Positions 1-64,000 of a stretch of 64,000 bases of DNA are shown one piece after another. Both the position numbers and the translations under genes were made by a program. The DNA is from Macrostomum lignano (taxonomy: Eukaryota), in contig NIVC01000283.1 of the NCBI GenBank assembly GCA_002269645.1, positions 620,001-684,000 of the forward strand, in the 5' to 3' direction. The notes under the pieces were generated by a model, which was not told the DNA's origin, searched no databases, and worked only from the letters and a program-made list of their open reading frames with translations. Position 1 is the first letter of the stretch. Every line of letters starts with the position of its first letter.

Positions 1-3
1 TGA

Positions 4-1525
4 TTGCATCGCAGAGAACAAGGAGAAGTTTGTGTTGATATTAAACAGGATAATTCGGGTAAAGGTGAAGGTTCGAGTGAAGGTAAGATAAGACTGAAGG
101 ATTCATATCAATTTCTAGCTGCCAGTCTAGACGAACTAAGCAAGAATCTGAAAGATGAACAATGTACATATACAAAGATGTTTGCAAGTAAAATTAACAA
201 CAGTGATGAATCATTTAAAATTTTAAGGAAAAAAGGCTTCTACCCCTATGAGAATATTACTGGGTATCACGTATTTAAAGAAGGTTTACCAACACAGGAG
301 AAGTTCTTTTTAAAGCTAACAGACTCTGGAATCTCTGCCAAAGACTATGAGCACGCGAAGCATGTCTATATTTACTTTAATTGCCAAAACTTCTTCCAGT
401 ATCACCTGCTTTACCTCTTCACAGACGTTTTTCTGCTGGCTGATGTGTTGGAACCTTCAGATACACCTGGTACACAGCATATGGCGTCGATCAAGTACAT
501 TGTGTCTCTCCCTACAACTAGCTGGGAATCTTTGCTTAAAATGAAATGGGATCAAGATCCAGATTGGTACATTGAACTTCTTACAGACATTGACATGTAC
601 AATTTTGTCGAATCGTCAAAACGAGAAGGAATCTCAATTTGCGTTAACAGGTATACAAAAGCAAACAATCCCTATATTGAATCTTCCACCTTCCAAATTC
701 CACCAGAGCTTCACGACTATTTCTCTGACTTTCCACCCTTCCCAGAGAACATCAAGTGCCCGAAAATAATCGAAACTCCTAATGGAACTTGTCACCTGTC
801 AGGAACAGAAAAAGAACATACAGAGAAACTAACACAGAATCTAAACAACAAAACACGTTACAAAATCCATTACAAACTGCTTCAGTATTTTATCTCACTT
901 GGTTGCAGGGTCACCAAAGTTCACAGGGCTCTTACATTTACAGAGGAAGCGTGGATGAAACCCTACATTGATAAGAACACCCAGTTTAGGACCAAAGCAA
1001 CCAACGTCTTTGACAAGAACCTCTTTAAGTTGGCCAACAACTCTGTCTATGGCAAGACTCTTGAGAATGAGCGGAAAATAACAAACCTGAAACTTGTTAC
1101 CTCATCAGAGCCTGCTGTTATTCAGGCAAATATGTCAAAGCCAACATTCAAAGAACTCCATATCTTTAATAGCTCATAATTCATTGGTTCATCATAATCA
1201 TCATAGCATCATAATTCATTGGGTTGAGAGCAAAGTCCTATTTTGTAAAATGTGAGTCGACAGACCCAATCAAAAAATCAAAGGGAATTCCGAAACGTGT
1301 GGTTAGGAAGGAAATTAATGAAGCTGAATACAGAGGCGCCTTGAATTGCAAAAAAAGACATCTAATGAGTTCTCAAAGCTACAATCTAAAAACCATATTA
1401 TTCACACAATTCAGCAGAAGAAGATTGGACTGTCAGGTGCAGATAACAAGAGATTCATTTTTGATGACAATATTAACAGTCTACCGTTCGGGCATTGGAG
1501 ATTAGGCTTAGGAGGTGGAGGTTAG
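4..1525 (+). pseudogene. polB: Protein-primed family B DNA polymerase (pPolB), pseudogene
   Basis: Motifs include DSYQFLAASLDELSKNL, KGFYPYE, TDVFLLADV, KLANNSVYGK (motif B) and FIGLRAKSY. After a frameshift at the A-run near 1351-1357 it continues KIGLSGADNKRFIFDDNINSLPFGHW to TAG at 1525. Motifs A and C are deleted. Confidence 0.92.
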
Positions 1526-1620
1526 GTTCGGGAACTGGAGGTTAGATTCGGGCACTGGAGATTAGGAGATTAGGAGATTGGGTTTAGGTTTAAGAGAAAG
1601 TTTAATAAACCTCATAAAAA

Positions 1621-2013
1621 ATGACGACAAATAACTTTGTTGAAGATTTGGCTAACGAACTGGAAATCCCAAACTTTAGAAGAATATTTATGAGGGACAC
1701 TGCCTGATTTTTCTCTAAGAAAAGAATCATGAACTTTGACACCACCGATAAACCAGGATCTCAGTGGGTTTGCTGGGTGATTGATTCCGATCGCAAGCAC
1801 AAGTGTTATTACTTTGATAGCTATGGGACGGCAGTACCAGAAGAGCTAAGAATTTATATGAAGGGGAAAAAGAATAAAAACATTTATCGCTCAGACTTTA
1901 TTCTCCAAGGTCTTAGCAGTGATATTTGCGGTGAGCTGTGCATGACTGTTTTGTATGCAATGACCAAAACACGAAAGACCTACAAGGAAATTATTCTTAC
2001 CTGTGCTTCATAG
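1621..2013 (+). pseudogene. Adenain-like cysteine protease of Polinton, frameshifted
   Basis: ATG at 1621 reads MTTNNFVEDLANELEIPNFRRIFMRDT, then frameshifts into NFDTTDKPGSQWV...YFDSYG...LQGLSSDICGELC. The catalytic His of GSHWV reads Gln. Confidence 0.85.
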
Positions 2014-2017
2014 GGGT

Positions 2018-2575
2018 TCATTGTGCATTTCTCGCCGTCCTTCTTGCCGAATTTCTTGCCGAATTTCTTTCCACATAATGTTGAAGAACTTTCTCGAGTT
2101 CATTTTTCAGCTGACTCATGTCATCAGTACCGACCATGTTCAAGTTCATTCGAATTGATTTTTCATAAAGATCCTGAATGGTTTTGAACTCATCCTCTGA
2201 AATGAACTTATCCTCGATTGCCCTTGAAATGTACCCTATGATTGAAGCCGCTGACCCAGTTAGAACAGACACAGATCCTAGAATCATATTGCTGTAGTCG
2301 AAAAATTTACAGCGGCTGTCATAGCGCTTAATTTTCTTTGTGTTGTGGAAAATATTTTTTTCAAGATCATCGCGCATTTTTTGAATCTCCACTAGTCGAA
2401 ACTGTTGAGAGTTACAGGTGATGACGGGGTAGAGTTTTTGCTGCTCATATTGGGGTGCATTCAGATTCGGTGCCAGGCTTTGTGTGTTCGAATTCGGTGC
2501 TATTGGGTTTGGTGCTGTTGGTATTTTAGGTTCAGCGTATTGAGACTGATCGTATAGAGAATTTTGTTGGGCCAT
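2018..2575 (-). CDS. Conserved Polinton/adintovirus hydrophobic (membrane-active, 'GasderminX'-like) protein, internally deleted
   Basis: LYP...FRLVEIQKMRDDLEK...KRY...FFDYSNMILGSVSVLTGSAASI joined directly to SRAIEDKFISEDEF. From memory of the family, ~50 aa normally lie between these blocks. Confidence 0.65.
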   Translation of the reverse strand: MAQQNSLYDQSQYAEPKIPTAPNPIAPNSNTQSLAPNLNAPQYEQQKLYPVITCNSQQFRLVEIQKMRDDLEKNIFHNTKKIKRYDSRCKFFDYSNMILGSVSVLTGSAASIIGYISRAIEDKFISEDEFKTIQDLYEKSIRMNLNMVGTDDMSQLKNELEKVLQHYVERNSARNSARRTARNAQ

Positions 2576-2608
2576 TTTTTCCCTAGAAAAAAATTACAAA
2601 TTACAAAA

Positions 2609-3371
2609 CTACCCGGTTGAAAGATCTGTTTTCTTTTTGATAATTTCATCTGCAGTAATGACTGGACGAGCAGTAGATTCTGCTTCATCAATAGCAATAT
2701 CGCGAAGATTGAGTGTTCTCTCTAGGCGATAAAGTCTCCTTAGTATTTTACCCCAAGAGCTATACATTCCGTTTAGATAGCTACTGTGTGATACATCGTT
2801 TTTCTCTAATGCTTCAAGTCTTAATTTAATTCTGTCATGCAACGCTGTTGACTGGTTCATGAACTCTTCTAAATTATTGACTTTAACTGTGTTTGTGAAA
2901 ACTCCTCCTTCAGGAATGCGCATCCGTCTATCAATGGAGTTTCTCAGAAGATTAACTGTCGATGTCAACCCGTTGATTTGCGAGACCGCCGAAGTTATTT
3001 CTGACCTTAGTTCATTAGTTGCGTGTGCAAACTGCGCATAAAGCTTATCACTTTCAAACTTCTGCCTAGCTACTTTAAGCCTGAGATCTTCTATGTTAAT
3101 TTGCAACTGGTGCATGGAGCGCTCTAATTGTTTCAGTCTGTTTTTATTCAGTTTGATCTCTGCGATCTCTTCGTCGCTGTTGATATTGAAGTGATCTTAA
3201 TTTAAGCCCGATGTTATTTTTTAGTCTAATGCGAACTTCAGAAGGTTTTCCTATCAGGAAAGTACAGCACATGCTTGTGCGGCAGTAAAGATCCGATTGC
3301 GTGAAGCGAACACCAATGAAATGCGTTATAGAAATCATATATATACTAGCGTTTAGTGAGAATGAAGCCAT
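2609..3371 (-). pseudogene. Polinton accessory coiled-coil protein, probably one gene split by a frameshift near 3190-3205
   Basis: The ORF 2609-3115 frame stays open upstream (DHFNINSDEEIAEIKLNKNRLKQLERSM) and overlaps ORF 3144-3371. Heptad-like Leu pattern. Confidence 0.45.
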
Positions 3372-3699
3372 TCTCCGCCTTCGTCCGCCCTTGTCCGCTC
3401 ACGTCCCCTTTGCGCCTCGCGCCACGCGCCTCGCCCTCTCGACGCACTCGGTTCTCCGCCTCTTTGCCTCCTAAACTGTTTCACTAGCTTGCCTTAACAA
3501 TCGGGCCTGAACTCTAATATCCCAATCTAACAGAGATAAATCCGGACAAACGTCAATTCGTGCAACTATATCGATAAGTAGCCTGTGGCTCCATTTTCAC
3601 TGAATTGCTTAACAAATTTGCGTAATTGCGTGATCAATATCCTATTAGGAATTGCTACTAACATTGATTAGTAATAAACATCTTGTTGAAGGTTAGAGA

Positions 3700-4482
3700 T
3701 CGAGAGAAACAAATCGAACCTCCGACTTATTTAATTCAACAGAAACATCGACGATTATAGACATCGTCGAAGAGAGGGGCACACCCCCGCAACACATTAT
3801 TCTAAAACATTTGAATATATCGCCTGTCAAGGATGGATATTTGAGCTGATGTAAGAGCGCTGTTGCACGCAGAACCTGTGGTATTCCCTGTGAGCACGCA
3901 GTGTGGATACCTACAATACTTTCTAGAAAACGTCTTTACTAAAAGAGGCCATTTTGAGACACCTGATCCGAGTAAGCTAGATAAAAAACTGTTCCCTATT
4001 AAACTAGCCTATGATCTCACTGTAATAAGTGGTCATGCAAGTTCACAAAGATGCGGAGGTTGAGTTTAAAGATGACACTTGGTATAGGGAATTGGGATTC
4101 GAGAAGAAAGTTTATAAGGAAGAATCCGCGGCGCGGACTGCCACTCAAACGTCGGGGCTGTTAGCATGGCCCGGAAAAATGTAAGCGGTTTGTTCTTAGC
4201 ACCCAATATTGCAGACATGTAAAGGGTTTGAATATTCTAATCAGAAGTAATCTCAGTCTTGATTGGGTATTTAAGGGGAAGCGAACAAATATTTTGTACA
4301 ACATCTCTAACTTTGTTGCTGGTGGACAGATGCTGGTAGAGAAACCAAATCCAATGAAAAGAGTTGTATTGAGTAATAAGGAGATTCACGAGATTGTACT
4401 ACAGTTTGAGACTGAAGATGGGGTAGGTGTTGATTTCAACGGTGAAGAGTTTTTATTGACGTTGATCATTGAGAGAATGTAA
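3700..4482 (+). pseudogene. Minor capsid protein (penton), multiply frameshifted
   Basis: C-terminus NILIRSNL...RTNILYNI...GQMLVEKP...IHEIVLQFETEDGVGVDFNGEEFLLTLIIERM matches Polinton pentons. Upstream fragments FPIKLAYDLTV and EFKDDTWYRELGFEKKVY lie in other frames. The start is approximate. Confidence 0.75.
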
Positions 4483-4486
4483 GAAA

Positions 4487-4726
4487 TCACAATTGCCTAA
4501 TGATTTCTGCAAAGTTATAGTAGCTGTCGTAATCTTTTACATAGGTTACTCCATACTTATGAAACCAGTGTCTTTGGAGAGCTAGATTAATATTAGGGAC
4601 ATTGATATGAACGTCGGGCCAATATTTTCTCATGTACTCGCTGCATTTAAGTTTGCATCGGTACTTGGAGTTGTACAATGGATTAGGCTGAGTATAATAA
4701 GAACCTGAAGAGACAACTGGAAACAT
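4487..4726 (-). CDS. Orphan 79-aa Tyr/Lys-rich Polinton accessory protein
   Basis: Intact ORF with ATG in an AAATG context, converging on the penton stop with a 4-bp gap, typical of compact viral genomes. No recognised homology. Confidence 0.45.
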   Translation of the reverse strand: MFPVVSSGSYYTQPNPLYNSKYRCKLKCSEYMRKYWPDVHINVPNINLALQRHWFHKYGVTYVKDYDSYYNFAEIIRQL

Positions 4727-5252
4727 TTATATTGAGAATTTAATTTTTTTCAATGGGTAAGGACCCTGCGCTGATGATTTAAAGTCTTTGGGATCTGGTT
4801 TCGCCGCTTCGCGTTGCGAATCGAATGTGGGGAGAAGAATGCAGATTATTTTCTGATTGTTTCGAAGATGTTATGGGTAGATGTAAGTGGATTATGTAGG
4901 ACACCTGTTATGCTCTGATTCTGTCGTGGAGGAAGGAGGATAGGTTAGGATTATGGATGACGTCCGCTGAGACCTCCGCTAGTCTAGCTATTAAGGCTTA
5001 ATTCAGCGGTTGTAACTGAAAATTGTTCTAAAAATAGCCCAGTCTTAGTCATTTAAAGGCGCTCCGCCTCCCCTCTCCAGCGAAGCTTGTAAGGCCAGAA
5101 GTGTTTAACACTTCCCTTCCCCCATTCCCCGCTCCCCAGGACGTTCGGTCCTACCCTTGAGTGTTGCCTCTTCCCCTTTCTCCCAGAGGAACTGGCGCCC
5201 GCCTCTTCTGCCCTTCCTAGATATTACTTATCACATTGACCATTTTTCAGAC

Positions 5253-5852
5253 ATGGATAGCGACGAGTGCATTGTTTGTTATGAAGACGCTGAACAGTAT
5301 GTCTACTGTCAGCATGGGCATAAGTTCTGCTATAACTGCTGCACAACGGATAGAATAGACAAATGCCCGCTATGCCGCGCACCACCTACCCTGTGCCAGG
5401 TATGCAATACAACACCGCAACAACGGATATGCGACAACGGGCACTGGGTCTGCCGAGATTGTGCCCTAAATATTCGGTGCCGCGACTATAAGCATTGCAT
5501 AACTTGTGCAGCGCCAATATCTAAGGAAATTTACGCCGGAACTACAACATTACCAAAGATCCAACTTACAAAGGAGATCATGGACAGTATGACGGCCAAG
5601 GAACTAGCAACAGCTATAAGAACCTGGCCAATACCATTCAACAAGAGAGACCATTTGGAATATCTTTTTGACTTGGTACGTCAATATGCGGCGCATCCAA
5701 TAAATACTACGAGTACAACTGAAGAGATCTACCTGGAATTCCTCAACGCCACCGAATCAACACAATTTACGCCGATACAGCACTTACTGTGGCCAATCGC
5801 GAGATTGACAACCAAAGTAAACGATATACTGAATGATATGCTTTCCTATTAA
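5253..5852 (+). CDS. Tandem RING-finger protein (putative E3 ubiquitin ligase), 199 aa
   Basis: RING1 is CIVC..CQHGHKFCYNC..CPLC and RING2 is CQVC..CDNGHWVCRDC..CITC. The likely start is ATG 5253, preceded by ttttcag. Confidence 0.85.
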   Translation: MDSDECIVCYEDAEQYVYCQHGHKFCYNCCTTDRIDKCPLCRAPPTLCQVCNTTPQQRICDNGHWVCRDCALNIRCRDYKHCITCAAPISKEIYAGTTTLPKIQLTKEIMDSMTAKELATAIRTWPIPFNKRDHLEYLFDLVRQYAAHPINTTSTTEEIYLEFLNATESTQFTPIQHLLWPIARLTTKVNDILNDMLSY

Positions 5853-5925
5853 CAATAACAATGCATCCTGCCAAGCAACACAATAACAATATGCTTCCTA
5901 AAAAGCAATCTTTCATCACAAAAAA

Positions 5926-5971
5926 CTACTAATACCTACCTATCTACCTATCTATCTACTATACTACTACT
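5926..5971. repeat. Right terminal tip of the Polinton TIR
   Basis: actactaatacctacctatctacctatctatctactatactactact; the reverse complement begins agtagtagtatagtag. Confidence 0.75.
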
Positions 5972-8619
5972 TGTTCAACATTTCTAATCCTTAAATACAT
6001 TTTCATGTTTATTAGAAGTGTGAAACCCCACTTCACCGCTTTAACTTTAAAATTCGGGACGAATTTTTCGTGAAAAGGGGAGATATTGTAGAGAGTTATT
6101 AAACCATACCGTAATGCTCTACTTAAAGTAATATTCTAATGAAGTCAATTTATTTCAAAATGAGTCATATCTATTTTAGGAATCACACGCAAACAGAATG
6201 ATTTAGAACCCTACATTGTTTGATCAAGGAACCGGATTTGAACAGCTGTATTTGTTTAACTCCATATATGGTAATGCTCAAACATGCATGACCGCTTAAT
6301 CAAACATTTTTGACCTAAGTAAATACCCAATCCCAAACCGGTTTTTCTCCAAAATTTTGCTATAAATATAAGTCAAAATTCGAGTCAAAAATTCAGACTC
6401 AGAGCGGTCTCTAAGAAGACTCCGAAGAAATAAGAAGACCAATCTCTGAGGGACCACACCTTTAATTAATTAATTAAATTTAGTTGATTAATTGAGTTTA
6501 CGAGAGCCACTTATTGTCGACACATTTGAGAAAGGCCTCCTTGTTTCCTAGCATACATTCCTAGAGGATTTATTGAATTGAATTGAGTTATCCGTTACGT
6601 TTCGGACGTAACGAAGAAGACGCCCTTTAAGAGGACCTATCACAGAAAATTAGAGAATTCAATTGTTCATTAGGGCGCACGTTCTACTGTTAATTCCGAG
6701 CTCGAGGACCGTGAAGAAGTTCTGATTCGCTCTCGTTTTTGGTCGACCCACAGATAAAAGTCAAGGACTCCCGGAGGTACTGAGTCACCTAAGCCAAACC
6801 AAGAAGCCTACAAGCCACTAAAGGATCCGCTGCAGTAAGTTATTTGAACTGGTAAATACCTAGGCACTTGTTCCCCAGTGTCTGGAAGTGGGAGTTTTGA
6901 GTGACTGATCACCACTCTTAAACTCTTCAATATAGTTAATTATACTGATTTTTTAGTTTAATATTTATTTGTGCATATTTAAAAAAACCTTTTATTAAGG
7001 GAGATCTACTGCTGCCACTGCCAGTGTATCTGCAACAAATAGTCTCCAGCATTTAATGGTTTGTGTGTGCGTAACATAATGCGTTGCGCCATTACCGACA
7101 TCCAGGTTGCTGCTGGTGGCTGCCATTTTGAGACCCTGGCCGCTCTTGTTGCAATGTGTGGTGCAGATATCGGCAGCATCTGACATGGAGCGTAAGTCTA
7201 ACATATTGTATATGTTTTCTCTTTTTATTATTATGAACCTGCTTTAAGTAAGTACCTAACATTTTACAGAGACTTCGGTCGCGAGCTATGGGACCTCTTC
7301 GAAGTCGTTCTCGATCGCAACACCGCCGATTTTCTACGCCGTCCGTTGCCATCCACTGGTCGTCCGCCCAGTTTCTGTATTTCCTGTGACAAAAGCACCC
7401 CTGGTGTGTAAAGGATAATATTAATTATTAAATATACTTAACTTAATTAACAGGTAACAATTTATTCACTATTATTCGCAGGTCGAATCACAAACCAGGC
7501 GGTTCTGCTGCTCAGCAGGTGTGAAACTGGTGACGCCATCGCCATCCCTGCTGGTGCTCCATCAGTTTACGAGAGCGACATGGATGCCACAGGCGGCGCG
7601 TTGGTCAAGCGAATTCTGGACGCTCTGGTTCATTTCAAGCCCCCACTTGAGCATGTAGTTGGGATTGCTGCAGATGGGCAGTACCAGAGTGATCCGTTCA
7701 AAGCTGCAATCCGCCAAGCTCTGCAGGCTGCCGTTCCTAACCTTGAGGCCTATGTTCCGATTAACTGGGACGGCCCACATCTCGTCAGCCTAGCTTTTAA
7801 CGACGTACGGGATGGTGCAGAGGGGGCATCGCGCTGCGCAGATTTATTAAGCGTGCAACATTTTTGCCCATCTGTATGGACATGGTCGTGGATTTGCTGC
7901 TTTGCAGGTAAGTTTCAGTCTCTCACTCAAATTCTTCCACAGTTTAGTTTTACTCCAGACGGACGGAGGATATTCATCTCTTTACCTTCCCCTACTCATC
8001 CACAGAAAGCATCGGAAGATCAATCGAGCAGAACGCGAGTGATCCCTACCAACGCCTTGCAGCGTTTCTTTAGTTCGGCCTTGAAGCAGTGGGACGCCAT
8101 TCTGGCCTCCTACGGCAAGCTGCACTCAGCGTTTGGAGCCGAAAATCCTCGGTGCGGAGTAAATGAGACGTCACAGTATGAGCTATTCGGGAGCGACTTC
8201 GTCATGGAGCTCCTGTGCCTGCTCGACTTGTTTGAGCCATTGCGGGCCTTCATGGCGCTTCTCCAGGACAGCAGTGCGCCGCATTGGAAGGTGGTCACTA
8301 CCTGGAGTGACTGTTGCCGAGTTTCTTGAGCTTCGAGGCAAGGGTTTTGAAAGGTTTGTTAGGAAGCCTTTTTTCTTATGCTAATGTATTCGGTTTAATA
8401 TGACTTCGAGACTTCGTGACTTCACTTCATCTGCTGAGTACAATAAATACTCTGTACTTCAAATCAACATTTCACAGTTCGCACTACCCGCGGTATCACA
8501 AAGTCGCTAAGAACATCGTACCGGACAGTGAGTTTGATGGTGTCACCTTGCTAGAAGGCTGGCTTGTCGAAGTTGCTCCAGACGATATGGCTCCGGCTCC
8601 CCCTGCTGGTCAGTGGCAT

Positions 8620-11600
8620 CAGTGGCGGATCCAGGGGGGGGGGGGGGCGGGGGGGGCGGCCGCCCCCCCACTTTCGCCGTGGCTGGACTTGCATGGAAGG
8701 GAGATATTTTAATTTTGGGCTCCTCAACCCACAAAGTCCAAGTTCTTCATTATATTTCCATTGCTTCTATGGTCTGTCTGCTTTTCCTTGGAATGGAATT
8801 GCATCCCATGGAACATTGTCGGTTCGGTTTTATTTATTTCTAGCCAAACCATTGGCAAGAGAGAAGCTAAGTTAAGTTATGATAGTAAGAGTAGGGTGAG
8901 AGCACAGACCAAGAAAAGAAATATAACTAGACTGCGCATCCCGCATTTCTTGCTTGGGCTTGTTTTTGACCAAATGACAGTGGAAAAAAAGAGACCCCGA
9001 CAAGCTGAGTTGGCTGAGGGTAAGAAGAAAGGCCCGGGCACAATTATCGATCGTGGGGGAGTGGGCGCTGGGGTGCCACTTTTCCTACTAGGAAAAAGGC
9101 ACAACTTTTTTTACCCTCATGCGCAGTCTAGTTATATTTCTTGGTCTGTGGGTGAGAGAGACACTGAGACTCTGAGAGAGACTTGGGGTGGGGGAATGGA
9201 ATGAAAAGGGGTTGAAAGGCTTTTCCTCCCCCATTTTGGGGTTCAGACTTGAGAGCAATGTACATTGCGTCAATGCGTCTTGCGAAAACCAGCGAAAGCT
9301 TAACAGCCTGCTACAAAGGACAAATAGTTTGAGCCAGTCCCGGCTATCTGTCTACACTCAACACCAATTGAACTTGAAGTCCGTAAAATCCATTTGGCAA
9401 GTCTTAACATATGATGCACAAATTCACAATCACGAAGAATGAAGCGAGCATCTTCTCCATTAGAGCGTGACGCAAAGCGACAAAAATTGCTAACGCACTT
9501 TTTTGTTACACCACCTGGTCCTGCCACTGCTGCTGCAAAGTTATCTGCTGCTTCTACTGCTGCTGAGATCCGATTCATTTCTTCTTCTGCTGCTCCTGCT
9601 GCTGCTGCCACTGCTGAGAGACCTAGTTCTTCTGCTGTTGCTGTTTCGGAACAATTTGCTACAACTTGTACTCGTAATTCAGACGAAGCTGAAGCCGGCA
9701 CCTCTGAATGCGATGCCGAGTTCAATGGAGATACCAGAGAAGCCAATGAAGTACAAGTGAGCAAGTTGTCTGACTTTGACATAGGTCTATTCGATCCTGC
9801 TGCTGACAGTGCCACTAAGATAGCCTTCCTGACGCAAACGTGGGAGCCCCCAGTTCCTACCCAATGCCATTTGAAGAGCGAAAGACAAAGGGCAAAATAG
9901 AAAAGAGATTCCTGAGGCACAGTCATCTAGCCGACAAACCCTGGTTAGCATACTCACATGTAAAGAGTGGCTTGTTCTGCAAAGTTTGTGTGCTATTTGG
10001 TACTCAGCAAGGGCAACAAGGTCACCAATTGGGAAGACTAGTTCATGAGCCGTTGCAAAAGTACGCAAGACTCTTGGGAGCAGATGGCTATCTCTGCGCT
10101 CACGAGCATACCAACTACCACAAAGACAATGTACTGAGAGCACAGGAGTTCAAGCGAATGGTGCCAGAACAGCACATTGACAGTCGATTGGCAACACAGA
10201 GGCAGGAGCAGATTGCAAAGAACAGGCATATCCTCAGCTCCATTGTGCGTGCCATCCTAGTCTGTGGAAGGAGTGGCTCTGCTCTCAGGGGACACCGAGA
10301 CGATCATGGTGTGCTAGAGACTGCCGACCGACCTGGCCAGAATGATGGTCTCTTTCGAGAGATCCTGCGAGCAATGGTGGACACAGGAGACAAGAGGCTA
10401 GAGGAGCATCTGCGCTCTGGACCCGGCAACGCTAAGTACACCAGCAAGACGATTCAGAATGAGCTGATCGAGTGCATTGGAGAAGTGATTCTGGACCGCC
10501 TGAAGGAGCGGATAAACAATGCACAGTTTGTGTCCATCCTGGCTGATGAAACAACAGACCAGGCCACAAAGGAGCAGCTGACAGTATGTGTTCGCTATGT
10601 GTTTGATGGAGCAATTTGTGAAGACTTTCTGGGATTCACCATTGCAGAGGACATGACTGGAGCGGGACTTGCGAGGAACATTCTGTCCCAGTTCGTCACT
10701 CTCGGCATTCTCTTGGAAGGGCGGCTGGTGGGATTGGGATTTGATTGTGCCAGTGCGATGAGCGGCAAGTTCAAGGGAGCTCAAGCAATAATCAGAGAAG
10801 AGCACCCCATCGCCATCTACATTCATTGTGCTGCGCATCAACTCAATCTGGTCATCAGCAAGAGCAGCGAAGTCCCTGGCATCAGAAATACGTGGGGAAA
10901 CATCCAAGAGCTGGCGAAGTTCTTCAACAGTTCTGCTCAGAGAGTGAAGTGTCTGGAGGACATAGTGAAGTCACAGAACCATCAGGCCAATACCCGTCGA
11001 GTGAAGAACCTATGCGACACTCGCTGGATTGAAAGACACGATGCGGTTCTAACAACAAGACATCTACTGATACCAATCGTGCAAGCTCTTGAAGAAGTTC
11101 GCGAGCATTCCAACCCAGAAGCATCCAGAAATGCAAAAGCTCTGCTTAATTCGATGGACGCAGAGTTTCTGGTATCAATCGTGGTTCTGGATGTAACTTT
11201 GACTCTCACCAAGGGATTGGCAGAAGCTCTCCAGAAGTGTGCAATAGATTTGCTAAGCGCCAGGTTTCTAATTGCGGATGTGCAAGAGCAACTGCAGAAG
11301 TGGCGGGAAGAGTCTGCAGAGAAGTTCAGTGAGCTCTGGGAGAAGATTCTAGAGACTGCAGAGGCAATTGAAATCGACTTGACTCCTCCTAGGCGAGTTG
11401 CGCGTCAAACGAATCGTGCCAATCTTCCTACTACTGATCCCAAGGACTACTGGCGTTTGACAATCTTTGTTCCCTTCTTGGATGGACTACTGGTCAACCT
11501 GCAAGACCGATTTGCACGCCTTTCTGACGTTGCTTCTGGACTCAGTGCCCTTATCCCAGCAACAGCCAAGAAGCATGCAAATCCATTCATTCAGCTCAAG

Positions 11601-12440
11601 CCATCAATGCAGCACTTTGCTTCAGTTCTGCCAAGCCAGGAGCAAGAGGAGGTTGAAGCAGAATTTAACCAGTGGATGCGACTCTGGCAAAGGGAGGATC
11701 CACAGAAATGGCCCACAACTTTGACTAAGACAATCTTGGAGTGCGACCATAGCCTGTTTCCCAACATCAGCACTCTCTTGAACATTTACGCAACGCTGCC
11801 TGTCTCCACTGCCACTGGAGAAAGATCCTTCTCTTCGCTGAAGTTCCTAAAGAATTACTTGCGCAGCACCATGGGAGAAGAGCGGCTGAATGGACTGGCA
11901 TTGGCCTTCATCCACAAGGACATGATTTGTAATACTGCAAGTACAATATATGCAACTGTGGAGAAGTTTCTGTCAAAGGATGTCAATCGCCGTGCCTGCT
12001 TCAATTAAGTGATTCCAATTCGTTAATTCCAATTTCCATTCTTCTACGCTCTATTTGCTACTAACAATTGCTTATTCGCGTCTCACTGCAACACGTACAT
12101 TCTATTCAAATTTCAAATTAAAATATTATAGTGTTGGTCTTCTCACATTGTCATTGACTTTCTTTTAAATGAAGCCTTGATAACTCACTAAATATAATTG
12201 TCAATATTGGCCAAAATGGGTTAGTTCTTCCCGAGACCCGAGCCAACTTCTACTACTACCCTCATTTGTCAGAGTCATTTGCACCACTCTAGGCATTAAA
12301 ATGTATGCAAAAATTGATATATCCTCTCAAGATCTTGTATTGAGCATAGATGAAAGATAGATGGATTGGGATTACTTAGTTTCTAGTTTCTGTACTCGCA
12401 TATCCGCCACCCCACTTAAGAAATCCTGGATCCGCCACTG
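8620..12440 (+). mobile_element. Full-length hAT DNA transposon, 3821 bp
   Basis: Perfect 16-bp TIRs CAGTGGCGGATCCAGG (8620-8635 and 12425-12440) and a perfect 8-bp TSD AGTGGCAT (8612-8619 and 12441-12448). Confidence 0.97.
9439..12008 (+). CDS. hAT transposase (ZMYM1/PRKRIR-like: TTF zinc finger, DUF4371, hATC dimerisation) with one frameshift near 9847-9851
   Basis: WLAYS..GLFCKVC (TTF zinc finger), SILADETTD, GFDCASAM, IHCAAHQLNL, CDTRWIERH, LPVSTATGERSFSSLK. ORF 9439-9900 and ORF 9840-12008 join as WEPPSSYPMPF if one C is added. Confidence 0.93.
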
Positions 12441-14354
12441 AGTGGCATTGTCCTGGTGGTCCTGTCAATTGGAAATTGCGTGAGCAGTCTGTAAGTACAC
12501 TCCACACCTTTCTTTAGTATAAGTATAAAAATTTTTATATTATAATTATATATTAAATATTATAATTATATATTAATATTATATTATATTAAAAAATATT
12601 ATACCATGGTAGACTTCAATTTAAATATTCAATGTATTTAAATTATAAGTATTCAACTTCGCCCATCAAAACTTATAAACTATACAAACTATATATACAA
12701 TTGATACTGCACAGGATATCGAGACCGATATTTCCAGCCTTGCCGGTGCTCTGCATTGCAGCCTCATCTCACATATCAAACGCGGTCTAAATGAGCACCA
12801 GGTTGACTGCTTAGTTCTAGATGCCACTAACGTCATTAGCATCTTGGTGTCCGAGTCGGCCAACAAAGTCAGCCTCAAAGTTGAGGAGCTGACATTGTCC
12901 GCTTCGTCCTTCCGACTGGTCAAACAGGCCTTGCAGTTTAAGCACCTGCAGAACTTGGACAAGCATCTGTCTCGACTCTACGTTGCTTTGTACATGAATG
13001 CCATTCACAAGACATTGCTATCTGGCGATGGCCGCGAGGGCTAGTTAAACCCAGCTATCAGTGGCGAGATTGTCAGTCTAAAGCGCGCCCCATCGCAACG
13101 TCTAGCAGATCTGGCTCTGCACTTGGCAGTTGAAATGCAAGATGGCAATCGTTTTGTCACCACAGTAGATGAATGTGGCATCTACCGGTCATTTTATAAT
13201 GACCCACGCATCTTCAATCTGGCTAGGCAGAAAGCTTGCGCACTGCTGGACTTCGCACTGTGTTGTGGTGGTTCTGGTAAATTTTCTTTTATTTTATACA
13301 TTTTTTCTATATCCAATAACAGAAATTCAATTTTATCTAACCTTTTAAAAGCCATAGTGGAGTCATTTTACTTTACTATGTGTTCCCAGCAGCAGCAGGG
13401 CAGTCAGAGCAACAACACACTTTAGCTTAGGACAAAGCTGCAGTGGATGCTGCCACCTTTAGGAAGCCAATCGCGTGAGCACTTCCTAGACAAGTGCGTG
13501 TAGCTTTACTACAGCGGTGACGCTGACAGGCGGCTGCGCAAACATCGTACGCCATTTTTTGTCGATGCGCAGGCAACACACTACAATGTCAGCAAGGCCA
13601 TGGACAAGCGGAAGCAAGGGCTCTCCCGCTATCCATACATCGGCAGCTTTTGACGGGCTTGACACTTGTTTTTTCTCAATGCATTTTTTTGGCGTGCAAA
13701 ACTATTTTTTTTTGCATGCACTATGGCCTAGAAATTTTTTTCGGGCGTGCAGCCAGCACAATCCGGACTATGGGTGGATGGCGATGGTTTAGCGTGCCAT
13801 CGTACATTGCATTTAAAAAGAGATCAAATGTGTGTTTTATGTATCTGTATTTACAATTATAAATATTAATCAATTATATAATGGACTTTGAATGACTAAA
13901 ACAGAATTTTCTGTTCTGTTAATCTGTAAAAAAATTTTAAGTTTTGTAAATTAGACTGTAAATAATATAAATAAATAAATTATTCTGTTTAATATTGCTT
14001 TTTGGTAAATACAAAAATGGAAGCAAGTTTGTCTCTTTAAAGTGAAAAATATGTTGTCTTTTTTATACAAAGGGCATCGGATACCATTTTTTCTGACCCG
14101 AGAGCTACGCAATACAATGTCAGCAAAGTAATTGACAATTGGCTACATTCTCTATCACGCTGCCCCTTCATTGGCAATTTTGGTGTGCAATTTCAAAAAA
14201 CTCTGCATCCTTGGCGTGCAAACAATTTTTTCACAATTTGGCATGCAGCCAACATTATCTGGATGGCATACATTTCATTAGACACAATGAAAAAATATTT
14301 TTTATGATAAATTGCATTTGCAATCCCAGGATTTCTTATTCTATTGATGAAAAA

Positions 14355-14416
14355 TCCTAGGACTGAAATCCTGGCTTTAGAGGCCAAATCCTAGGATCCC
14401 GAGATTGGAATCTCTA
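14355..14416 (-). mobile_element. hAT-type right terminal repeat (TAGAGATTCCAATCTCGGGATCC...), possibly the end of the outer hAT
   Basis: Its reverse complement resembles the TAGGGATTGCAATCCCGGGATCCC end at 33047, and it lies downstream of the outer transposase. No matching left end or TSD was found. Confidence 0.4.
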
Positions 14417-15779
14417 GCTGTCAATCATTCCACTGACTTTATCTGTGAATTACCTAAATTCATTAGTTGTATTCGAGAATACAACTCTTAATATAATGTA
14501 AGCATTATAAAACGTTTAGCTGCATCTGCAATCGCCACTTACCTAATGATTTGCTCTAGTAGCTGTACTAGGGACCTGTGTATATGAGACAAAGTCTGTT
14601 TCGTTGCTGCCGTGCGCAAGAAGCTTTTAAAATGTATATAACTTCTTTTCTAGACGACCAGAGCTTCCCTCTCTCGTCTCCTTCGCCCTCCCTCAGCCTC
14701 GGTTGGGTGAGTGAAAAGTTGAAAGCCCCCCTCCCACCCAAGTGTACACTGGGCTAAGTACACTCCCGCCCTCCGCGCTCTTCTGTGTCTCTTAAAAAAT
14801 CGATAGACAAAGCCCAGACGCCCGCCTTTCCAGTCACCCGACGACAACCGGCTAGCCGGGCCAAAAGCTTACAAAATCATCGGGCTAACCGGCAGGAAAG
14901 CGCGCTCTCGAGCTCTCGCTTTTCCCGGCTAGACGGGCCCAAAGCGCGCTCCCATACAATCAAATGGGAGTGTATCAATTGAAAGCTTTCACGGGTGTTT
15001 AATAACAATTTGCAGTAGAAAAATCGACGTTTGTTAATATTAATTCGCTTGCATGTAATTTGAAAACAAAATTTACAGGAATGAGCTAAGGTTCCTGTGT
15101 TCAACGTTCAACAAAAGCTTTTAAGGCATATTTGTTGTGCTACTGTGCATTGCTGTGCTGGCCTATGCACTAGACTGAACAAGTGAAGGCTTCGTGTACA
15201 AGATAAATGAAAGGAGCTTTTCTTAAATTTCTTGTGCATTATTATGTGATTGCTTGAGTAATTTTTTTCTATAGTTTTAAAGCCTGTCACGTGTCAGTTA
15301 ATTAATAATACAGGCATTTGAAATATAAATGTAGGTCTAATATTATGAGAAGTAACTTATAAGCTGCTTTTATTCAATTATAAAAAGGCTTCAATTCAAT
15401 TAAATTCTATTATTTAGCTATAGCCCTGTGTGTACGAAAGCCTATTGAGCACTAAGCCTAGGCCTAGCTTATTGACTTGGCCTTAATGAATAGATTTAGC
15501 TAACTTACTAGCAATCTAGTGCGGCCCCCCTTCGGGGCGCCCAATAAGAAAGGAGCAAAAATAGTTCATGGAAAACAATAAAAAAACACATTTTCTTAAA
15601 CATTAATTCCTTCTTCACATTTTAAAAATCACCTTATTCGTGTAAAATTGTCACAGACTAAGATGTTTGCAAAATTAAAAAATCACTTTTTCTCTAAAAT
15701 TAACAAACAGTCAACAAAATATCGTTTCACTAAATAGAAAATATTCCCAAGACAGCAAGCAACCCCCTCCAAAAGTGAA

Positions 15780-16170
15780 CAATCGCAGATAGCAAGCATC
15801 CTCTAATGCTCATAGCAAGAATCACCACAGATAGCAAGCATCTGCAGATTAGCAAGCACCCCCCAGATATTATAGAAGCATCCACCCAGATAGCAAGCAT
15901 CCACTCAGATAGCAAGCAATCATGCAGATATCAAGCACCCCCAGATATTATAGAAGCATCCTGCAGATAGCAAGCACCCCCCAGATATTATAGAAGCATC
16001 CACCCAGATAGCAAGCATCCTGCAGATAGCAAGAATCCCTAAATAGCAAGCATCCTGCAGATAGCAAGAATCCCTGAATAGCAAGCATCCCTGGATAGAA
16101 AGAATCCCATGCATGTAGGCAGTACCCCCTCTCCCAAATAGCAAGTATCCCCCTCGAGAGCAAGCATCCA
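15780..16170. repeat. Degenerate ~15-18-bp tandem repeat (cagatagcaagcatcc)
   Basis: Visible periodicity inside H1. Confidence 0.85.
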
Positions 16171-16289
16171 CGAGACAGCAAGTAGCTAGTGCAAATGTTA
16201 CTTCCGCTAATGCAATAATCGCTTTCTCAGGTTGTGCAACAATCCACGTCTCAGCGAGCGCAATAATCTCTTTTTTAGACAGCGCAGTA

Positions 16290-17850
16290 ATCAGCTTCTC
16301 AGCTAGTGCAATAATCCTTGGTTTATTAATAGCAATAATCCTTGATTAATCAAGTGCAATAATCCTTGGTTTATCAAGTGCAATAATCCTTGGTTTATCA
16401 AGTGCAGTAATCTTTGGCTTATCAAGTGCAATAATCCTTGGTTTATCAAGTGCAATAATCCTTTGTTTATCAAGTGCAATAATCCTTGGTTTATCAAGTG
16501 CAATAATCCTTGGTTTATTAAGTGCAATAATCCTTGGTTTATCAAGTGCAATAATCCTTGGTTTATCTAGCGCAGTAATCCTTGGCTTATCAGGTGCAAT
16601 AATCCTTGGTTTATCAAGTGCAATATTTGTTTATCAAGTGCAATAATCCTTGGTTTATCAAGTGAAATAATCCTTGGTTTATCAAGTGCAATAATCCTTG
16701 GTTTATCAAGTGCAATAATCCTTGGCTTATCAACTGCAATAATCCTTGGTTTATCAAGCGCAGTAATCTTTGGCCTATCAAGTGCAATAATCCTTGGTTT
16801 ATCAAGTGCAGTAATCCTTGGCCTATCAAGTGCAATAATCCTTGGTTTATCAAGTGCAATAATCCTTGGTTTATCAAGTGCAATAATCCTTGGTTTATCA
16901 AGTGCAATAATCCTTGGCTTATCAACTGCAATAATCCTTGGTTTATCAAGTGCAATAGTCCTTGGTTTATCAAGCGCAGTAATCCTTGGCCTATCAAGTG
17001 CAATAATCCTTGGCTTATCAAGTGCAATAATCCTTGGTTTATCAAGTGCAATAATCCTTGGTTTATCAAGTGCAGTAATCCTTGGCCTATCAAGTGCAAT
17101 AATCCTTGGTTTGCCAAGAGCAATAATCCTTAGTTTATCGAGTGCAGTAATCCTTAGTTTTCCAAGTGCAGTAATCCTTGGTTTATTAAGAGCAATAATC
17201 CTTGGCTTATCGAGTGCAGTAATCCTTGGTTTGCCAAGAGCAATAATCCTTGGTTTATCAAGTGCAATAATCCTTGGTTTATCAAGTGCAGTAATCCTTG
17301 GCCTATCAAGTGCAATATTCCTTGGTTTATCAAGTGCAATAGTCCTTGGTTTATCGAGTGCAGTAATCCTTGGTTTTCCAAGTGCAATAATCCTTGGCTT
17401 CTTGAGTGCAGTAATCCTTGGTTTGCCAAGAGCAATAGTCCTTGGTTTATCGAGTGCAGTAATCCTTGGTTTTCCAAGTGCAGTAATCCTTGGTTTATTA
17501 ATAGCAATAATCCTTGGCTTCTTGAGTGCAGTAATCCTTGGTTTGCCAAGAGCAATAGTCCTTGGTTTATCGAGTGCATTAATCCTTGGTTTTCCAAGTG
17601 CAATAATTCTTGGCTTCTTGAGTGCAGTAATCCTTGGTTTGCCAAGAGCAATAGTCCTTGGTTTATCGAGTGCAGTAATCCTTGGTTTTCCAAGTGCCGT
17701 AATCCTTGGTTTATTAATAGCAATAATCCTTGATTAATCAAGTGCAGTAATCTTTGGTTTGCCAAGAGCAATAGTCCTTGGTTTATCGAGTGCAGTAGTC
17801 CTTGGTTTATTAATAGCAATAATCCTTGGCTTATCGAGTGCAGTAATCTA
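16290..17850. repeat. 24-bp minisatellite (atccttggtttatcaagtgcaata)n, about 65 units
   Basis: 8-aa periodicity (LLHLINQG) in the ORF track; direct inspection. Confidence 0.97.
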
Positions 17851-17920
17851 AGTGTTTTTATTTAGTCCTTTAATAAAACCTTTTAATAAAAAATTTTACA
17901 CTACTACTTTTAAACTACTT

Positions 17921-17974
17921 AGATTCGAACCTAGGTCGCTGCATTAGCAGTCTGGTCTGTTCAGCTCTAGGCTA
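17921..17974 (-). other. tRNA-derived (SINE head-like) fragment
   Basis: The minus strand reads tagcctagagctg...gactgctaatgc...ggttcgaatc, with an A-box-like start, a Ser(GCT)-like anticodon loop and a B box. There is no acceptor stem. Confidence 0.4.
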
Positions 17975-18533
17975 GCTCTCATCGAAGTTATCAGTGATGT
18001 TGTACCACTTATATAATTCAACACTCACACCAAGTCAGGTAGAGTAAAAAGTCTCACGAAGCAGTTATGACATAATCAATTTCTTAGGCAAGTCAGTACC
18101 AGTGTCTATGAAAGTTTACAATATGGTTACGTAATATAAATTCAGTACTGCGCTATGCTTTCACACTCAAAGCTGTGACGCAATTCAATTGAGTGTCAAA
18201 TTCAGCCAGTACACAGACGATAAATAAAGTGTATTGTGATGCAATCTATTTCAGAATCAGAATTCAACCAGTCAGTTTTTCTGCTAGCATTCTTACGATG
18301 CATTTCAAGTCGAAAGAGCTGCTTGACCTTTGCAAAAAAGCATGTTTTTCGAATATTTAATCCCTTTAGCATCAAGCAATTTCTTAGCCACGATGCATGT
18401 ACTGTCACGGGAAAATTTCTGATCGAACAGTGCAAGTTCGAAGAAAATCGGTTGAGCCGTTTTTGCTAAAATCGATCACACACACACACATACACACACA
18501 CACATACCGACAGACCATTTTTAGTATATTGGA

Positions 18534-21071
18534 CTAGATAAGAGCCTTAAAATTTTGTTTTTTTTATCTATCTACTTTAATCTTTATGTATACCAATAGG
18601 CCTTTGACTAAATAACAAACTATAAAACTAAGCCTACAATATTTTATATCAAATACCTGATGTTTGACTTATTTTCCTTTCCTTAGTTCCCCTCTCCCCT
18701 AACCTTGGATTTCCTCCCTCTAACCCTAGCTTCTCTCCTTACTGACCCCTGGCTTCTCTCCTCCCTGACCCTGGCTTCACTCCCCTGACCCTGGCTTCCC
18801 TTCCCTGACCCTGGCTTTTCTCCTCCCCTGACCCCTGGCTTCTCTCCTCCCTGACCCTGGCTTCCTTCCCCTGACCCTGGCTTCCCTCCCCTGACCCTGG
18901 CTTCCTTCCCCTGACCCTGGCTTCCTTCCCCTGACCCTGGCTTCTCTCTACTTGGCCCCGGCTTCCCTCCCCTGACCCTGGCTTCTCCCCCCTGACCCTG
19001 GCTTCTCCCCCCTGACCCTAGCTTCCCTCCCCTGACCCTGGCTTCCCTCCCCTGACCCTGGCTTCTCTCCCCCTGACCCCTGGCTTCCCTCCTTCCTAAT
19101 CCTTGGCTTCCCTCTCCTGACCTTGGCTTCCCTCCCCCTGACCCTGGCTTCTCTCCTTACTGACCCCTGGCTTCTCTCCTCCCTGACCCTGGCTTCACTC
19201 CCCTGACCCTGGCTTCCCTTCCCTGACCCTGGCTTTTCTCCTCCCCTGACCCTGGCTTCTCTCCTCTCTGACCCTGGCTTCCTTCCCCTGACCCTGGCTT
19301 CACAACCCTCGACCCTGGCTTCTCTCCACTTGGCCCTGGCTTCTCTCCCCCTGACCCTGGCTTCCCTCCCCTGACCCTGGCTTCCCTCTCCTGACCCTGG
19401 CTTCCCTCCCTTGACCCTGGCTTCCCTCCCCTGACCCTGGCTTCCTTCCCCTGACCCTGACTTCTCTCCCCTTGACCCTAGCTTCTCTCCCCCTGACCCT
19501 AGCTTCCCTCCCCGACCCTGGCTTCCCTCCCCTGACCCTGGCTTCTCTCCCCTGACCCTGGCTTCTCTCCCCCTGACCCTGGCTTCCCTCCTCGACCTTG
19601 GCTTCCCTCCCCTGACCCTGGCTTCCCTCCCCTGACCCTGGGTTCTCCCCCCTGACCCTGGCTTCCCTCCCCTGACCCTGGCTTCTCCCCCCTGACCCTG
19701 GCTTCCCTCCCGTGACCCTGGCTTCCCTCCCCTGACCCTGGCTTCTCTCCTCCCCTGACCCTGGCTTCCCTCCCTTGACCCTGGCTTCCCTCCCCTGACC
19801 CTGGCTTCCCTCCCCTGACCCTGGCTTCCCTCCCCTGACCCTGGCTTCTCTCCCCTGACCCTGGCTTCCTTCCCCTGACCCTGGCTTCTCCCCCCTGACC
19901 CTGGCTTCCCTCCCCTGACCCTGGCTTCTCCCCCCTGACCCTGGCTTCCCTCCTCGACCCTGGCTTCCCTCCCCTGACCCTGGCTTCCCTCCCCTGACCC
20001 TGGCTTCTCCCCCCTGACCCTGGCTTCCCTCCCCTGACCCTGGCTTCTCCCCCCTGACCCTGGCTTCCCTCCCGTGACCCTGGCTTCCCTCCCCTGACCC
20101 TGGCTTCTCTCCTCCCCTGACCCTGGCTTCCCTCCCTTGACCCTAGCTTCTCTCCCCTGACCCTGGCTTCTCTCCCCTGACCCTGGCTTCTCTCTGCCTG
20201 GCCTGGCTTTTCTCCTTACTAACCCCTGGCTTCTCTCCCCCTGACCCTGGCTTCCCTGTCCTGACCCTGGCTTCCCTCCCTTGACCCTGGCTTCTTTCTT
20301 CCCCTGACCCTAGCTTCCCTGCCCTGACCCTGGCTTCCTTCCCCAGACCTTGGCTTCCCTCCCCTGACCCTAGCTTCTCTCCCCCGACCCTGGCTTCTCT
20401 CCCCTGACCCTGGCTTCTCTCCCCCGACCCTGGCTTCCCTATCCTGACCCTGGCTTCCTTCCCCTGACTCTGGCTTCTCTCCCCCTGACCCTGGCTTTTC
20501 TCCTTACTGACCCTGGCTTCCTTCCCCTGACCCTGGCTTCTCTCCCCCTGACCCTGGCTTCCCTCCCCTGACCCTGGCTTCTCTCCCTCCTGACCCTTGT
20601 TTCCCTCCCTCCTGACCCCCTGGCTTCCCTCCCTCCTGACCCATGGCTCCCTCTCTCCTGAACCCTGGATTCCCTCACTCCTGACCCTTGTTTCCCTCTC
20701 TCCTGACCCATGGCTTCCTCTACTGACCCATGGCTTCCCTCACTCTTGACCAGTGGCTCTGCCTCCTTGCTCTTTCTCTCCTGCTCTGCCTCCTGGTTTT
20801 CTGCCTTCTGCTCTGTCCGCACGGCTTTGCTTCCTGCTCTGCCCTCTCTGCTATCTGCTGTACCCTGCTTCTCCGCCCTCTGCTAAAACTAGTCTCGTAT
20901 TAGTACCAAGCAGCACAGCTTATTGAAAGCACATTCTTCCTTCAGAAATAGCTACCGGTGAAGCCCAGCTGCTGTCCTATTGGCACCTTTGCTTTGGTCT
21001 CCGCCTCGAAGAACGCTGCTGCGGCCGGGACTGCCGCTGGTTCTGCCTAAGCAGCCGCCTCGAACAACGCT
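18534..21071 (-). mobile_element. Repetitive module H2 (Helitron-like CTAG 3' end) containing a 20-bp array; also present at ~28395-29801 and ~30500-31783
   Basis: All three copies end at ...aaggctcttatCTAG|T. No clear 3' hairpin or 5' TC end was found. Confidence 0.5.
18715..20740. repeat. 20-bp minisatellite (ctgaccctggcttccctccc)n
   Basis: Exact 20-bp period visible around 19801-19920. Confidence 0.97.
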
Positions 21072-21424
21072 ACAGTCGGTGCAAAGCGTACCATAACCTT
21101 CAGCAATGCGGTGATCGTATCAAAGTTAGCTCAGAATGGAACGGTCGTTGAAAGGATTTTGTCTTGAGCTGTCAGCAAATGGAAATTCGTATCATTGACA
21201 GTTCCTGTTAGCTTTATTTACAGTCAATTTTTTAACTTTGTTTATCCGTACCTTTTACCCTTGCTCTACTTTTATCCATAACTTGTTAGTTTCTTGCTCA
21301 TGTACTCTATGCATGCACATATACACGCATTAGTACCGATCACCGTTAGTGAGGTTTCACAAGTCACCAATAGCCATAACACAAAAGCCATGCATTGACA
21401 AGCCATATCTAATTTTGGCAGAGG

Positions 21425-21560
21425 CGAGGAGAGCGGTAAGGTGGCGGGAGCTGAGAGCGGGAAGGTGGCGGGAGCTGAGAGCGGGAAGGTGGCGGGAGCT
21501 GAGAGCGGGAAGGTGGCGGGAGCTGAGAGCGGGAAGGTGGTGGAAGTTGAGAGCTGAGAG
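21425..21560. repeat. 24-bp tandem repeat (gagagcgggaaggtggcgggagct)
   Basis: About 5 units; WRELRAGR periodicity. Confidence 0.9.
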
Positions 21561-21839
21561 GTTTGACCAAAGGACTGTCGTCGCGCTCTAACAGTGTGGC
21601 TGAACTGACCACTTGTACCTTCTGCATATTTTATATTTTGGTCAAAAAATCATAAGTTGACTTGTAGGTGTTCACGTCGTGGTACGTTCGTTTTTGCGGC
21701 TGTTGCTAAGTCTTGTGGAATTGTTAAATCGAATTGTCCGTGTTCTTTTCTCGTTTTTTATTATAGTGTGCCATTTAGTGTACCTGAATTGTGCCATTTT
21801 TTTTTAAAAAGAACGACAAATAGAAAATACTAGCAGCTG

Positions 21840-22400
21840 ACAATGGAATGTGCGATGAGCGAGAAAAAAATAAAGGATATGTTGTACGAAAACAGAAATA
21901 ATTGTTCTTTTTTGTTTGCAATAAAAAAGCCAATAAAAGGAAGAGAAGTTGAAGTGGATGAGTCCAATTTTTTCATCGCAAATATTACCAGGGAGCTTAC
22001 CGCGAGGGCCACTGGGTGCTTGGGATGGTCGAGCAAGGTACACGCAAATGCATGATGGTACAAGTACCCAACCGGTCTGCTGAGTCAGATTATTCAGCAG
22101 ATGTGTTGCCTGGGACACGCATTTTAACTGACGGCTGGCATGTATATAGTGCGCTTCCCCAGGTGTTTGTCAATCACCGTCTGCATTTCGTTGATCCAAA
22201 CGATCCAACTGTGCCCACAAACAACATCGAAGGCACCTGGGCACTCGTGAAGGCGAAGTTTTGCAGCCAGCATGGCGCTAGTGACGACCTTTTTTGAGTC
22301 TCATCTTAGCGAGTTCCTCTGGCGCCAACTCTAGCCAGAGAAGTGCTTTGGGAACTTCCTGTACTAGGGGAATATAGCTGTATAACGCTATTTTTAAGAC
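21840..22400 (+). pseudogene. Merlin (IS1016/ISXO2-like) transposase fragment
   Basis: GREVEVDESNF ... VQVPNRS..VLPGTRILTDGWHVYSAL..VNHRLHFVDPNDPTVPTNNIEGTWALVK..LF(E)SHLSEFLWRQ, with frameshifts. Confidence 0.85.
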
Positions 22401-23398
22401 CTTAAGTATGTTCTAATAAACTTAATTTAGTTCGTTTGTTAAAAAAACTAGGACATGCTAAAAAGCCTTATTGATGAAAGCGCCACATACAATTACGTAT
22501 ATCGAGTACGTGGATCGATACGTGGATCGAGTTAATGTATTTCGGGCTGTTAGAAAAGGGATAGAATTTTGAGATTATTTTCGATAGTAACCTGCGTTAC
22601 TCGTACAGTACTTCATCACGCATAGCGCTATGCAACTCATTAAAAGATGAGGTTAGGTGTTAGTGTGTTCTGTGTAGGTGCCAATGTTGGGGCGTAGCGA
22701 GGAGGGGTCATTAGCACTTGAGAGGGCACCAATAAAGTACGGAAGCGATTCTGAATGGCTTCAATGGAATTTCTTATATTAATCGTACATGTAGAAGTAC
22801 ACGGAAGACAGAACGGACGTCCGCATGCGACTCCTGCCGTTCCCTGAATTTAGTGCGTGCACCTCTGGACTGTTTAGAAATTTGGTTAAGAATCTTCTTT
22901 AAAATAAGAATCACAGCTTCATGCACATGTGCTACGAGTAATTGCTTTCCAGGACGTGAACTCCGACTATACATGTAAGTGCAAAATGTATTGACATACA
23001 ATAGAATATACCTGAACCACAGTTTCTACCTACAATAAGGCGCATACATGTACATTGCCATGTTTATCATGCCATATTGGTAACATTATTTATGACTTGT
23101 GGAACTCACAAACTGTGATCTACACATTTATCATATACGTACATCCCATACATCATATTACAGTTACATGAGCTAGAAATTACATGTAACAGGATATAGC
23201 CAAGTGACTTGACCATACGTACGTACGAAGTACAAGCGATTACACATTCATTCTGTTGAAATTTGCTTCTTTTAATTAAGTATATTTTATCAGTTTGAAC
23301 AAAAAGAAATACACAATATGAAAAATTGAGCAGTTTGGGGGGCACTTAAAGTATTAGCGTATTTGCGATATGAACTAACAACCATAGATATATCGGTA

Positions 23399-25367
23399 CA
23401 CTGTAAAAAATATGTGGCCGAAAAAGTGGCAAAAAAGTGGCCGAACGCAAGTGGACATTTAGTGGCCGAGAGTGTCCCACGTACGGCCACTAAAAAGCGG
23501 CCACTATAATTAAGTGGCCGAAAGCGGCCACTATTTCTGTGGCCGAAAGCGGCTGTTTAAAAGATACTCGTACTTTTCCGTGCACTATCCAGCCCAATGT
23601 TTGCCCATCATTAATAATTTCTCTCTGATGACAATTTCTTGCATAGAATGGATATAATATTTTTTAAAAGAAATAAGAATATATACTAGAAGGACATCCA
23701 GAAACGAATTACATTGCTACTATAAGCATGCACATAATATAGTTAAATGCTTGACGAAAGTTATACTATATTTTTAGCAAGCATGTTAGAGTTTTTATTT
23801 TAAACAAAACAGTTCAAGTATACAGATGGGAATTTTCATAAAAACGCAAGCAATATGACGCAATAAAACGCAAAGGACAACCTTGATTGTAGCGGACGAA
23901 TGGCATATGGCAAATGCAAAAAGTGACATCGGAGATTAAAGAAATATTAGTGACGAATGAATAATTAAACATTTATTTTTTAACCAAAAAAATTACGTAA
24001 CACTTTTTCTTGATAATTCAGGCAATGTTAAAGTATTGCCAAAGTAATCGCTCGGTGATTAAAAATCATAGCAGTGCCAACACTGGCCCAGTTAGAGAAT
24101 GGCATAGCAAATGCAAAAAGTGACATTGGAGATTAAAGAAATATTAGTGACGAATGAATAATTAAACATTTATTTTTAACCGAAAAATTACGTAACACTT
24201 TTTCTTGTTAAGAAAAATAAGAAGAAAATAAGAAAATAAATAAATAAATAAATAATGAGTAATAAGAATCTTAAATAATAAGAAATATTAATACCAAGTG
24301 AATTTTTATAACTTTGAAGGAAAAGAAATATATTTCTGGTGCCATGGCTAAATAGAAATAAGTAAAGAGCTCAATCTAGGAGGATAGTGTTAAGTCAATT
24401 AGGCTAGGGCTAGGCTAATGTGAATAGATGCTAAACAATTACAATCCAAGTTTTACCCTAAGATTAAAAGAAAAAAGTAACCTTGGCCTAATTTACAAAA
24501 AGGCAAATACAAATTATAGAGTTAGCTCTAACACAAGAAAAGCAATATGTTATCCCAAACTTAAAGGTTCTGCAAAATAGCTAGACAAAGATTGGAGGCA
24601 AAGAAGGCAATGGAAAATCAGTTAATCAGGAAATAGCTAAAAAGATATAAAGCAACGAGCTAGCTAATATAGGATAGTGCTTTGTCAATTAGGTTAGGCT
24701 AAGGTGGTAAAGAAATGATAAGCAAGCGCAATACAAGCGAAAACAATAATTTTTACACAAAGATTTAAATAAAAAAGCTATTATACAAAATACAAATGGC
24801 AAATATCAATGGAACACAAAAAAAAGCAAAATGTTATCCAAAAGATTCAGCAAAATAGCTATAGACGAAATTACGAAATCAGGTTATTTAGACAGCGCTT
24901 CGTGAAAATGAAGAAATTAAACATTTTAAGTAGTCGAGAATTGATTGGACAAATAAGTTCTATCAATTTTAAACTGTAAACATAATAACTAAAACGAGTC
25001 TAAATATTACATAAAGCATTATTTAAGAAACATTCGTTTCTTTAAGTTGAATTCTTTTAGTTTTTCCTTATTTTAGACTACTTAGTTTTATTTTTTATTT
25101 TCTGTAACCTAGTGGTTTCAAAGGAAGTTTCATTTTTATAATGCCAAAGCGACTTCTAACTTTCGGCCACTTATTACTGAACTTCATTAATCTTCGTCAT
25201 TCATGACAATAATTACGATTTCATGCCTTATCTGTATATAAAATCTGATGATTATATAAATGCAATGGTAACAAGCAAACTATCTTGTTTCGGAAAGAAA
25301 ATTACAGTTGGCCACATTTTTCATAAATACGTTCGGCCACTTTTTCGGCCACATATTTTTTACAGTG
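23399..25367. mobile_element. Non-autonomous CMC/EnSpm-like TIR element, 1969 bp
   Basis: Perfect 32-bp TIR CACTGTAAAAAATATGTGGCCGAAAAAGTGGC with TA on both flanks, multiple subterminal gtggccga repeats and a non-coding AT-rich interior. Confidence 0.85.
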
Positions 25368-25708
25368 TACGATACTGTATTGGATATTTATTGAACTCTC
25401 TAGAAAGGGATACGCACAGCTATTTGCATTAACAATATTAATCAATATTATGTATCTGACAATTACTATATAAAGTACTAAAAGTACGAGCTATATACTA
25501 TAAACAACAGATTCCAGTGAAGACTCCCTAGAACTCGCTCTCTATAGTATGCATCCTGCTGTAATTTAGCTGAACACTCTCGGCTGTTGATAGTGTATGC
25601 TTGATTAGTGCATGGTCGAGCTCCCCTGAACAAAACTAGCGGCTGATCCGGGTTTTTTATAGGTACACGCCAAACGGCATAGCCAGAACCAGATAACAGA
25701 TAGCATAA

Positions 25709-26120
25709 CCAGAACAACAACAACAGAATACGCAGTTAGCGTCACACGGCGCGCCTCAAGGCCAACAACAACAAACAACAAAAGTACACTGGATAGTCTC
25801 TAGTGTCACAGGGCGCGTCTCAAGGCCAGAGTGCGAACATAGGCCGCTCCGGCGGCAGAGTCCGGGGCGCCGGCGTCAGCCAGCAGGCAGTCGACGAAAC
25901 GCCGAGTGCGCGCCTGTCCCCGCCGGTAGGGCCGGTGCCTGCAGCATCAGCAGCAGGACCTCCTGCACCGGCTATGGCCAGTACGATTCAGCACGGATGA
26001 TATGACCTGCCAGCTGGAGTCGCCGACAGCGCAACAGGTCGCTTGGACGCACCAGTAGGCCGGCGCGGTGATACACGCCAGTCCACTCGTTGATATCTTA
26101 CCATAGGTCGCCTTCGCCTC
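25709..26120 (-). mobile_element. 5'-truncated RTE-clade non-LTR retrotransposon (3' end)
   Basis: Minus frames read DLLRCRRLQLAGHIIRAESYWP*PVQEVLLL and RRGQARTRRFVDCLLAD, followed by (TTG)n tail-like tracts at ~25711-25785. Confidence 0.7.
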
Positions 26121-26299
26121 GCCTTATTTCCTCACGTACCATGCAGGCACCTGCGATAAGTTCACCAGGAGGGTTCATCAGGATTGCTTGGTACCGGAGG
26201 TCAAGGACAGGTCACGGCCTTCAATGTCACACATCACACGCTCACGTGATCGCGTGTCTCAGAGAATTATAAAAAGGAACCCGTTTTTGAACGCGTGTT

Positions 26300-27560
26300 G
26301 CTTTGTTTTATTATTGTTTTCCCGAGAGGCCGAACCACCGGTCCCCGCCGGGAACCCCTTCATTTCCTATAGAGTCGCCCACCAACTAAAGATCCCCCTT
26401 ATGCTAAAGTCTTTACATTCCTCATTTCCAGCACTGACTACAAGTAAACCGATCCCTTGTATGCCTCCTCGCATAGAGTCCATTAGAGTGTTACAAGTAC
26501 GTGCCATTTCTAGTAGTGTCGAGTTTTTCGGGTGTACTCCTGCACAGGTGACTGCAGAGGCGGCCACGCCCTTCGGCAAACAAACAAAAACCCGGGCCCG
26601 CGCTGTCGAGATAATTGAAACTTGACCGCAACGTCAGCTACAAAACAGCATCCAGAGGTGGAAAAGTGCTTGTGAGGCATGCATGGCGGCTGGTAATTTT
26701 CAGCGCTAGAGCCCGGAGGTTTACACAGATATTCTCAGGCAGCCCCCGGGTTTCGTCACATGACTTGGATCTAGCGGAAAAACTTAATTTGTAGTTCGCT
26801 CCTGGCAGCGCGAACAGGTTGGTAGGCGGTTGAAGCAGCATCGGCAGCTGGTGCACCGCGCATCGGCTGTTTTGACAGCTCCCCAGACTAGCAGTCCGAC
26901 TGAATCAGTAGACTGCTGCGAGCCCCCGCCCTTATTTTGCCGCTTCCCCTGCGTTGCTGAAAGCCCAATTAGACCCTACATGTATGAATATGCGTAAATT
27001 TTTAATACACAATAAGTGAGTCTTCCTTGCTAGACCCCTGCCTCAGGTTTGCTCCATGCAACCACTATAGCCGGAATACCCATGGCCCACCAGCTGGTGA
27101 GCGCTCATCAGAATCGCATGAAGATTTCTCTCTTGAGCACTTTTACCAAGACACCATTAACAGACATTTCCTGGTCTATATTCAGGAGCACCAAGCTTGC
27201 AACCAAGACCTTATATAACAATGGTTGTCAAAGGGCACAGTGCATATTCTAGCATTCGGGGACTTTTCAACTACATCGAACGTGAGAAGCAGAACTCTCA
27301 CTCCAGAGTACTCTGAGGGCTTCTCAGAAGCAGGAGCACCCACTCCCTCCTTCATGACGCCGCCTGGACTGCAGACCCCTCAAAAAAGCGTACGTCACCG
27401 CTCAGCACAAAACGGAATGCCCATGCAGCAAATGTGCACCGCTGACGATCGAGCGCACTTTTGTTCACTTCAGCGCCCTACACCAAGGCAGCGTCCTTTC
27501 TTGCCAGTGCAGGAACTCTCGGCAGCTTGCTGGGAGCATTCGAAACATGCTTAAGCTGCA
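26300..27560 (-). pseudogene. Possible highly decayed Mutator-like transposase
   Basis: Weak fragments only: GLGCKL..C, RNLHAILMSAHQLVGHGYSG, SCDETRG, KTLA*GGSLVGGRL. Many stops. Confidence 0.3.
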
Positions 27561-28086
27561 CCACTAAGAGCGAACTAAAATGTGAGTTCACTGAGAAAAA
27601 TTTACTTCTGGAGTGTAAAGCTAAATCAACAAAATTTTGCGGAGCGCATGCTATTTAAGAAATAACTCCAGAAACACAAAACCAAGTATTCGACAAAATT
27701 ATATGACCAACTAAAATCGGAAAGCTCCTGGTCATAATTGTATGTAACATGAAAGTTTATATCTGTATTTTTTGCACGCGTCTTCATGAAGAGCAGTAGT
27801 TTAAAAAATTAACTGGCGGTAACAACAAAAAACACCTGTCAGTTCCTTGTAGATATATAAGAACCTGTAAAAACAACAGGATTTCGACAGGGTTGGTCAT
27901 TGTTTGTCCAAAATGGTACAGCCAAAATTATTTTGGAATATTTGCTTAAACTGAAAGCCTGACACTGAAGTCTAGTGGCACTTGCTCCAAGCTTTGTGAT
28001 CAAGGATTGAATTAAAATGGCACACGTTGAACACCGCCCTGTCACAGAGCAGTATCGTCTCGAAAAAATGTCTCCCAGAAATCACA

Positions 28087-31000
28087 GCAATTTAATATAT
28101 GAAGCTCCGATGTTACAAACTGCATTGACTCGAAAAATGCTTTTAAAAATGGAAAATTCACCCATAAACAACCTAAAAACACGACACCAAAAACGTCGAG
28201 TGTGGCTCCCATTGCACAGGGAGTAATGCGAGTAGCAATATTGGAAAAGGGCGATGACAAATGGGTGCTTTTGTTGAGCTTTACAAGATCTGAACATGTA
28301 TTAACAGAATTCGGTGATCTAAATGTTAAAAGAATTGTCGACATATATTAAAGAATTAAAAAATAGCTTTGGCGGAGCCAGCTTCAGTTTCGGCTGCAGC
28401 AGCGATGTTTGAGGCGGCTGCTTAAGTGGAACCAGCGGCAGACCCGGCCGTAACGGTTGCACCAGATGTCAGTGTATCAGAACTCATAGTGGCGGTACGT
28501 ACAAACTAATTTCAGCTCAGTGTGTACATATATAGTAAGAAAGCTCGCGCTTGGATAGCTTTTGTGGGTGAACAGCTGCTTGTTTGTTGCTAGGCCAATC
28601 GCACCAGAGGCAAAAGCAAAGGTGCCAATGGGACAGCAGCTGGGCTTCACCGGTAGCTTTTTCTGAAGGAAGAATGTGCTTTCAATAAATTGACAAAAAA
28701 AAATTTGATTTTTTTATTAAAAAGGCTGTGCTGCTTGGTACTAATACTTTAGCAGAGGGCGGAGAAGCAGGGTAGAGCAGACAGCAGGGAGCAAAGCAGC
28801 GGGGGCAGAGCAGGGGGCAGAAAACCAGAGGACAGAAGAGCAGGGGGCAAAGGAGCAAGGTAGAGCAGACAGCAGACGTCAGAGCAAGAGGGCAGAGCAG
28901 GGCAGAAGATACGGGTAAGGAGAGATGGAGCCATGGGTCAAGAGGGAAGGAAACATGGGGTCAGGAGGGAGGGAATCCAGGGGTCAGGAGGGAGGGAAGC
29001 CACGGGTCAGGAGGGAGGGAAGCCACGGGTCAGGAGGGAGGGAAGCCACGGGTCAGGAGGAGGGAAGCCAGGGGTCAGGAGGGAGGGAAGCCACGGGTCA
29101 GGAGGAGGGAAGCCAGGGGTCAGGAGGGAGGGAAGCCACGGGTCAGGAGGAGGGAAGCCAGGGGTCAGGGGGAGAGAAGCCACGGTCAGGGGAAGGAAGC
29201 CAGGGTCAGGGGGAGAGAAGCCAGGGGTCAGTAAGGAGAAAAGCCAGGGCCAGGCAGAGAGAAGCCAGGGTCAGGGGAGAGAAGCCAGGATCAGGGGAGG
29301 GAAGCCAGGGTCAGGGGGAGAGAAGCCAGGGTCAGAGGAAGGAAGCCAGGGTAAGGGGAGAGAAGCCAGGGTCAGGGGATGGAAGCCAGGGTCAGGGGAG
29401 GGAAGACAGGGTCAGGGGAAGGAAGCCAGGGTCAGGGGGGAGAAGCCAGAGTCAGGGGAGAGAAGCCAGGGTCAAGGGAGGGAAGCCAGGGTCAAGGGAG
29501 GGAAGCCAGGGTCAGGGGAGAGAAGCCAGGGTCAGGGGAGGGAAGCCAGGGTCAGGGGGAGAGAAGCCAGGGTCAGAGGAAGGAAGCCAGGGTAAGGGGA
29601 GAGAAGCTAGGTTTAGAGGGAGGAAATCCAAGGTTAGGGGAGAGGGGAACTAAGGAAAGGAAAATAAGTCAAACATCAGGTATTTGATATAAAATATTGT
29701 AGGCTTAGTTTTATAGTTTGTTATTTAGTCAAAGGCCTATTGGTATACATAAAGATTAAAGTAGATAGATAAAAAAACAAAATTTTAAGGCTCTTATCTA
29801 GTAAGTTAGCTAAATCTATTCATTAAGGCCAAGTCAATAAGCTAGGCCTAGGCTTAGTGCTCAATAGGCTTTCGTACACATAGGGCTATAGCTAAATAAT
29901 AGAATTTAATTGAATTGAAGCCTTTTTATAATTGAATAAAAGCAGCTTATAAGTTACTTCTCATAATATTAGACCTACATTTATATTTCAAATGCCTGTA
30001 TTATTAATTAACTGACACGTGACAGGCTTTAAAACTATAGAAAAAAATTACTCAAGCAATCACATAATAATGTACAAGAAATTTAAGAAAAGCTCCTTTC
30101 ATTTATCTTGTACACGAAGCCTTCACTTGTTCAGTCTAGTGCATAGGCCAGCACAGCAATGCACAGTAGCACAACAAATATGCCAATATGCAATTTAATA
30201 TATGAAGCTCCGATGTTACAAACTGCATTGACTCGAAAAATGCTTTTAAAAATGGAAAATTCACCCATAAACAACCTAAAAACACGACACCAAAAACGTC
30301 GAGTGTGGCTCCCATTGCACAGGGAGTAATGCGAGTAGCAATATTGGAAAAGGGCGATGACAAATGGGTGCTTTTGTTGAGCTTTACAAGATCTGAACAT
30401 GTATTAACAGAATTCGGTGATCTAAATGTTAAAAGAATTGTCGACATATATTAAAGAATTAAAAAATAGCTTTGGCGGAGCCAGCTTCAGTTTCGGCTGC
30501 AGCAGCGATGTTTGAGGTTGCACCAGATGTCAGTGTATCAGAACTCATAGTGGCGGTACGTACAAACTAATTTCAGCTCAGTGTGTACATATATAGTAAG
30601 AAAGCTCGCGCTTGGATAGCTTTTGTGGGTGAACAGCTGCTTGTTTGTTGCTAGGCCAATCGCACCAGAGGCAAAAGCAAAGGTGCCAATGGGACAGCAG
30701 CTGGGCTTCACCGGTAGCTTTTTCATGCAGAAGAATGTGCTTTCAATAAATTGACAAAAAAAATTTGATTTTTTTATTAAAAAGGCTGTGCTGCTTGGTA
30801 CTAATACTTTAGCAGAGGGCGGAGAAGCAGGGTAGAGCAGACAGCAGGGAGCAAAGCAGCGGGGGCAGAGCAGGGGGCAGAAAACCAGAGGACAGAAGAG
30901 CAGGGGGCAAAGGAGCAAGGTAGAGCAGACAGCAGACGTCAGAGCAAGAGGGCAGAGCAGGGCAGAAGATACGGGTAAGGAAGATAAGGTCAGGAGGGAG

Positions 31001-32166
31001 GGAAGCCACGGGTCAGGAGGGAGGGAAGCCACGGGTCAGGAGGAGGGAAGCCAGGGGTCAGGAGGGAGGGAAGCCACGGGTCAGGAGGAGGGAAGCCAGG
31101 GGTCAGGAGGGAGGGAAGCCACGGGTCAGGAGGAGGGAAGCCAGGGGTCAGGGGGAGAGAAGCCACGGTCAGGGGAAGGAAGCCAGGGTCAGGGGGAGAG
31201 AAGCCAGGGGTCAGTAAGGAGAAAAGCCAGGGCCAGGCAGAGAGAAGCCAGGGTCAGGGGAGAGAAGCCAGGATCAGGGGAGGGAAGCCAGGGTCAGGGG
31301 GAGAGAAGCCAGGGTCAGAGGAAGGAAGCCAGGGTAAGGGGAGAGAAGCCAGGGTCAGGGGATGGAAGCCAGGGTCAGGGGAGGGAAGACAGGGTCAGGG
31401 GAAGGAAGCCAGGGTCAGGGGGAGAAGCCAGAGTCAGGGGAGAGAAGCCAGGGTCAAGGGAGGGAAGCCAGGGTCAAGGGAGGGAAGCCAGGGTCAGGGG
31501 AGAGAAGCCAGGGTCAGGGGAGGGAAGCCAGGGTCAGGGGGAGAGAAGCCAGGGTCAGAGGAAGGAAGCCAGGGTAAGGGGAGAGAAGCTAGGTTTAGAG
31601 GGAGGAAATCCAAGGTTAGGGGAGAGGGGAACTAAGGAAAGGAAAATAAGTCAAACATCAGGTATTTGATATAAAATATTGTAGGCTTAGTTTTATAGTT
31701 TGTTATTTAGTCAAAGGCCTATTGGTATACATAAAGATTAAAGTAGATAGATAAAAAAACAAAATTTTAAGGCTCTTATCTAGTAAGTTAGCTAAATCTA
31801 TTCATTAAGGCCAAGTCAATAAGCTAGGCCTAGGCTTAGTGCTCAATAGGCTTTCGTACACATAGGGCTATAGCTAAATAATAGAATTTAATTGAATTGA
31901 AGCCTTTTTATAATTGAATAAAAGCAGCTTATAAGTTACTTCTCATAATATTAGACCTACATTTATATTTCAAATGCCTGTATTATTAATTAACTGACAC
32001 GTGACAGGCTTTAAAACTATAGAAAAAAATTACTCAAGCAATCACATAATAATGTACAAGAAATTTAAGAAAAGCTCCTTTCATTTATCTTGTACACGAA
32101 GCCTTCACTTGTTCAGTCTAGTGCATAGGCCAGCACAGCAATGCACAGTAGCACAACAAATATGCC
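28087..32166 (+). repeat. Tandem duplication of ~2 kb (28087-30184 and 30190-32166)
   Basis: Both copies run from gcaatttaatatatgaagctcc to cacaacaaatatgcc and differ by a few indels. Confidence 0.93.
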
Positions 32167-32456
32167 TTAAAAGCTTTTGTTGAACGTTGAACACAGGAAC
32201 CTTAGCTCATTCCTGTAAATTTTGTTTTCAAATTACATGCAAGCGAATTAATATTAACAAACGTCGATTTTTCTACTGCAAATTGTTATTAAACACCCGT
32301 GAAAGCTTTCAATTGATACACTCCCATTTGATTGTATGGGAGCGCGCTTTGGGCCCGTCTAGCCGGGAAAAGCGAGAGCTCGAGAGCGCGCTTTCCTGCC
32401 GGTTAGCCCGATGATTTTGTAAGCTTTTGGCCCGGCTAGCCGGTTGTCGTCGGGTG
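31784..32456. repeat. Inverted copy of 14835-15507
   Basis: Near-identical reverse complement; identical small ORFs appear in the track (15108-15290 vs 32001-32183, 14877-15104 vs 32187-32414). Confidence 0.95.
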
Positions 32457-33046
32457 TTCCAGTTCAACCCTCAGGCCTCAGCGTGAGAGCGATACCCCTC
32501 GGCCCTCCCCTCTCCGCCAGTGTTAATCAGAGTATTGAGGAAGGTTCTCCTAGGTTCTTTGGCCCAACAAATTACAGATACTCACACTCAGACATACGAG
32601 GTATATCTCAACTACATTAAAAAGTCTCAACTTTTGAGAGTACACAGTAAATTCTACCTCACAGTATAATTGACTTTTAAGTGACGCAACTTGCGAAGAT
32701 TGAATGGATTGAAGCTTCTGCCCGGTTTTCATTGCTTTTTTCAAGCTTTTAATATCAAAATATTTTGCCAATGGCCAGATGATAGATAGACGCTGGTCGA
32801 AAAACAACTGCTCACTGTACAGTGGACACTAGGGCAAAGGGTGGCGACTTTTCAATGTTGCTGAGTATATACTTTGTAAAGCGGCTTTCTGCTTTCAGTT
32901 TAGTTGCAAAGAATAAGAAGAAAGTTAAGAATAAAGTTGGTTTTGATAGGTTTTGATTTTTGATAAGTTTTTAGAAGCCCAAGCTTGCAGGCGTAAACAA
33001 CTTGCAACTAGGCTCATTCACACTGCAACCAAATGAGAGACCAAAT

Positions 33047-33105
33047 TAGGGATTGCAATCCCGGGATCCCGAAATCCCGGGATTTGGGGTCTCGAATCCC
33101 GGGAC
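33047..33105 (+). mobile_element. hAT-type left terminus (TAGGGATTGCAATCCCGGGATCCCG...)
   Basis: TAGGGAT start and repeated atcccgggat subterminal motifs. The partner end was not found nearby. Confidence 0.45.
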
Positions 33106-33526
33106 TATTTTTTGTTATTAGTTTTACATAAAGTGTTGTAATATGAACATATTTGGGCCCACAAGTTTATTATACTGCGCTAATTTCCGACTAATTGCCT
33201 CACGTCGCGTGGCGCCTTTTTAAACCCCGCATCACAGATTTAATGTGAAATTTATTCCAATATAAATTTTGATATGTTTTTTGCTTCTTGACTACTATTA
33301 TTCTATTACTACTAATTAGTTCTTTTGTAATACTTACTTAAATACATCACAAGATAATGCTGTTTTTCATCTACAAAGTCATATCATATCAATAAGAGCG
33401 CTGGCCTTTGTACTTTGATACAGACTGTACACTAGCTGGTATTGAATTCAAAGGCCAAAGCACAAAATAGTTTTCTCAAATCTGCTGAAAGAAATATATG
33501 TACGATTTATGCTCAGGCAGATACAT

Positions 33527-33692
33527 GCGCAACCTTGGGAATCACTCGGCCGTTTCTATTGGCAACACACACATGTACATGTAAGTCGGTATTGGCTGAG
33601 AGCAGCAAGTCACGTGACTACTATTCCATCCAATAGCGACTTCTATGTCTGTGTTGCCAATAGAAACGGCCGGGTGAATCCCTAGGTTGCGC
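33527..33692. mobile_element. Small foldback/MITE with ~42-bp imperfect inverted repeats
   Basis: gcgcaaccttgggaatcactcggccgtttctattggcaacac versus gtgttgccaatagaaacggccgggtgaatccctaggttgcgc. Confidence 0.7.
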
Positions 33693-34554
33693 CCAAGCAT
33701 GCTCAGGCTGAAGATAATGTACATTATGTGCGCACAAGTATTGCTCGCGCAACTAATTGGAAAACTTCATCACCCTCTTATACATGTAAACCCCAGTCCA
33801 GTCATTCTCCTCACTATCAGATCAGTCAGTTGATACTTGCCATCACTCGCAAAAAATCAGTTGATGACGTGAAAAACTGAGGTGATTGTCAAAAATTCGT
33901 TAATAATCAGCTGTAATTTTGACTTTGTGTGATCACTCGAAAATTGGCCTCATTTGATGGCGGTGTGAACAAGCCTCAATTGTTTCAGCAATAATGTACA
34001 TTGGCCAGTCCACTGAAATGTACATATATTGCAGCTTTAGGCTGGAATTTAGACAGAGAAAGGCAATAAAATTGGGGCGGGTCATGAGAGGTACGCCGGT
34101 TGCGGGGTTGAAGCTAGGGTAAGAGCCAATAAATGAGCCTTGGCTTTAAAAACACATTAACAAGCTTAATTCTGTTTAACTTACTACTAACCTGAAAGTA
34201 GCTTACACGCAAATGTGTTGAGTGGCCTATCTTGTCATTGTAGAATCTAGGATATGTGGGCCCAACTAGACAGGACTATTTCATCTCATCAATGCATGCT
34301 TTCTTTACAATTGTAACAATGAATTTGCATGGGGATATCGTCTTAAATATAAAATTTAATAATGAATAAAGAGAAAAAACTGGGACACTATGCAATCTGC
34401 TAGGGCGCTTTCACGTACATGTAGCCTTAATTTCACTTTGGCCAAAAATTTTCAGCATCCATGCACCTTATCGACTATTCGAGTCATCAATTAGAATAAA
34501 ATCATAAATGCTTCTCATGATAGCTTAGTTGTAGGGGCGTGGCGTCGCCACCAA

Positions 34555-34845
34555 AAAAATGAGTGCCTGCGGCGCTAAAATGAGTGCTTGCGGCGCCAAA
34601 ATGAGTGCCTGCGGCGCTAAAATGAGTGCCTGCGGCGCCAAAATGAGTGCCTGCGGCGCCAAATTGAGTGCCTGCGGCGCCAAAATGAGTGCCTGCGGCG
34701 CCAAATTGAGTGCCTGCGGTGCTAAAATGAGTGCCTGCGGCGCCAAAATGAGTGCCTGCGGCGCCAAATTGAGTGCCTGCGGTGCTAAAATGAGTGCCTG
34801 CGGCGCCAAATGAGTGCCTGTGGCGCCACAATGAGTGCCTGCAAC
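34555..34845. repeat. 21-bp minisatellite (aaaatgagtgcctgcggcgcc)n
   Basis: 7-aa periodicity KMSACGA. Confidence 0.95.
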
Positions 34846-35164
34846 ACCGATTCTCAAAATTATGTACATGTAGAAATTTAGCCATGTAGAATGTCTTGGT
34901 TTGGTTCCCCAACCATAAAATCCATGGGTATAAAGCTTTTGATGCTGCAGTGTATTTTAACTAGCTTGTATAATCATATTTCTATCGAACTATTACTAAT
35001 TAGTAGCGACCAATACGGAAAGATTGGAACAGCTTCTTTGCGTAGCAAATAGCCTGTAATAATTTCCTTCAGTTCTCTCACCTGCTTTAGTCCCAAAAGT
35101 CACACCAGTTCTTTCCTCTCTCGACCCCCCTTCCGCTCCCCCTGCCCAAGGACTACTAAAGTAG

Positions 35165-35462
35165 AATGACGCGACACTCGAAATCTATGGAAAATGTTTT
35201 GAAGGCCATTTTTCGCCGAAAAATACACTACGGAGATAGGAAGTTATCATTTTATCAGCACAAAAATTGTTATTGCTTTCGATAGAAGACAGATCCAATG
35301 TTTATCTTTTGATTTTTGATATGCTGTGCCTTTATTATTGCTCTATTGATATTGCTGAAGTTGTGCCATGCATTTGAATGATTTTTAGGTACAGGAAATG
35401 TACGTAGAATCAAAAGTGGCCTTCAAAACTTTTTCCAAGAAACGTGAATGTCGCGTCCTGTA
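35165..35462. mobile_element. MITE with ~45-bp imperfect TIRs
   Basis: gacgcgacactc...tggaaaatgttttgaaggccattttt versus the reverse complement of aaaagtggccttcaaaactttttcca...tgtcgcgtc. The right end reads cctgtata (Tc1/mariner-like). Confidence 0.55.
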
Positions 35463-36149
35463 TACCGGTATACACGCTGCTTTAGTTGTCCTTGCCTCTG
35501 TTCTCTTTGCCTTCCCTGTCCTCGCTTGCTTTAACTTTTGAACCCCTATAAAATAGGGATGCATGGACAGGGCCTGTCAGCCACGAGCCAAATATTCATC
35601 ATTTGAAGAAACCGACCGAAGTACAGATAGAATCTCCTACGCTACCCGATTGAACATCCATCTGCATCCAACTCGACTATCTTTTTAACAAATCCGCTTA
35701 ACGGAGACACTTCTAAACCCTTGAGTCTGTCAGTCAAAGCTGGTGGGACAGAAAGCTGAGCAAACACTGCAGATGCTGCAGATGTTGCTTTTTACCAGCT
35801 TCGGCTGATTAGAGCAAAGTTTCTGAGCAAATACTCTAAACAGGCGCTTTCCCATAGAATTGCGTGTAATGTTATGCAAGTTCAATTTGCATTTGTTTCA
35901 GCAATCGCCAACTCGTTCAAATAAAATCTAGTGGGTTCGTCTTGGTGAAATATAGATGCACTTTTTGAGTTCGAAGTACTCACGTTTGCGCGAACTGTAT
36001 GGAAAAATTTGTAAAGAAATTTTGTTTGAAATTATTCTATTGAGACCTCTCTATTTCCGAGTAACTTCAGTTTATGATTGGTAGTATGACAATAATATTA
36101 TGACTCAGCTTTTTTATTATGACCAGTCTGATTTCGTCTATGAACTAAA

Positions 36150-37010
36150 TCTTGTCTATAACCCAACCTGTCTATAACCCAACCTGTCTATAACCCAACC
36201 TGTCTATAACCCAACCTGTCTATAACCCAACCTGTCTATGACCCAACCTGTCTATAATTCAACCTGTCTATAACCCAACCTGTCTATGACCCAACCTGTC
36301 TATAACCCAACCTGTCTATAACCCAACCTGTCTATAACCCAACCTGTCTATGACCCAATCTGTCTATGACCCAACCTGTCTATAACTCAACCTGTCTATA
36401 ACCCAACCTGTCTATGACCCAACCTGTCTATGACCCAACCTGTCTATAACCCAACCTGTCTATGACCCAACCTGTCTATAATTCAACCTGTCTATAACCC
36501 AACCTGTCTATGACCCAACCTGTCTATGACCCAACCTGTCTATAACCCAACCTGTCTATGACCCAACCTGTCTATAACCCAACCAGTCTATAACCCAACC
36601 TGTCTGTGACCAAAATATCTGACTATGACCCAACCTGTCTATGACCCAACCTGTCTATGACCCAACCTGTCTATAACCCAACCAGTCTATAACCCAACCT
36701 GTCTGTGACCAAAATATCTGACTATGACCCAACCTGTCTATGACCCAACCTGTCTATGACCCATCCTGTCTATGACCCAGCCTGTCTATGACCCAACCTG
36801 TCTATAACCCAACCTGTCTATGACCCAACCTGTCTATGACCCAGTCTGTCTGTGAGCCTGCAACCTGTCTGTGTGACTCAAGCTGCCTATAACCCAACCT
36901 GTCTGTGACCCAGTCTGTCTATGACGCATTGACCCAACTTGACTACGACCCAAATTGTCTATGACCAAATTATCTGTCTCTGACCATACCTGTCTATGAC
37001 CCAACCTGTC
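36150..37010. repeat. 16-bp minisatellite (ctgtctataacccaac)n
   Basis: Period 16 (36181 to 36197). Confidence 0.95.
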
Positions 37011-37102
37011 AAGAGATAGGATCCACAGAAATTTCTCTAGGCCTCACAGCAGTTGTTATCCTCCAATTTTTTACTGCAGGCATTATATGCTACAATATAT
37101 TC

Positions 37103-39001
37103 TCAGAGCGGCTGTCTGTCTCGGTCCTGTTTCCTGCAGCAGAAGGTCGCGGCATTCTTCATCATTCTCAGCAGCTGCAGTCGCATGGAGCCGTTGAAAG
37201 CTATCGCCAAGCAGGGGATCACAGCGCAGTTGCAGAAGAAAGCGTAGAAGCTGACCCAGTCCACCCTGGCCAAGCCGCTGCTGTGCACAGCCAGGGGCAG
37301 GATGCTGACAAAGTGCAGCAGATTTCCCAGGATCAAAGCAGCCAGAGGTTTGCCCAGCTGTTGCTGGGGCGTCGCCGGCTTCTGCGGTTGAACCGCCACA
37401 ATGCGTCGGTTTTGTTTCCATCGCAACTTCAGCAGCAGGCAGGCAGTGGCGAAATATGCTGCCAAAGAGAGCACGTAGAAGCAGATCATAACGCCGGACT
37501 TTGCTAGCAAACTATTCGAAGCGACTCGAACCAGCAGATGGCACACGGTGCCGTCATCGTTGGCCTCATCGGCCGCCGCTACGGAGGTTAATAGCCAGAC
37601 TTGTAGGATCGCTTCAATTGTTGCCATGGAGACGAAGCCAATTAGAATTATGAGCCCCACTAGGCGAGTGGACCAAATCGAGTTGAGAGGCTTGGCGATG
37701 GCCAAGACACGATCCAGAGCGAGCAGGCTGTAGACGAACACCTCGCAGCCGATGGACACATCCCGGATGCTGAGAATTAGCTTGCGGGTGGTGACGCCTC
37801 TGAGGTGGAAAGAGGCAAAGTTCGGGGTGTGACTATTATGTCTCCTGCGATTCTCAGAATCACACCTGCGATTGTTAGGATCTCACCTGCGATTCTCAAA
37901 ATCTTAGCTGTGATTCTCAGACTCTCACCTACGATTCTAAGACTCTCACCTGTGATTCTAAGATTCTCACCTGTGATTCTCAGAATCTCACCTGCGATTC
38001 TCAAAATCTCTGTTGTGATTCTCAGACTCTCACCTGCGATTCTCACGGACTCTCACCTGTGATTCTCACGGACTCTCACCTGCGATTTTTTGACTCTCAC
38101 CTGCGGTTTTCAGACTCTCACCTGCGATTCTCTGACTCTCACCTGCGATTCTCTGACTCTCACCTGCGATTCTCTGACTCTCACCTGCGATACTTAGAAT
38201 ATCATTCGTACTATTTCTACTCCCAATCTCTGCTGTGATTCATAGTGAGTGAGAGCTGATAAATCTCATCAGTGATAGAGGAGATTCCCCAATCTGACTT
38301 GGGAAGAAGGGATTCCCCAATCTCATCTGTGATAGAAGGGATTCCCCAATCTCACCTGTGATAGAAGGGATTCCCAAATCTCACCAGTGACAGAAAGACG
38401 GGATTCCCCAATCTCACCTGTGACAGATAGAGGGAATTCTCCAATCTCACCTGTGACAGATAGAGGGAATTCCCCAATCTCACCTGTGACAGATAGAGGG
38501 AATTCCCCAATCTCACCTGTGACAGATAGAGGGAATTCCCCAATCTCACCTGTGACAGATAGAGGGAATTCCCCAATCTCACCTGTGACAGATAGAGGGA
38601 ATTCCCCAATCTCACCTGCGATAGAACGGATTCTCGTCCTCGCTATTCCACGCCTGGCTGATCAGCATCTGCTGCTGATGAGGCGCAGTCCGGTTCCAGA
38701 ATCCCACCCCCATCCGGAACAGCAGCGCGATAAGGTCAGCGGCCAGCAGCAGCTCACAGGCGGACAGAGTCTGCGTCAACAGTCGATAAGTTCGCCGCTG
38801 AATCACCTCCGGGCGTCGGCGGGTGACAGCGAGAATCGCCGAGTTGCCGACGATGGCCACCAGCGAGACGGCGGCGTAGAAGGCGAAGAACAGCTCCGGG
38901 CGGCTCAAGGTCCAGTCGTAGTGCGGCTCCAGCTCCGGGCAGGTCTGCAGCCACGGACTGCTGCTATTGATGGAGCTGGAGTTCGGGCTGGAGTCATTCA
39001 T
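37103..39001 (-). CDS. Orphan class A (rhodopsin-like) 7TM GPCR, 2 exons (39001-38616, 37799-37103), ~360 aa
   Basis: N-glycosylation sequons in the N-terminus, TM1 AIVGN, LALDRVLAIAKP (DRY-like) and seven hydrophobic segments. The junction cgcag|gtgag...cctcag|aggc is in frame (386+697=1083 nt). An alternative ATG lies at 39070. Confidence 0.85.
37810..38200. repeat. 21-bp intronic minisatellite (ctcacctgcgattctctgact)n
   Basis: Period 21 (38116, 38137, 38158, 38179). Confidence 0.93.
38290..38615. repeat. 33-bp intronic minisatellite (ctcacctgtgacagatagagggaattccccaat)n
   Basis: Period 33; abuts the GPCR donor site. Confidence 0.95.
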
Positions 39002-39074
39002 CCCCAAGATGCTGCGGCGGTGTGGGACAATCAATATACTTTCATTACAGCTGGACACCCTGAGCCTCATTGAC

Positions 39075-39500
39075 TCCTCTGACCCCCTGACCCCCCTGAC
39101 TCCCCTGACTCCCCTGACCACCCTGACTCCCCTGACCACCCTGACTCCCCTGACCACCCTGACTCCCCTGACCACCCTGACTCCCCTGACCACCCTGACT
39201 CCCCTGACCACCCTGACTCCCCTGACCACCCTGACTCCCCTGACCACCCTGACTCCCCTGACTTCCCTTATTCCCTGACTCCCCTGACTCCCCTGACTCC
39301 CTTCACTCCCCTGACTCCGCTGACCCGGACTCCCCTGATTCCCTGACTCCCTGACTCCCCTGATTCCCTGACCCCCTTGACTCCGCTGACCCCGCTGACT
39401 CCTTTGAATTCCTGACCCCACTGACTCTTTTCACTCCCCTAACTGCTTTGACTACTCTGACTCCCCAGACCCGCCTGACTCTCCTGACTCCCCTGAGCCA
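39075..39500. repeat. 9/18-bp minisatellite (ctgactcccctgaccacc)n
   Basis: Direct inspection. Confidence 0.9.
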
Positions 39501-39924
39501 GGGCAGTACCAGATTTTAATCAGACGCAAACTCACCTTGGCTCAAAGCAGGCGGTATACGCTCGTAAAATGGACTCACAGCCCAGCAGAGATTAGCCACC
39601 GCAATAAGTACTACTGCACTTCCCCTTTGCCTTTAAAAATTTATTTTAAATTTTGTCCTGATTGGCTGGCATTCGAAACCAATACCGTGACCCATTTGTA
39701 GCACTGCGTATGCGGGCAGCCATTCTCCTTGGCAACAATGCAACAAGAGCCACAGAAGTCGCTAAATTTGCCCCTTTAAGTTCAAAGTCAGTCGCTTTTT
39801 TTGTATATTTGAAAACTGAGCACCGCAGAAGGAAATCAACACTGTAGAAACAGAACAAAGGAAGAAACTTGTAAGCAAGCACACTGTCTCTGATTTGATT
39901 GATTCCAGTGCAGTGCGAATCGAT

Positions 39925-40505
<581 letters not shown>

Positions 40506-40970
40506 AAGACAGAGCAGGGCATGACAGACCGCAGCAAAGGCATGAATCTAATCAATCTATACACAAGAAACGATCACCTACTGGCCGCACCTCAACAACA
40601 AGAGAAAAAAATCCAGAAGAGAACAGTTACAAAGCAGTAAGCAAATTATTGCAGCAGGCAGGTTTTTTTCTCGGGGGGAGAAAATTTGAGACTGAACAGG
40701 ATCGAGAGCCGCGACAGTAAAACAGTAAAATACAGATTATAACAGCTGTCAAGAGTATTTCTGCCAAACAGTGTCCATTTAAAAATAAAATTTATAAAAC
40801 TACGGCTCAGAAGGAAATAGTTTGCCTAAAGTTGCTACCATACTACTAACTCAAACACGTCAGGAAGTAGTAGCATCAGAGAGAAAATGTTACTTTTATT
40901 TATCATTTTTATAACTGAAACAGAGAATGATCAAAATGTTTTCAAGTGACGAGTCGAGAGTAAGCAGAGC

Positions 40971-44348
<3,378 letters not shown>

Positions 44349-44754
44349 TCCTGAACTGCCTGGGTCTGGGGGCTCGCCGGCAAGTTATTTACTGAGGAGG
44401 GTGAAGAGAATTTCAGGTGAAGAGAATGGCGTGCCGCTCGAGGTGGGGCCCGAATGCGAGAATGGGAACTCTGCTGGGGGGGGGGATTCCAGCTTTGTCT
44501 GGTTGGCTGGCGGGATTGTCTTTGCGGGCATTTTTGCGGCAACCAATGAGGGATCAGCCATAGTCTGGCTTGGGAAATCTCGAGCAGCTTTTGAATTAGT
44601 TTATTGGCGCTCGTGATTAATTCGATTAATTTGATTTATATTGATCCGATTTTAGGTTTGCAGAAGTTAAACGAATTTCTTAGAAAATACGAGCTAATCT
44701 AAGATCATTCCTCTTAGATTAGATTAGGAGAGGATTAGAGGAAGAAGAGGAAAG

Positions 44755-45150
44755 GAGAGGAGAGGAGAGGAGAGGAGAGGAGAGGAGAGGAGAGGAGAGA
44801 GGAGAGGAGAGGAGAGGAGAGGAGAGTAGAGGAGAGGAGAGGAGAGGAGAGGAGAGGAGAGGAGAGGAGAGGAGAGGAGAGGAGAGGAGAGGAGAGGAGA
44901 GGAGAGGAGAGGAGAGGAGAGGAGAGGAGAGGAGAGGAGAGGAGAGGAGAGGAGAGTAGAGGAGAGGAGAGTAGAGGAGAGGAGAGGAGAGGAGAGGAGA
45001 GGAGAGGAGAGGAGAGGAGAGGAGAGGAGAGGAGAGGAGAGGAGAGGAGAGGAGAGGAGAGGAGAGGAGAGGAGAGGAGAGGAGAGGAGAGGAGAGGAGA
45101 GGAGAGGAGTGGAGAGGAGAGGAGAGGAGAGGAGAGGAGAGGAGAGGAAA
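44755..45150. repeat. (GGAGA)n polypurine microsatellite
   Basis: Direct inspection. Confidence 0.98.
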
Positions 45151-46259
45151 GAGAGGAGAGAGCTAAGAAGACATCTGAGAACAGACAAACGTTGAGAGAA
45201 GGTCGGATTGCCAATTGTGAAGTTTCAAGGACCCAAGAGGGCGGATAAAGAGGCTTCGCTGGACGAGTAGCCGACCACTGCAGGCCATGACATGAGGCCC
45301 TTTTTATTGGTCAGTCTGGAGGGTCAGATGACCTCTTTGATGCCCAATCCACAGTATAGCCGGTTTTAGCTGTCCTTTTATTTTCTTTCTTTTAAAAGTA
45401 TCTAAAAGTATGAAGTGAGACTATATAGGCGCATTGAGCATGCTTCATCACTCATTATTGTTTGTTTATCCTCGTCTAAAGAGAAGGAACTGAACCAATT
45501 GAAGCAAGAATGCACAGGTATGGCGGAAGCGAGATTTAGTAAAGTGATTGCAAATAAAACACAGAAGACTACAGAGGATCTATGATAGGATTAAGGAACA
45601 ACATGCTGAGAACAACACATAAGACAAATTTGCTTTGCTAAAAGAAAGCAACTCGCTAGCGTTAATAAATTAACGCATTTTCTTGTGTGTTTAAAAGTTT
45701 ACTATACCCGTTCAAGCTATATATCAGACTTTGGCCCTATCTATACAATAACTGATCAATCAGTTTTCAAACTCGATTTTCGATTGCAAATGGCTACATG
45801 CAGTTCTGCACTGCCTGTCTCATATTTAAGATATTGCTTTCATTTCTTCCTTGCGCAGTTCGATCGTTTTTGTCGTTTGAGACGAAATTGATACTGTGTG
45901 GGGTTCTTTTTACCTGCATTTTGCCGCTCTCTCTCTCTGTCTCTTCGAGCTTTCTGCTTGCTGCTTCTGGCGCAGTTGCGAAAGAGAGTATACAGGGCAA
46001 AAACGGAAAGCCTGCTATTCGTAAAAAAATGAAATTATTCTGCTTCTTTGGAAGACGAAAACAGACTATAAGAGAGATTTTGCTCTTGATTGAGTTGTTC
46101 AGTACTCAGCTTGTGGTGCAGAAAAACCTTGCCTGCTCAGTGCTGCAGATCTGCACTGGAAGGTGGAACTGCAAACGGCCTCCTCTTGCCCTTCATGCTT
46201 AAGGAGACCAGAATCGAAAATTATTTGCTTTTTTCATGCATGCACTTCTTCGTTAACAA

Positions 46260-46950
46260 GATTTCAGTTGGACTAGACTAGATAGATTGGGAATACGAGA
46301 TAGATTAGATCGATTAGGAATAGACTAGATAGATTGGGAATAGACTAGATAAGATTGGGAGTAGACTAGATAGATTGGGAATAGACTAGATAGATTGGGA
46401 ATAGACTAGATAGATTGGGAATAGACTAGATAGATTGGGAATACGAGATAGATTAGATCGATTAGGAATAGACTAGATAGATTGGGAATAGACTAGATAA
46501 GATTGGGAGTAGACTAGATAGATTGGGAATAGACTAGATAGATTGGGAATAGACTAGATAGAGTTGGGGGAAATAGAATAGATGGATTGGGGATAGACTA
46601 GATAGATTGAGGATAGACTAGATAGTTTGGGAATAGACTAGATAGAGTTGGGAATAGACTAGATAGAGTTGGGAATATACTAGATAGAGTTGGGAATATA
46701 CTAGATAGATTGGGAATAGAATAGAGTTGAGATGAACTAGATAGATTGGGGATAAACTACGACCGTAGATAAGATTGGGAATAGACTAAATAGATTTGGT
46801 ATAGACTACAGATTACAGATAGATTGAGAATAGATTAAATAGAATTAGGAATAGAGGATAGAGATAGGGATTAAATTAAATATATTGGGAATATACTATA
46901 GAGATTCGGAACAGATTAGATATATTGGGAATGGACTAGATAGATAGGGA
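46260..46950. repeat. 20-bp minisatellite (tagattgggaatagactaga)n
   Basis: Direct inspection. Confidence 0.9.
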
Positions 46951-47729
46951 ATAGACTAAGTGATACACAAACCCAACATACAGATTGTGCATGCAGGCCG
47001 GGCCTCCGCGGCAAGTGTCTATCTTTGATTGATCCATTACGCGCGTGTCCTGAAGCAGTGGCCCTACAAATAATGGATGGAACATAGACGAAAGCAGACA
47101 GTCGGGCACTCAGAGCATTACAGAATTCAACAGGTGCCCTTGGATTGGTGGTTGGCGGCCACCACCCCCCTGTTTTACTGTTTTTGTTGGCCTTCCATGA
47201 ATCTGTAAGATATCCTGTCTGTTATGGGGTCGCCGATATCCTGTTCCCATCTTTCTTACAGGAGGGGATTGTTAACGGAATGACAGCAGGTGACGCCAGA
47301 CCTGACAGGGCGGCCTTCCCCTCCCACACAATATCCCTGTTGGGGAGATATGTGGCCACGTGCAAGCCACAGTTGTCGGTGGTCTTTGTACCCATAGCTA
47401 ACCAATAAAACGAGACACGACCAACTTGCAGTATTGTTAAGGCAGCCCAAGGACAAGAAGCCAGTGGGGGGGGGTGATATCCCCTGATACCACCCGCTGC
47501 GCCCATGCGGTACACAAAGACGCGGTGTAGATGTGTATATAGGCAATTTACTAAATCTGATATAGTAAAACTCTGCACAAAAAAGCAATGACGATCTGGG
47601 ATTGAATGAAAAGGGCGGCTGTGCATCATAACTCACTGCAGATCTGTGCAGACTGCTTTGCCCCTTGCCGACAAAAGTAGCTGGGGATACCAACAGACTG
47701 GTGGGCATGCAAAACGGGATAATTCATCT

Positions 47730-48550
47730 AGAAGTCTCACCCCTGAGAATCTAAGCCTTCCTAGACAAAATAACACCCCATAGATAGAATCTCGCCCAGA
47801 TAATCCAGCCTTCCTGACTAAATCTCAACCTTTAGAATCTCACTCTGAGAATCTCTCCTTCAATAGAAAATCTCACCCTGTGAACCTCTACTCATATAGA
47901 AAATCTCACCCTGAGAATCTCTTCTCCCCTGAGAATCTCTTCTCCTATAGAAAATCTTACCCTAGAATCACTCCTTCTAAAGGAAATCTCTCCTAAGAAT
48001 CTCTCCTGGTATAAAAAATCTCACCCTGAGAATCTCTCCTCTAATAGAAAATCTCACCCTGAAAATCTCTCCTCCAATAGAAAATCTCACCCTGAGAATC
48101 TCTCCTCCAATAGAAAATCTCACCCTGAAAATCTCTCCTCCAATAGAAAATCTCACCCTGAGAATCTCTCCTCCAATAGAACATTTCACCCTGAGAATCT
48201 TTTCTCCTATAGAAAATCTCACCCTAGAATCTCTCCTTCTAAATGAAATCTCACATTGAAAATCTCTCCTCCTATGGAAAATCTCACCCTGTGAACCTCT
48301 ACTCATATAGAAAATATCACCTAGAAAATCTCACCCTGAGAATCTCTTCTCTTATAGAAAATCTCACCCTAGAATCTCTCCTTCTAAATGAAATCTCATA
48401 TTGAAAATCTCTCCTCCTATAGAAAATCTCACCCTGAGAATCTCTCCTCATACAAAAAAATCTCACCCTGAGAACCTCTCCTCCTATAGAAAATCTTACC
48501 CTGAAAATCTCTCCTGATCCCGAAAGAAGATCTCACCCTGAGAGTCTCAA
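47730..48550. repeat. ~33-bp minisatellite (aatagaaaatctcaccctgagaatctctcctcc)n
   Basis: 11-aa periodicity IGGEILRVRFS. Confidence 0.9.
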
Positions 48551-49286
48551 CCGTAGAATCAAGAACACAGCCCTGTTAACAGTCAGTCAAAAGCAGCACG
48601 GCGCGGCAACAGCGGCTCCGCCCGCTTCCCATATTCCCGAATCTCCCGCCGCACAGTCCAGTCCCGCAGTGTCTCCAGTCGGTGTCAGACAAGAGGAAAA
48701 ACAGCAAAAAAGAAGCACTAAAAACTCCGAGATCGAACCTCCGGGGGCGGGCGGGAGCCGAACCTTGGGGTAACACGAAAAATTGCGGGGATGCAAAAGA
48801 AGCAGAGACCCAAGCAACCCAAGACCAGAAAAAAAGACGGGACTTAAGAGAGACGGAGCGCCAGTTGGTGTCTCCGTTGAATTGAAGGCAAAGCAGCTTA
48901 TGTATGACCCCCGCCTCTGATTGCAGTGCCAGGCCTCCTTCGGTGACAGCTGCTGCTGCCCGGCCTCGCAAAACCCTTCGATGTCAGCTGTTGGGCGGGG
49001 CATCCGGGATCCTGTCCCACTGACTGTCCCACTGCTATATGGGTCCCCGGCCTCTGGCTCTACCACCAAATAATCACACTTTATTAATAATATAATAATA
49101 ATAATAATATTAAAAATCATAGAGCTATATAAAGTACATTTGAAATCAATTACTGGTACATAAATTCGGTTTTTAGTTTAATATTAGTTTAATTTTAAAT
49201 TTAAGCAAGCCTGAAGTTTATTTTTAAAGGTTTATCTCGAACCAGTTCGTCTCGATAGGTTTAGGATTGTACTTGTAGGTTTAGGG

Positions 49287-49744
49287 CAGGCGTCGGCAAA
49301 CTCGATCCGGGCCGCGGGGTTTTTTGAAACTTTACAATAGCACCCTGCCTCGCTCAAGGCCTATGACTCACGTCTCTTCTTAGCTCTCTTGCTCTTCTCT
49401 CCTGTCTCTTCTTCCCACTCTTCTCTCTCTTCCCTCGTCTCTCCCCTCTTCTCTCTCCCCTCTTCTCTCTCCTCTCTTCTCTCTCCCCTCTTCTCTCTTC
49501 CCTCTTCTCTCTCCCCACTTCTCTCTCCCCACTTCTCTCTCCCCACTTCTCTCTCCCCACTTCTCTCTCCCCTCTACCCTCTCCCCTCTCCCCTCTCTCC
49601 TCTTATCTTCTATCTTATCTTTTATCTCATCCCGTCTCTCGCCTCTCCTCTCTCATCTCTAATATTCTATTCCCTCCTATTTCTACGCATCCATTAGCTG
49701 AATGCTTTATCTGGCCCTTGATATAAAAATTTTTCCGACCACTG
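49287..49744. mobile_element. hAT-type MITE, 458 bp, with a CT-rich interior
   Basis: Imperfect TIRs CAGGCGTCGGCAAA / CAGTGGTCGGAAAA, with 8-bp flanks GTTTAGGG and GTTCAGGG (7/8 match). Confidence 0.6.
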
Positions 49745-50219
49745 GTTCAGGGTTTAAGAATCAGTGTAAGATTTCCGGTTGGTGTTAGGATTTAGGGTTT
49801 TAGGTTTTTGGTTACAGTTACGTTAAGAGTTAGAGGTTTCGCAGTCAATTTGACGTAGACTAAATATATCGCGAGTCGCGACCGAATTCTAGTTTTGAAT
49901 CTCCATGGCTACTGCCTAAAACGCCTTATACTCGTACACAGGTCGAACCGGCTGTTCACAGGGAACAAACACCGGTGAAGGAGAGAGAAAAGAAGCAATA
50001 CAAAACTTTTTTCGCGCCATTGCAGCAAATGAAGCTGGAGGGGTGTGTGAAGCAGATTCAAGCAAGCTTCCCAAGAACTCCCACCTCTAACTCTGAAATT
50101 CTAACGCAGTGTTTTTCCCAAAGTTCCAATGTCGAACTTTCTGTTGCTTGCAAGATACTTTTAAACACATTTCTCACCTCTATCGGACTTCAGTAAACAT
50201 CGTAGCCTAGGTTTGTCCA

Positions 50220-50840
50220 ATGGCAACTCTACCTGACACTAATTTATGTTCTACCTGACGCTAATTTATGTTCCACCTGACACTAATTTAAGTTCTACCT
50301 GACACTAATTTAAGTTCTATTCTACCTGACACTTACTTAGTTTTACGTGACACTAGTTTATGTTCCACCTAACACTAATTTATGTTCTACCTGACACTAA
50401 TTTATGTTCTACCTGACACTAATTTATGTTCCACCTGACACTAGTTTATGTTCCACCTGACACTAATTTATGTTCCACCTGACACTAATTTATGTTCCAC
50501 CTGACACTAATTTATGTTCTACCTGACACTAATTTATGTTCCACCTGACACTAATTTATGTACTACCTGACACTAATTTATGTTCTACCTGACACTAATT
50601 TAAGTTCTACCTGACACTAATTTAAGTTCTACCTGACACTAATTTAAGTTCTACCTGACACTAATTTAAGTTCTACCTGACACTAATTTAAGTTCTACCT
50701 GACACTAATTTAAGTTCTACCTGACACTACTTTAAGTTCTACCTGACACAAATTTAAGTTCTACCTGACACTAATTTAAGTTCTACCTGACACTAATTTA
50801 AGTTCTACCTGACACTAACTTAAGTTCTACCTGACGCAAT
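50220..50840. repeat. 22-bp minisatellite (ctacctgacactaatttaagtt)n
   Basis: Direct inspection. Confidence 0.95.
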
Positions 50841-51539
50841 TTCGGGTCAAAATTTTCATGAAGTAATTTTTCAGCTCTATAGGGAAGATAGGGAGGCTTG
50901 GTCCTCCCTCCAATACCGGTAGTGATTTCCCGCGGACGTCACTCATCCCGCGTCACCCATTCCTGACTGCACCCCCTCTACCCGGATACTCCCACGAAGG
51001 TATTCGACGCCGCATTCTTGAGGCGCACGCTGGGATTTTCGAAACCCCGGCCGGACAGGGCCGGACATTCCAGAGCGGAGTGCCCCCTCCCCCCCCCCCC
51101 GGCCAACGGAAACTCGGACAGCGAGGGCAGGTGCCCCGAGCCGCCGGGGGTAGCCTTCCGAAAATTATCGAAAAATTTCATTCAAGCAAACCAGGGTACG
51201 AGTAATTCCCATTTTTGTTGTTGAAAATTTCTATTTTTAGGGAAACCCATTAAAATTTCCTGTCAGTCGTTGGTTGGTTTCTGGCCGCAGAAACTGCATG
51301 TCTTCTCAGATAGTTTATAGGATGGGCCGAAAGCATTCCTAAGAGTCCAGAGACAACTGCGGAACTTCAATCTGTTAATGCCTTTTGTTTGTGAATCTTA
51401 GAGAGATTACTCGGGGGGGGGGGTTGTAGACTGAGGGATAATTGCCGGGGAGGGGGGTGGAGGTTATATGTCTCTACAAGTCGCTCAAATCATGTTCTAA
51501 ATCCTAAGTTTCAAAATGGGTCTATAATCCTAGATTTAT

Positions 51540-52690
51540 AAATGGGTCCAGAATCCCACATTTAAAAATGGGTTTAAAATCCCAAATTTTGAAATGGGCC
51601 AAGAATCCCAATAATTAGAAATGGGTCAAGAATCCCAATAATTAGAAATGGGCCAAGAATCCCAATAATTAGAAATGGGCCAAGAATCCCAATAATTAGA
51701 AATGGGTCAAGAATCCCAGATTTAGAAATGGCTCCAAAATTCCTAATTTAGAAATGGGTCAGGAATTCCAAGAATTATAAATGGGTCAAGAATCCCAATA
51801 GTTAGAAATGGGTCATGGATCCCAAATTTTGAAATGGGTCATGGATCCCAAATTTAGAAATGGGTCATGGATCCCAAATTTTGAAATGGGTCATGGATCC
51901 CAAATTTAGAAATGGGTCAATAGTCCGATTTTTACAAATGGGTCAAGAATCCAAAATTTAAAGGGTAAAAAATCCCAAATTCAGAAATGGGTCAGGAAAT
52001 CAGGAATCCCAAGAATTAGAAATGGTTTGAGAACCCAAGAGTTAGAAATGGGTCAAGAATCCCAAATTTTGAAATGGGCCAATAATCCGATTTTTAGAAA
52101 TGAGTCAAGAATCCCAAATTTTGAAATGAGTCAATAATCCGATTTTTAGAAATGGGTCAAGAAGCCCAATAATTGAAATAGGTCAAGAATCCCAAACTTT
52201 AAAATGGGTCAAGAATCCCAAATTTAGAAATGGGTCAAGAATCCCAAGAATTAGACATGGGTCAAGAATACCTAGAATTAGAAATTGGTCAAGAATCCCA
52301 AATTTAGAAATGGTTCAAGAATCCCAAGTTTATAAATGGGTCAAGAATCTCAAATTTTGAAATGGGTCAATAATCCCAAATTTAGAAATGGGTCAAAGAT
52401 CCCAAATTTATAAATGGGTCAGGAATCCCAAATTAAGAAATGGGTCCAGAATCCCAAGAAATAGTCATAGGTCAAGAATACCTAGAAGTAGAAATAGGTC
52501 CAGAATCCCAAGTTTAGAAATGGGTCAGGAATTCCAAGAATTATAAATGGGCCAAGAATCCCAAATTTAAAAATGGGCCAAGAATCCCAAATTTTGAAAT
52601 GGGTCAAGAATCCCAAATTTAGAAATGGGTCAAAAATCCCAAATTTAGAAATGGGTCAGGAATCTCAGTTCTAAAAATGGGTCAGGAATC
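51540..52690. repeat. ~26-bp minisatellite (agaaatgggtcaagaatcccaaattt)n
   Basis: Direct inspection; degenerate. Confidence 0.92.
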
Positions 52691-53139
52691 ACAGCTTTTA
52701 TCGAGAATCACAACTTAAAAAGTGGGTCGAGGACGCTCGAAACGCGTGCGCACATTACTCTAATGCTCCCCAGAACCAATATCAATAATTCAGGCAGATC
52801 CCATAGCAGGATAATCAACATTATGGGGCGCAGCACTCGCAAACCACATAGACTGTTTACATCTGGTGTCACCTTCAATTAACATTGCATTGCTGTAGAC
52901 TGTAGAGCTAAGCTCTTGTTAAACTAACTTTAAAAATTCTTCAAAAGAAAGCTATATAACTAAATTACTATGCTAAGTGGGTCGCATGGCGGTTGACCAA
53001 GGACCTTTACATACCTTGGACTGGAGGCTGTAAATCCAAGATAATGAAAATGAACTTTTCGATTAATTTTAGACCTGTAGATAAGACGTTTCGTTTCTAA
53101 GAAACAACTCTTTTCAAGGCTTGGTGGACATAGTAGATG

Positions 53140-53330
53140 AGGTGGACATTGTAGATGAGGTGGATGCAGTGGACACTGCAGATGAGGTGGACATTTTAGA
53201 TTTTGTTGACATAGATGAGGTGGACATTGCAGATGAGGTGGACATTGCAGATGAGGTGGACATTGCAGATGAGGTGGACATTGCAGATGAGGTGGATATA
53301 GCAGATGAGGTGGACATTGCAGATGAGGGA
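53140..53330. repeat. 18-bp tandem repeat (gcagatgaggtggacatt)n
   Basis: DIADEV periodicity. Confidence 0.9.
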
Positions 53331-53934
53331 CGAGAATTCTCGAGAATCCAGGCCACACTAGTTCCGTAATGTTTGTTTCCAGTCCAAGTCTTCATAGAGG
53401 TCCCTGGGCCTCTATATAAAGCGGTGGCAGCATATTAAGCGCAGTTCCAAACTTACACTGCTCACGTAATAAGTTTCCCCGCGTGCTTCCCGCTTGATCC
53501 CACATGCTGCATCCTAGATGGACTGCAACTGGCACGTGAAAACGCTGGATGAAGCATTCCAGCTTGCAGGCAGCCTGAAGCATGCGGCTAATTAGCAGAC
53601 CGGGACCTCCTGCTCAGCATGGGGTCACTGCCCACCGGCGCTGCAGCCAGTGGTTGCATAAGAAGCATTGCCAAGCTATATCATGCTTGCCAGATTGGCC
53701 CCGCAGTTGTTAGGGCAACGCGAGAGCCGCCATCATTGGTTTTAGAGGCCAATTAAACTCGGCTGTGGAACTGACAAGTGCGCGCTCTGTCCTGCAGTCG
53801 AACGGGATTTAAACTGCGAGCGTAATTCCTCCCTCCCACGCGGATTAAGGGATCTGCGAAAACCATTCATGCGTCTGGGATATCAATGCTGCTTTGCTTA
53901 TTTTGGCTTCTTTCTGTCTTTTTCCACCATAATT

Positions 53935-54800
53935 GTCCTATCTTACCTGTCCAATCTTACCTGTCCTATTTTACCTGTCCAATCTTACCTGTCCTATCTT
54001 ACCTGTCCAATCTTACCTGTCCTATCTTACCTGTCCTATTTTACCTGTCCTATCTTCCCTGTCCAATCTTACCTGTCCTATTTTACCTGTCCTATCTTCC
54101 CTGTCAAATCTTACCTGTCTTATCTTACCTGTCCTATCTTACCTGTCCTATTTTACCTGTCCTATTTTACCTGTCCTATCTTCCCTGTCCAATCTTACCT
54201 GTCCTATTTTACCTGTCCTATCTTCCCTGTCAAATCTTACCTGTCTTATCTTACCTGTCCTATCTTACCTGTCCTATTTTACCTGTCCTATTTTACCTGT
54301 CCTATTTTACCTGTCCTATCTTCCCTGTCCAATCTTACCTGTCCTATTTTACCTGTCCTATTTTGCCTGTCCTATTTTACCTGTCCTATTTTACCTGTCC
54401 TATTTTACCTGTCCTATTTTACCTGTCCTATTTTACCTGTCCTATTTTACCTGTCCTATTTTACCTGTCCTATTTTACCTGTCCTATTTTACCTGTCCTA
54501 TTTTACCTGTCCTATTTTACCTGTCCTATTTTACCTGTCCTATTTTACCTGTCCTATCTTACCTGTCCAATCTTACCTGTCTTATCTTACCTGTCCTATT
54601 TTACCCGTCCTATCTACTCTCCTATGTACTCTCCTGTCTACTTCCCTATCTACTTCGCTATCTACCCTCTTATCTACTTTCCTATCTACCCTCTTATCTA
54701 CTCTCCTATCTACCCTCCTATCTACTCTCTTATCTACCCTCCTATCTACCCTCCTATCTACCATCCTATCAACTCTCCTCTCACTCTTCTATCTACCCAC
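53935..54800. repeat. 14-bp minisatellite (ttttacctgtccta)n followed by a CT-rich degenerate repeat
   Basis: Direct inspection. Confidence 0.95.
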
Positions 54801-55169
54801 CTATTTTATAACTAGCAGGAGAACCCATGCTGAGCGATCCCGTCCGAAAACCCTAGGAAGCAATGTAAACAGCACGTCATGCCCTCAGCAGGGTTCGAAA
54901 CGAACGCAAAAAAACTGCAATTTGACAGACAGACAAAGATTGTTAGAATCTTGTCGCTATGATTTAGGAAGCCAGAGACCGGCCTTGACAACAAGGAAAT
55001 CCGCACAGCTCCTGCACTCCGCACCTGCAGCAGCGGGGAGTCTCAGTCCGGAATTGAAGAAAGGATTAAATAAAATATATTGACAGTAGATTGAAATTGA
55101 AAAGTGTGAAAAACTTTATCAAATCAAGCAGTTGGACCTCAGTTAGCATCACTTTTTTCTTTCTGATGG

Positions 55170-55650
55170 AGGAGCAATTTCATCTGTGGAGGCGCCATTT
55201 CATCTGTGGAGGCGCCATTTCATCTGTGGAGGCGCCATTTCATCTGTGGAGGCGCCATTTCATCTGTGGAGGCGCCATTTCATCTGAGGAGGCGCCATTT
55301 ACATCTGAGGAGGCGCCATTTACATCTGAGGAGGCGCCATTTACATCTGAGGAGGCGCCATTTACATCTGAGGAGGCGCCATTTACATCTGAGGAGGCGC
55401 CATTTACATCTGAGGAGGCGCCATTTCATCTGAGGAGGCGCCATTTCATCTGAATAGGCGCCATTTACTTCTGAGGAGGCGCCATTTACATCTGAGGAGG
55501 CGCCATTTACATCTGAGGAGGCGCCATTTCATCTGAGGAGGCGCCATTTCATCTGAATAGGCGCCATTTACTTCTGAGGAGGCGCCATTTTCAACTGGAG
55601 GCGCCATTTCATCTGAGGAGGCGCCATTTACTTCTGAGGAGGCGACAGAT
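55170..55650. repeat. 21-bp minisatellite (ggaggcgccatttacatctga)n
   Basis: EEAPFTS periodicity. Confidence 0.95.
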
Positions 55651-56069
55651 TTCATGAAGGGAGCAGGTGAGACTTTCAAAGTCCTAAAAAATAGGTAAGT
55701 AGAAAATACACAGAGCAGCAGTTCGTGCTCCATGTGCCATCGTTCGCGCATGGACTACTAAAAAAATCGCCAGTAGAAACCCTGGACAAGCGTCACCAGC
55801 TGCTAGTCATCCATTTATTCCGATTCACAGATAGCTGCAGAGCCAATCTTAGAAATTTTGTTGCTGTCATGTAGGAGGGCTTGGGGGGTTGCTTTTTGAT
55901 TGAGCTGCAGGCTGGGTAAATGTGCAGTGTACTGGGACGCTTATTGCATGGAGTCAAAATGTTGTTTTGACTGCGGGGGTTATTAGGAAAGGTTTATAAA
56001 ATTGCATGGTAACAGGCAACAGCATTAATTTTGTGTCTATGTTAATATGGCGCTGTTTCCACTTTTTGA

Positions 56070-56512
56070 GGGGCGCCAGGACCAAGGGACGCCAGGACCA
56101 AGGGGCGCCAGCACCAAGGGGCGCCAGCACCAAGGGGGGCCAGCACCAAGGGGCGCCAGCACCAAGGGGCTTAGCACCAAGGGGCGCCAGGACAAAGGGG
56201 TGCCAGCACAAGGGGCGCCAGCACCAAGGGGCGCCAGCACCAAGGGGCGCCAGCACCAAGGGGCGCCAGCACCAAGGGGCGCCAGCACCAAGGGGCGCCA
56301 GCACCAAGGGGCGCCAGCACCAAGGGGCGCCAGCACCAAGGGGCGCCAGCACCAAGGGGCGCCAGCACCAAGGGGCGCCAGCACCAAGGGGCGCCAGCAC
56401 CAAGGGGCGCCAGGACAAAGGGGTGCCAGCACCAAGGGGCGCCAAGCACCAAGGGGCGCCAGCACCAAGGGGCGCCAAGCACCAAGGGGCGCCAGCACCA
56501 AGGGGCGCCAGC
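56070..56512. repeat. 16-bp minisatellite (ggggcgccagcaccaa)n
   Basis: Direct inspection. Confidence 0.95.
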
Positions 56513-57339
56513 ACTTTTAATCGCGGCTACTTAAGGCCATTAAAACCGACCTTTAAAATTTGTTTTCAAGTTTTATACAGTTTCTGTCTGCAATGATATT
56601 TTATCTATTCAAACTCCATAATTACCACCGAAGTAAACTAAGATGATGCGGCACAAAATGCAACATGAAAAACTTCTTATCTTAAGTTTCAGCTACTTAT
56701 TAACCTTGTTAAAAGTTCCGAGGTGCTGCATGACCGACTGCCAGGGCCGGATTGGCCTTGAAGAATAGGGAGATAAGCCCCGACACAGACACTCAGCGGG
56801 GTGCCTAAACACACTTCCCAGTCAGTTAAACAGATCCCACTATGCATATATAACTGTCTATAGTTACAATTTCGTTTCCAAGCTTGTTTGGCACCAAAAA
56901 GAATTCTTCCCTTACATTATCAGCGATTAACCTGATGATTGACAATACAATACGGAAGCGAGCGGGGAAACTCGAAGAGTCTCGGATAAGTTCGACCTTC
57001 AGCTGCTCAGCGGGAGGGAAGTGGGGAAGGCTACAGTGATGGAAGCGGTTATCAGCCTCGGCACACACATCTGTACACCCGAGAATTCCAGAATTTTTAT
57101 CGCAATTCCCAATCCCCGCAACTTCTTGCTCCCATCTCTCGTGAGACTGCGCCTGTTGCGAAAGTTGCTTTTCATTTTGGCTTTGTTTGTGGACACGAGA
57201 ATTCTTCTCTGGGTAACTCTTTGTTTTCACTGCTTGGTGGGTGGCGCTTAATGGTGAAAGAGCAGCCGAAATAAATGTCTTTGTCAACCAGTTTTCAGCG
57301 ATTTGCGTCATTGTGCTAACAGGGACACTTAGGCTTGAT

Positions 57340-57760
57340 TGTGTCTAACAGGTACATGCAGAACCCATTTATTGTCTAACAGGTAGATCTTATTTAGTGT
57401 CTAACAGGCACAGGTAGATACCTTTCAGTGTCTAACAGGCACAGGTAGATACCTTTCAGTGTCTAACAGGCACAGGTAGATCTTATTTTCAGTGTCTAAC
57501 AGGCATAGGTAGATCTTATTTTCAGTGTCTAACAGGCACAGGTAGATACCTTTCAGTGTCTAACAGGCACAGGTAGATCCCTTTCAGTGTCTAACAGGCA
57601 CAGGTAGATCTTATTTACAGTGTCTAACAGGCACAGGTAGATCCCTTTCAGTGTCTAACAGGCACAGGTAGATCCCATTGACAGTGTCTAACAGGCACAG
57701 GTAGATCCCATTGACAGTGTCTAACAGGCACAGGTAGATCCCTTTCAGTGTCTAACAGTG
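57340..57760. repeat. 31-34-bp minisatellite (cagtgtctaacaggcacaggtagatcccttt)n
   Basis: Direct inspection. Confidence 0.93.
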
Positions 57761-58570
57761 TACACTGCTATACATGCACTTAGAACCCATTCAGAGTCCT
57801 ACTTATATATTTATTCACATGAATTTCAACTGTCTCTAGACTTCACACGTCTAACAGGCAACCCGATTCAATCCATCCCAGTCAATCTCAGCCATCAATC
57901 TCAACAGCCCGCCTGCGACATTCTCTTGCACACTGATTTCCCAAATTCCTTCTCAAACCCCAGCGGAGCCCTCAGGCATCGCCAATTCCCGGATTACTTT
58001 GAAGGAGTTAATAAACAGTAAAATGCAATAATTGAAGAGGAGCCCTCTTAACAGTCCGGGGCCGTGTTTACACAGAGCCCTGACCAACCTCCGGGAGCCT
58101 TCCATTCTGACTGTTGATTCAGCCCTGATTGCGCAATCCTGCTCATCTCAGCCCTTCATCTCTTGGTCAACAACAGTCCAGACTCCCAAAACATCGATTG
58201 AGTAATTTTTCCGACTGTTACTTTGAGCTTGTGCAAGTGGGCGAATCAGATTCTCTGAAACTTCATCATTGAACCTAAATCGAAATAAAATAACAAAGAT
58301 TCGATAAAGTCAAAGATTTAATTAACACACACACACATGATGGCACACACCACTGGTCTGTGCATTCCATATTGAATTTCATATATTTTACAGACAACAG
58401 ATAAGAAATAGAATTGCTTACAAATTAATATAGAATAAAGCATTAGTTTTTGAACACATGCGGAATAAATGAAAAAAATTATTGCAAAAATGCACTCATA
58501 TTTACTACTGCTACTACTTTTCATTCAAGTAGTGTTTATAAGTCATATAATACATATTTTTGTTTGCATT

Positions 58571-61535
58571 TTAATTATCGTCATCTGACGACGAAGCTAT
58601 TGGCTCTTCTTCGTCTGTGGTTGATTCAGCTTCGACTTCAGGTTGACCTTCAGGTTGACCTCCAGGATGGCCTCCAGGATGAGCTTCAGGTTGCCCTTCA
58701 GGTTGCCCTTTAGGATGACCTTCAGGATGACCTTCAGGTTGCCCTTTAGGATGACCTTCAGGATGACCTTCAGGTTGCCCTTTAGGATGACCTTCAGGTT
58801 GACTTTCAGGATGACCTTCAGGCTGACCTTCAAGCGGCCTCTCAGTAGTCGGGAGGCCGGTCTGTCGACAATCTTCGCCAAGAATCTGCCGCTCCCAGAT
58901 GGCCCGTCGCCTGGCAGCCTGCTCCTCCGTCTCCTCCACGTGGTACTTGGTCCGGCCGTCCCAGATGGCGGCTTTGAGCACCCGGCCGGCGCGGAACATC
59001 CGACCATCGAGCTGGCTGAGAGCCAGGCTGCACTGGCCGGACTCGGCGAAGGTGACCAGCACGACGCCGTCGGGGTTGCGATCGTGCACCACGGCCTTGC
59101 GCACCGGGCCGTACTGGGCGCAGCGGGTCACAACATCGTCGCGGATTTTCTCCAACAGCAGCGGATCCGAGTCGAATTCGGACGGGTCAAACACGTTGGA
59201 AATCACCAAAACTCGGTCGGAGCGGCGGGCGGCGTTCGCGCCTGCGCTGACGCCAAGGCCGCCGTCTGCTGAGGCGGCGGAATCGGCGGGCGCCCAGGCC
59301 AACAGGCGGGTTTGCTGCTCTTTCACCTGCGGGTTTGGTAGCGGGCCGGTAATGCGACCTGTTGGAGCGAGTCTGGATTTTCCTAATCTGAATTCTCCCT
59401 AATCCCTAATCTAGTCGAAATTCTCTTCCATAAGTCCCCAATCTAGATTCTTCCCCATAATTCCCCAATCTTAATTCTCCTCATGATTCCCCAATCTGAA
59501 TTCTCCCCATGATTCCCCAATCTGAATTCTCCCCATGATTCCCCAATCTGAATTCTCCTCATAATTCCCAAATCTGAATTCTTCCCATAATTCCCCAATC
59601 TGAATTCTCCTCATGATTCCCTTATCTGAATTCTCTTCCATAATTTCTCAAACTGAATTCTCCTCATGATTCCCCAATCTGAATTCTCCCATGATTCCCC
59701 AATATGAATTCTTCCCATAATTCCCCAATCTGAATTCTCCCCATGATTCCCCAATCTGAATTCTTCCCATAATTCCCCAATATGAATTCTTCCCATAATT
59801 CCCCAATCTGAATTCTTCCCATAATTCCCCAATCTGAATTCTCCCCTAAATTCCCCAATCTAAATTCTCCCTAAAATCCCTCATTTGAATTCACCCCGTA
59901 ATTCCCTAATCTGCATTCTCCTCATACTTCCCAATTCCCCTTTCCCAGTGAACAAAGCTCCCTATTCCCTTTAACCCGACACCCGACTCCCTCACCTTCT
60001 TCTTCTCCTTATTAGTGAGCTTCCTCCGCTTGCTGGGGTCGAACCCCTCCTTGGGCTGGAACTTGGCCGGCTCCACGCTGACCTCGCAGTCTCGCAGCCG
60101 GTAGCCGTCCAGAATCTGCAGGGCCAGCGCCACCGACTCCTTCTTGATGTAGCCGCACCTGGCGCTGCCGTTAAAATTGCCATCTTCGTCCGTGTACAGC
60201 TTGACCTTCGGCCGGCGCGTCAGCGGGTCGTGCAGCACCATGCCGCACTTGGACATGAACTCGATGAACTCCGGCTCGGTCAGGTCTAGCGGCAGGTTCT
60301 GCACGAAAACGTGCGTGTTCTGGTCTGGCGGCACCTCGAACCATTGCTGCTGCTGCTGGTCTGGCTTCTTCTTTTTCAATTCGCGTTTCCTGCTCTGCTG
60401 CTGCTGCTGCTGGCTTGCCGTTGAAGACTCACCGTCTGCAGGGGTTTTAATAAGGGTTTAAGGGGGAAATTATTTGTTTGGCATTGGATGGCATTGGAAC
60501 TCAGGCACTAAAGGGATCCCGATGTAGTATAGATCCCAAACTGGGATCAAAAGTGTTATAAATCACATACTAGGATAAAAAGTGCTGTAGATCTTACACT
60601 GGGATCAAAAGTGTGATGGATCTCAAACTGGGATATTAGAATGTGTTATAGATCCCAAACTGGGATCAAAATGTTTTATAGATCCCAAACTGGGATCAAA
60701 ATGTGTTATAGATCCCAAACTGGGATCAAAATGTTTTATAGATCCCAAACTGGGATCACAATGTGTTTTAGATCCCAAACTAGGATTAGAATGTGTTTTA
60801 GATCCCAAACTAGGATTAGAATGTGTTATAGATCCAAAACTGGGATTAGAATATGTTATAGATCCCAAACTAGGATTAGAATGTGTTTTAGATCCCAAAC
60901 TAGGATTAGAATGTGTTATAGATCCAAAACTGGGATTAGAATATGTTATAGATCCAAAACTGGGATTAGAATGTGTTATAGATCCCAAACTGGGATCAAA
61001 CTGTGTTATAGATCCCGAACTGGGATGAAAATGTGTTATAGATCCCAAACTGGGATCACAATGTACTACACACTCTAACAAACAATTGGGGATAAAAATA
61101 GCTCAAATAAAATCCCATACCTTGCCCAGCAGTTGCGGCAGTAGTCGCTGAATCACTGTACCGAGCGTACCAGTCCCTGTACTCCTGGGAATTATAATAC
61201 TGCTCCCAATATTCCCTAGCCTTCTCTTGCTCCTCCGGCGGCAGGGAGTCGAACTCCGGACCTCCAATCGGCTGCTGCTGCTGCTGCTCAGAGGTGCCGT
61301 AGCCAAGCTGATAGCGAATGAGCATTTCCGAGTCGATTCTAGGAAACCAAGCCTGTTTGTCCTCGTCCCAATCGAACACGGTGCCGTCCTCGTCAGTTCG
61401 GGTTTTTTTATTGGCCTCATTATCATTCGTCCGTTGGTTCGAGACGCCATTGGCAGCATCTTTTGCGGCGGCTTCCTCGCGTTCCAGGCGAAGTTGGGTG
61501 TCGAAATCGACGTTGTTATCGTCTGCTTCGGACAT
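58571..61535 (-). CDS. HTATSF1: HIV Tat-specific factor 1 / Cus2 orthologue (U2 snRNP-associated), 3 exons (61535-61121, 60435-59996, 59326-58571), ~536 aa
   Basis: DGTVFDWDEDKQAWFPRID..YQLGYG; RRM1 HVFVQNLPLD..FIEFMSKCG..KVKLY..YIKKESVALALQILDG; UHM RVLVISNVF..CAQYGPVRK..DGVVLVTF..IWDG. Junctions are in frame (415+440+756=1611 nt). An upstream ATG at 61553 is possible. Confidence 0.93.
59400..59900. repeat. 26-bp intronic minisatellite (ttccccaatctgaattctccccatga)n
   Basis: Period 26; in HTATSF1 intron 2. Confidence 0.92.
60520..61070. repeat. 30-bp intronic minisatellite (gatcccaaactgggatcaaaatgtgttata)n
   Basis: 10-aa periodicity; in HTATSF1 intron 1. Confidence 0.95.
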
Positions 61536-61599
61536 TGCCTTGGGGGCGAGCATGCATTTTTACGTGTTCAATTTTACAAAACAGAAACTTGACTGAGGA

Positions 61600-62350
61600 G
61601 TGACCTACTTTAATTAGGAGTGACCCACTACAGTTATGAGTGACCGAGGTCTACTTTTTGAGTGACATGCTTAGATTAGAAGTGACATAGTGTAATTAGG
61701 AGTGACATACTGTAAATAGGAGTGATCTACTATAACTAGGAGTGACATACTGTAATTAGGAGTGACCTACAGTAGTTAGAAGTGACCTACTGCAAATAAG
61801 AGTGACTTAGTGTAACTAGGAGTGACCTACTGTAATTAGGAGTGACCTACTGTAATTAGGAGGGACCTACTGTAATTAGGAGTGACCTACTGTAATAAGG
61901 AGTAACATACTAATTAGGAGTGACCTACTGTAATTAGGAGTGACCTATACTAATTAGGAGTGACCTACTGTAATTAGGAGTGACCTACTGTAATTAGGAG
62001 TGACCTATACTAATTAGGAGTGACCTACTGTAATTAGGAGTGACCTATACTAATTAGGAGTGACCTACTGTAATTAGGAGTGACCTACTGTAATTAGGAG
62101 TGACCTACTGTAATTAGGAGTGACCTACTGTAATTAGGAGTGACCTACTGTAATTAGGAGTGACCTACTGTAATTAGGAGTGACCTACTGTGATTAGGAG
62201 TGACCTACTGTAATTAGGAGTGACCTACTGTGATTAGGAGTGACCTACTGTAATTAGGAGTGACCTACTGTAATTAGGAGTGACCTACTGTAATTAGGAG
62301 TGACCTACTGTAATTAGGAGTGACCTACTGTAATTAGGAGTGACCTACTA
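61600..62350. repeat. 20-bp minisatellite (ctgtaattaggagtgaccta)n directly upstream of HTATSF1
   Basis: Direct inspection. Confidence 0.96.
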
Positions 62351-63624
62351 TAATCAGTGTGAAGCAATTATAACAATTTAAACAAAGCAAGCCAACATGC
62401 ATTTAAGCGGGTGCAAATAAAACATCTTATACAGTAATAACAGTAGTAAACAAGTGTATTTTAAGTTTTGTGCAATTCGAAGGAAAAACAGGAAACAATA
62501 AAATAATAGAAAAATACAACGACAATAATAACCAAAACGTAAAGTAAAAAATCTGCGAAATCTTTATTTAAAAAGGTGATCTGCTATTAAAAGCTGACAG
62601 TAATATCGCAGGCTAATACAGACACAGCTGTCATGGCTGTTTATAAGGTGATTTGACTCGAAAAATAAACGATGCCATTATCATACTGTTTGCCGGTATT
62701 AGAAATAAATTTTGATTGAACCATTTCTAAATAAAAAATACGCGTGATACGCTACTTAAAAATTCAGCAGTAGAGTATGACGCGCATGAACATTATTAAT
62801 TAACAATACAAGATCGGAAAACAAGCGTGAACTGAACTTATAATTAGCAAAATAAAAATGCAAAAAGCTTTGAAAATAAAATCGCAAAATTTTGATCATT
62901 GAAATGGCGCGAGTTTAAAATATCACATAGTTTAAGCTGAAGAAAACAAAGTTTTTGGTCGATATCACAGGGAGAGCCAGCTCGTTAAGGAACAGGGTGC
63001 GGTTCGGATATTTCCCGATGTCGATAATTGTACACAATGTACTTTTACCTTTCAAAATTAAAGCGCATTTTTACAGCACGTACAATATTACTCGTCTTTC
63101 AAAACATATCGGCTAAAAATTGCTAATTTTTTAAAAAATAAAACAATGCTGGAGTGAACGGGAATTCGCATAGAATCAACATCGAAAATGCTTTTAATTT
63201 TATTAATAAGCGCGTATTCTACTACTCATTACTAAACATTAGTAGTTGAGTTAGTTGAAGCATGAAAAAAACTGCAAGGAAAATTAATGATCAAATTGAA
63301 GCTGATAGCCAAAATTAATTAATTAAACATACAACCCATGCAATTAATTAGCAAAAGCAGCCAGTTTGCTGAGCTGAGCGTGAGGAATCACAAATTATGA
63401 GTAAGCAATATCAAGTCGGGGAAATTATGGAAGCTATTGATATCAGGTCTCACACATCATATTATTATTAGTGTCCGTCCAGTTCCCGTCCTTTCCGAGC
63501 CCAGCATAAATCAAATTGTAAACATTATTCTGTGGCTACTGTAGAAAATCGTGTGAGGAAGGGGAATAGTAGAAAGCTAGCAAAGCGCGATTTTGGGGAC
63601 CGATCGGGGATAGCCTTCATATAG

Positions 63625-64000
63625 ATAGGCCTTCAAAACCAATGGGTCAATAAGACTGACAGGCCTTCAAAACCAATGGGTCAATAAGACTGTCAGGCCT
63701 TCAAAACCAATGGGTCAATAAGACTGTCAGGCCTTCAAAATCAAAGGGTCAATAAGACTGTTAGGCCTTCAAAACCAATGGGTCAATAAAACTGACAGGC
63801 CTTCAAAACCAATCGGTCAATAAGACTGTCAGGCCTTCAACACCAATGGGTCAATAAGACTGTTAGGCCTTCAAAACCAATGGGTCAATAAGACTGTCAG
63901 GCCTTCAAAACCAAGGGGGTCAATAAGACTGACAGGCCTTCAAAACCAATGGGTCAATAAGACTGTCAGGCCTTCAAAACCAAGGGGGTCAATAAGACTG
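63625..64000. repeat. 34-bp minisatellite (ggccttcaaaaccaatgggtcaataagactgtca)n, runs off the window
   Basis: Period 34 (63661 to 63695). Confidence 0.95.

Follow-up and report, generated by a model that had tools for sequence, protein, structure and literature searches.

The first 5,971 nucleotides of a 64,000-nucleotide stretch of Macrostomum lignano DNA (hereafter the window) raise two linked questions: what kind of element is this, and is its right terminus in view at position 5971? Positions 1–5971 hold relics of PolB, a protease, a hydrophobic protein and a penton, together with two orphan ORFs, a RING ORF and a tip. An earlier note had read the region as an endogenous Polinton/adintovirus-like virus, and the genes that it listed (pPolB, protease, hydrophobic protein, penton, two orphan ORFs and RING) are all present in the sequence. 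Our preferred reading, held with somewhat better than even confidence, is that these 5,971 nucleotides are a dead, deletion-ridden Polinton/Maverick of adintovirus type, from a family of about 100 copies, with a minority RING-bearing tip that lies before the 3' LTR of a retrotransposon. The element is of an ordinary kind; its right end is untypical. The features are as follows.

1–1495, plus strand: PolB relic (Pfam match, homologue search, frame pieces)
1618–2013, plus strand: relic of an adenovirus-type maturation protease (homology to Polinton-locus proteases)
2018–2578, minus strand: Polinton helical-hairpin membrane protein (profile match)
2609–3196, minus strand: orphan ORF of 195 aa (ORF list; depth in contigs)
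3197–3874: variable intergenic region (contig depth)
3875–4482, plus strand: penton (minor capsid protein) relic (homology, model of a relative)
4483–5040: candidate inner part of the terminal repeat (depth about 2x core)
4487–4726, minus strand: orphan ORF of 79 codons (ORF list; no homologue found)
5041–5218: low-copy segment of high G+C content (contig branch point near 5218)
5253–5852, plus strand: open RING ORF of 199 aa (Pfam zf-C3HC4_3)
5922–5971, plus strand: run of short-period repeats up to (ACT)3, probably the right tip of a minority Polinton form (end motif)
5972–5977, plus strand: TGTTCA, candidate right copy of the target site (sequence)
6050–6086, plus strand: likely retrotransposon internal 3' end with polypurine tract (sequence; X1 loose ends at 6050)
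6087 to about 6932, plus strand: probably the LTR of another repeat, present in many copies, with a TG start and an eroded end (depth, loose ends)

PolB homology was distributed over several frames. The ORF at 4–1176 matched the Pfam profile DNA_pol_B_2 at 27 bits (cut-off 25.8) and 122 longer proteins, the best at E 2e-66 and about 35% identity; pieces of the PolB C-terminus followed at 1215–1495 in two other frames. Polymerase motifs A and C were absent from all six frames of positions 1–6000, and the motif A pattern was present in 102 of the 120 PolB homologues listed. Having lost motifs A and C, this copy is unable to produce a polymerase of its own. In a PolB tree of 51 rows, comprising 50 of the 162 eligible homologues and no outgroup, the window's PolB stood alone on a long branch (length 1.05; the median terminal branch was 0.32); its grouping with one homologue (P0067, support 0.89) was taken as long-branch attraction. 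Over the trimmed alignment columns, no PolB relative exceeded 46% identity. Lack of a close known relative is usual among invertebrate Polintons.

The other core genes are similarly decayed. The protease relic was 34% identical to proteases of Polinton loci (E 3.5e-17 to that of locus L003) and contains an internal stop, a short gap and no catalytic histidine. The minus-strand ORF at 2018–2578 matched a profile built from three ORFs of Polinton loci (E 1e-11), with about 55 residues missing from its hydrophobic middle; homologous ORFs occur in 8 of 108 related loci. This protein may correspond to PW/GasderminX, the latter being the name of the adintovirus counterpart. The predicted model of an intact relative (L032) is a helical hairpin whose top structural matches were iridovirus proteins (E 1e-6) and generic helical bundles (Z up to 11). 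Gasdermin was absent among the best 50 matches listed in each of two fold searches, which does not prove a different fold. Atlas matches to the membrane protein reached at most 0.83, and the window's own sequence retrieved no viral contig. The 195-aa orphan ORF has a coiled-coil N-terminal half and was present in sister contigs at core depth; no homologue was found, with none of 203 candidates scoring, and its Atlas matches (at most 0.83) are leads only. The penton relic, split over three frames, was 63% identical to a related protein (P0122), of which the first 90 residues were unmatched. The predicted model of that relative matched the mavirus penton 6g41, a single jelly roll, at E 3.9e-11; a search of viral contigs with the same protein gave zero matches.

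These genes belong together in relatives. The PolB, protease, membrane protein and penton of the window each matched proteins of loci such as L001–L003. Of these, L001 and L003 carry genes for an rve integrase, an A32 ATPase and a double-jelly-roll capsid protein, and L002 carries those for the ATPase and the capsid protein. The Polinton/adintovirus identity proposed in the earlier note is supported by homology, by fold and by the genes that accompany these proteins in relatives. Within the 64-kb window itself, none of 10 natural integrase, packaging ATPase and major capsid queries found a match (E 0.5), and the element extends past the window start. None of nine window ORFs was identical to an entry in the searched protein collection, and an NCBIfam search added nothing beyond the other profile matches. 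Loose ends of public contigs coincided with gaps in the window at 685, 697, 1213, 1726 and 2256, so sister copies contain DNA at these gaps. The suggestion of an undescribed lineage holds only in the weak sense that no close relative was found; the order of PolB directly followed by protease also occurs in 3 of the 18 related loci holding both.

The element can be compared with several described systems. Vertebrate Polintons/Mavericks share with it pPolB, a protease, a minor capsid protein, possibly a PW-like gene, and an (ACT)n right end, as well as accessory ORFs near the ends and decay by stops and frameshifts (PMC8097293). In that account, 96% of loci are eroded and copies exceed 100 in some hosts (Barreat and Katzourakis, 2021; PMC8097293). 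PolB and protease lie in opposite modules in the vertebrate elements (PMC8097293), whereas in the window they are adjacent on one strand, followed by the membrane protein and an orphan ORF on the opposite strand and then by the penton on the first; the integrase, ATPase, major capsid, PZ and PM genes of vertebrate Polintons are not in view. Beta-type adintoviruses resemble the element in animal host, adenain and penton, and possibly in a weak pfam03175 match of PolB and in a membrane protein that may be GasderminX; IAP-like accessory genes are reported for adintoviruses (Starrett et al., 2021; PMC8502044). The Beta class is assigned tentatively, from the wording of that paper and not from its sequences (PMC8502044); the N-terminal OTU domain of a Beta PolB would lie before the window start. 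An 'Alpha' label for the element was dropped on the definition given in PMC8502044. Related loci L001–L003 differ from the Beta type in carrying the PLA2 gene, which that paper ties to Alpha modules. With PF03175 the window's PolB scored 27 bits; of four full-length relatives, two gave no match at E 0.01 and two scored 61–69 bits. Polinton PolBs that bear endonuclease VII, from molluscs, echinoderms, corals and insects, are of the same polymerase class and 26–44% identical to the window's PolB, whose own endonuclease region would precede the window start; PF02945 was found in 36 of the 120 listed PolB matches, and the sources of PolB matches include Elysia, Biomphalaria, Amphiura, Aquatica, Macrosteles and Porites.

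The abundance of each segment was estimated from public contigs of the same organism (runs X1, X3, X7 and X9, of which X1 is RNA by our guess). The baseline was the median of 2–6 low-depth records per run, hand-picked from the listed records, and the contig listing covered 31 of 11,839 pieces and 24 of 1,260 loose ends, with the repeat at 5930–5961 skipped. Single contigs of the core stood at 92–103x the low-copy baseline in X3 and 62–68x in X9, the only two usable runs; in X1 the core was only 3–5x baseline. Copy number cannot be read directly from summed contig depth. The family likely has about a hundred close copies in the host genome. Depth was uneven along the element: 3361–3840 fell about ten-fold under core in two of the four runs, with a smaller drop in the other two, and steps occurred at about 5040, 6050–6087 and 6930–6960. 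Bins 4321–5040 stood at 1.78x (X3), 1.82x (X7), 1.96x (X9) and, in the fourth run, 3.2x core; such a doubling makes it likely that 4483–5040 belongs to the terminal inverted repeat of the family, as its inner portion.

Beyond this point the depth collapsed. Summed over RING and tip, it was 20–75x lower than core in three of four runs (X3, X7 and X9) and 4x lower in the fourth. Relative to baseline the RING stood at 7.0–8.1x (X3), 5.7–6.9x (X7), 4.6–5.0x (X9) and 1.1–1.6x (X1). These values bear on the full model of the earlier note, in which 5971 is the family's regular right end, RING a regular gene, and the left end a mirror of 5926–5971 behind TGTTCA. Motif, orientation and position agree with that model, and tip-bearing contigs may have gone unseen, some contigs having been filtered and the tip repeat skipped. 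A terminal repeat should, however, stand at 2x core, and RING and tip were 21–74x under core in X3, X7 and X9, with the doubled depth ending at about 5040. We consider the regular-end model highly improbable. Most sister copies would instead leave this sequence at about 5040 and continue into other ends, and the RING cassette would belong to the variable accessory DNA within or next to that repeat.

The tip itself nevertheless has the character of a Polinton end. The run ACTACTACT ends at 5971 and is followed by TGTTCA. The published end motif is (AGT)2//(ACT)2, with accessory regions flanking the ends (PMC8097293), and the (ACT)3 ending at 5971 fits its right side. The tip 9-mer occurred twice in the 64 kb on both strands (0.50 expected; 7 of 100 shuffles reached 2), weakly above chance, and in other 1.5-kb stretches of the window it was found in 14 of 553 on the plus strand and 0 of 553 on the minus strand. 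The 6-bp motif, with 37 occurrences, is unspecific on its own. Among related loci, 3 of 108 have (A)GTAGTAG as their first letters, at the end of a contig. Matches to a tip 20-mer in three viral contigs lay mid-contig, in contigs with no protein similarity to the element, and were set aside as low-complexity chance. The junction is not an assembly error, since X1 record 7 covers 5590–6122 with one difference; from record length and bin depth we infer that X7 record 20 also spans the tip. The claim of a right terminus at 5971 stands in part: by motif and by the 3 of 108 loci this is probably a true Polinton end, of a minority form, and by depth it is not the family's usual end. No inverted copy of the terminal repeat, including the expected inverted copy of 5926–5971, was found within the window. 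Depth in X7 dropped little across 5971 (1311 to 1072), which makes an inverted left-end copy flanked by other DNA hard to accommodate and speaks in part against the mirrored left end; most RING/tip copies seem to share the flank downstream of 5971.

The RING ORF matched Pfam zf-C3HC4_3 at 32 bits and contains six CxxC pairs, making two RING-like domains, with no domain assigned to its C-terminal half. None of 30 candidate homologues scored (candidate lengths 109–349), and the PDB gave one weak match, the BIRC7 RING (E 0.016). Judged by its domain, the predicted product most likely works as a ubiquitin ligase on proteins of the host. Downstream, a purine run followed by TG at 6087 resembles a Ty3/Gypsy-type 3' end motif. 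Such 3' ends have a purine run directly before a TG start, as here, where a high-copy repeat of about 850 bp with sharp edges follows; a complete LTR would have TG..CA ends. Unlike in a Ty3/Gypsy element, no gag/pol is in view. Loose contig ends of the LTR fell at 6087, 6898 and 6915. No second LTR copy was found in the window; like gag and pol, it would be expected past the left end of the Polinton. The LTR-side motif had no pattern match in viral contigs, and a literature search neither supported nor refuted it.

It is also possible, though rather unlikely, that RING and the ACT run are an LTR retrotransposon's extra gene before its 3' LTR plus a chance microsatellite, and that the Polinton was fused to them by a deletion at about 5218, its true tip being lost. 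Contigs do branch there: X7 record 18 and X9 record 24 match the window as far as 5217 and then diverge from it, and X1 record 6 and X9 record 26 begin at 5219. RING, tip and flank share one depth, and the DNA past the LTR is 8–11x below the RING segment in three of four runs. The RING ORF lies in the LTR sense, with an acceptor-like TTTTCAG directly 5' of its ATG, and has a higher G+C content (0.45) than the core genes (0.37–0.41). Against such a fusion, the last letters of the run are exactly the published Polinton motif, oriented as a right tip; given the many private deletions of the window copy, branching at 5218 is to be expected and needs no foreign origin; ORFs of 1–8000 include no gag/pol remnant; and upstream of 6050 most X1 contigs of the LTR family differ. 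Adintoviruses are also reported to carry RING-type (IAP) accessory genes (PMC8502044). A literature search found no additional RING-finger ORF in Gypsy LTR retrotransposons, which does not show its absence from print.

A further alternative, quite improbable in our estimate, is that the Polinton end with RING was captured by the LTR retrotransposon into which it had landed, and that the composite was reverse-transcribed to about 5–8 places. Depth is uniform over RING, tip and the 116 bp separating the tip from the LTR, the flank past the LTR lies near baseline, and most RING copies seem to have different DNA 5' of 5219. Depth at 5157 (X7 135, X9 55, X3 100) was below that of RING (X7 1311, X9 79–86, X3 200–230), so that the contigs do not show the same DNA linking most RING copies to this Polinton, which weighs against our preferred reading. 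Against capture, haplotypes that were duplicated and carry deletions of their own would give these depths as well, no second locus was seen, and X1 shows only 1–2 units. The low depth past the LTR fits a hemizygous flank and also fits retrotransposition. A fuller version, in which the LTR element spreads the captured end (RING and tip) by reverse transcription from an abundant, young donor that swaps end cassettes in its terminal repeat, is likewise a slim prospect.

On the preferred reading of a minority Polinton tip, the RING/tip copies are likely one old insertion later multiplied: the minority form would have inserted just 5' of the retrotransposon 3' LTR, and RING, tip and flank, at 5–8 depth units, would have been passively multiplied through duplicated or homologous haplotypes and not by separate jumps. 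In active members, by analogy with the family, a protein-primed polymerase would start replication at the AGT-repeat ends, a retrovirus-like integrase would insert the DNA and leave a 6-bp duplication, and the DNA may be packaged in a capsid matured by the protease.

An AGT-type tip in a single copy, then, need not mark the end of its family. The variable ends illustrate gain and loss of accessory genes such as RING ligases, and, if it were true that an LTR element copied the RING end, this would be a rare, datable transfer of cargo from a DNA virus-like element to a retrotransposon. Macrostomum lignano becomes a further animal known to host a large Polinton family, apparently a young one. The family has no close relative in the searched collections, and it lends itself to the question of whether Polintons are still replicating.

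The Polinton-type gene relics, the RING ORF and the ACT run ending at 5971, all listed in the earlier note for an endogenous Polinton/adintovirus-like virus at 1-5971, were confirmed in the sequence. ORF 4-1176 scored slightly over the cut-off for Pfam DNA_pol_B_2 and matched 122 longer proteins (best E 2e-66, about 35% identity), those with named hosts coming from molluscs, one echinoderm and insects. By our own count, 36 of 120 PolB matches listed carried an endonuclease VII domain. Two further relics follow the ORF:

1215-1495, C-terminal end of PolB, in two shifted frames, placed by comparison with three full-length relatives
1618-2013, protease relic, 34% identical to the proteases of two related Polinton loci (L002 and L003)

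Alignment of the window PolB with the three full-length relatives revealed that the segments bearing motif A and motif C are missing and that motif B is kept; no motif A or C pattern was found in any frame of 1-6000. Because of these missing segments and the shifted C-terminal frames, the window copy cannot encode a working polymerase. A short insert at 1174-1221, at the gap that removes motif C, is built of repeated copies of the adjoining flank and resembles the templated inserts of polymerase-theta repair. In a PolB tree (51 rows, 334 columns, no outgroup) the window PolB, sharing no more than 46% identity with any row, formed a long branch, the length of which is inflated by the decay of this copy. 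Its weak match to pfam03175 would place it in the Beta class, going by the wording of section 3.1 of PMC8502044.

The protease relic contains an internal stop and lacks the catalytic histidine. Among related loci fetched by PolB alignment (28 viral and 80 metagenome), a protease directly follows PolB in 3 of the 18 that have both genes. ORFs matching ORF 2018-2578 (-) were present in 5 of the 108 loci; a profile built from three of the related-locus ORFs matched in 8 loci and, at E 1e-11, the window ORF itself, split into two pieces with some 55 profile positions between them. We take its family to be PW or GasderminX, a name left unconfirmed because an intact relative was modelled as a helical hairpin matching iridovirus proteins. 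For the piece at 4165-4479, 15 matches were found among 1.84 billion proteins, one 90% and one 63% identical. The latter aligned to the window over 3875-4479 in three frames, and its model matched the mavirus penton (E 3.9e-11) as well as adenovirus penton bases. The RING ORF (5253-5852, +) is open and encodes 199 aa with six CxxC pairs; homologue searches found none for it or for the orphan ORF 2609-3196.

A Pfam scan of six related loci gave integrase, ATPase and double-jelly-roll capsid matches in L001 and L003, ATPase and capsid in L002, and integrase and ATPase in L007, L016 and L025. Ten natural proteins of these types, used as queries, gave zero matches in the 64-kb window. L016 also carries two same-strand NUMOD4-HNH-AP2 genes (209-730 and 17182-17700), one of them near a GTAGTAG start.

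Twenty public runs of the same organism, from 7 studies, match the stretch, and four of them (X1, X3, X7 and X9), one per study, were compared over 1-7200 at 85% likeness. All run data are contigs, the depth of which is not copy number, and large steps alone are interpreted. Depth was high in the core bins (median 112,000 in X7; 13,000 in X3; 2,100 in X9; 108 in X1) and, in bins 4321-5040, stood at 1.8 (X3), 1.8 (X7), 2.0 (X9) and 3.2 (X1) times the core. It fell below the core in bins 5041-6000 (42-fold in X3, 74-fold in X7, 21-fold in X9, 4-fold in X1), rose again 14- to 25-fold in bins 6241-6960, and dropped to baseline at 6961-7200. Expressed in units of the median of 2 to 6 hand-picked low-depth records per run, single core contigs stood at 92-103 in X3, 62-68 in X9 and 3-5 in X1 (X7 gave no single-contig value), and the RING segment at 7-8 in X3, 6-7 in X7, 5 in X9 and 1-2 in X1. 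The ratio of core (1-3120) to LTR (6241-6960) depth varied by run, being 2.9 in X3, 3.0 in X7, 1.2 in X9 and 0.29 in X1; this spread may be a contig artefact, an effect of run type or a real difference in Polinton dose.

At many core positions every compared contig departs from the window identically, and loose contig ends coincide with the window's gaps; the sister copies are therefore mutually alike and the window copy privately damaged. Loose ends at 3186 in X3 and X7 resemble sequence near ~3820; the interval between these points may be missing from some sisters, and there may be a shorter derivative. Contigs branch at ~5218, from both sides. The window arrangement is real, since X1 record 5 matches 4921-5248 without a difference and X1 record 7 matches 5590-6122 with one. 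X7 record 20 (325 bases) most likely spans 5792-6116, 5930-5961 being skipped as repeat; given its depth of 1072 against 1311 for the X7 RING segment, most RING copies would share the post-tip flank.

ACTACTACT terminates at 5971, preceded by a run of 3-4-base repeats. In section 7 of PMC8097293, (AGT)2//(ACT)2 is named as the commonest Polinton end motif, terminal repeats measure 46-1,447 bp, and accessory regions lie close to the ends. An (A)GTAGTAG start at the contig end was seen in 3 of the 108 related loci. The tip 9-mer by itself is only weakly above chance, its place and orientation are right, and the run is quite probably a true Polinton tip. The Polinton interpretation is supported in part: PolB, protease and penton homology and a probable tip speak for it, but 5971 is unlikely to be a regular end of the family.

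Beyond the tip, a purine run extends to 6086 and TG follows from 6087, where X1 has a loose end; others occur at 6050, 6898 and 6915. Together with the depth plateau, these point to an LTR of ~850 bp behind a polypurine tract. The piece at 6050-6086 may be Gypsy-like. The RING segment may be native to the LTR retrotransposon; alternatively, this retroelement may have copied the Polinton end. Both alternatives are considered since a link to the window Polinton is not observed for most RING copies and DNA past the LTR is near baseline depth. Further features of the window are:

7000-8329 (+), coding pieces resembling a transposase and apparently interrupted by introns, immediately following the LTR; no family match in Pfam or NCBIfam
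9819-12008 (+), open hAT transposase ORF of 729 codons, with DUF4371 and a hAT dimerisation domain
14835-32456, element of 17.6 kb, with 677-bp inverted ends, 99.7% alike, beginning CACCCGACG
37103-37882 (-), rhodopsin-type receptor-like ORF
41341-42588 (-), Vestigial/Tondu-like ORF, its match under the Pfam cut-off
58571-60457 (-), two RRM-bearing exons

The 17.6-kb element is flanked on both sides by the 7-bp direct repeat TTCCAGT, and its interior holds minisatellites, internal duplications and a partial extra right-end copy (29798-30184); it looks like a recent non-autonomous DNA transposon of foldback type. The last three entries are genes of the host, and the Vestigial/Tondu-like and receptor-like ORFs mark the window as animal DNA.

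The simplest account of the Polinton would be an abundant family with a common core and inner terminal repeat and with outer ends that vary. A single member carrying a RING cassette would have inserted 116 bp before the LTR and then decayed, and this insertion would now lie on several duplicated or homologous haplotypes.

Follow-up and report, generated by a model that had tools for sequence, protein, structure and literature searches.

GAG-ENV-POL errantiviruses of the HSV/gB type have been described in Platyhelminthes, Nematoda and Bryozoa (PMC13524379), and one row of the supplement to that study, Platyhelminthes_Rhabditophora_Mlig_errantivirus_2, represents a single element of Macrostomum lignano with a long terminal repeat (LTR) of 863 nt. 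The giant planarian gypsy element Burro/GYPSM1 has an env that is read in one frame with gag and pol and placed between them; it additionally contains AIR1, MATH/TRAF, BIR, BCL2 and ubiquitin-like domains, which reside in a ~4,900-aa ORF1 or an upstream ORF of the 30-kb element and were proposed to meddle with host systems (PMC6431247, section 7). Accessory genes downstream of pol are known from other lineages. In C. elegans, Cer1 has a cysteine-rich ORF behind pol, CERV, which is expressed by splicing and required to export RNA; this single gene encodes an export factor of 517 aa with a C4-type loop, and the sections of PMC10309623 that cover it do not present it as a RING ligase. Furthermore, bdelloid LTR elements with a captured ORF3 (PMC5408684) and plant elements with aORFs (PMC7264820) contain extra post-pol ORFs that are exchanged between families, and their cargo is described as env-like, GDSL or DEDDy.

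The terms RING, accessory and ubiquitin are absent from the main text of PMC13524379, as are RING, zinc and ubiquitin from its text supplements. RING and ubiquitin are likewise absent from the main text of PMC5408684 and PMC7264820, and RING from the accessible text of PMC12801592, PMC8502044 and PMC13269885. The element type treated here is published, and its RING accessory cassette is previously unremarked in the literature covered; no report of an errantivirus RING cassette was found in the open literature, and an earlier mention may exist.

Relationship of the locus to described elements

We analysed a 64,000-nucleotide stretch of the M. lignano contig NIVC01000283.1 (positions 620,001 to 684,000 of the forward strand; hereafter the window, to which coordinates refer unless stated otherwise). 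It contains a tandem-RING gene, here called RING-B, which is almost certainly the second accessory gene of an env-bearing gag-env-pol Ty3/gypsy element whose 3' fragment lies in the window. This element shares with the errantiviruses of PMC13524379 the gag-env-pol gene order, an apparently gB/Monjiviricetes-like env and young multi-copy insertions. Reverse-complemented, the primer binding site (PBS) given for Mlig_errantivirus_2 in the supplement equals that of the copies C717, C583, C282, C1639 and C2121, and its 863-nt LTR fits the C282/C1639/C2121 families, a comparison of length and PBS with the sequences unaligned. In contrast, a cassette of two to three RING genes with a splice has no counterpart described in the text of PMC13524379. 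The nearest precedent is Burro/GYPSM1, which, as outlined in PMC6431247, is likewise a flatworm gypsy element combining a gag-env-pol frame with domains related to ubiquitination and apoptosis. Unlike Burro as described there, the RING element is 11.3-12.5 kb long and encodes stand-alone tandem-C3HC4 genes 3' of integrase that are subject to paralog turnover.

The RING-B gene and its predicted product

RING-B occupies positions 5253..5852 (+) and encodes 199 amino acids in a stop-free frame, as expected from the original prediction of a lesion-free ORF; the assignment of RING1, RING2 and a helical tail rests on the ORF, Pfam matches, a structural model and sister copies. The two consecutive C3HC4 RINGs that had been read from the sequence, both with the spacing C-x-x-G-H-x-x-C, are confirmed at residues C6-C41 and C48-C85, with a Pfam match to zf-C3HC4_3 (E 5e-8) above the cut-off. 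A match to Sina_RING (E 8e-5, 23.1 bits) falls below its cut-off of 29.3 bits in RING-B itself; the same profile matches 19 of 22 family members at E < 0.01, some paralogs passing the cut-off. An AlphaFold2 model built from the 22-member alignment (mean pLDDT 89.9, pTM 0.80) reproduces the proposed tail, which is modelled as all-helical. Zinc ligands, spacing and predicted fold are accordingly those of C3HC4 RINGs, as far as the model goes.

In RING1, which together with R42 spans 5268..5378 (+), the ligands C6, C9, C19, H23, C26, C29, C38 and C41 are invariant among the 22 members, as is R42 directly after the RING1 CPxC (22/22). The remaining residues of a putative E2 site are also largely kept, with V or I at position 8 in 18 and P39 in 21 of the 22. 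We take V/I8, P39 and R42 to correspond to the E2-binding and activating residues of RING-E2~Ub complexes, and because of this match RING1 is the predicted catalytic RING. RING2 (5394..5507, +) has invariant C48, C51, C60, H64 and C82; the places that match the E2-site residues of RING1 are variable and contain no conserved arginine. RING1 thus appears to possess both the hydrophobic residues and the arginine after the last CPxC that are characteristic of E2-binding RINGs, and RING2 does not. The helical tail (5568..5849, +) contains an invariant W125-P126 in the alignment and is the predicted substrate- or partner-binding part.

Structural comparisons of the RING-B model returned matches confined to its parts. 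RING1 superposes on the RINGs of IDOL, BIRC7 and XIAP at 1.7-2.5 A over 42-47 residues, none with E < 0.001, and a Foldseek search of RING-B against PDB and viral structures likewise gave nothing with E < 0.001. VIA-align detected no structure at Z >= 8 for the RING-B model; RING2 matched the Nse1 RING at Z 4.9, and the best match of the tail, taken within the whole-protein model, was an unspecific Z 5.8. The best PDB sequence match had an E value of 0.016, a word-based protein search yielded none among 30 candidates, and the best ESM Atlas match (0.85), to giant-virus clusters, is a lead only.

Sina/SIAH ligases resemble RING-B in RING spacing and differ in the rest of the protein: they combine their RING with zinc fingers and a beta-sandwich substrate-binding domain, whereas RING-B has a second RING and an all-helical tail, an architecture that places it outside the Sina/SIAH family, and no Pfam match to the SIAH substrate-binding domain was obtained in RING-B. 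Against host SIAH RINGs in the same genome (G000), RING1 shows 41% identity across 41 residues. As this similarity is confined to a single RING of 41 residues, it does not establish that the RING genes descend from host SIAH. Separately, G000 contains repeated Sina-RING-like matches on C210, C1491 and C2920, which form three parallel clusters; the three loci of these clusters that were screened (L152-L154) contain no match to element genes.

A profile search of 1.84 billion representatives gave 283 matches at E 0.001 and four at 1e-30 (P0002-P0005), whose alignments span both RINGs and the tail. P0003, P0004 and P0005, along with P0006 and P0019, are divergent homologs from Logan contigs. P0003 clusters with RING-A, a second type of RING gene introduced below, which hints at an A/B split predating the families of M. 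lignano; the deep joins of this tree have long branches and were not relied on. A UniRef entry of M. lignano is 99% identical over 198 residues to the RING-B of C1639. P0002, a UniRef host protein annotated as 'RING-type domain', turned out to be a patchwork of translated element LTRs and RING-B genes.

The retroelement carrying the RING cassette

Positions 5219-6929 of the window represent the 3' end of a Ty3/gypsy LTR element and comprise the RING gene, a polypurine tract (PPT; 6072..6082, +) and a 3' LTR (6087..6929, +). The PPT lies directly before the LTR here and in all six elements compared; the LTR, delimited by comparison with sister copies, has the termini TGTA...TTCA, a TATA box at 6361 and a private deletion near 6463-6481. 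All 13 sister loci align with the window only from position 5219 and at most to ~6930, the LTR end. The fragment therefore starts with 5219..5250 (+), likely the 3' end of an intron with its acceptor AG at 5249-5250, as indicated by the 13 sister alignments and a contig joint discussed below.

A search of G000 in which 150 of 181 candidates were scored returned at least 125 RING-gene matches on 50 contigs. RING-B of the window is 95-96% identical to copies inside LTR elements. Of 14 copies at 95% identity or more, 11 are open and full length, one has a stop and two are truncated, and the intactness that had seemed special to this locus is therefore commonplace. The window holds only a 3' LTR, so paired LTRs and target site duplications are observed in the sister copies: all six have two 917-bp LTRs and a 4-bp target duplication, each at a site of its own. 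LTR pair identity is 99.0-100% in C717, C583, C391, C282, C1639 and C2121. Sister copies also show a PBS, a PPT and the order PR-RT-RH-IN that defines Ty3/gypsy elements; of these features the PPT is also found in the window.

In C717, 11.3 kb lie between LTRs that are 99.1% identical and flanked by a 4-bp target duplication. A single frame of 2503 codons encodes a gag zinc knuckle, an env-like region, PR, RT, RH and IN, and is followed by RING-A, RING-B, the PPT and the LTR; RING-A is about 22% identical to RING-B of the window. The env-like region is situated between zinc knuckle and protease, which is the arrangement of the GAG-ENV-POL HSV/gB errantiviruses, and contains an RHKR site, a hydrophobic segment and a Monjiviricetes_fusion match at residues 965-1092 (Pfam E 3e-4), which at 19.4 bits is below the cut-off of 27. 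C717 and C583 additionally contain a PPPY motif (L033:1457-8965, residue 590) between gag and the env signal-like segment, which is absent from that place in the other three polyprotein frames read.

Other families, with RT 78-100% identical, encode two or three RING genes at the same place. Every whole element examined has one RING-A in the first slot, and the number and paralog of the RING genes in slots 2-3 vary between elements. A survey of 73 RING cassettes on 34 of the 50 contigs with matches found an integrase end at most 600 bp upstream in 41 and a family LTR at most 900 bp downstream in 55, with one or the other beside 60. Neither marker accompanies the remaining 13, five of which lie at the edge of the analysed DNA, the rest being fragments.

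Deletion derivatives of the element were also detected. One of 6.9 kb is present in five copies, each at its own site (C352, C1192, C2869, C525 and C301); the stretch from PR through most of IN is deleted, gag and the two RING genes are retained, and the N-terminal part of env is fused in frame to the integrase C-terminus. The joint of this derivative also occurs in the sequencing runs X5, X10 and X15. In another derivative, on C70 (L160), 100% identical LTRs 2.3 kb apart enclose gag only and no RING genes, so that the element does not depend on the RING cassette in cis. Pairs of LTRs with the same spacing also occur at C1130:134486-137702 and C3022:7563-10777. Dense clusters at C2121:1-70000, C1130:1-50000 and C87:226000-286000 and on C272, C4009 and C1405 bring together copies from several families with RING genes, some whole, others nested or truncated, and almost all in one orientation; they resemble piRNA-cluster or insertion-hotspot arrays. 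A second gag-env-pol family, only distantly related (RT 36% identical, LTRs 99.9%), is inserted in a RING-bearing copy at C1405:256064-269953; it has 2.7 kb between integrase and 3' LTR with no RING match, and may encode other accessory genes.

Repeats adjoining the element fragment

The original prediction placed RING-B inside a viral element of the Polinton type, possibly within its terminal inverted repeat (TIR). A Polinton remnant does precede the gene by 290 bp. Its broken PolB and protease (1..2013, +) were recognized by Pfam and sister loci, and the PolB has a gap relative to the latter, so that the description of neighbouring genes as wrecked holds for these two; the labels 'penton' and 'hydrophobic gene' could not be confirmed, the frames concerned having no Pfam match or only coiled-coil matches under the cut-off. 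The right TIR of the remnant (4489..4963), identified by its match to the left TIR, is 98.7% identical to the latter at L031 4828-5302. The left terminus is located at L031 4549, about 5.4 kb before the window, and no right terminus motif of the Polinton was found within the window. As the right TIR is cut off at 4963, the gene lies neither in the TIR nor in the Polinton, and the supposed contrast between an intact RING gene and wrecked Polinton genes compares two unrelated elements.

The stretch between the TIR and the element fragment (4962..5217, +) matches 39 other places at 73-85%. Its relatives form paired 0.95-1.07 kb LTRs around RT-RH-IN at three of three loci, and the RT-RH-IN of this family is 28-35% identical to that of the RING element (RT 34-35%). 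The GC-rich region that had been read as a GC-box-rich upstream region exists, but it belongs to an LTR fragment of this unrelated Ty3/gypsy family; it is not the native upstream region of the RING gene, and a GC-box promoter was discarded on these grounds. The TATA-like box of the relatives' LTRs is missing from 4962-5217. As judged by sequence comparison, then, three unrelated repeats meet at this point: a Polinton TIR, a foreign gypsy LTR piece and the RING element.

Selection and exchange of RING genes

Pairwise Nei-Gojobori counts, several with saturated or undefined dS, were used to compare the constraint on element genes. In eight element pairs, dN/dS is 0.01-0.10 for RT, 0.03-0.05 for IN, 0.05-0.08 for env and 0.07-0.09 for gag, compared with 0.10-0.24 for RING-A and 0.17-0.38 for RING-B. 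Twelve RING pairs with dS of 0.05-1.5 range from 0.17 to 0.56, the two highest values being across clades near saturation. No between-family pair exceeds 1, and there is no direct sign of positive selection. The RING genes thus appear to be under purifying selection between families (dN/dS about 0.1-0.4); because their dN/dS is below 1 yet above that of pol, they seem to be kept as proteins that change several times faster than pol.

Backbone and cassette do not share the same history. C717 and C2129 are 100% identical in RT, with slot-2 RING-B proteins 37% identical, and C282 and C240 combine 100% identical RT with 60% identity in slot 2. Between C240 and C1130, dS is 0.04-0.08 in pol (RT 0.08) as against 0.86-1.01 in the RING cassette. 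This mismatch points to recombination and differential paralog loss, by which RING genes would be exchanged as modules.

The copy in the window is one of 12 full-length copies compared and shows five private ORF changes, four nonsynonymous and one synonymous (sites 460:137), which corresponds to about 0.8% in the ORF versus about 0.9% in the LTR. The LTR belongs to a subfamily mostly of solo LTRs and has 14 private letters, six of them around one deletion; apart from the deletion, about eight private letters remain in 843 bases. An older copy with a protected ORF, suggested by 51 private LTR substitutions versus five in the ORF, was considered and vanished with 11 more LTRs of the subfamily. 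The pattern fits neutrality, and the window copy would thus be drifting; five changes are too few to exclude recent selection. With so few private changes, its open frame is expected by chance, and because the drift looks neutral there is no sign of co-option. Taken alone, the window copy appears to be an ordinary drifting fragment among unrelated repeats.

Expression and splicing

Contigs of four sequencing runs were compared with 10 kb of the C717 copy at a 90% likeness setting; none of the runs is on record as RNA, X1 and X10 being guessed to be RNA and X15 being DNA-like. One X10 contig (depth 10.9) connects L114 583, within the 5' LTR, with 9342; the 8758 bases left out between them have GT..AG ends. 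The short side of this joint comprises 29 letters, under the tool's bar of 31. Position 9342 lies two bases before the RING-B ATG and matches window 5250/5251, the donor is GAA|gtaagt and the acceptor ttttcag|ACATG. The ttttcag noted before the ATG as a possible cis- or trans-splice acceptor ends at 5250, and the X10 contig points to cis-splicing, by one contig only. The donor used in the 5' LTR of the sister copy matches window LTR 6834/6835, and no ATG precedes it in L114 1-583. The LTR-to-RING-B joint was found in one of the four runs and not in X1, X5 or the DNA-like X15, and all 13 genomic sisters retain the intron end. In all nine slot-2 RING genes, not all independent, a YAG lies with its end 0-9 nt ahead of the ATG, whereas none of five slot-3 genes has one within 40 nt of it; the joints listed include no splice into RING-A. 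GTAAGT occurs 92-99 nt from the LTR end in three of five families. On the strength of this one contig, RING-B is likely cis-spliced from the element's own 5' LTR.

In run X1, 0.92 of the words sampled from 5219-6100 are present, of which any one sister supplies at most 0.51 and the 13 together 0.71. Over the ORF, one X1 contig departs from C717 at 11 positions (the window does so at 13) and stops precisely where the window has its breakpoint. As the X1 words exceed what the sisters supply, the window copy or a close allele is present in this run, guessed to be RNA; such presence does not show function.

Proposed role and alternative explanations

In whole copies of the element, splicing from the 5' LTR would give a subgenomic RNA for the translation of RING-B, whose protein, a predicted RING E3 ligase, would ubiquitinate a host factor that restricts the element. 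RING1 is predicted to use R42 and its conserved hydrophobic site to bind E2~Ub, and RING2 and the variable helical tail may choose the target, possibly a host silencing, antiviral or cell-death factor. Ligase activity is probable from sequence features, and given such activity a counter-defence role seems fairly likely. The complete explanation, an env-bearing gypsy accessory gene with a spliced message that encodes a predicted counter-defence E3 ligase, we hold to be somewhat likely. The earlier suggestion of a viral host-manipulation effector therefore remains plausible, with an env-bearing Ty3/gypsy element in place of a Polinton as its source.

Herpesvirus ICP0 and baculovirus IE2 and PE38 are viral ligases with one RING, and lentiviral Vif, Vpu and Vpr recruit host ligases and have no RING. 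RING-B is predicted to act like these proteins in directing ubiquitin to host restriction factors. Its fold matches to ICP0 and giant-virus RINGs are weak and restricted to the RING, none with E < 0.001, and no homology to viral ligases was found outside the RING. To our knowledge, few counter-defence proteins of animal LTR retrotransposons are known. If the RING proteins are E3 ligases as predicted, identifying their substrates would reveal which host factors restrict these elements, and a RING cassette that is conserved and exchangeable in young multi-copy enveloped gypsy elements offers a direct handle, in a flatworm host already amenable to RNAi and transgenesis. The idea of meddling with ubiquitination raised for Burro is thereby extended to small, stand-alone, assayable genes. 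More tentatively, we hypothesize that one clade of flatworm errantiviruses may have become complex retroviruses with their own predicted ligases, whose two to three tandem-RING genes would be expressed from spliced subgenomic RNAs, shuffled between families and used to destroy proteins of host silencing or antiviral defence, for example those of the Piwi pathway.

The RING proteins could instead serve the element's own cycle, in exporting unspliced RNA, the function of CERV in Cer1, or in the turnover or sorting of Gag and Env. The spliced, cysteine-rich post-pol ORF described in PMC10309623 is a precedent for such a function, and the constant RING-A in the first slot of whole elements as well as dN/dS values below 1 would agree with it. 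Nevertheless, this seems unlikely, as slots 2-3 vary and swap between near-identical backbones, to which a changing host target would be better suited. In C717 and C583, moreover, the PPPY motif might act as a late domain and bring in a host ligase for budding; the other three frames lack it at that place. Fast change and paralog exchange would accordingly be a better fit to a host-defence target than to a fixed partner within the element, which is fit, not proof. It is improbable that the RING proteins are catalytically silent decoys or scaffolds blocking E2s, host SIAH or IAP-type ligases. The likeness of RING1 to host SIAH RINGs, the missing Pfam SIAH substrate-binding domain and the lack of a conserved arginine in RING2 are compatible with such a function. 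A decoy would also need the E2 site, but the arginine after the last CPxC has a role in E2~Ub activation, and its invariance in RING1 (22/22) would most simply reflect selection for catalysis.

Two further explanations concern the window copy itself. The proposal that it was retained or co-opted by the host, driven by the foreign LTR piece 4962-5217, draws on its open frame and on the X1 words and contig, which place it or a close allele in a run guessed to be RNA. We regard this as very improbable: private changes of 4 N : 1 S at a rate equal to that of the LTR, a frame expected to be open by chance and an LTR piece without the TATA-like box of its relatives argue against it, and no contig was seen joining 4962-5218 to the ORF. 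That RING-B is Polinton cargo in or near the TIR, as its proximity to the remnant suggested, has practically no probability left. The 35 kb spanning both Polinton TIRs (C283:600001-635000, which holds the left TIR) yield one RING match, RING-B itself, so the left TIR contains no second copy. When the best 40 of 1086 candidates were scored for the same Polinton segment, the 14 other loci all proved free of RING matches within 1.5 kb on either side, and all 13 close sister loci of RING-B share the LTR-element context. The preferred reading thus remains an accessory gene of an env-bearing gypsy element with a predicted counter-defence ligase as its product.

Other repeats in and around the window

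C255 (L045) and C538 (L047/L048) contain the two other 5'-truncated close copies of the RING element, which are also near apparent Polinton debris (C255 by eye). Further downstream, the window encodes an open 729-codon hAT transposase frame at 9819-12008 (+) with DUF4371 and hAT dimerisation domains, and a further remnant resembling a transposase lies at 7451-8329. The region 16100-64000 contains numerous tandem arrays whose units measure 8-33 bp, and a perfect inverted pair of 677 bp is located at 14835-15511 and 31780-32456.
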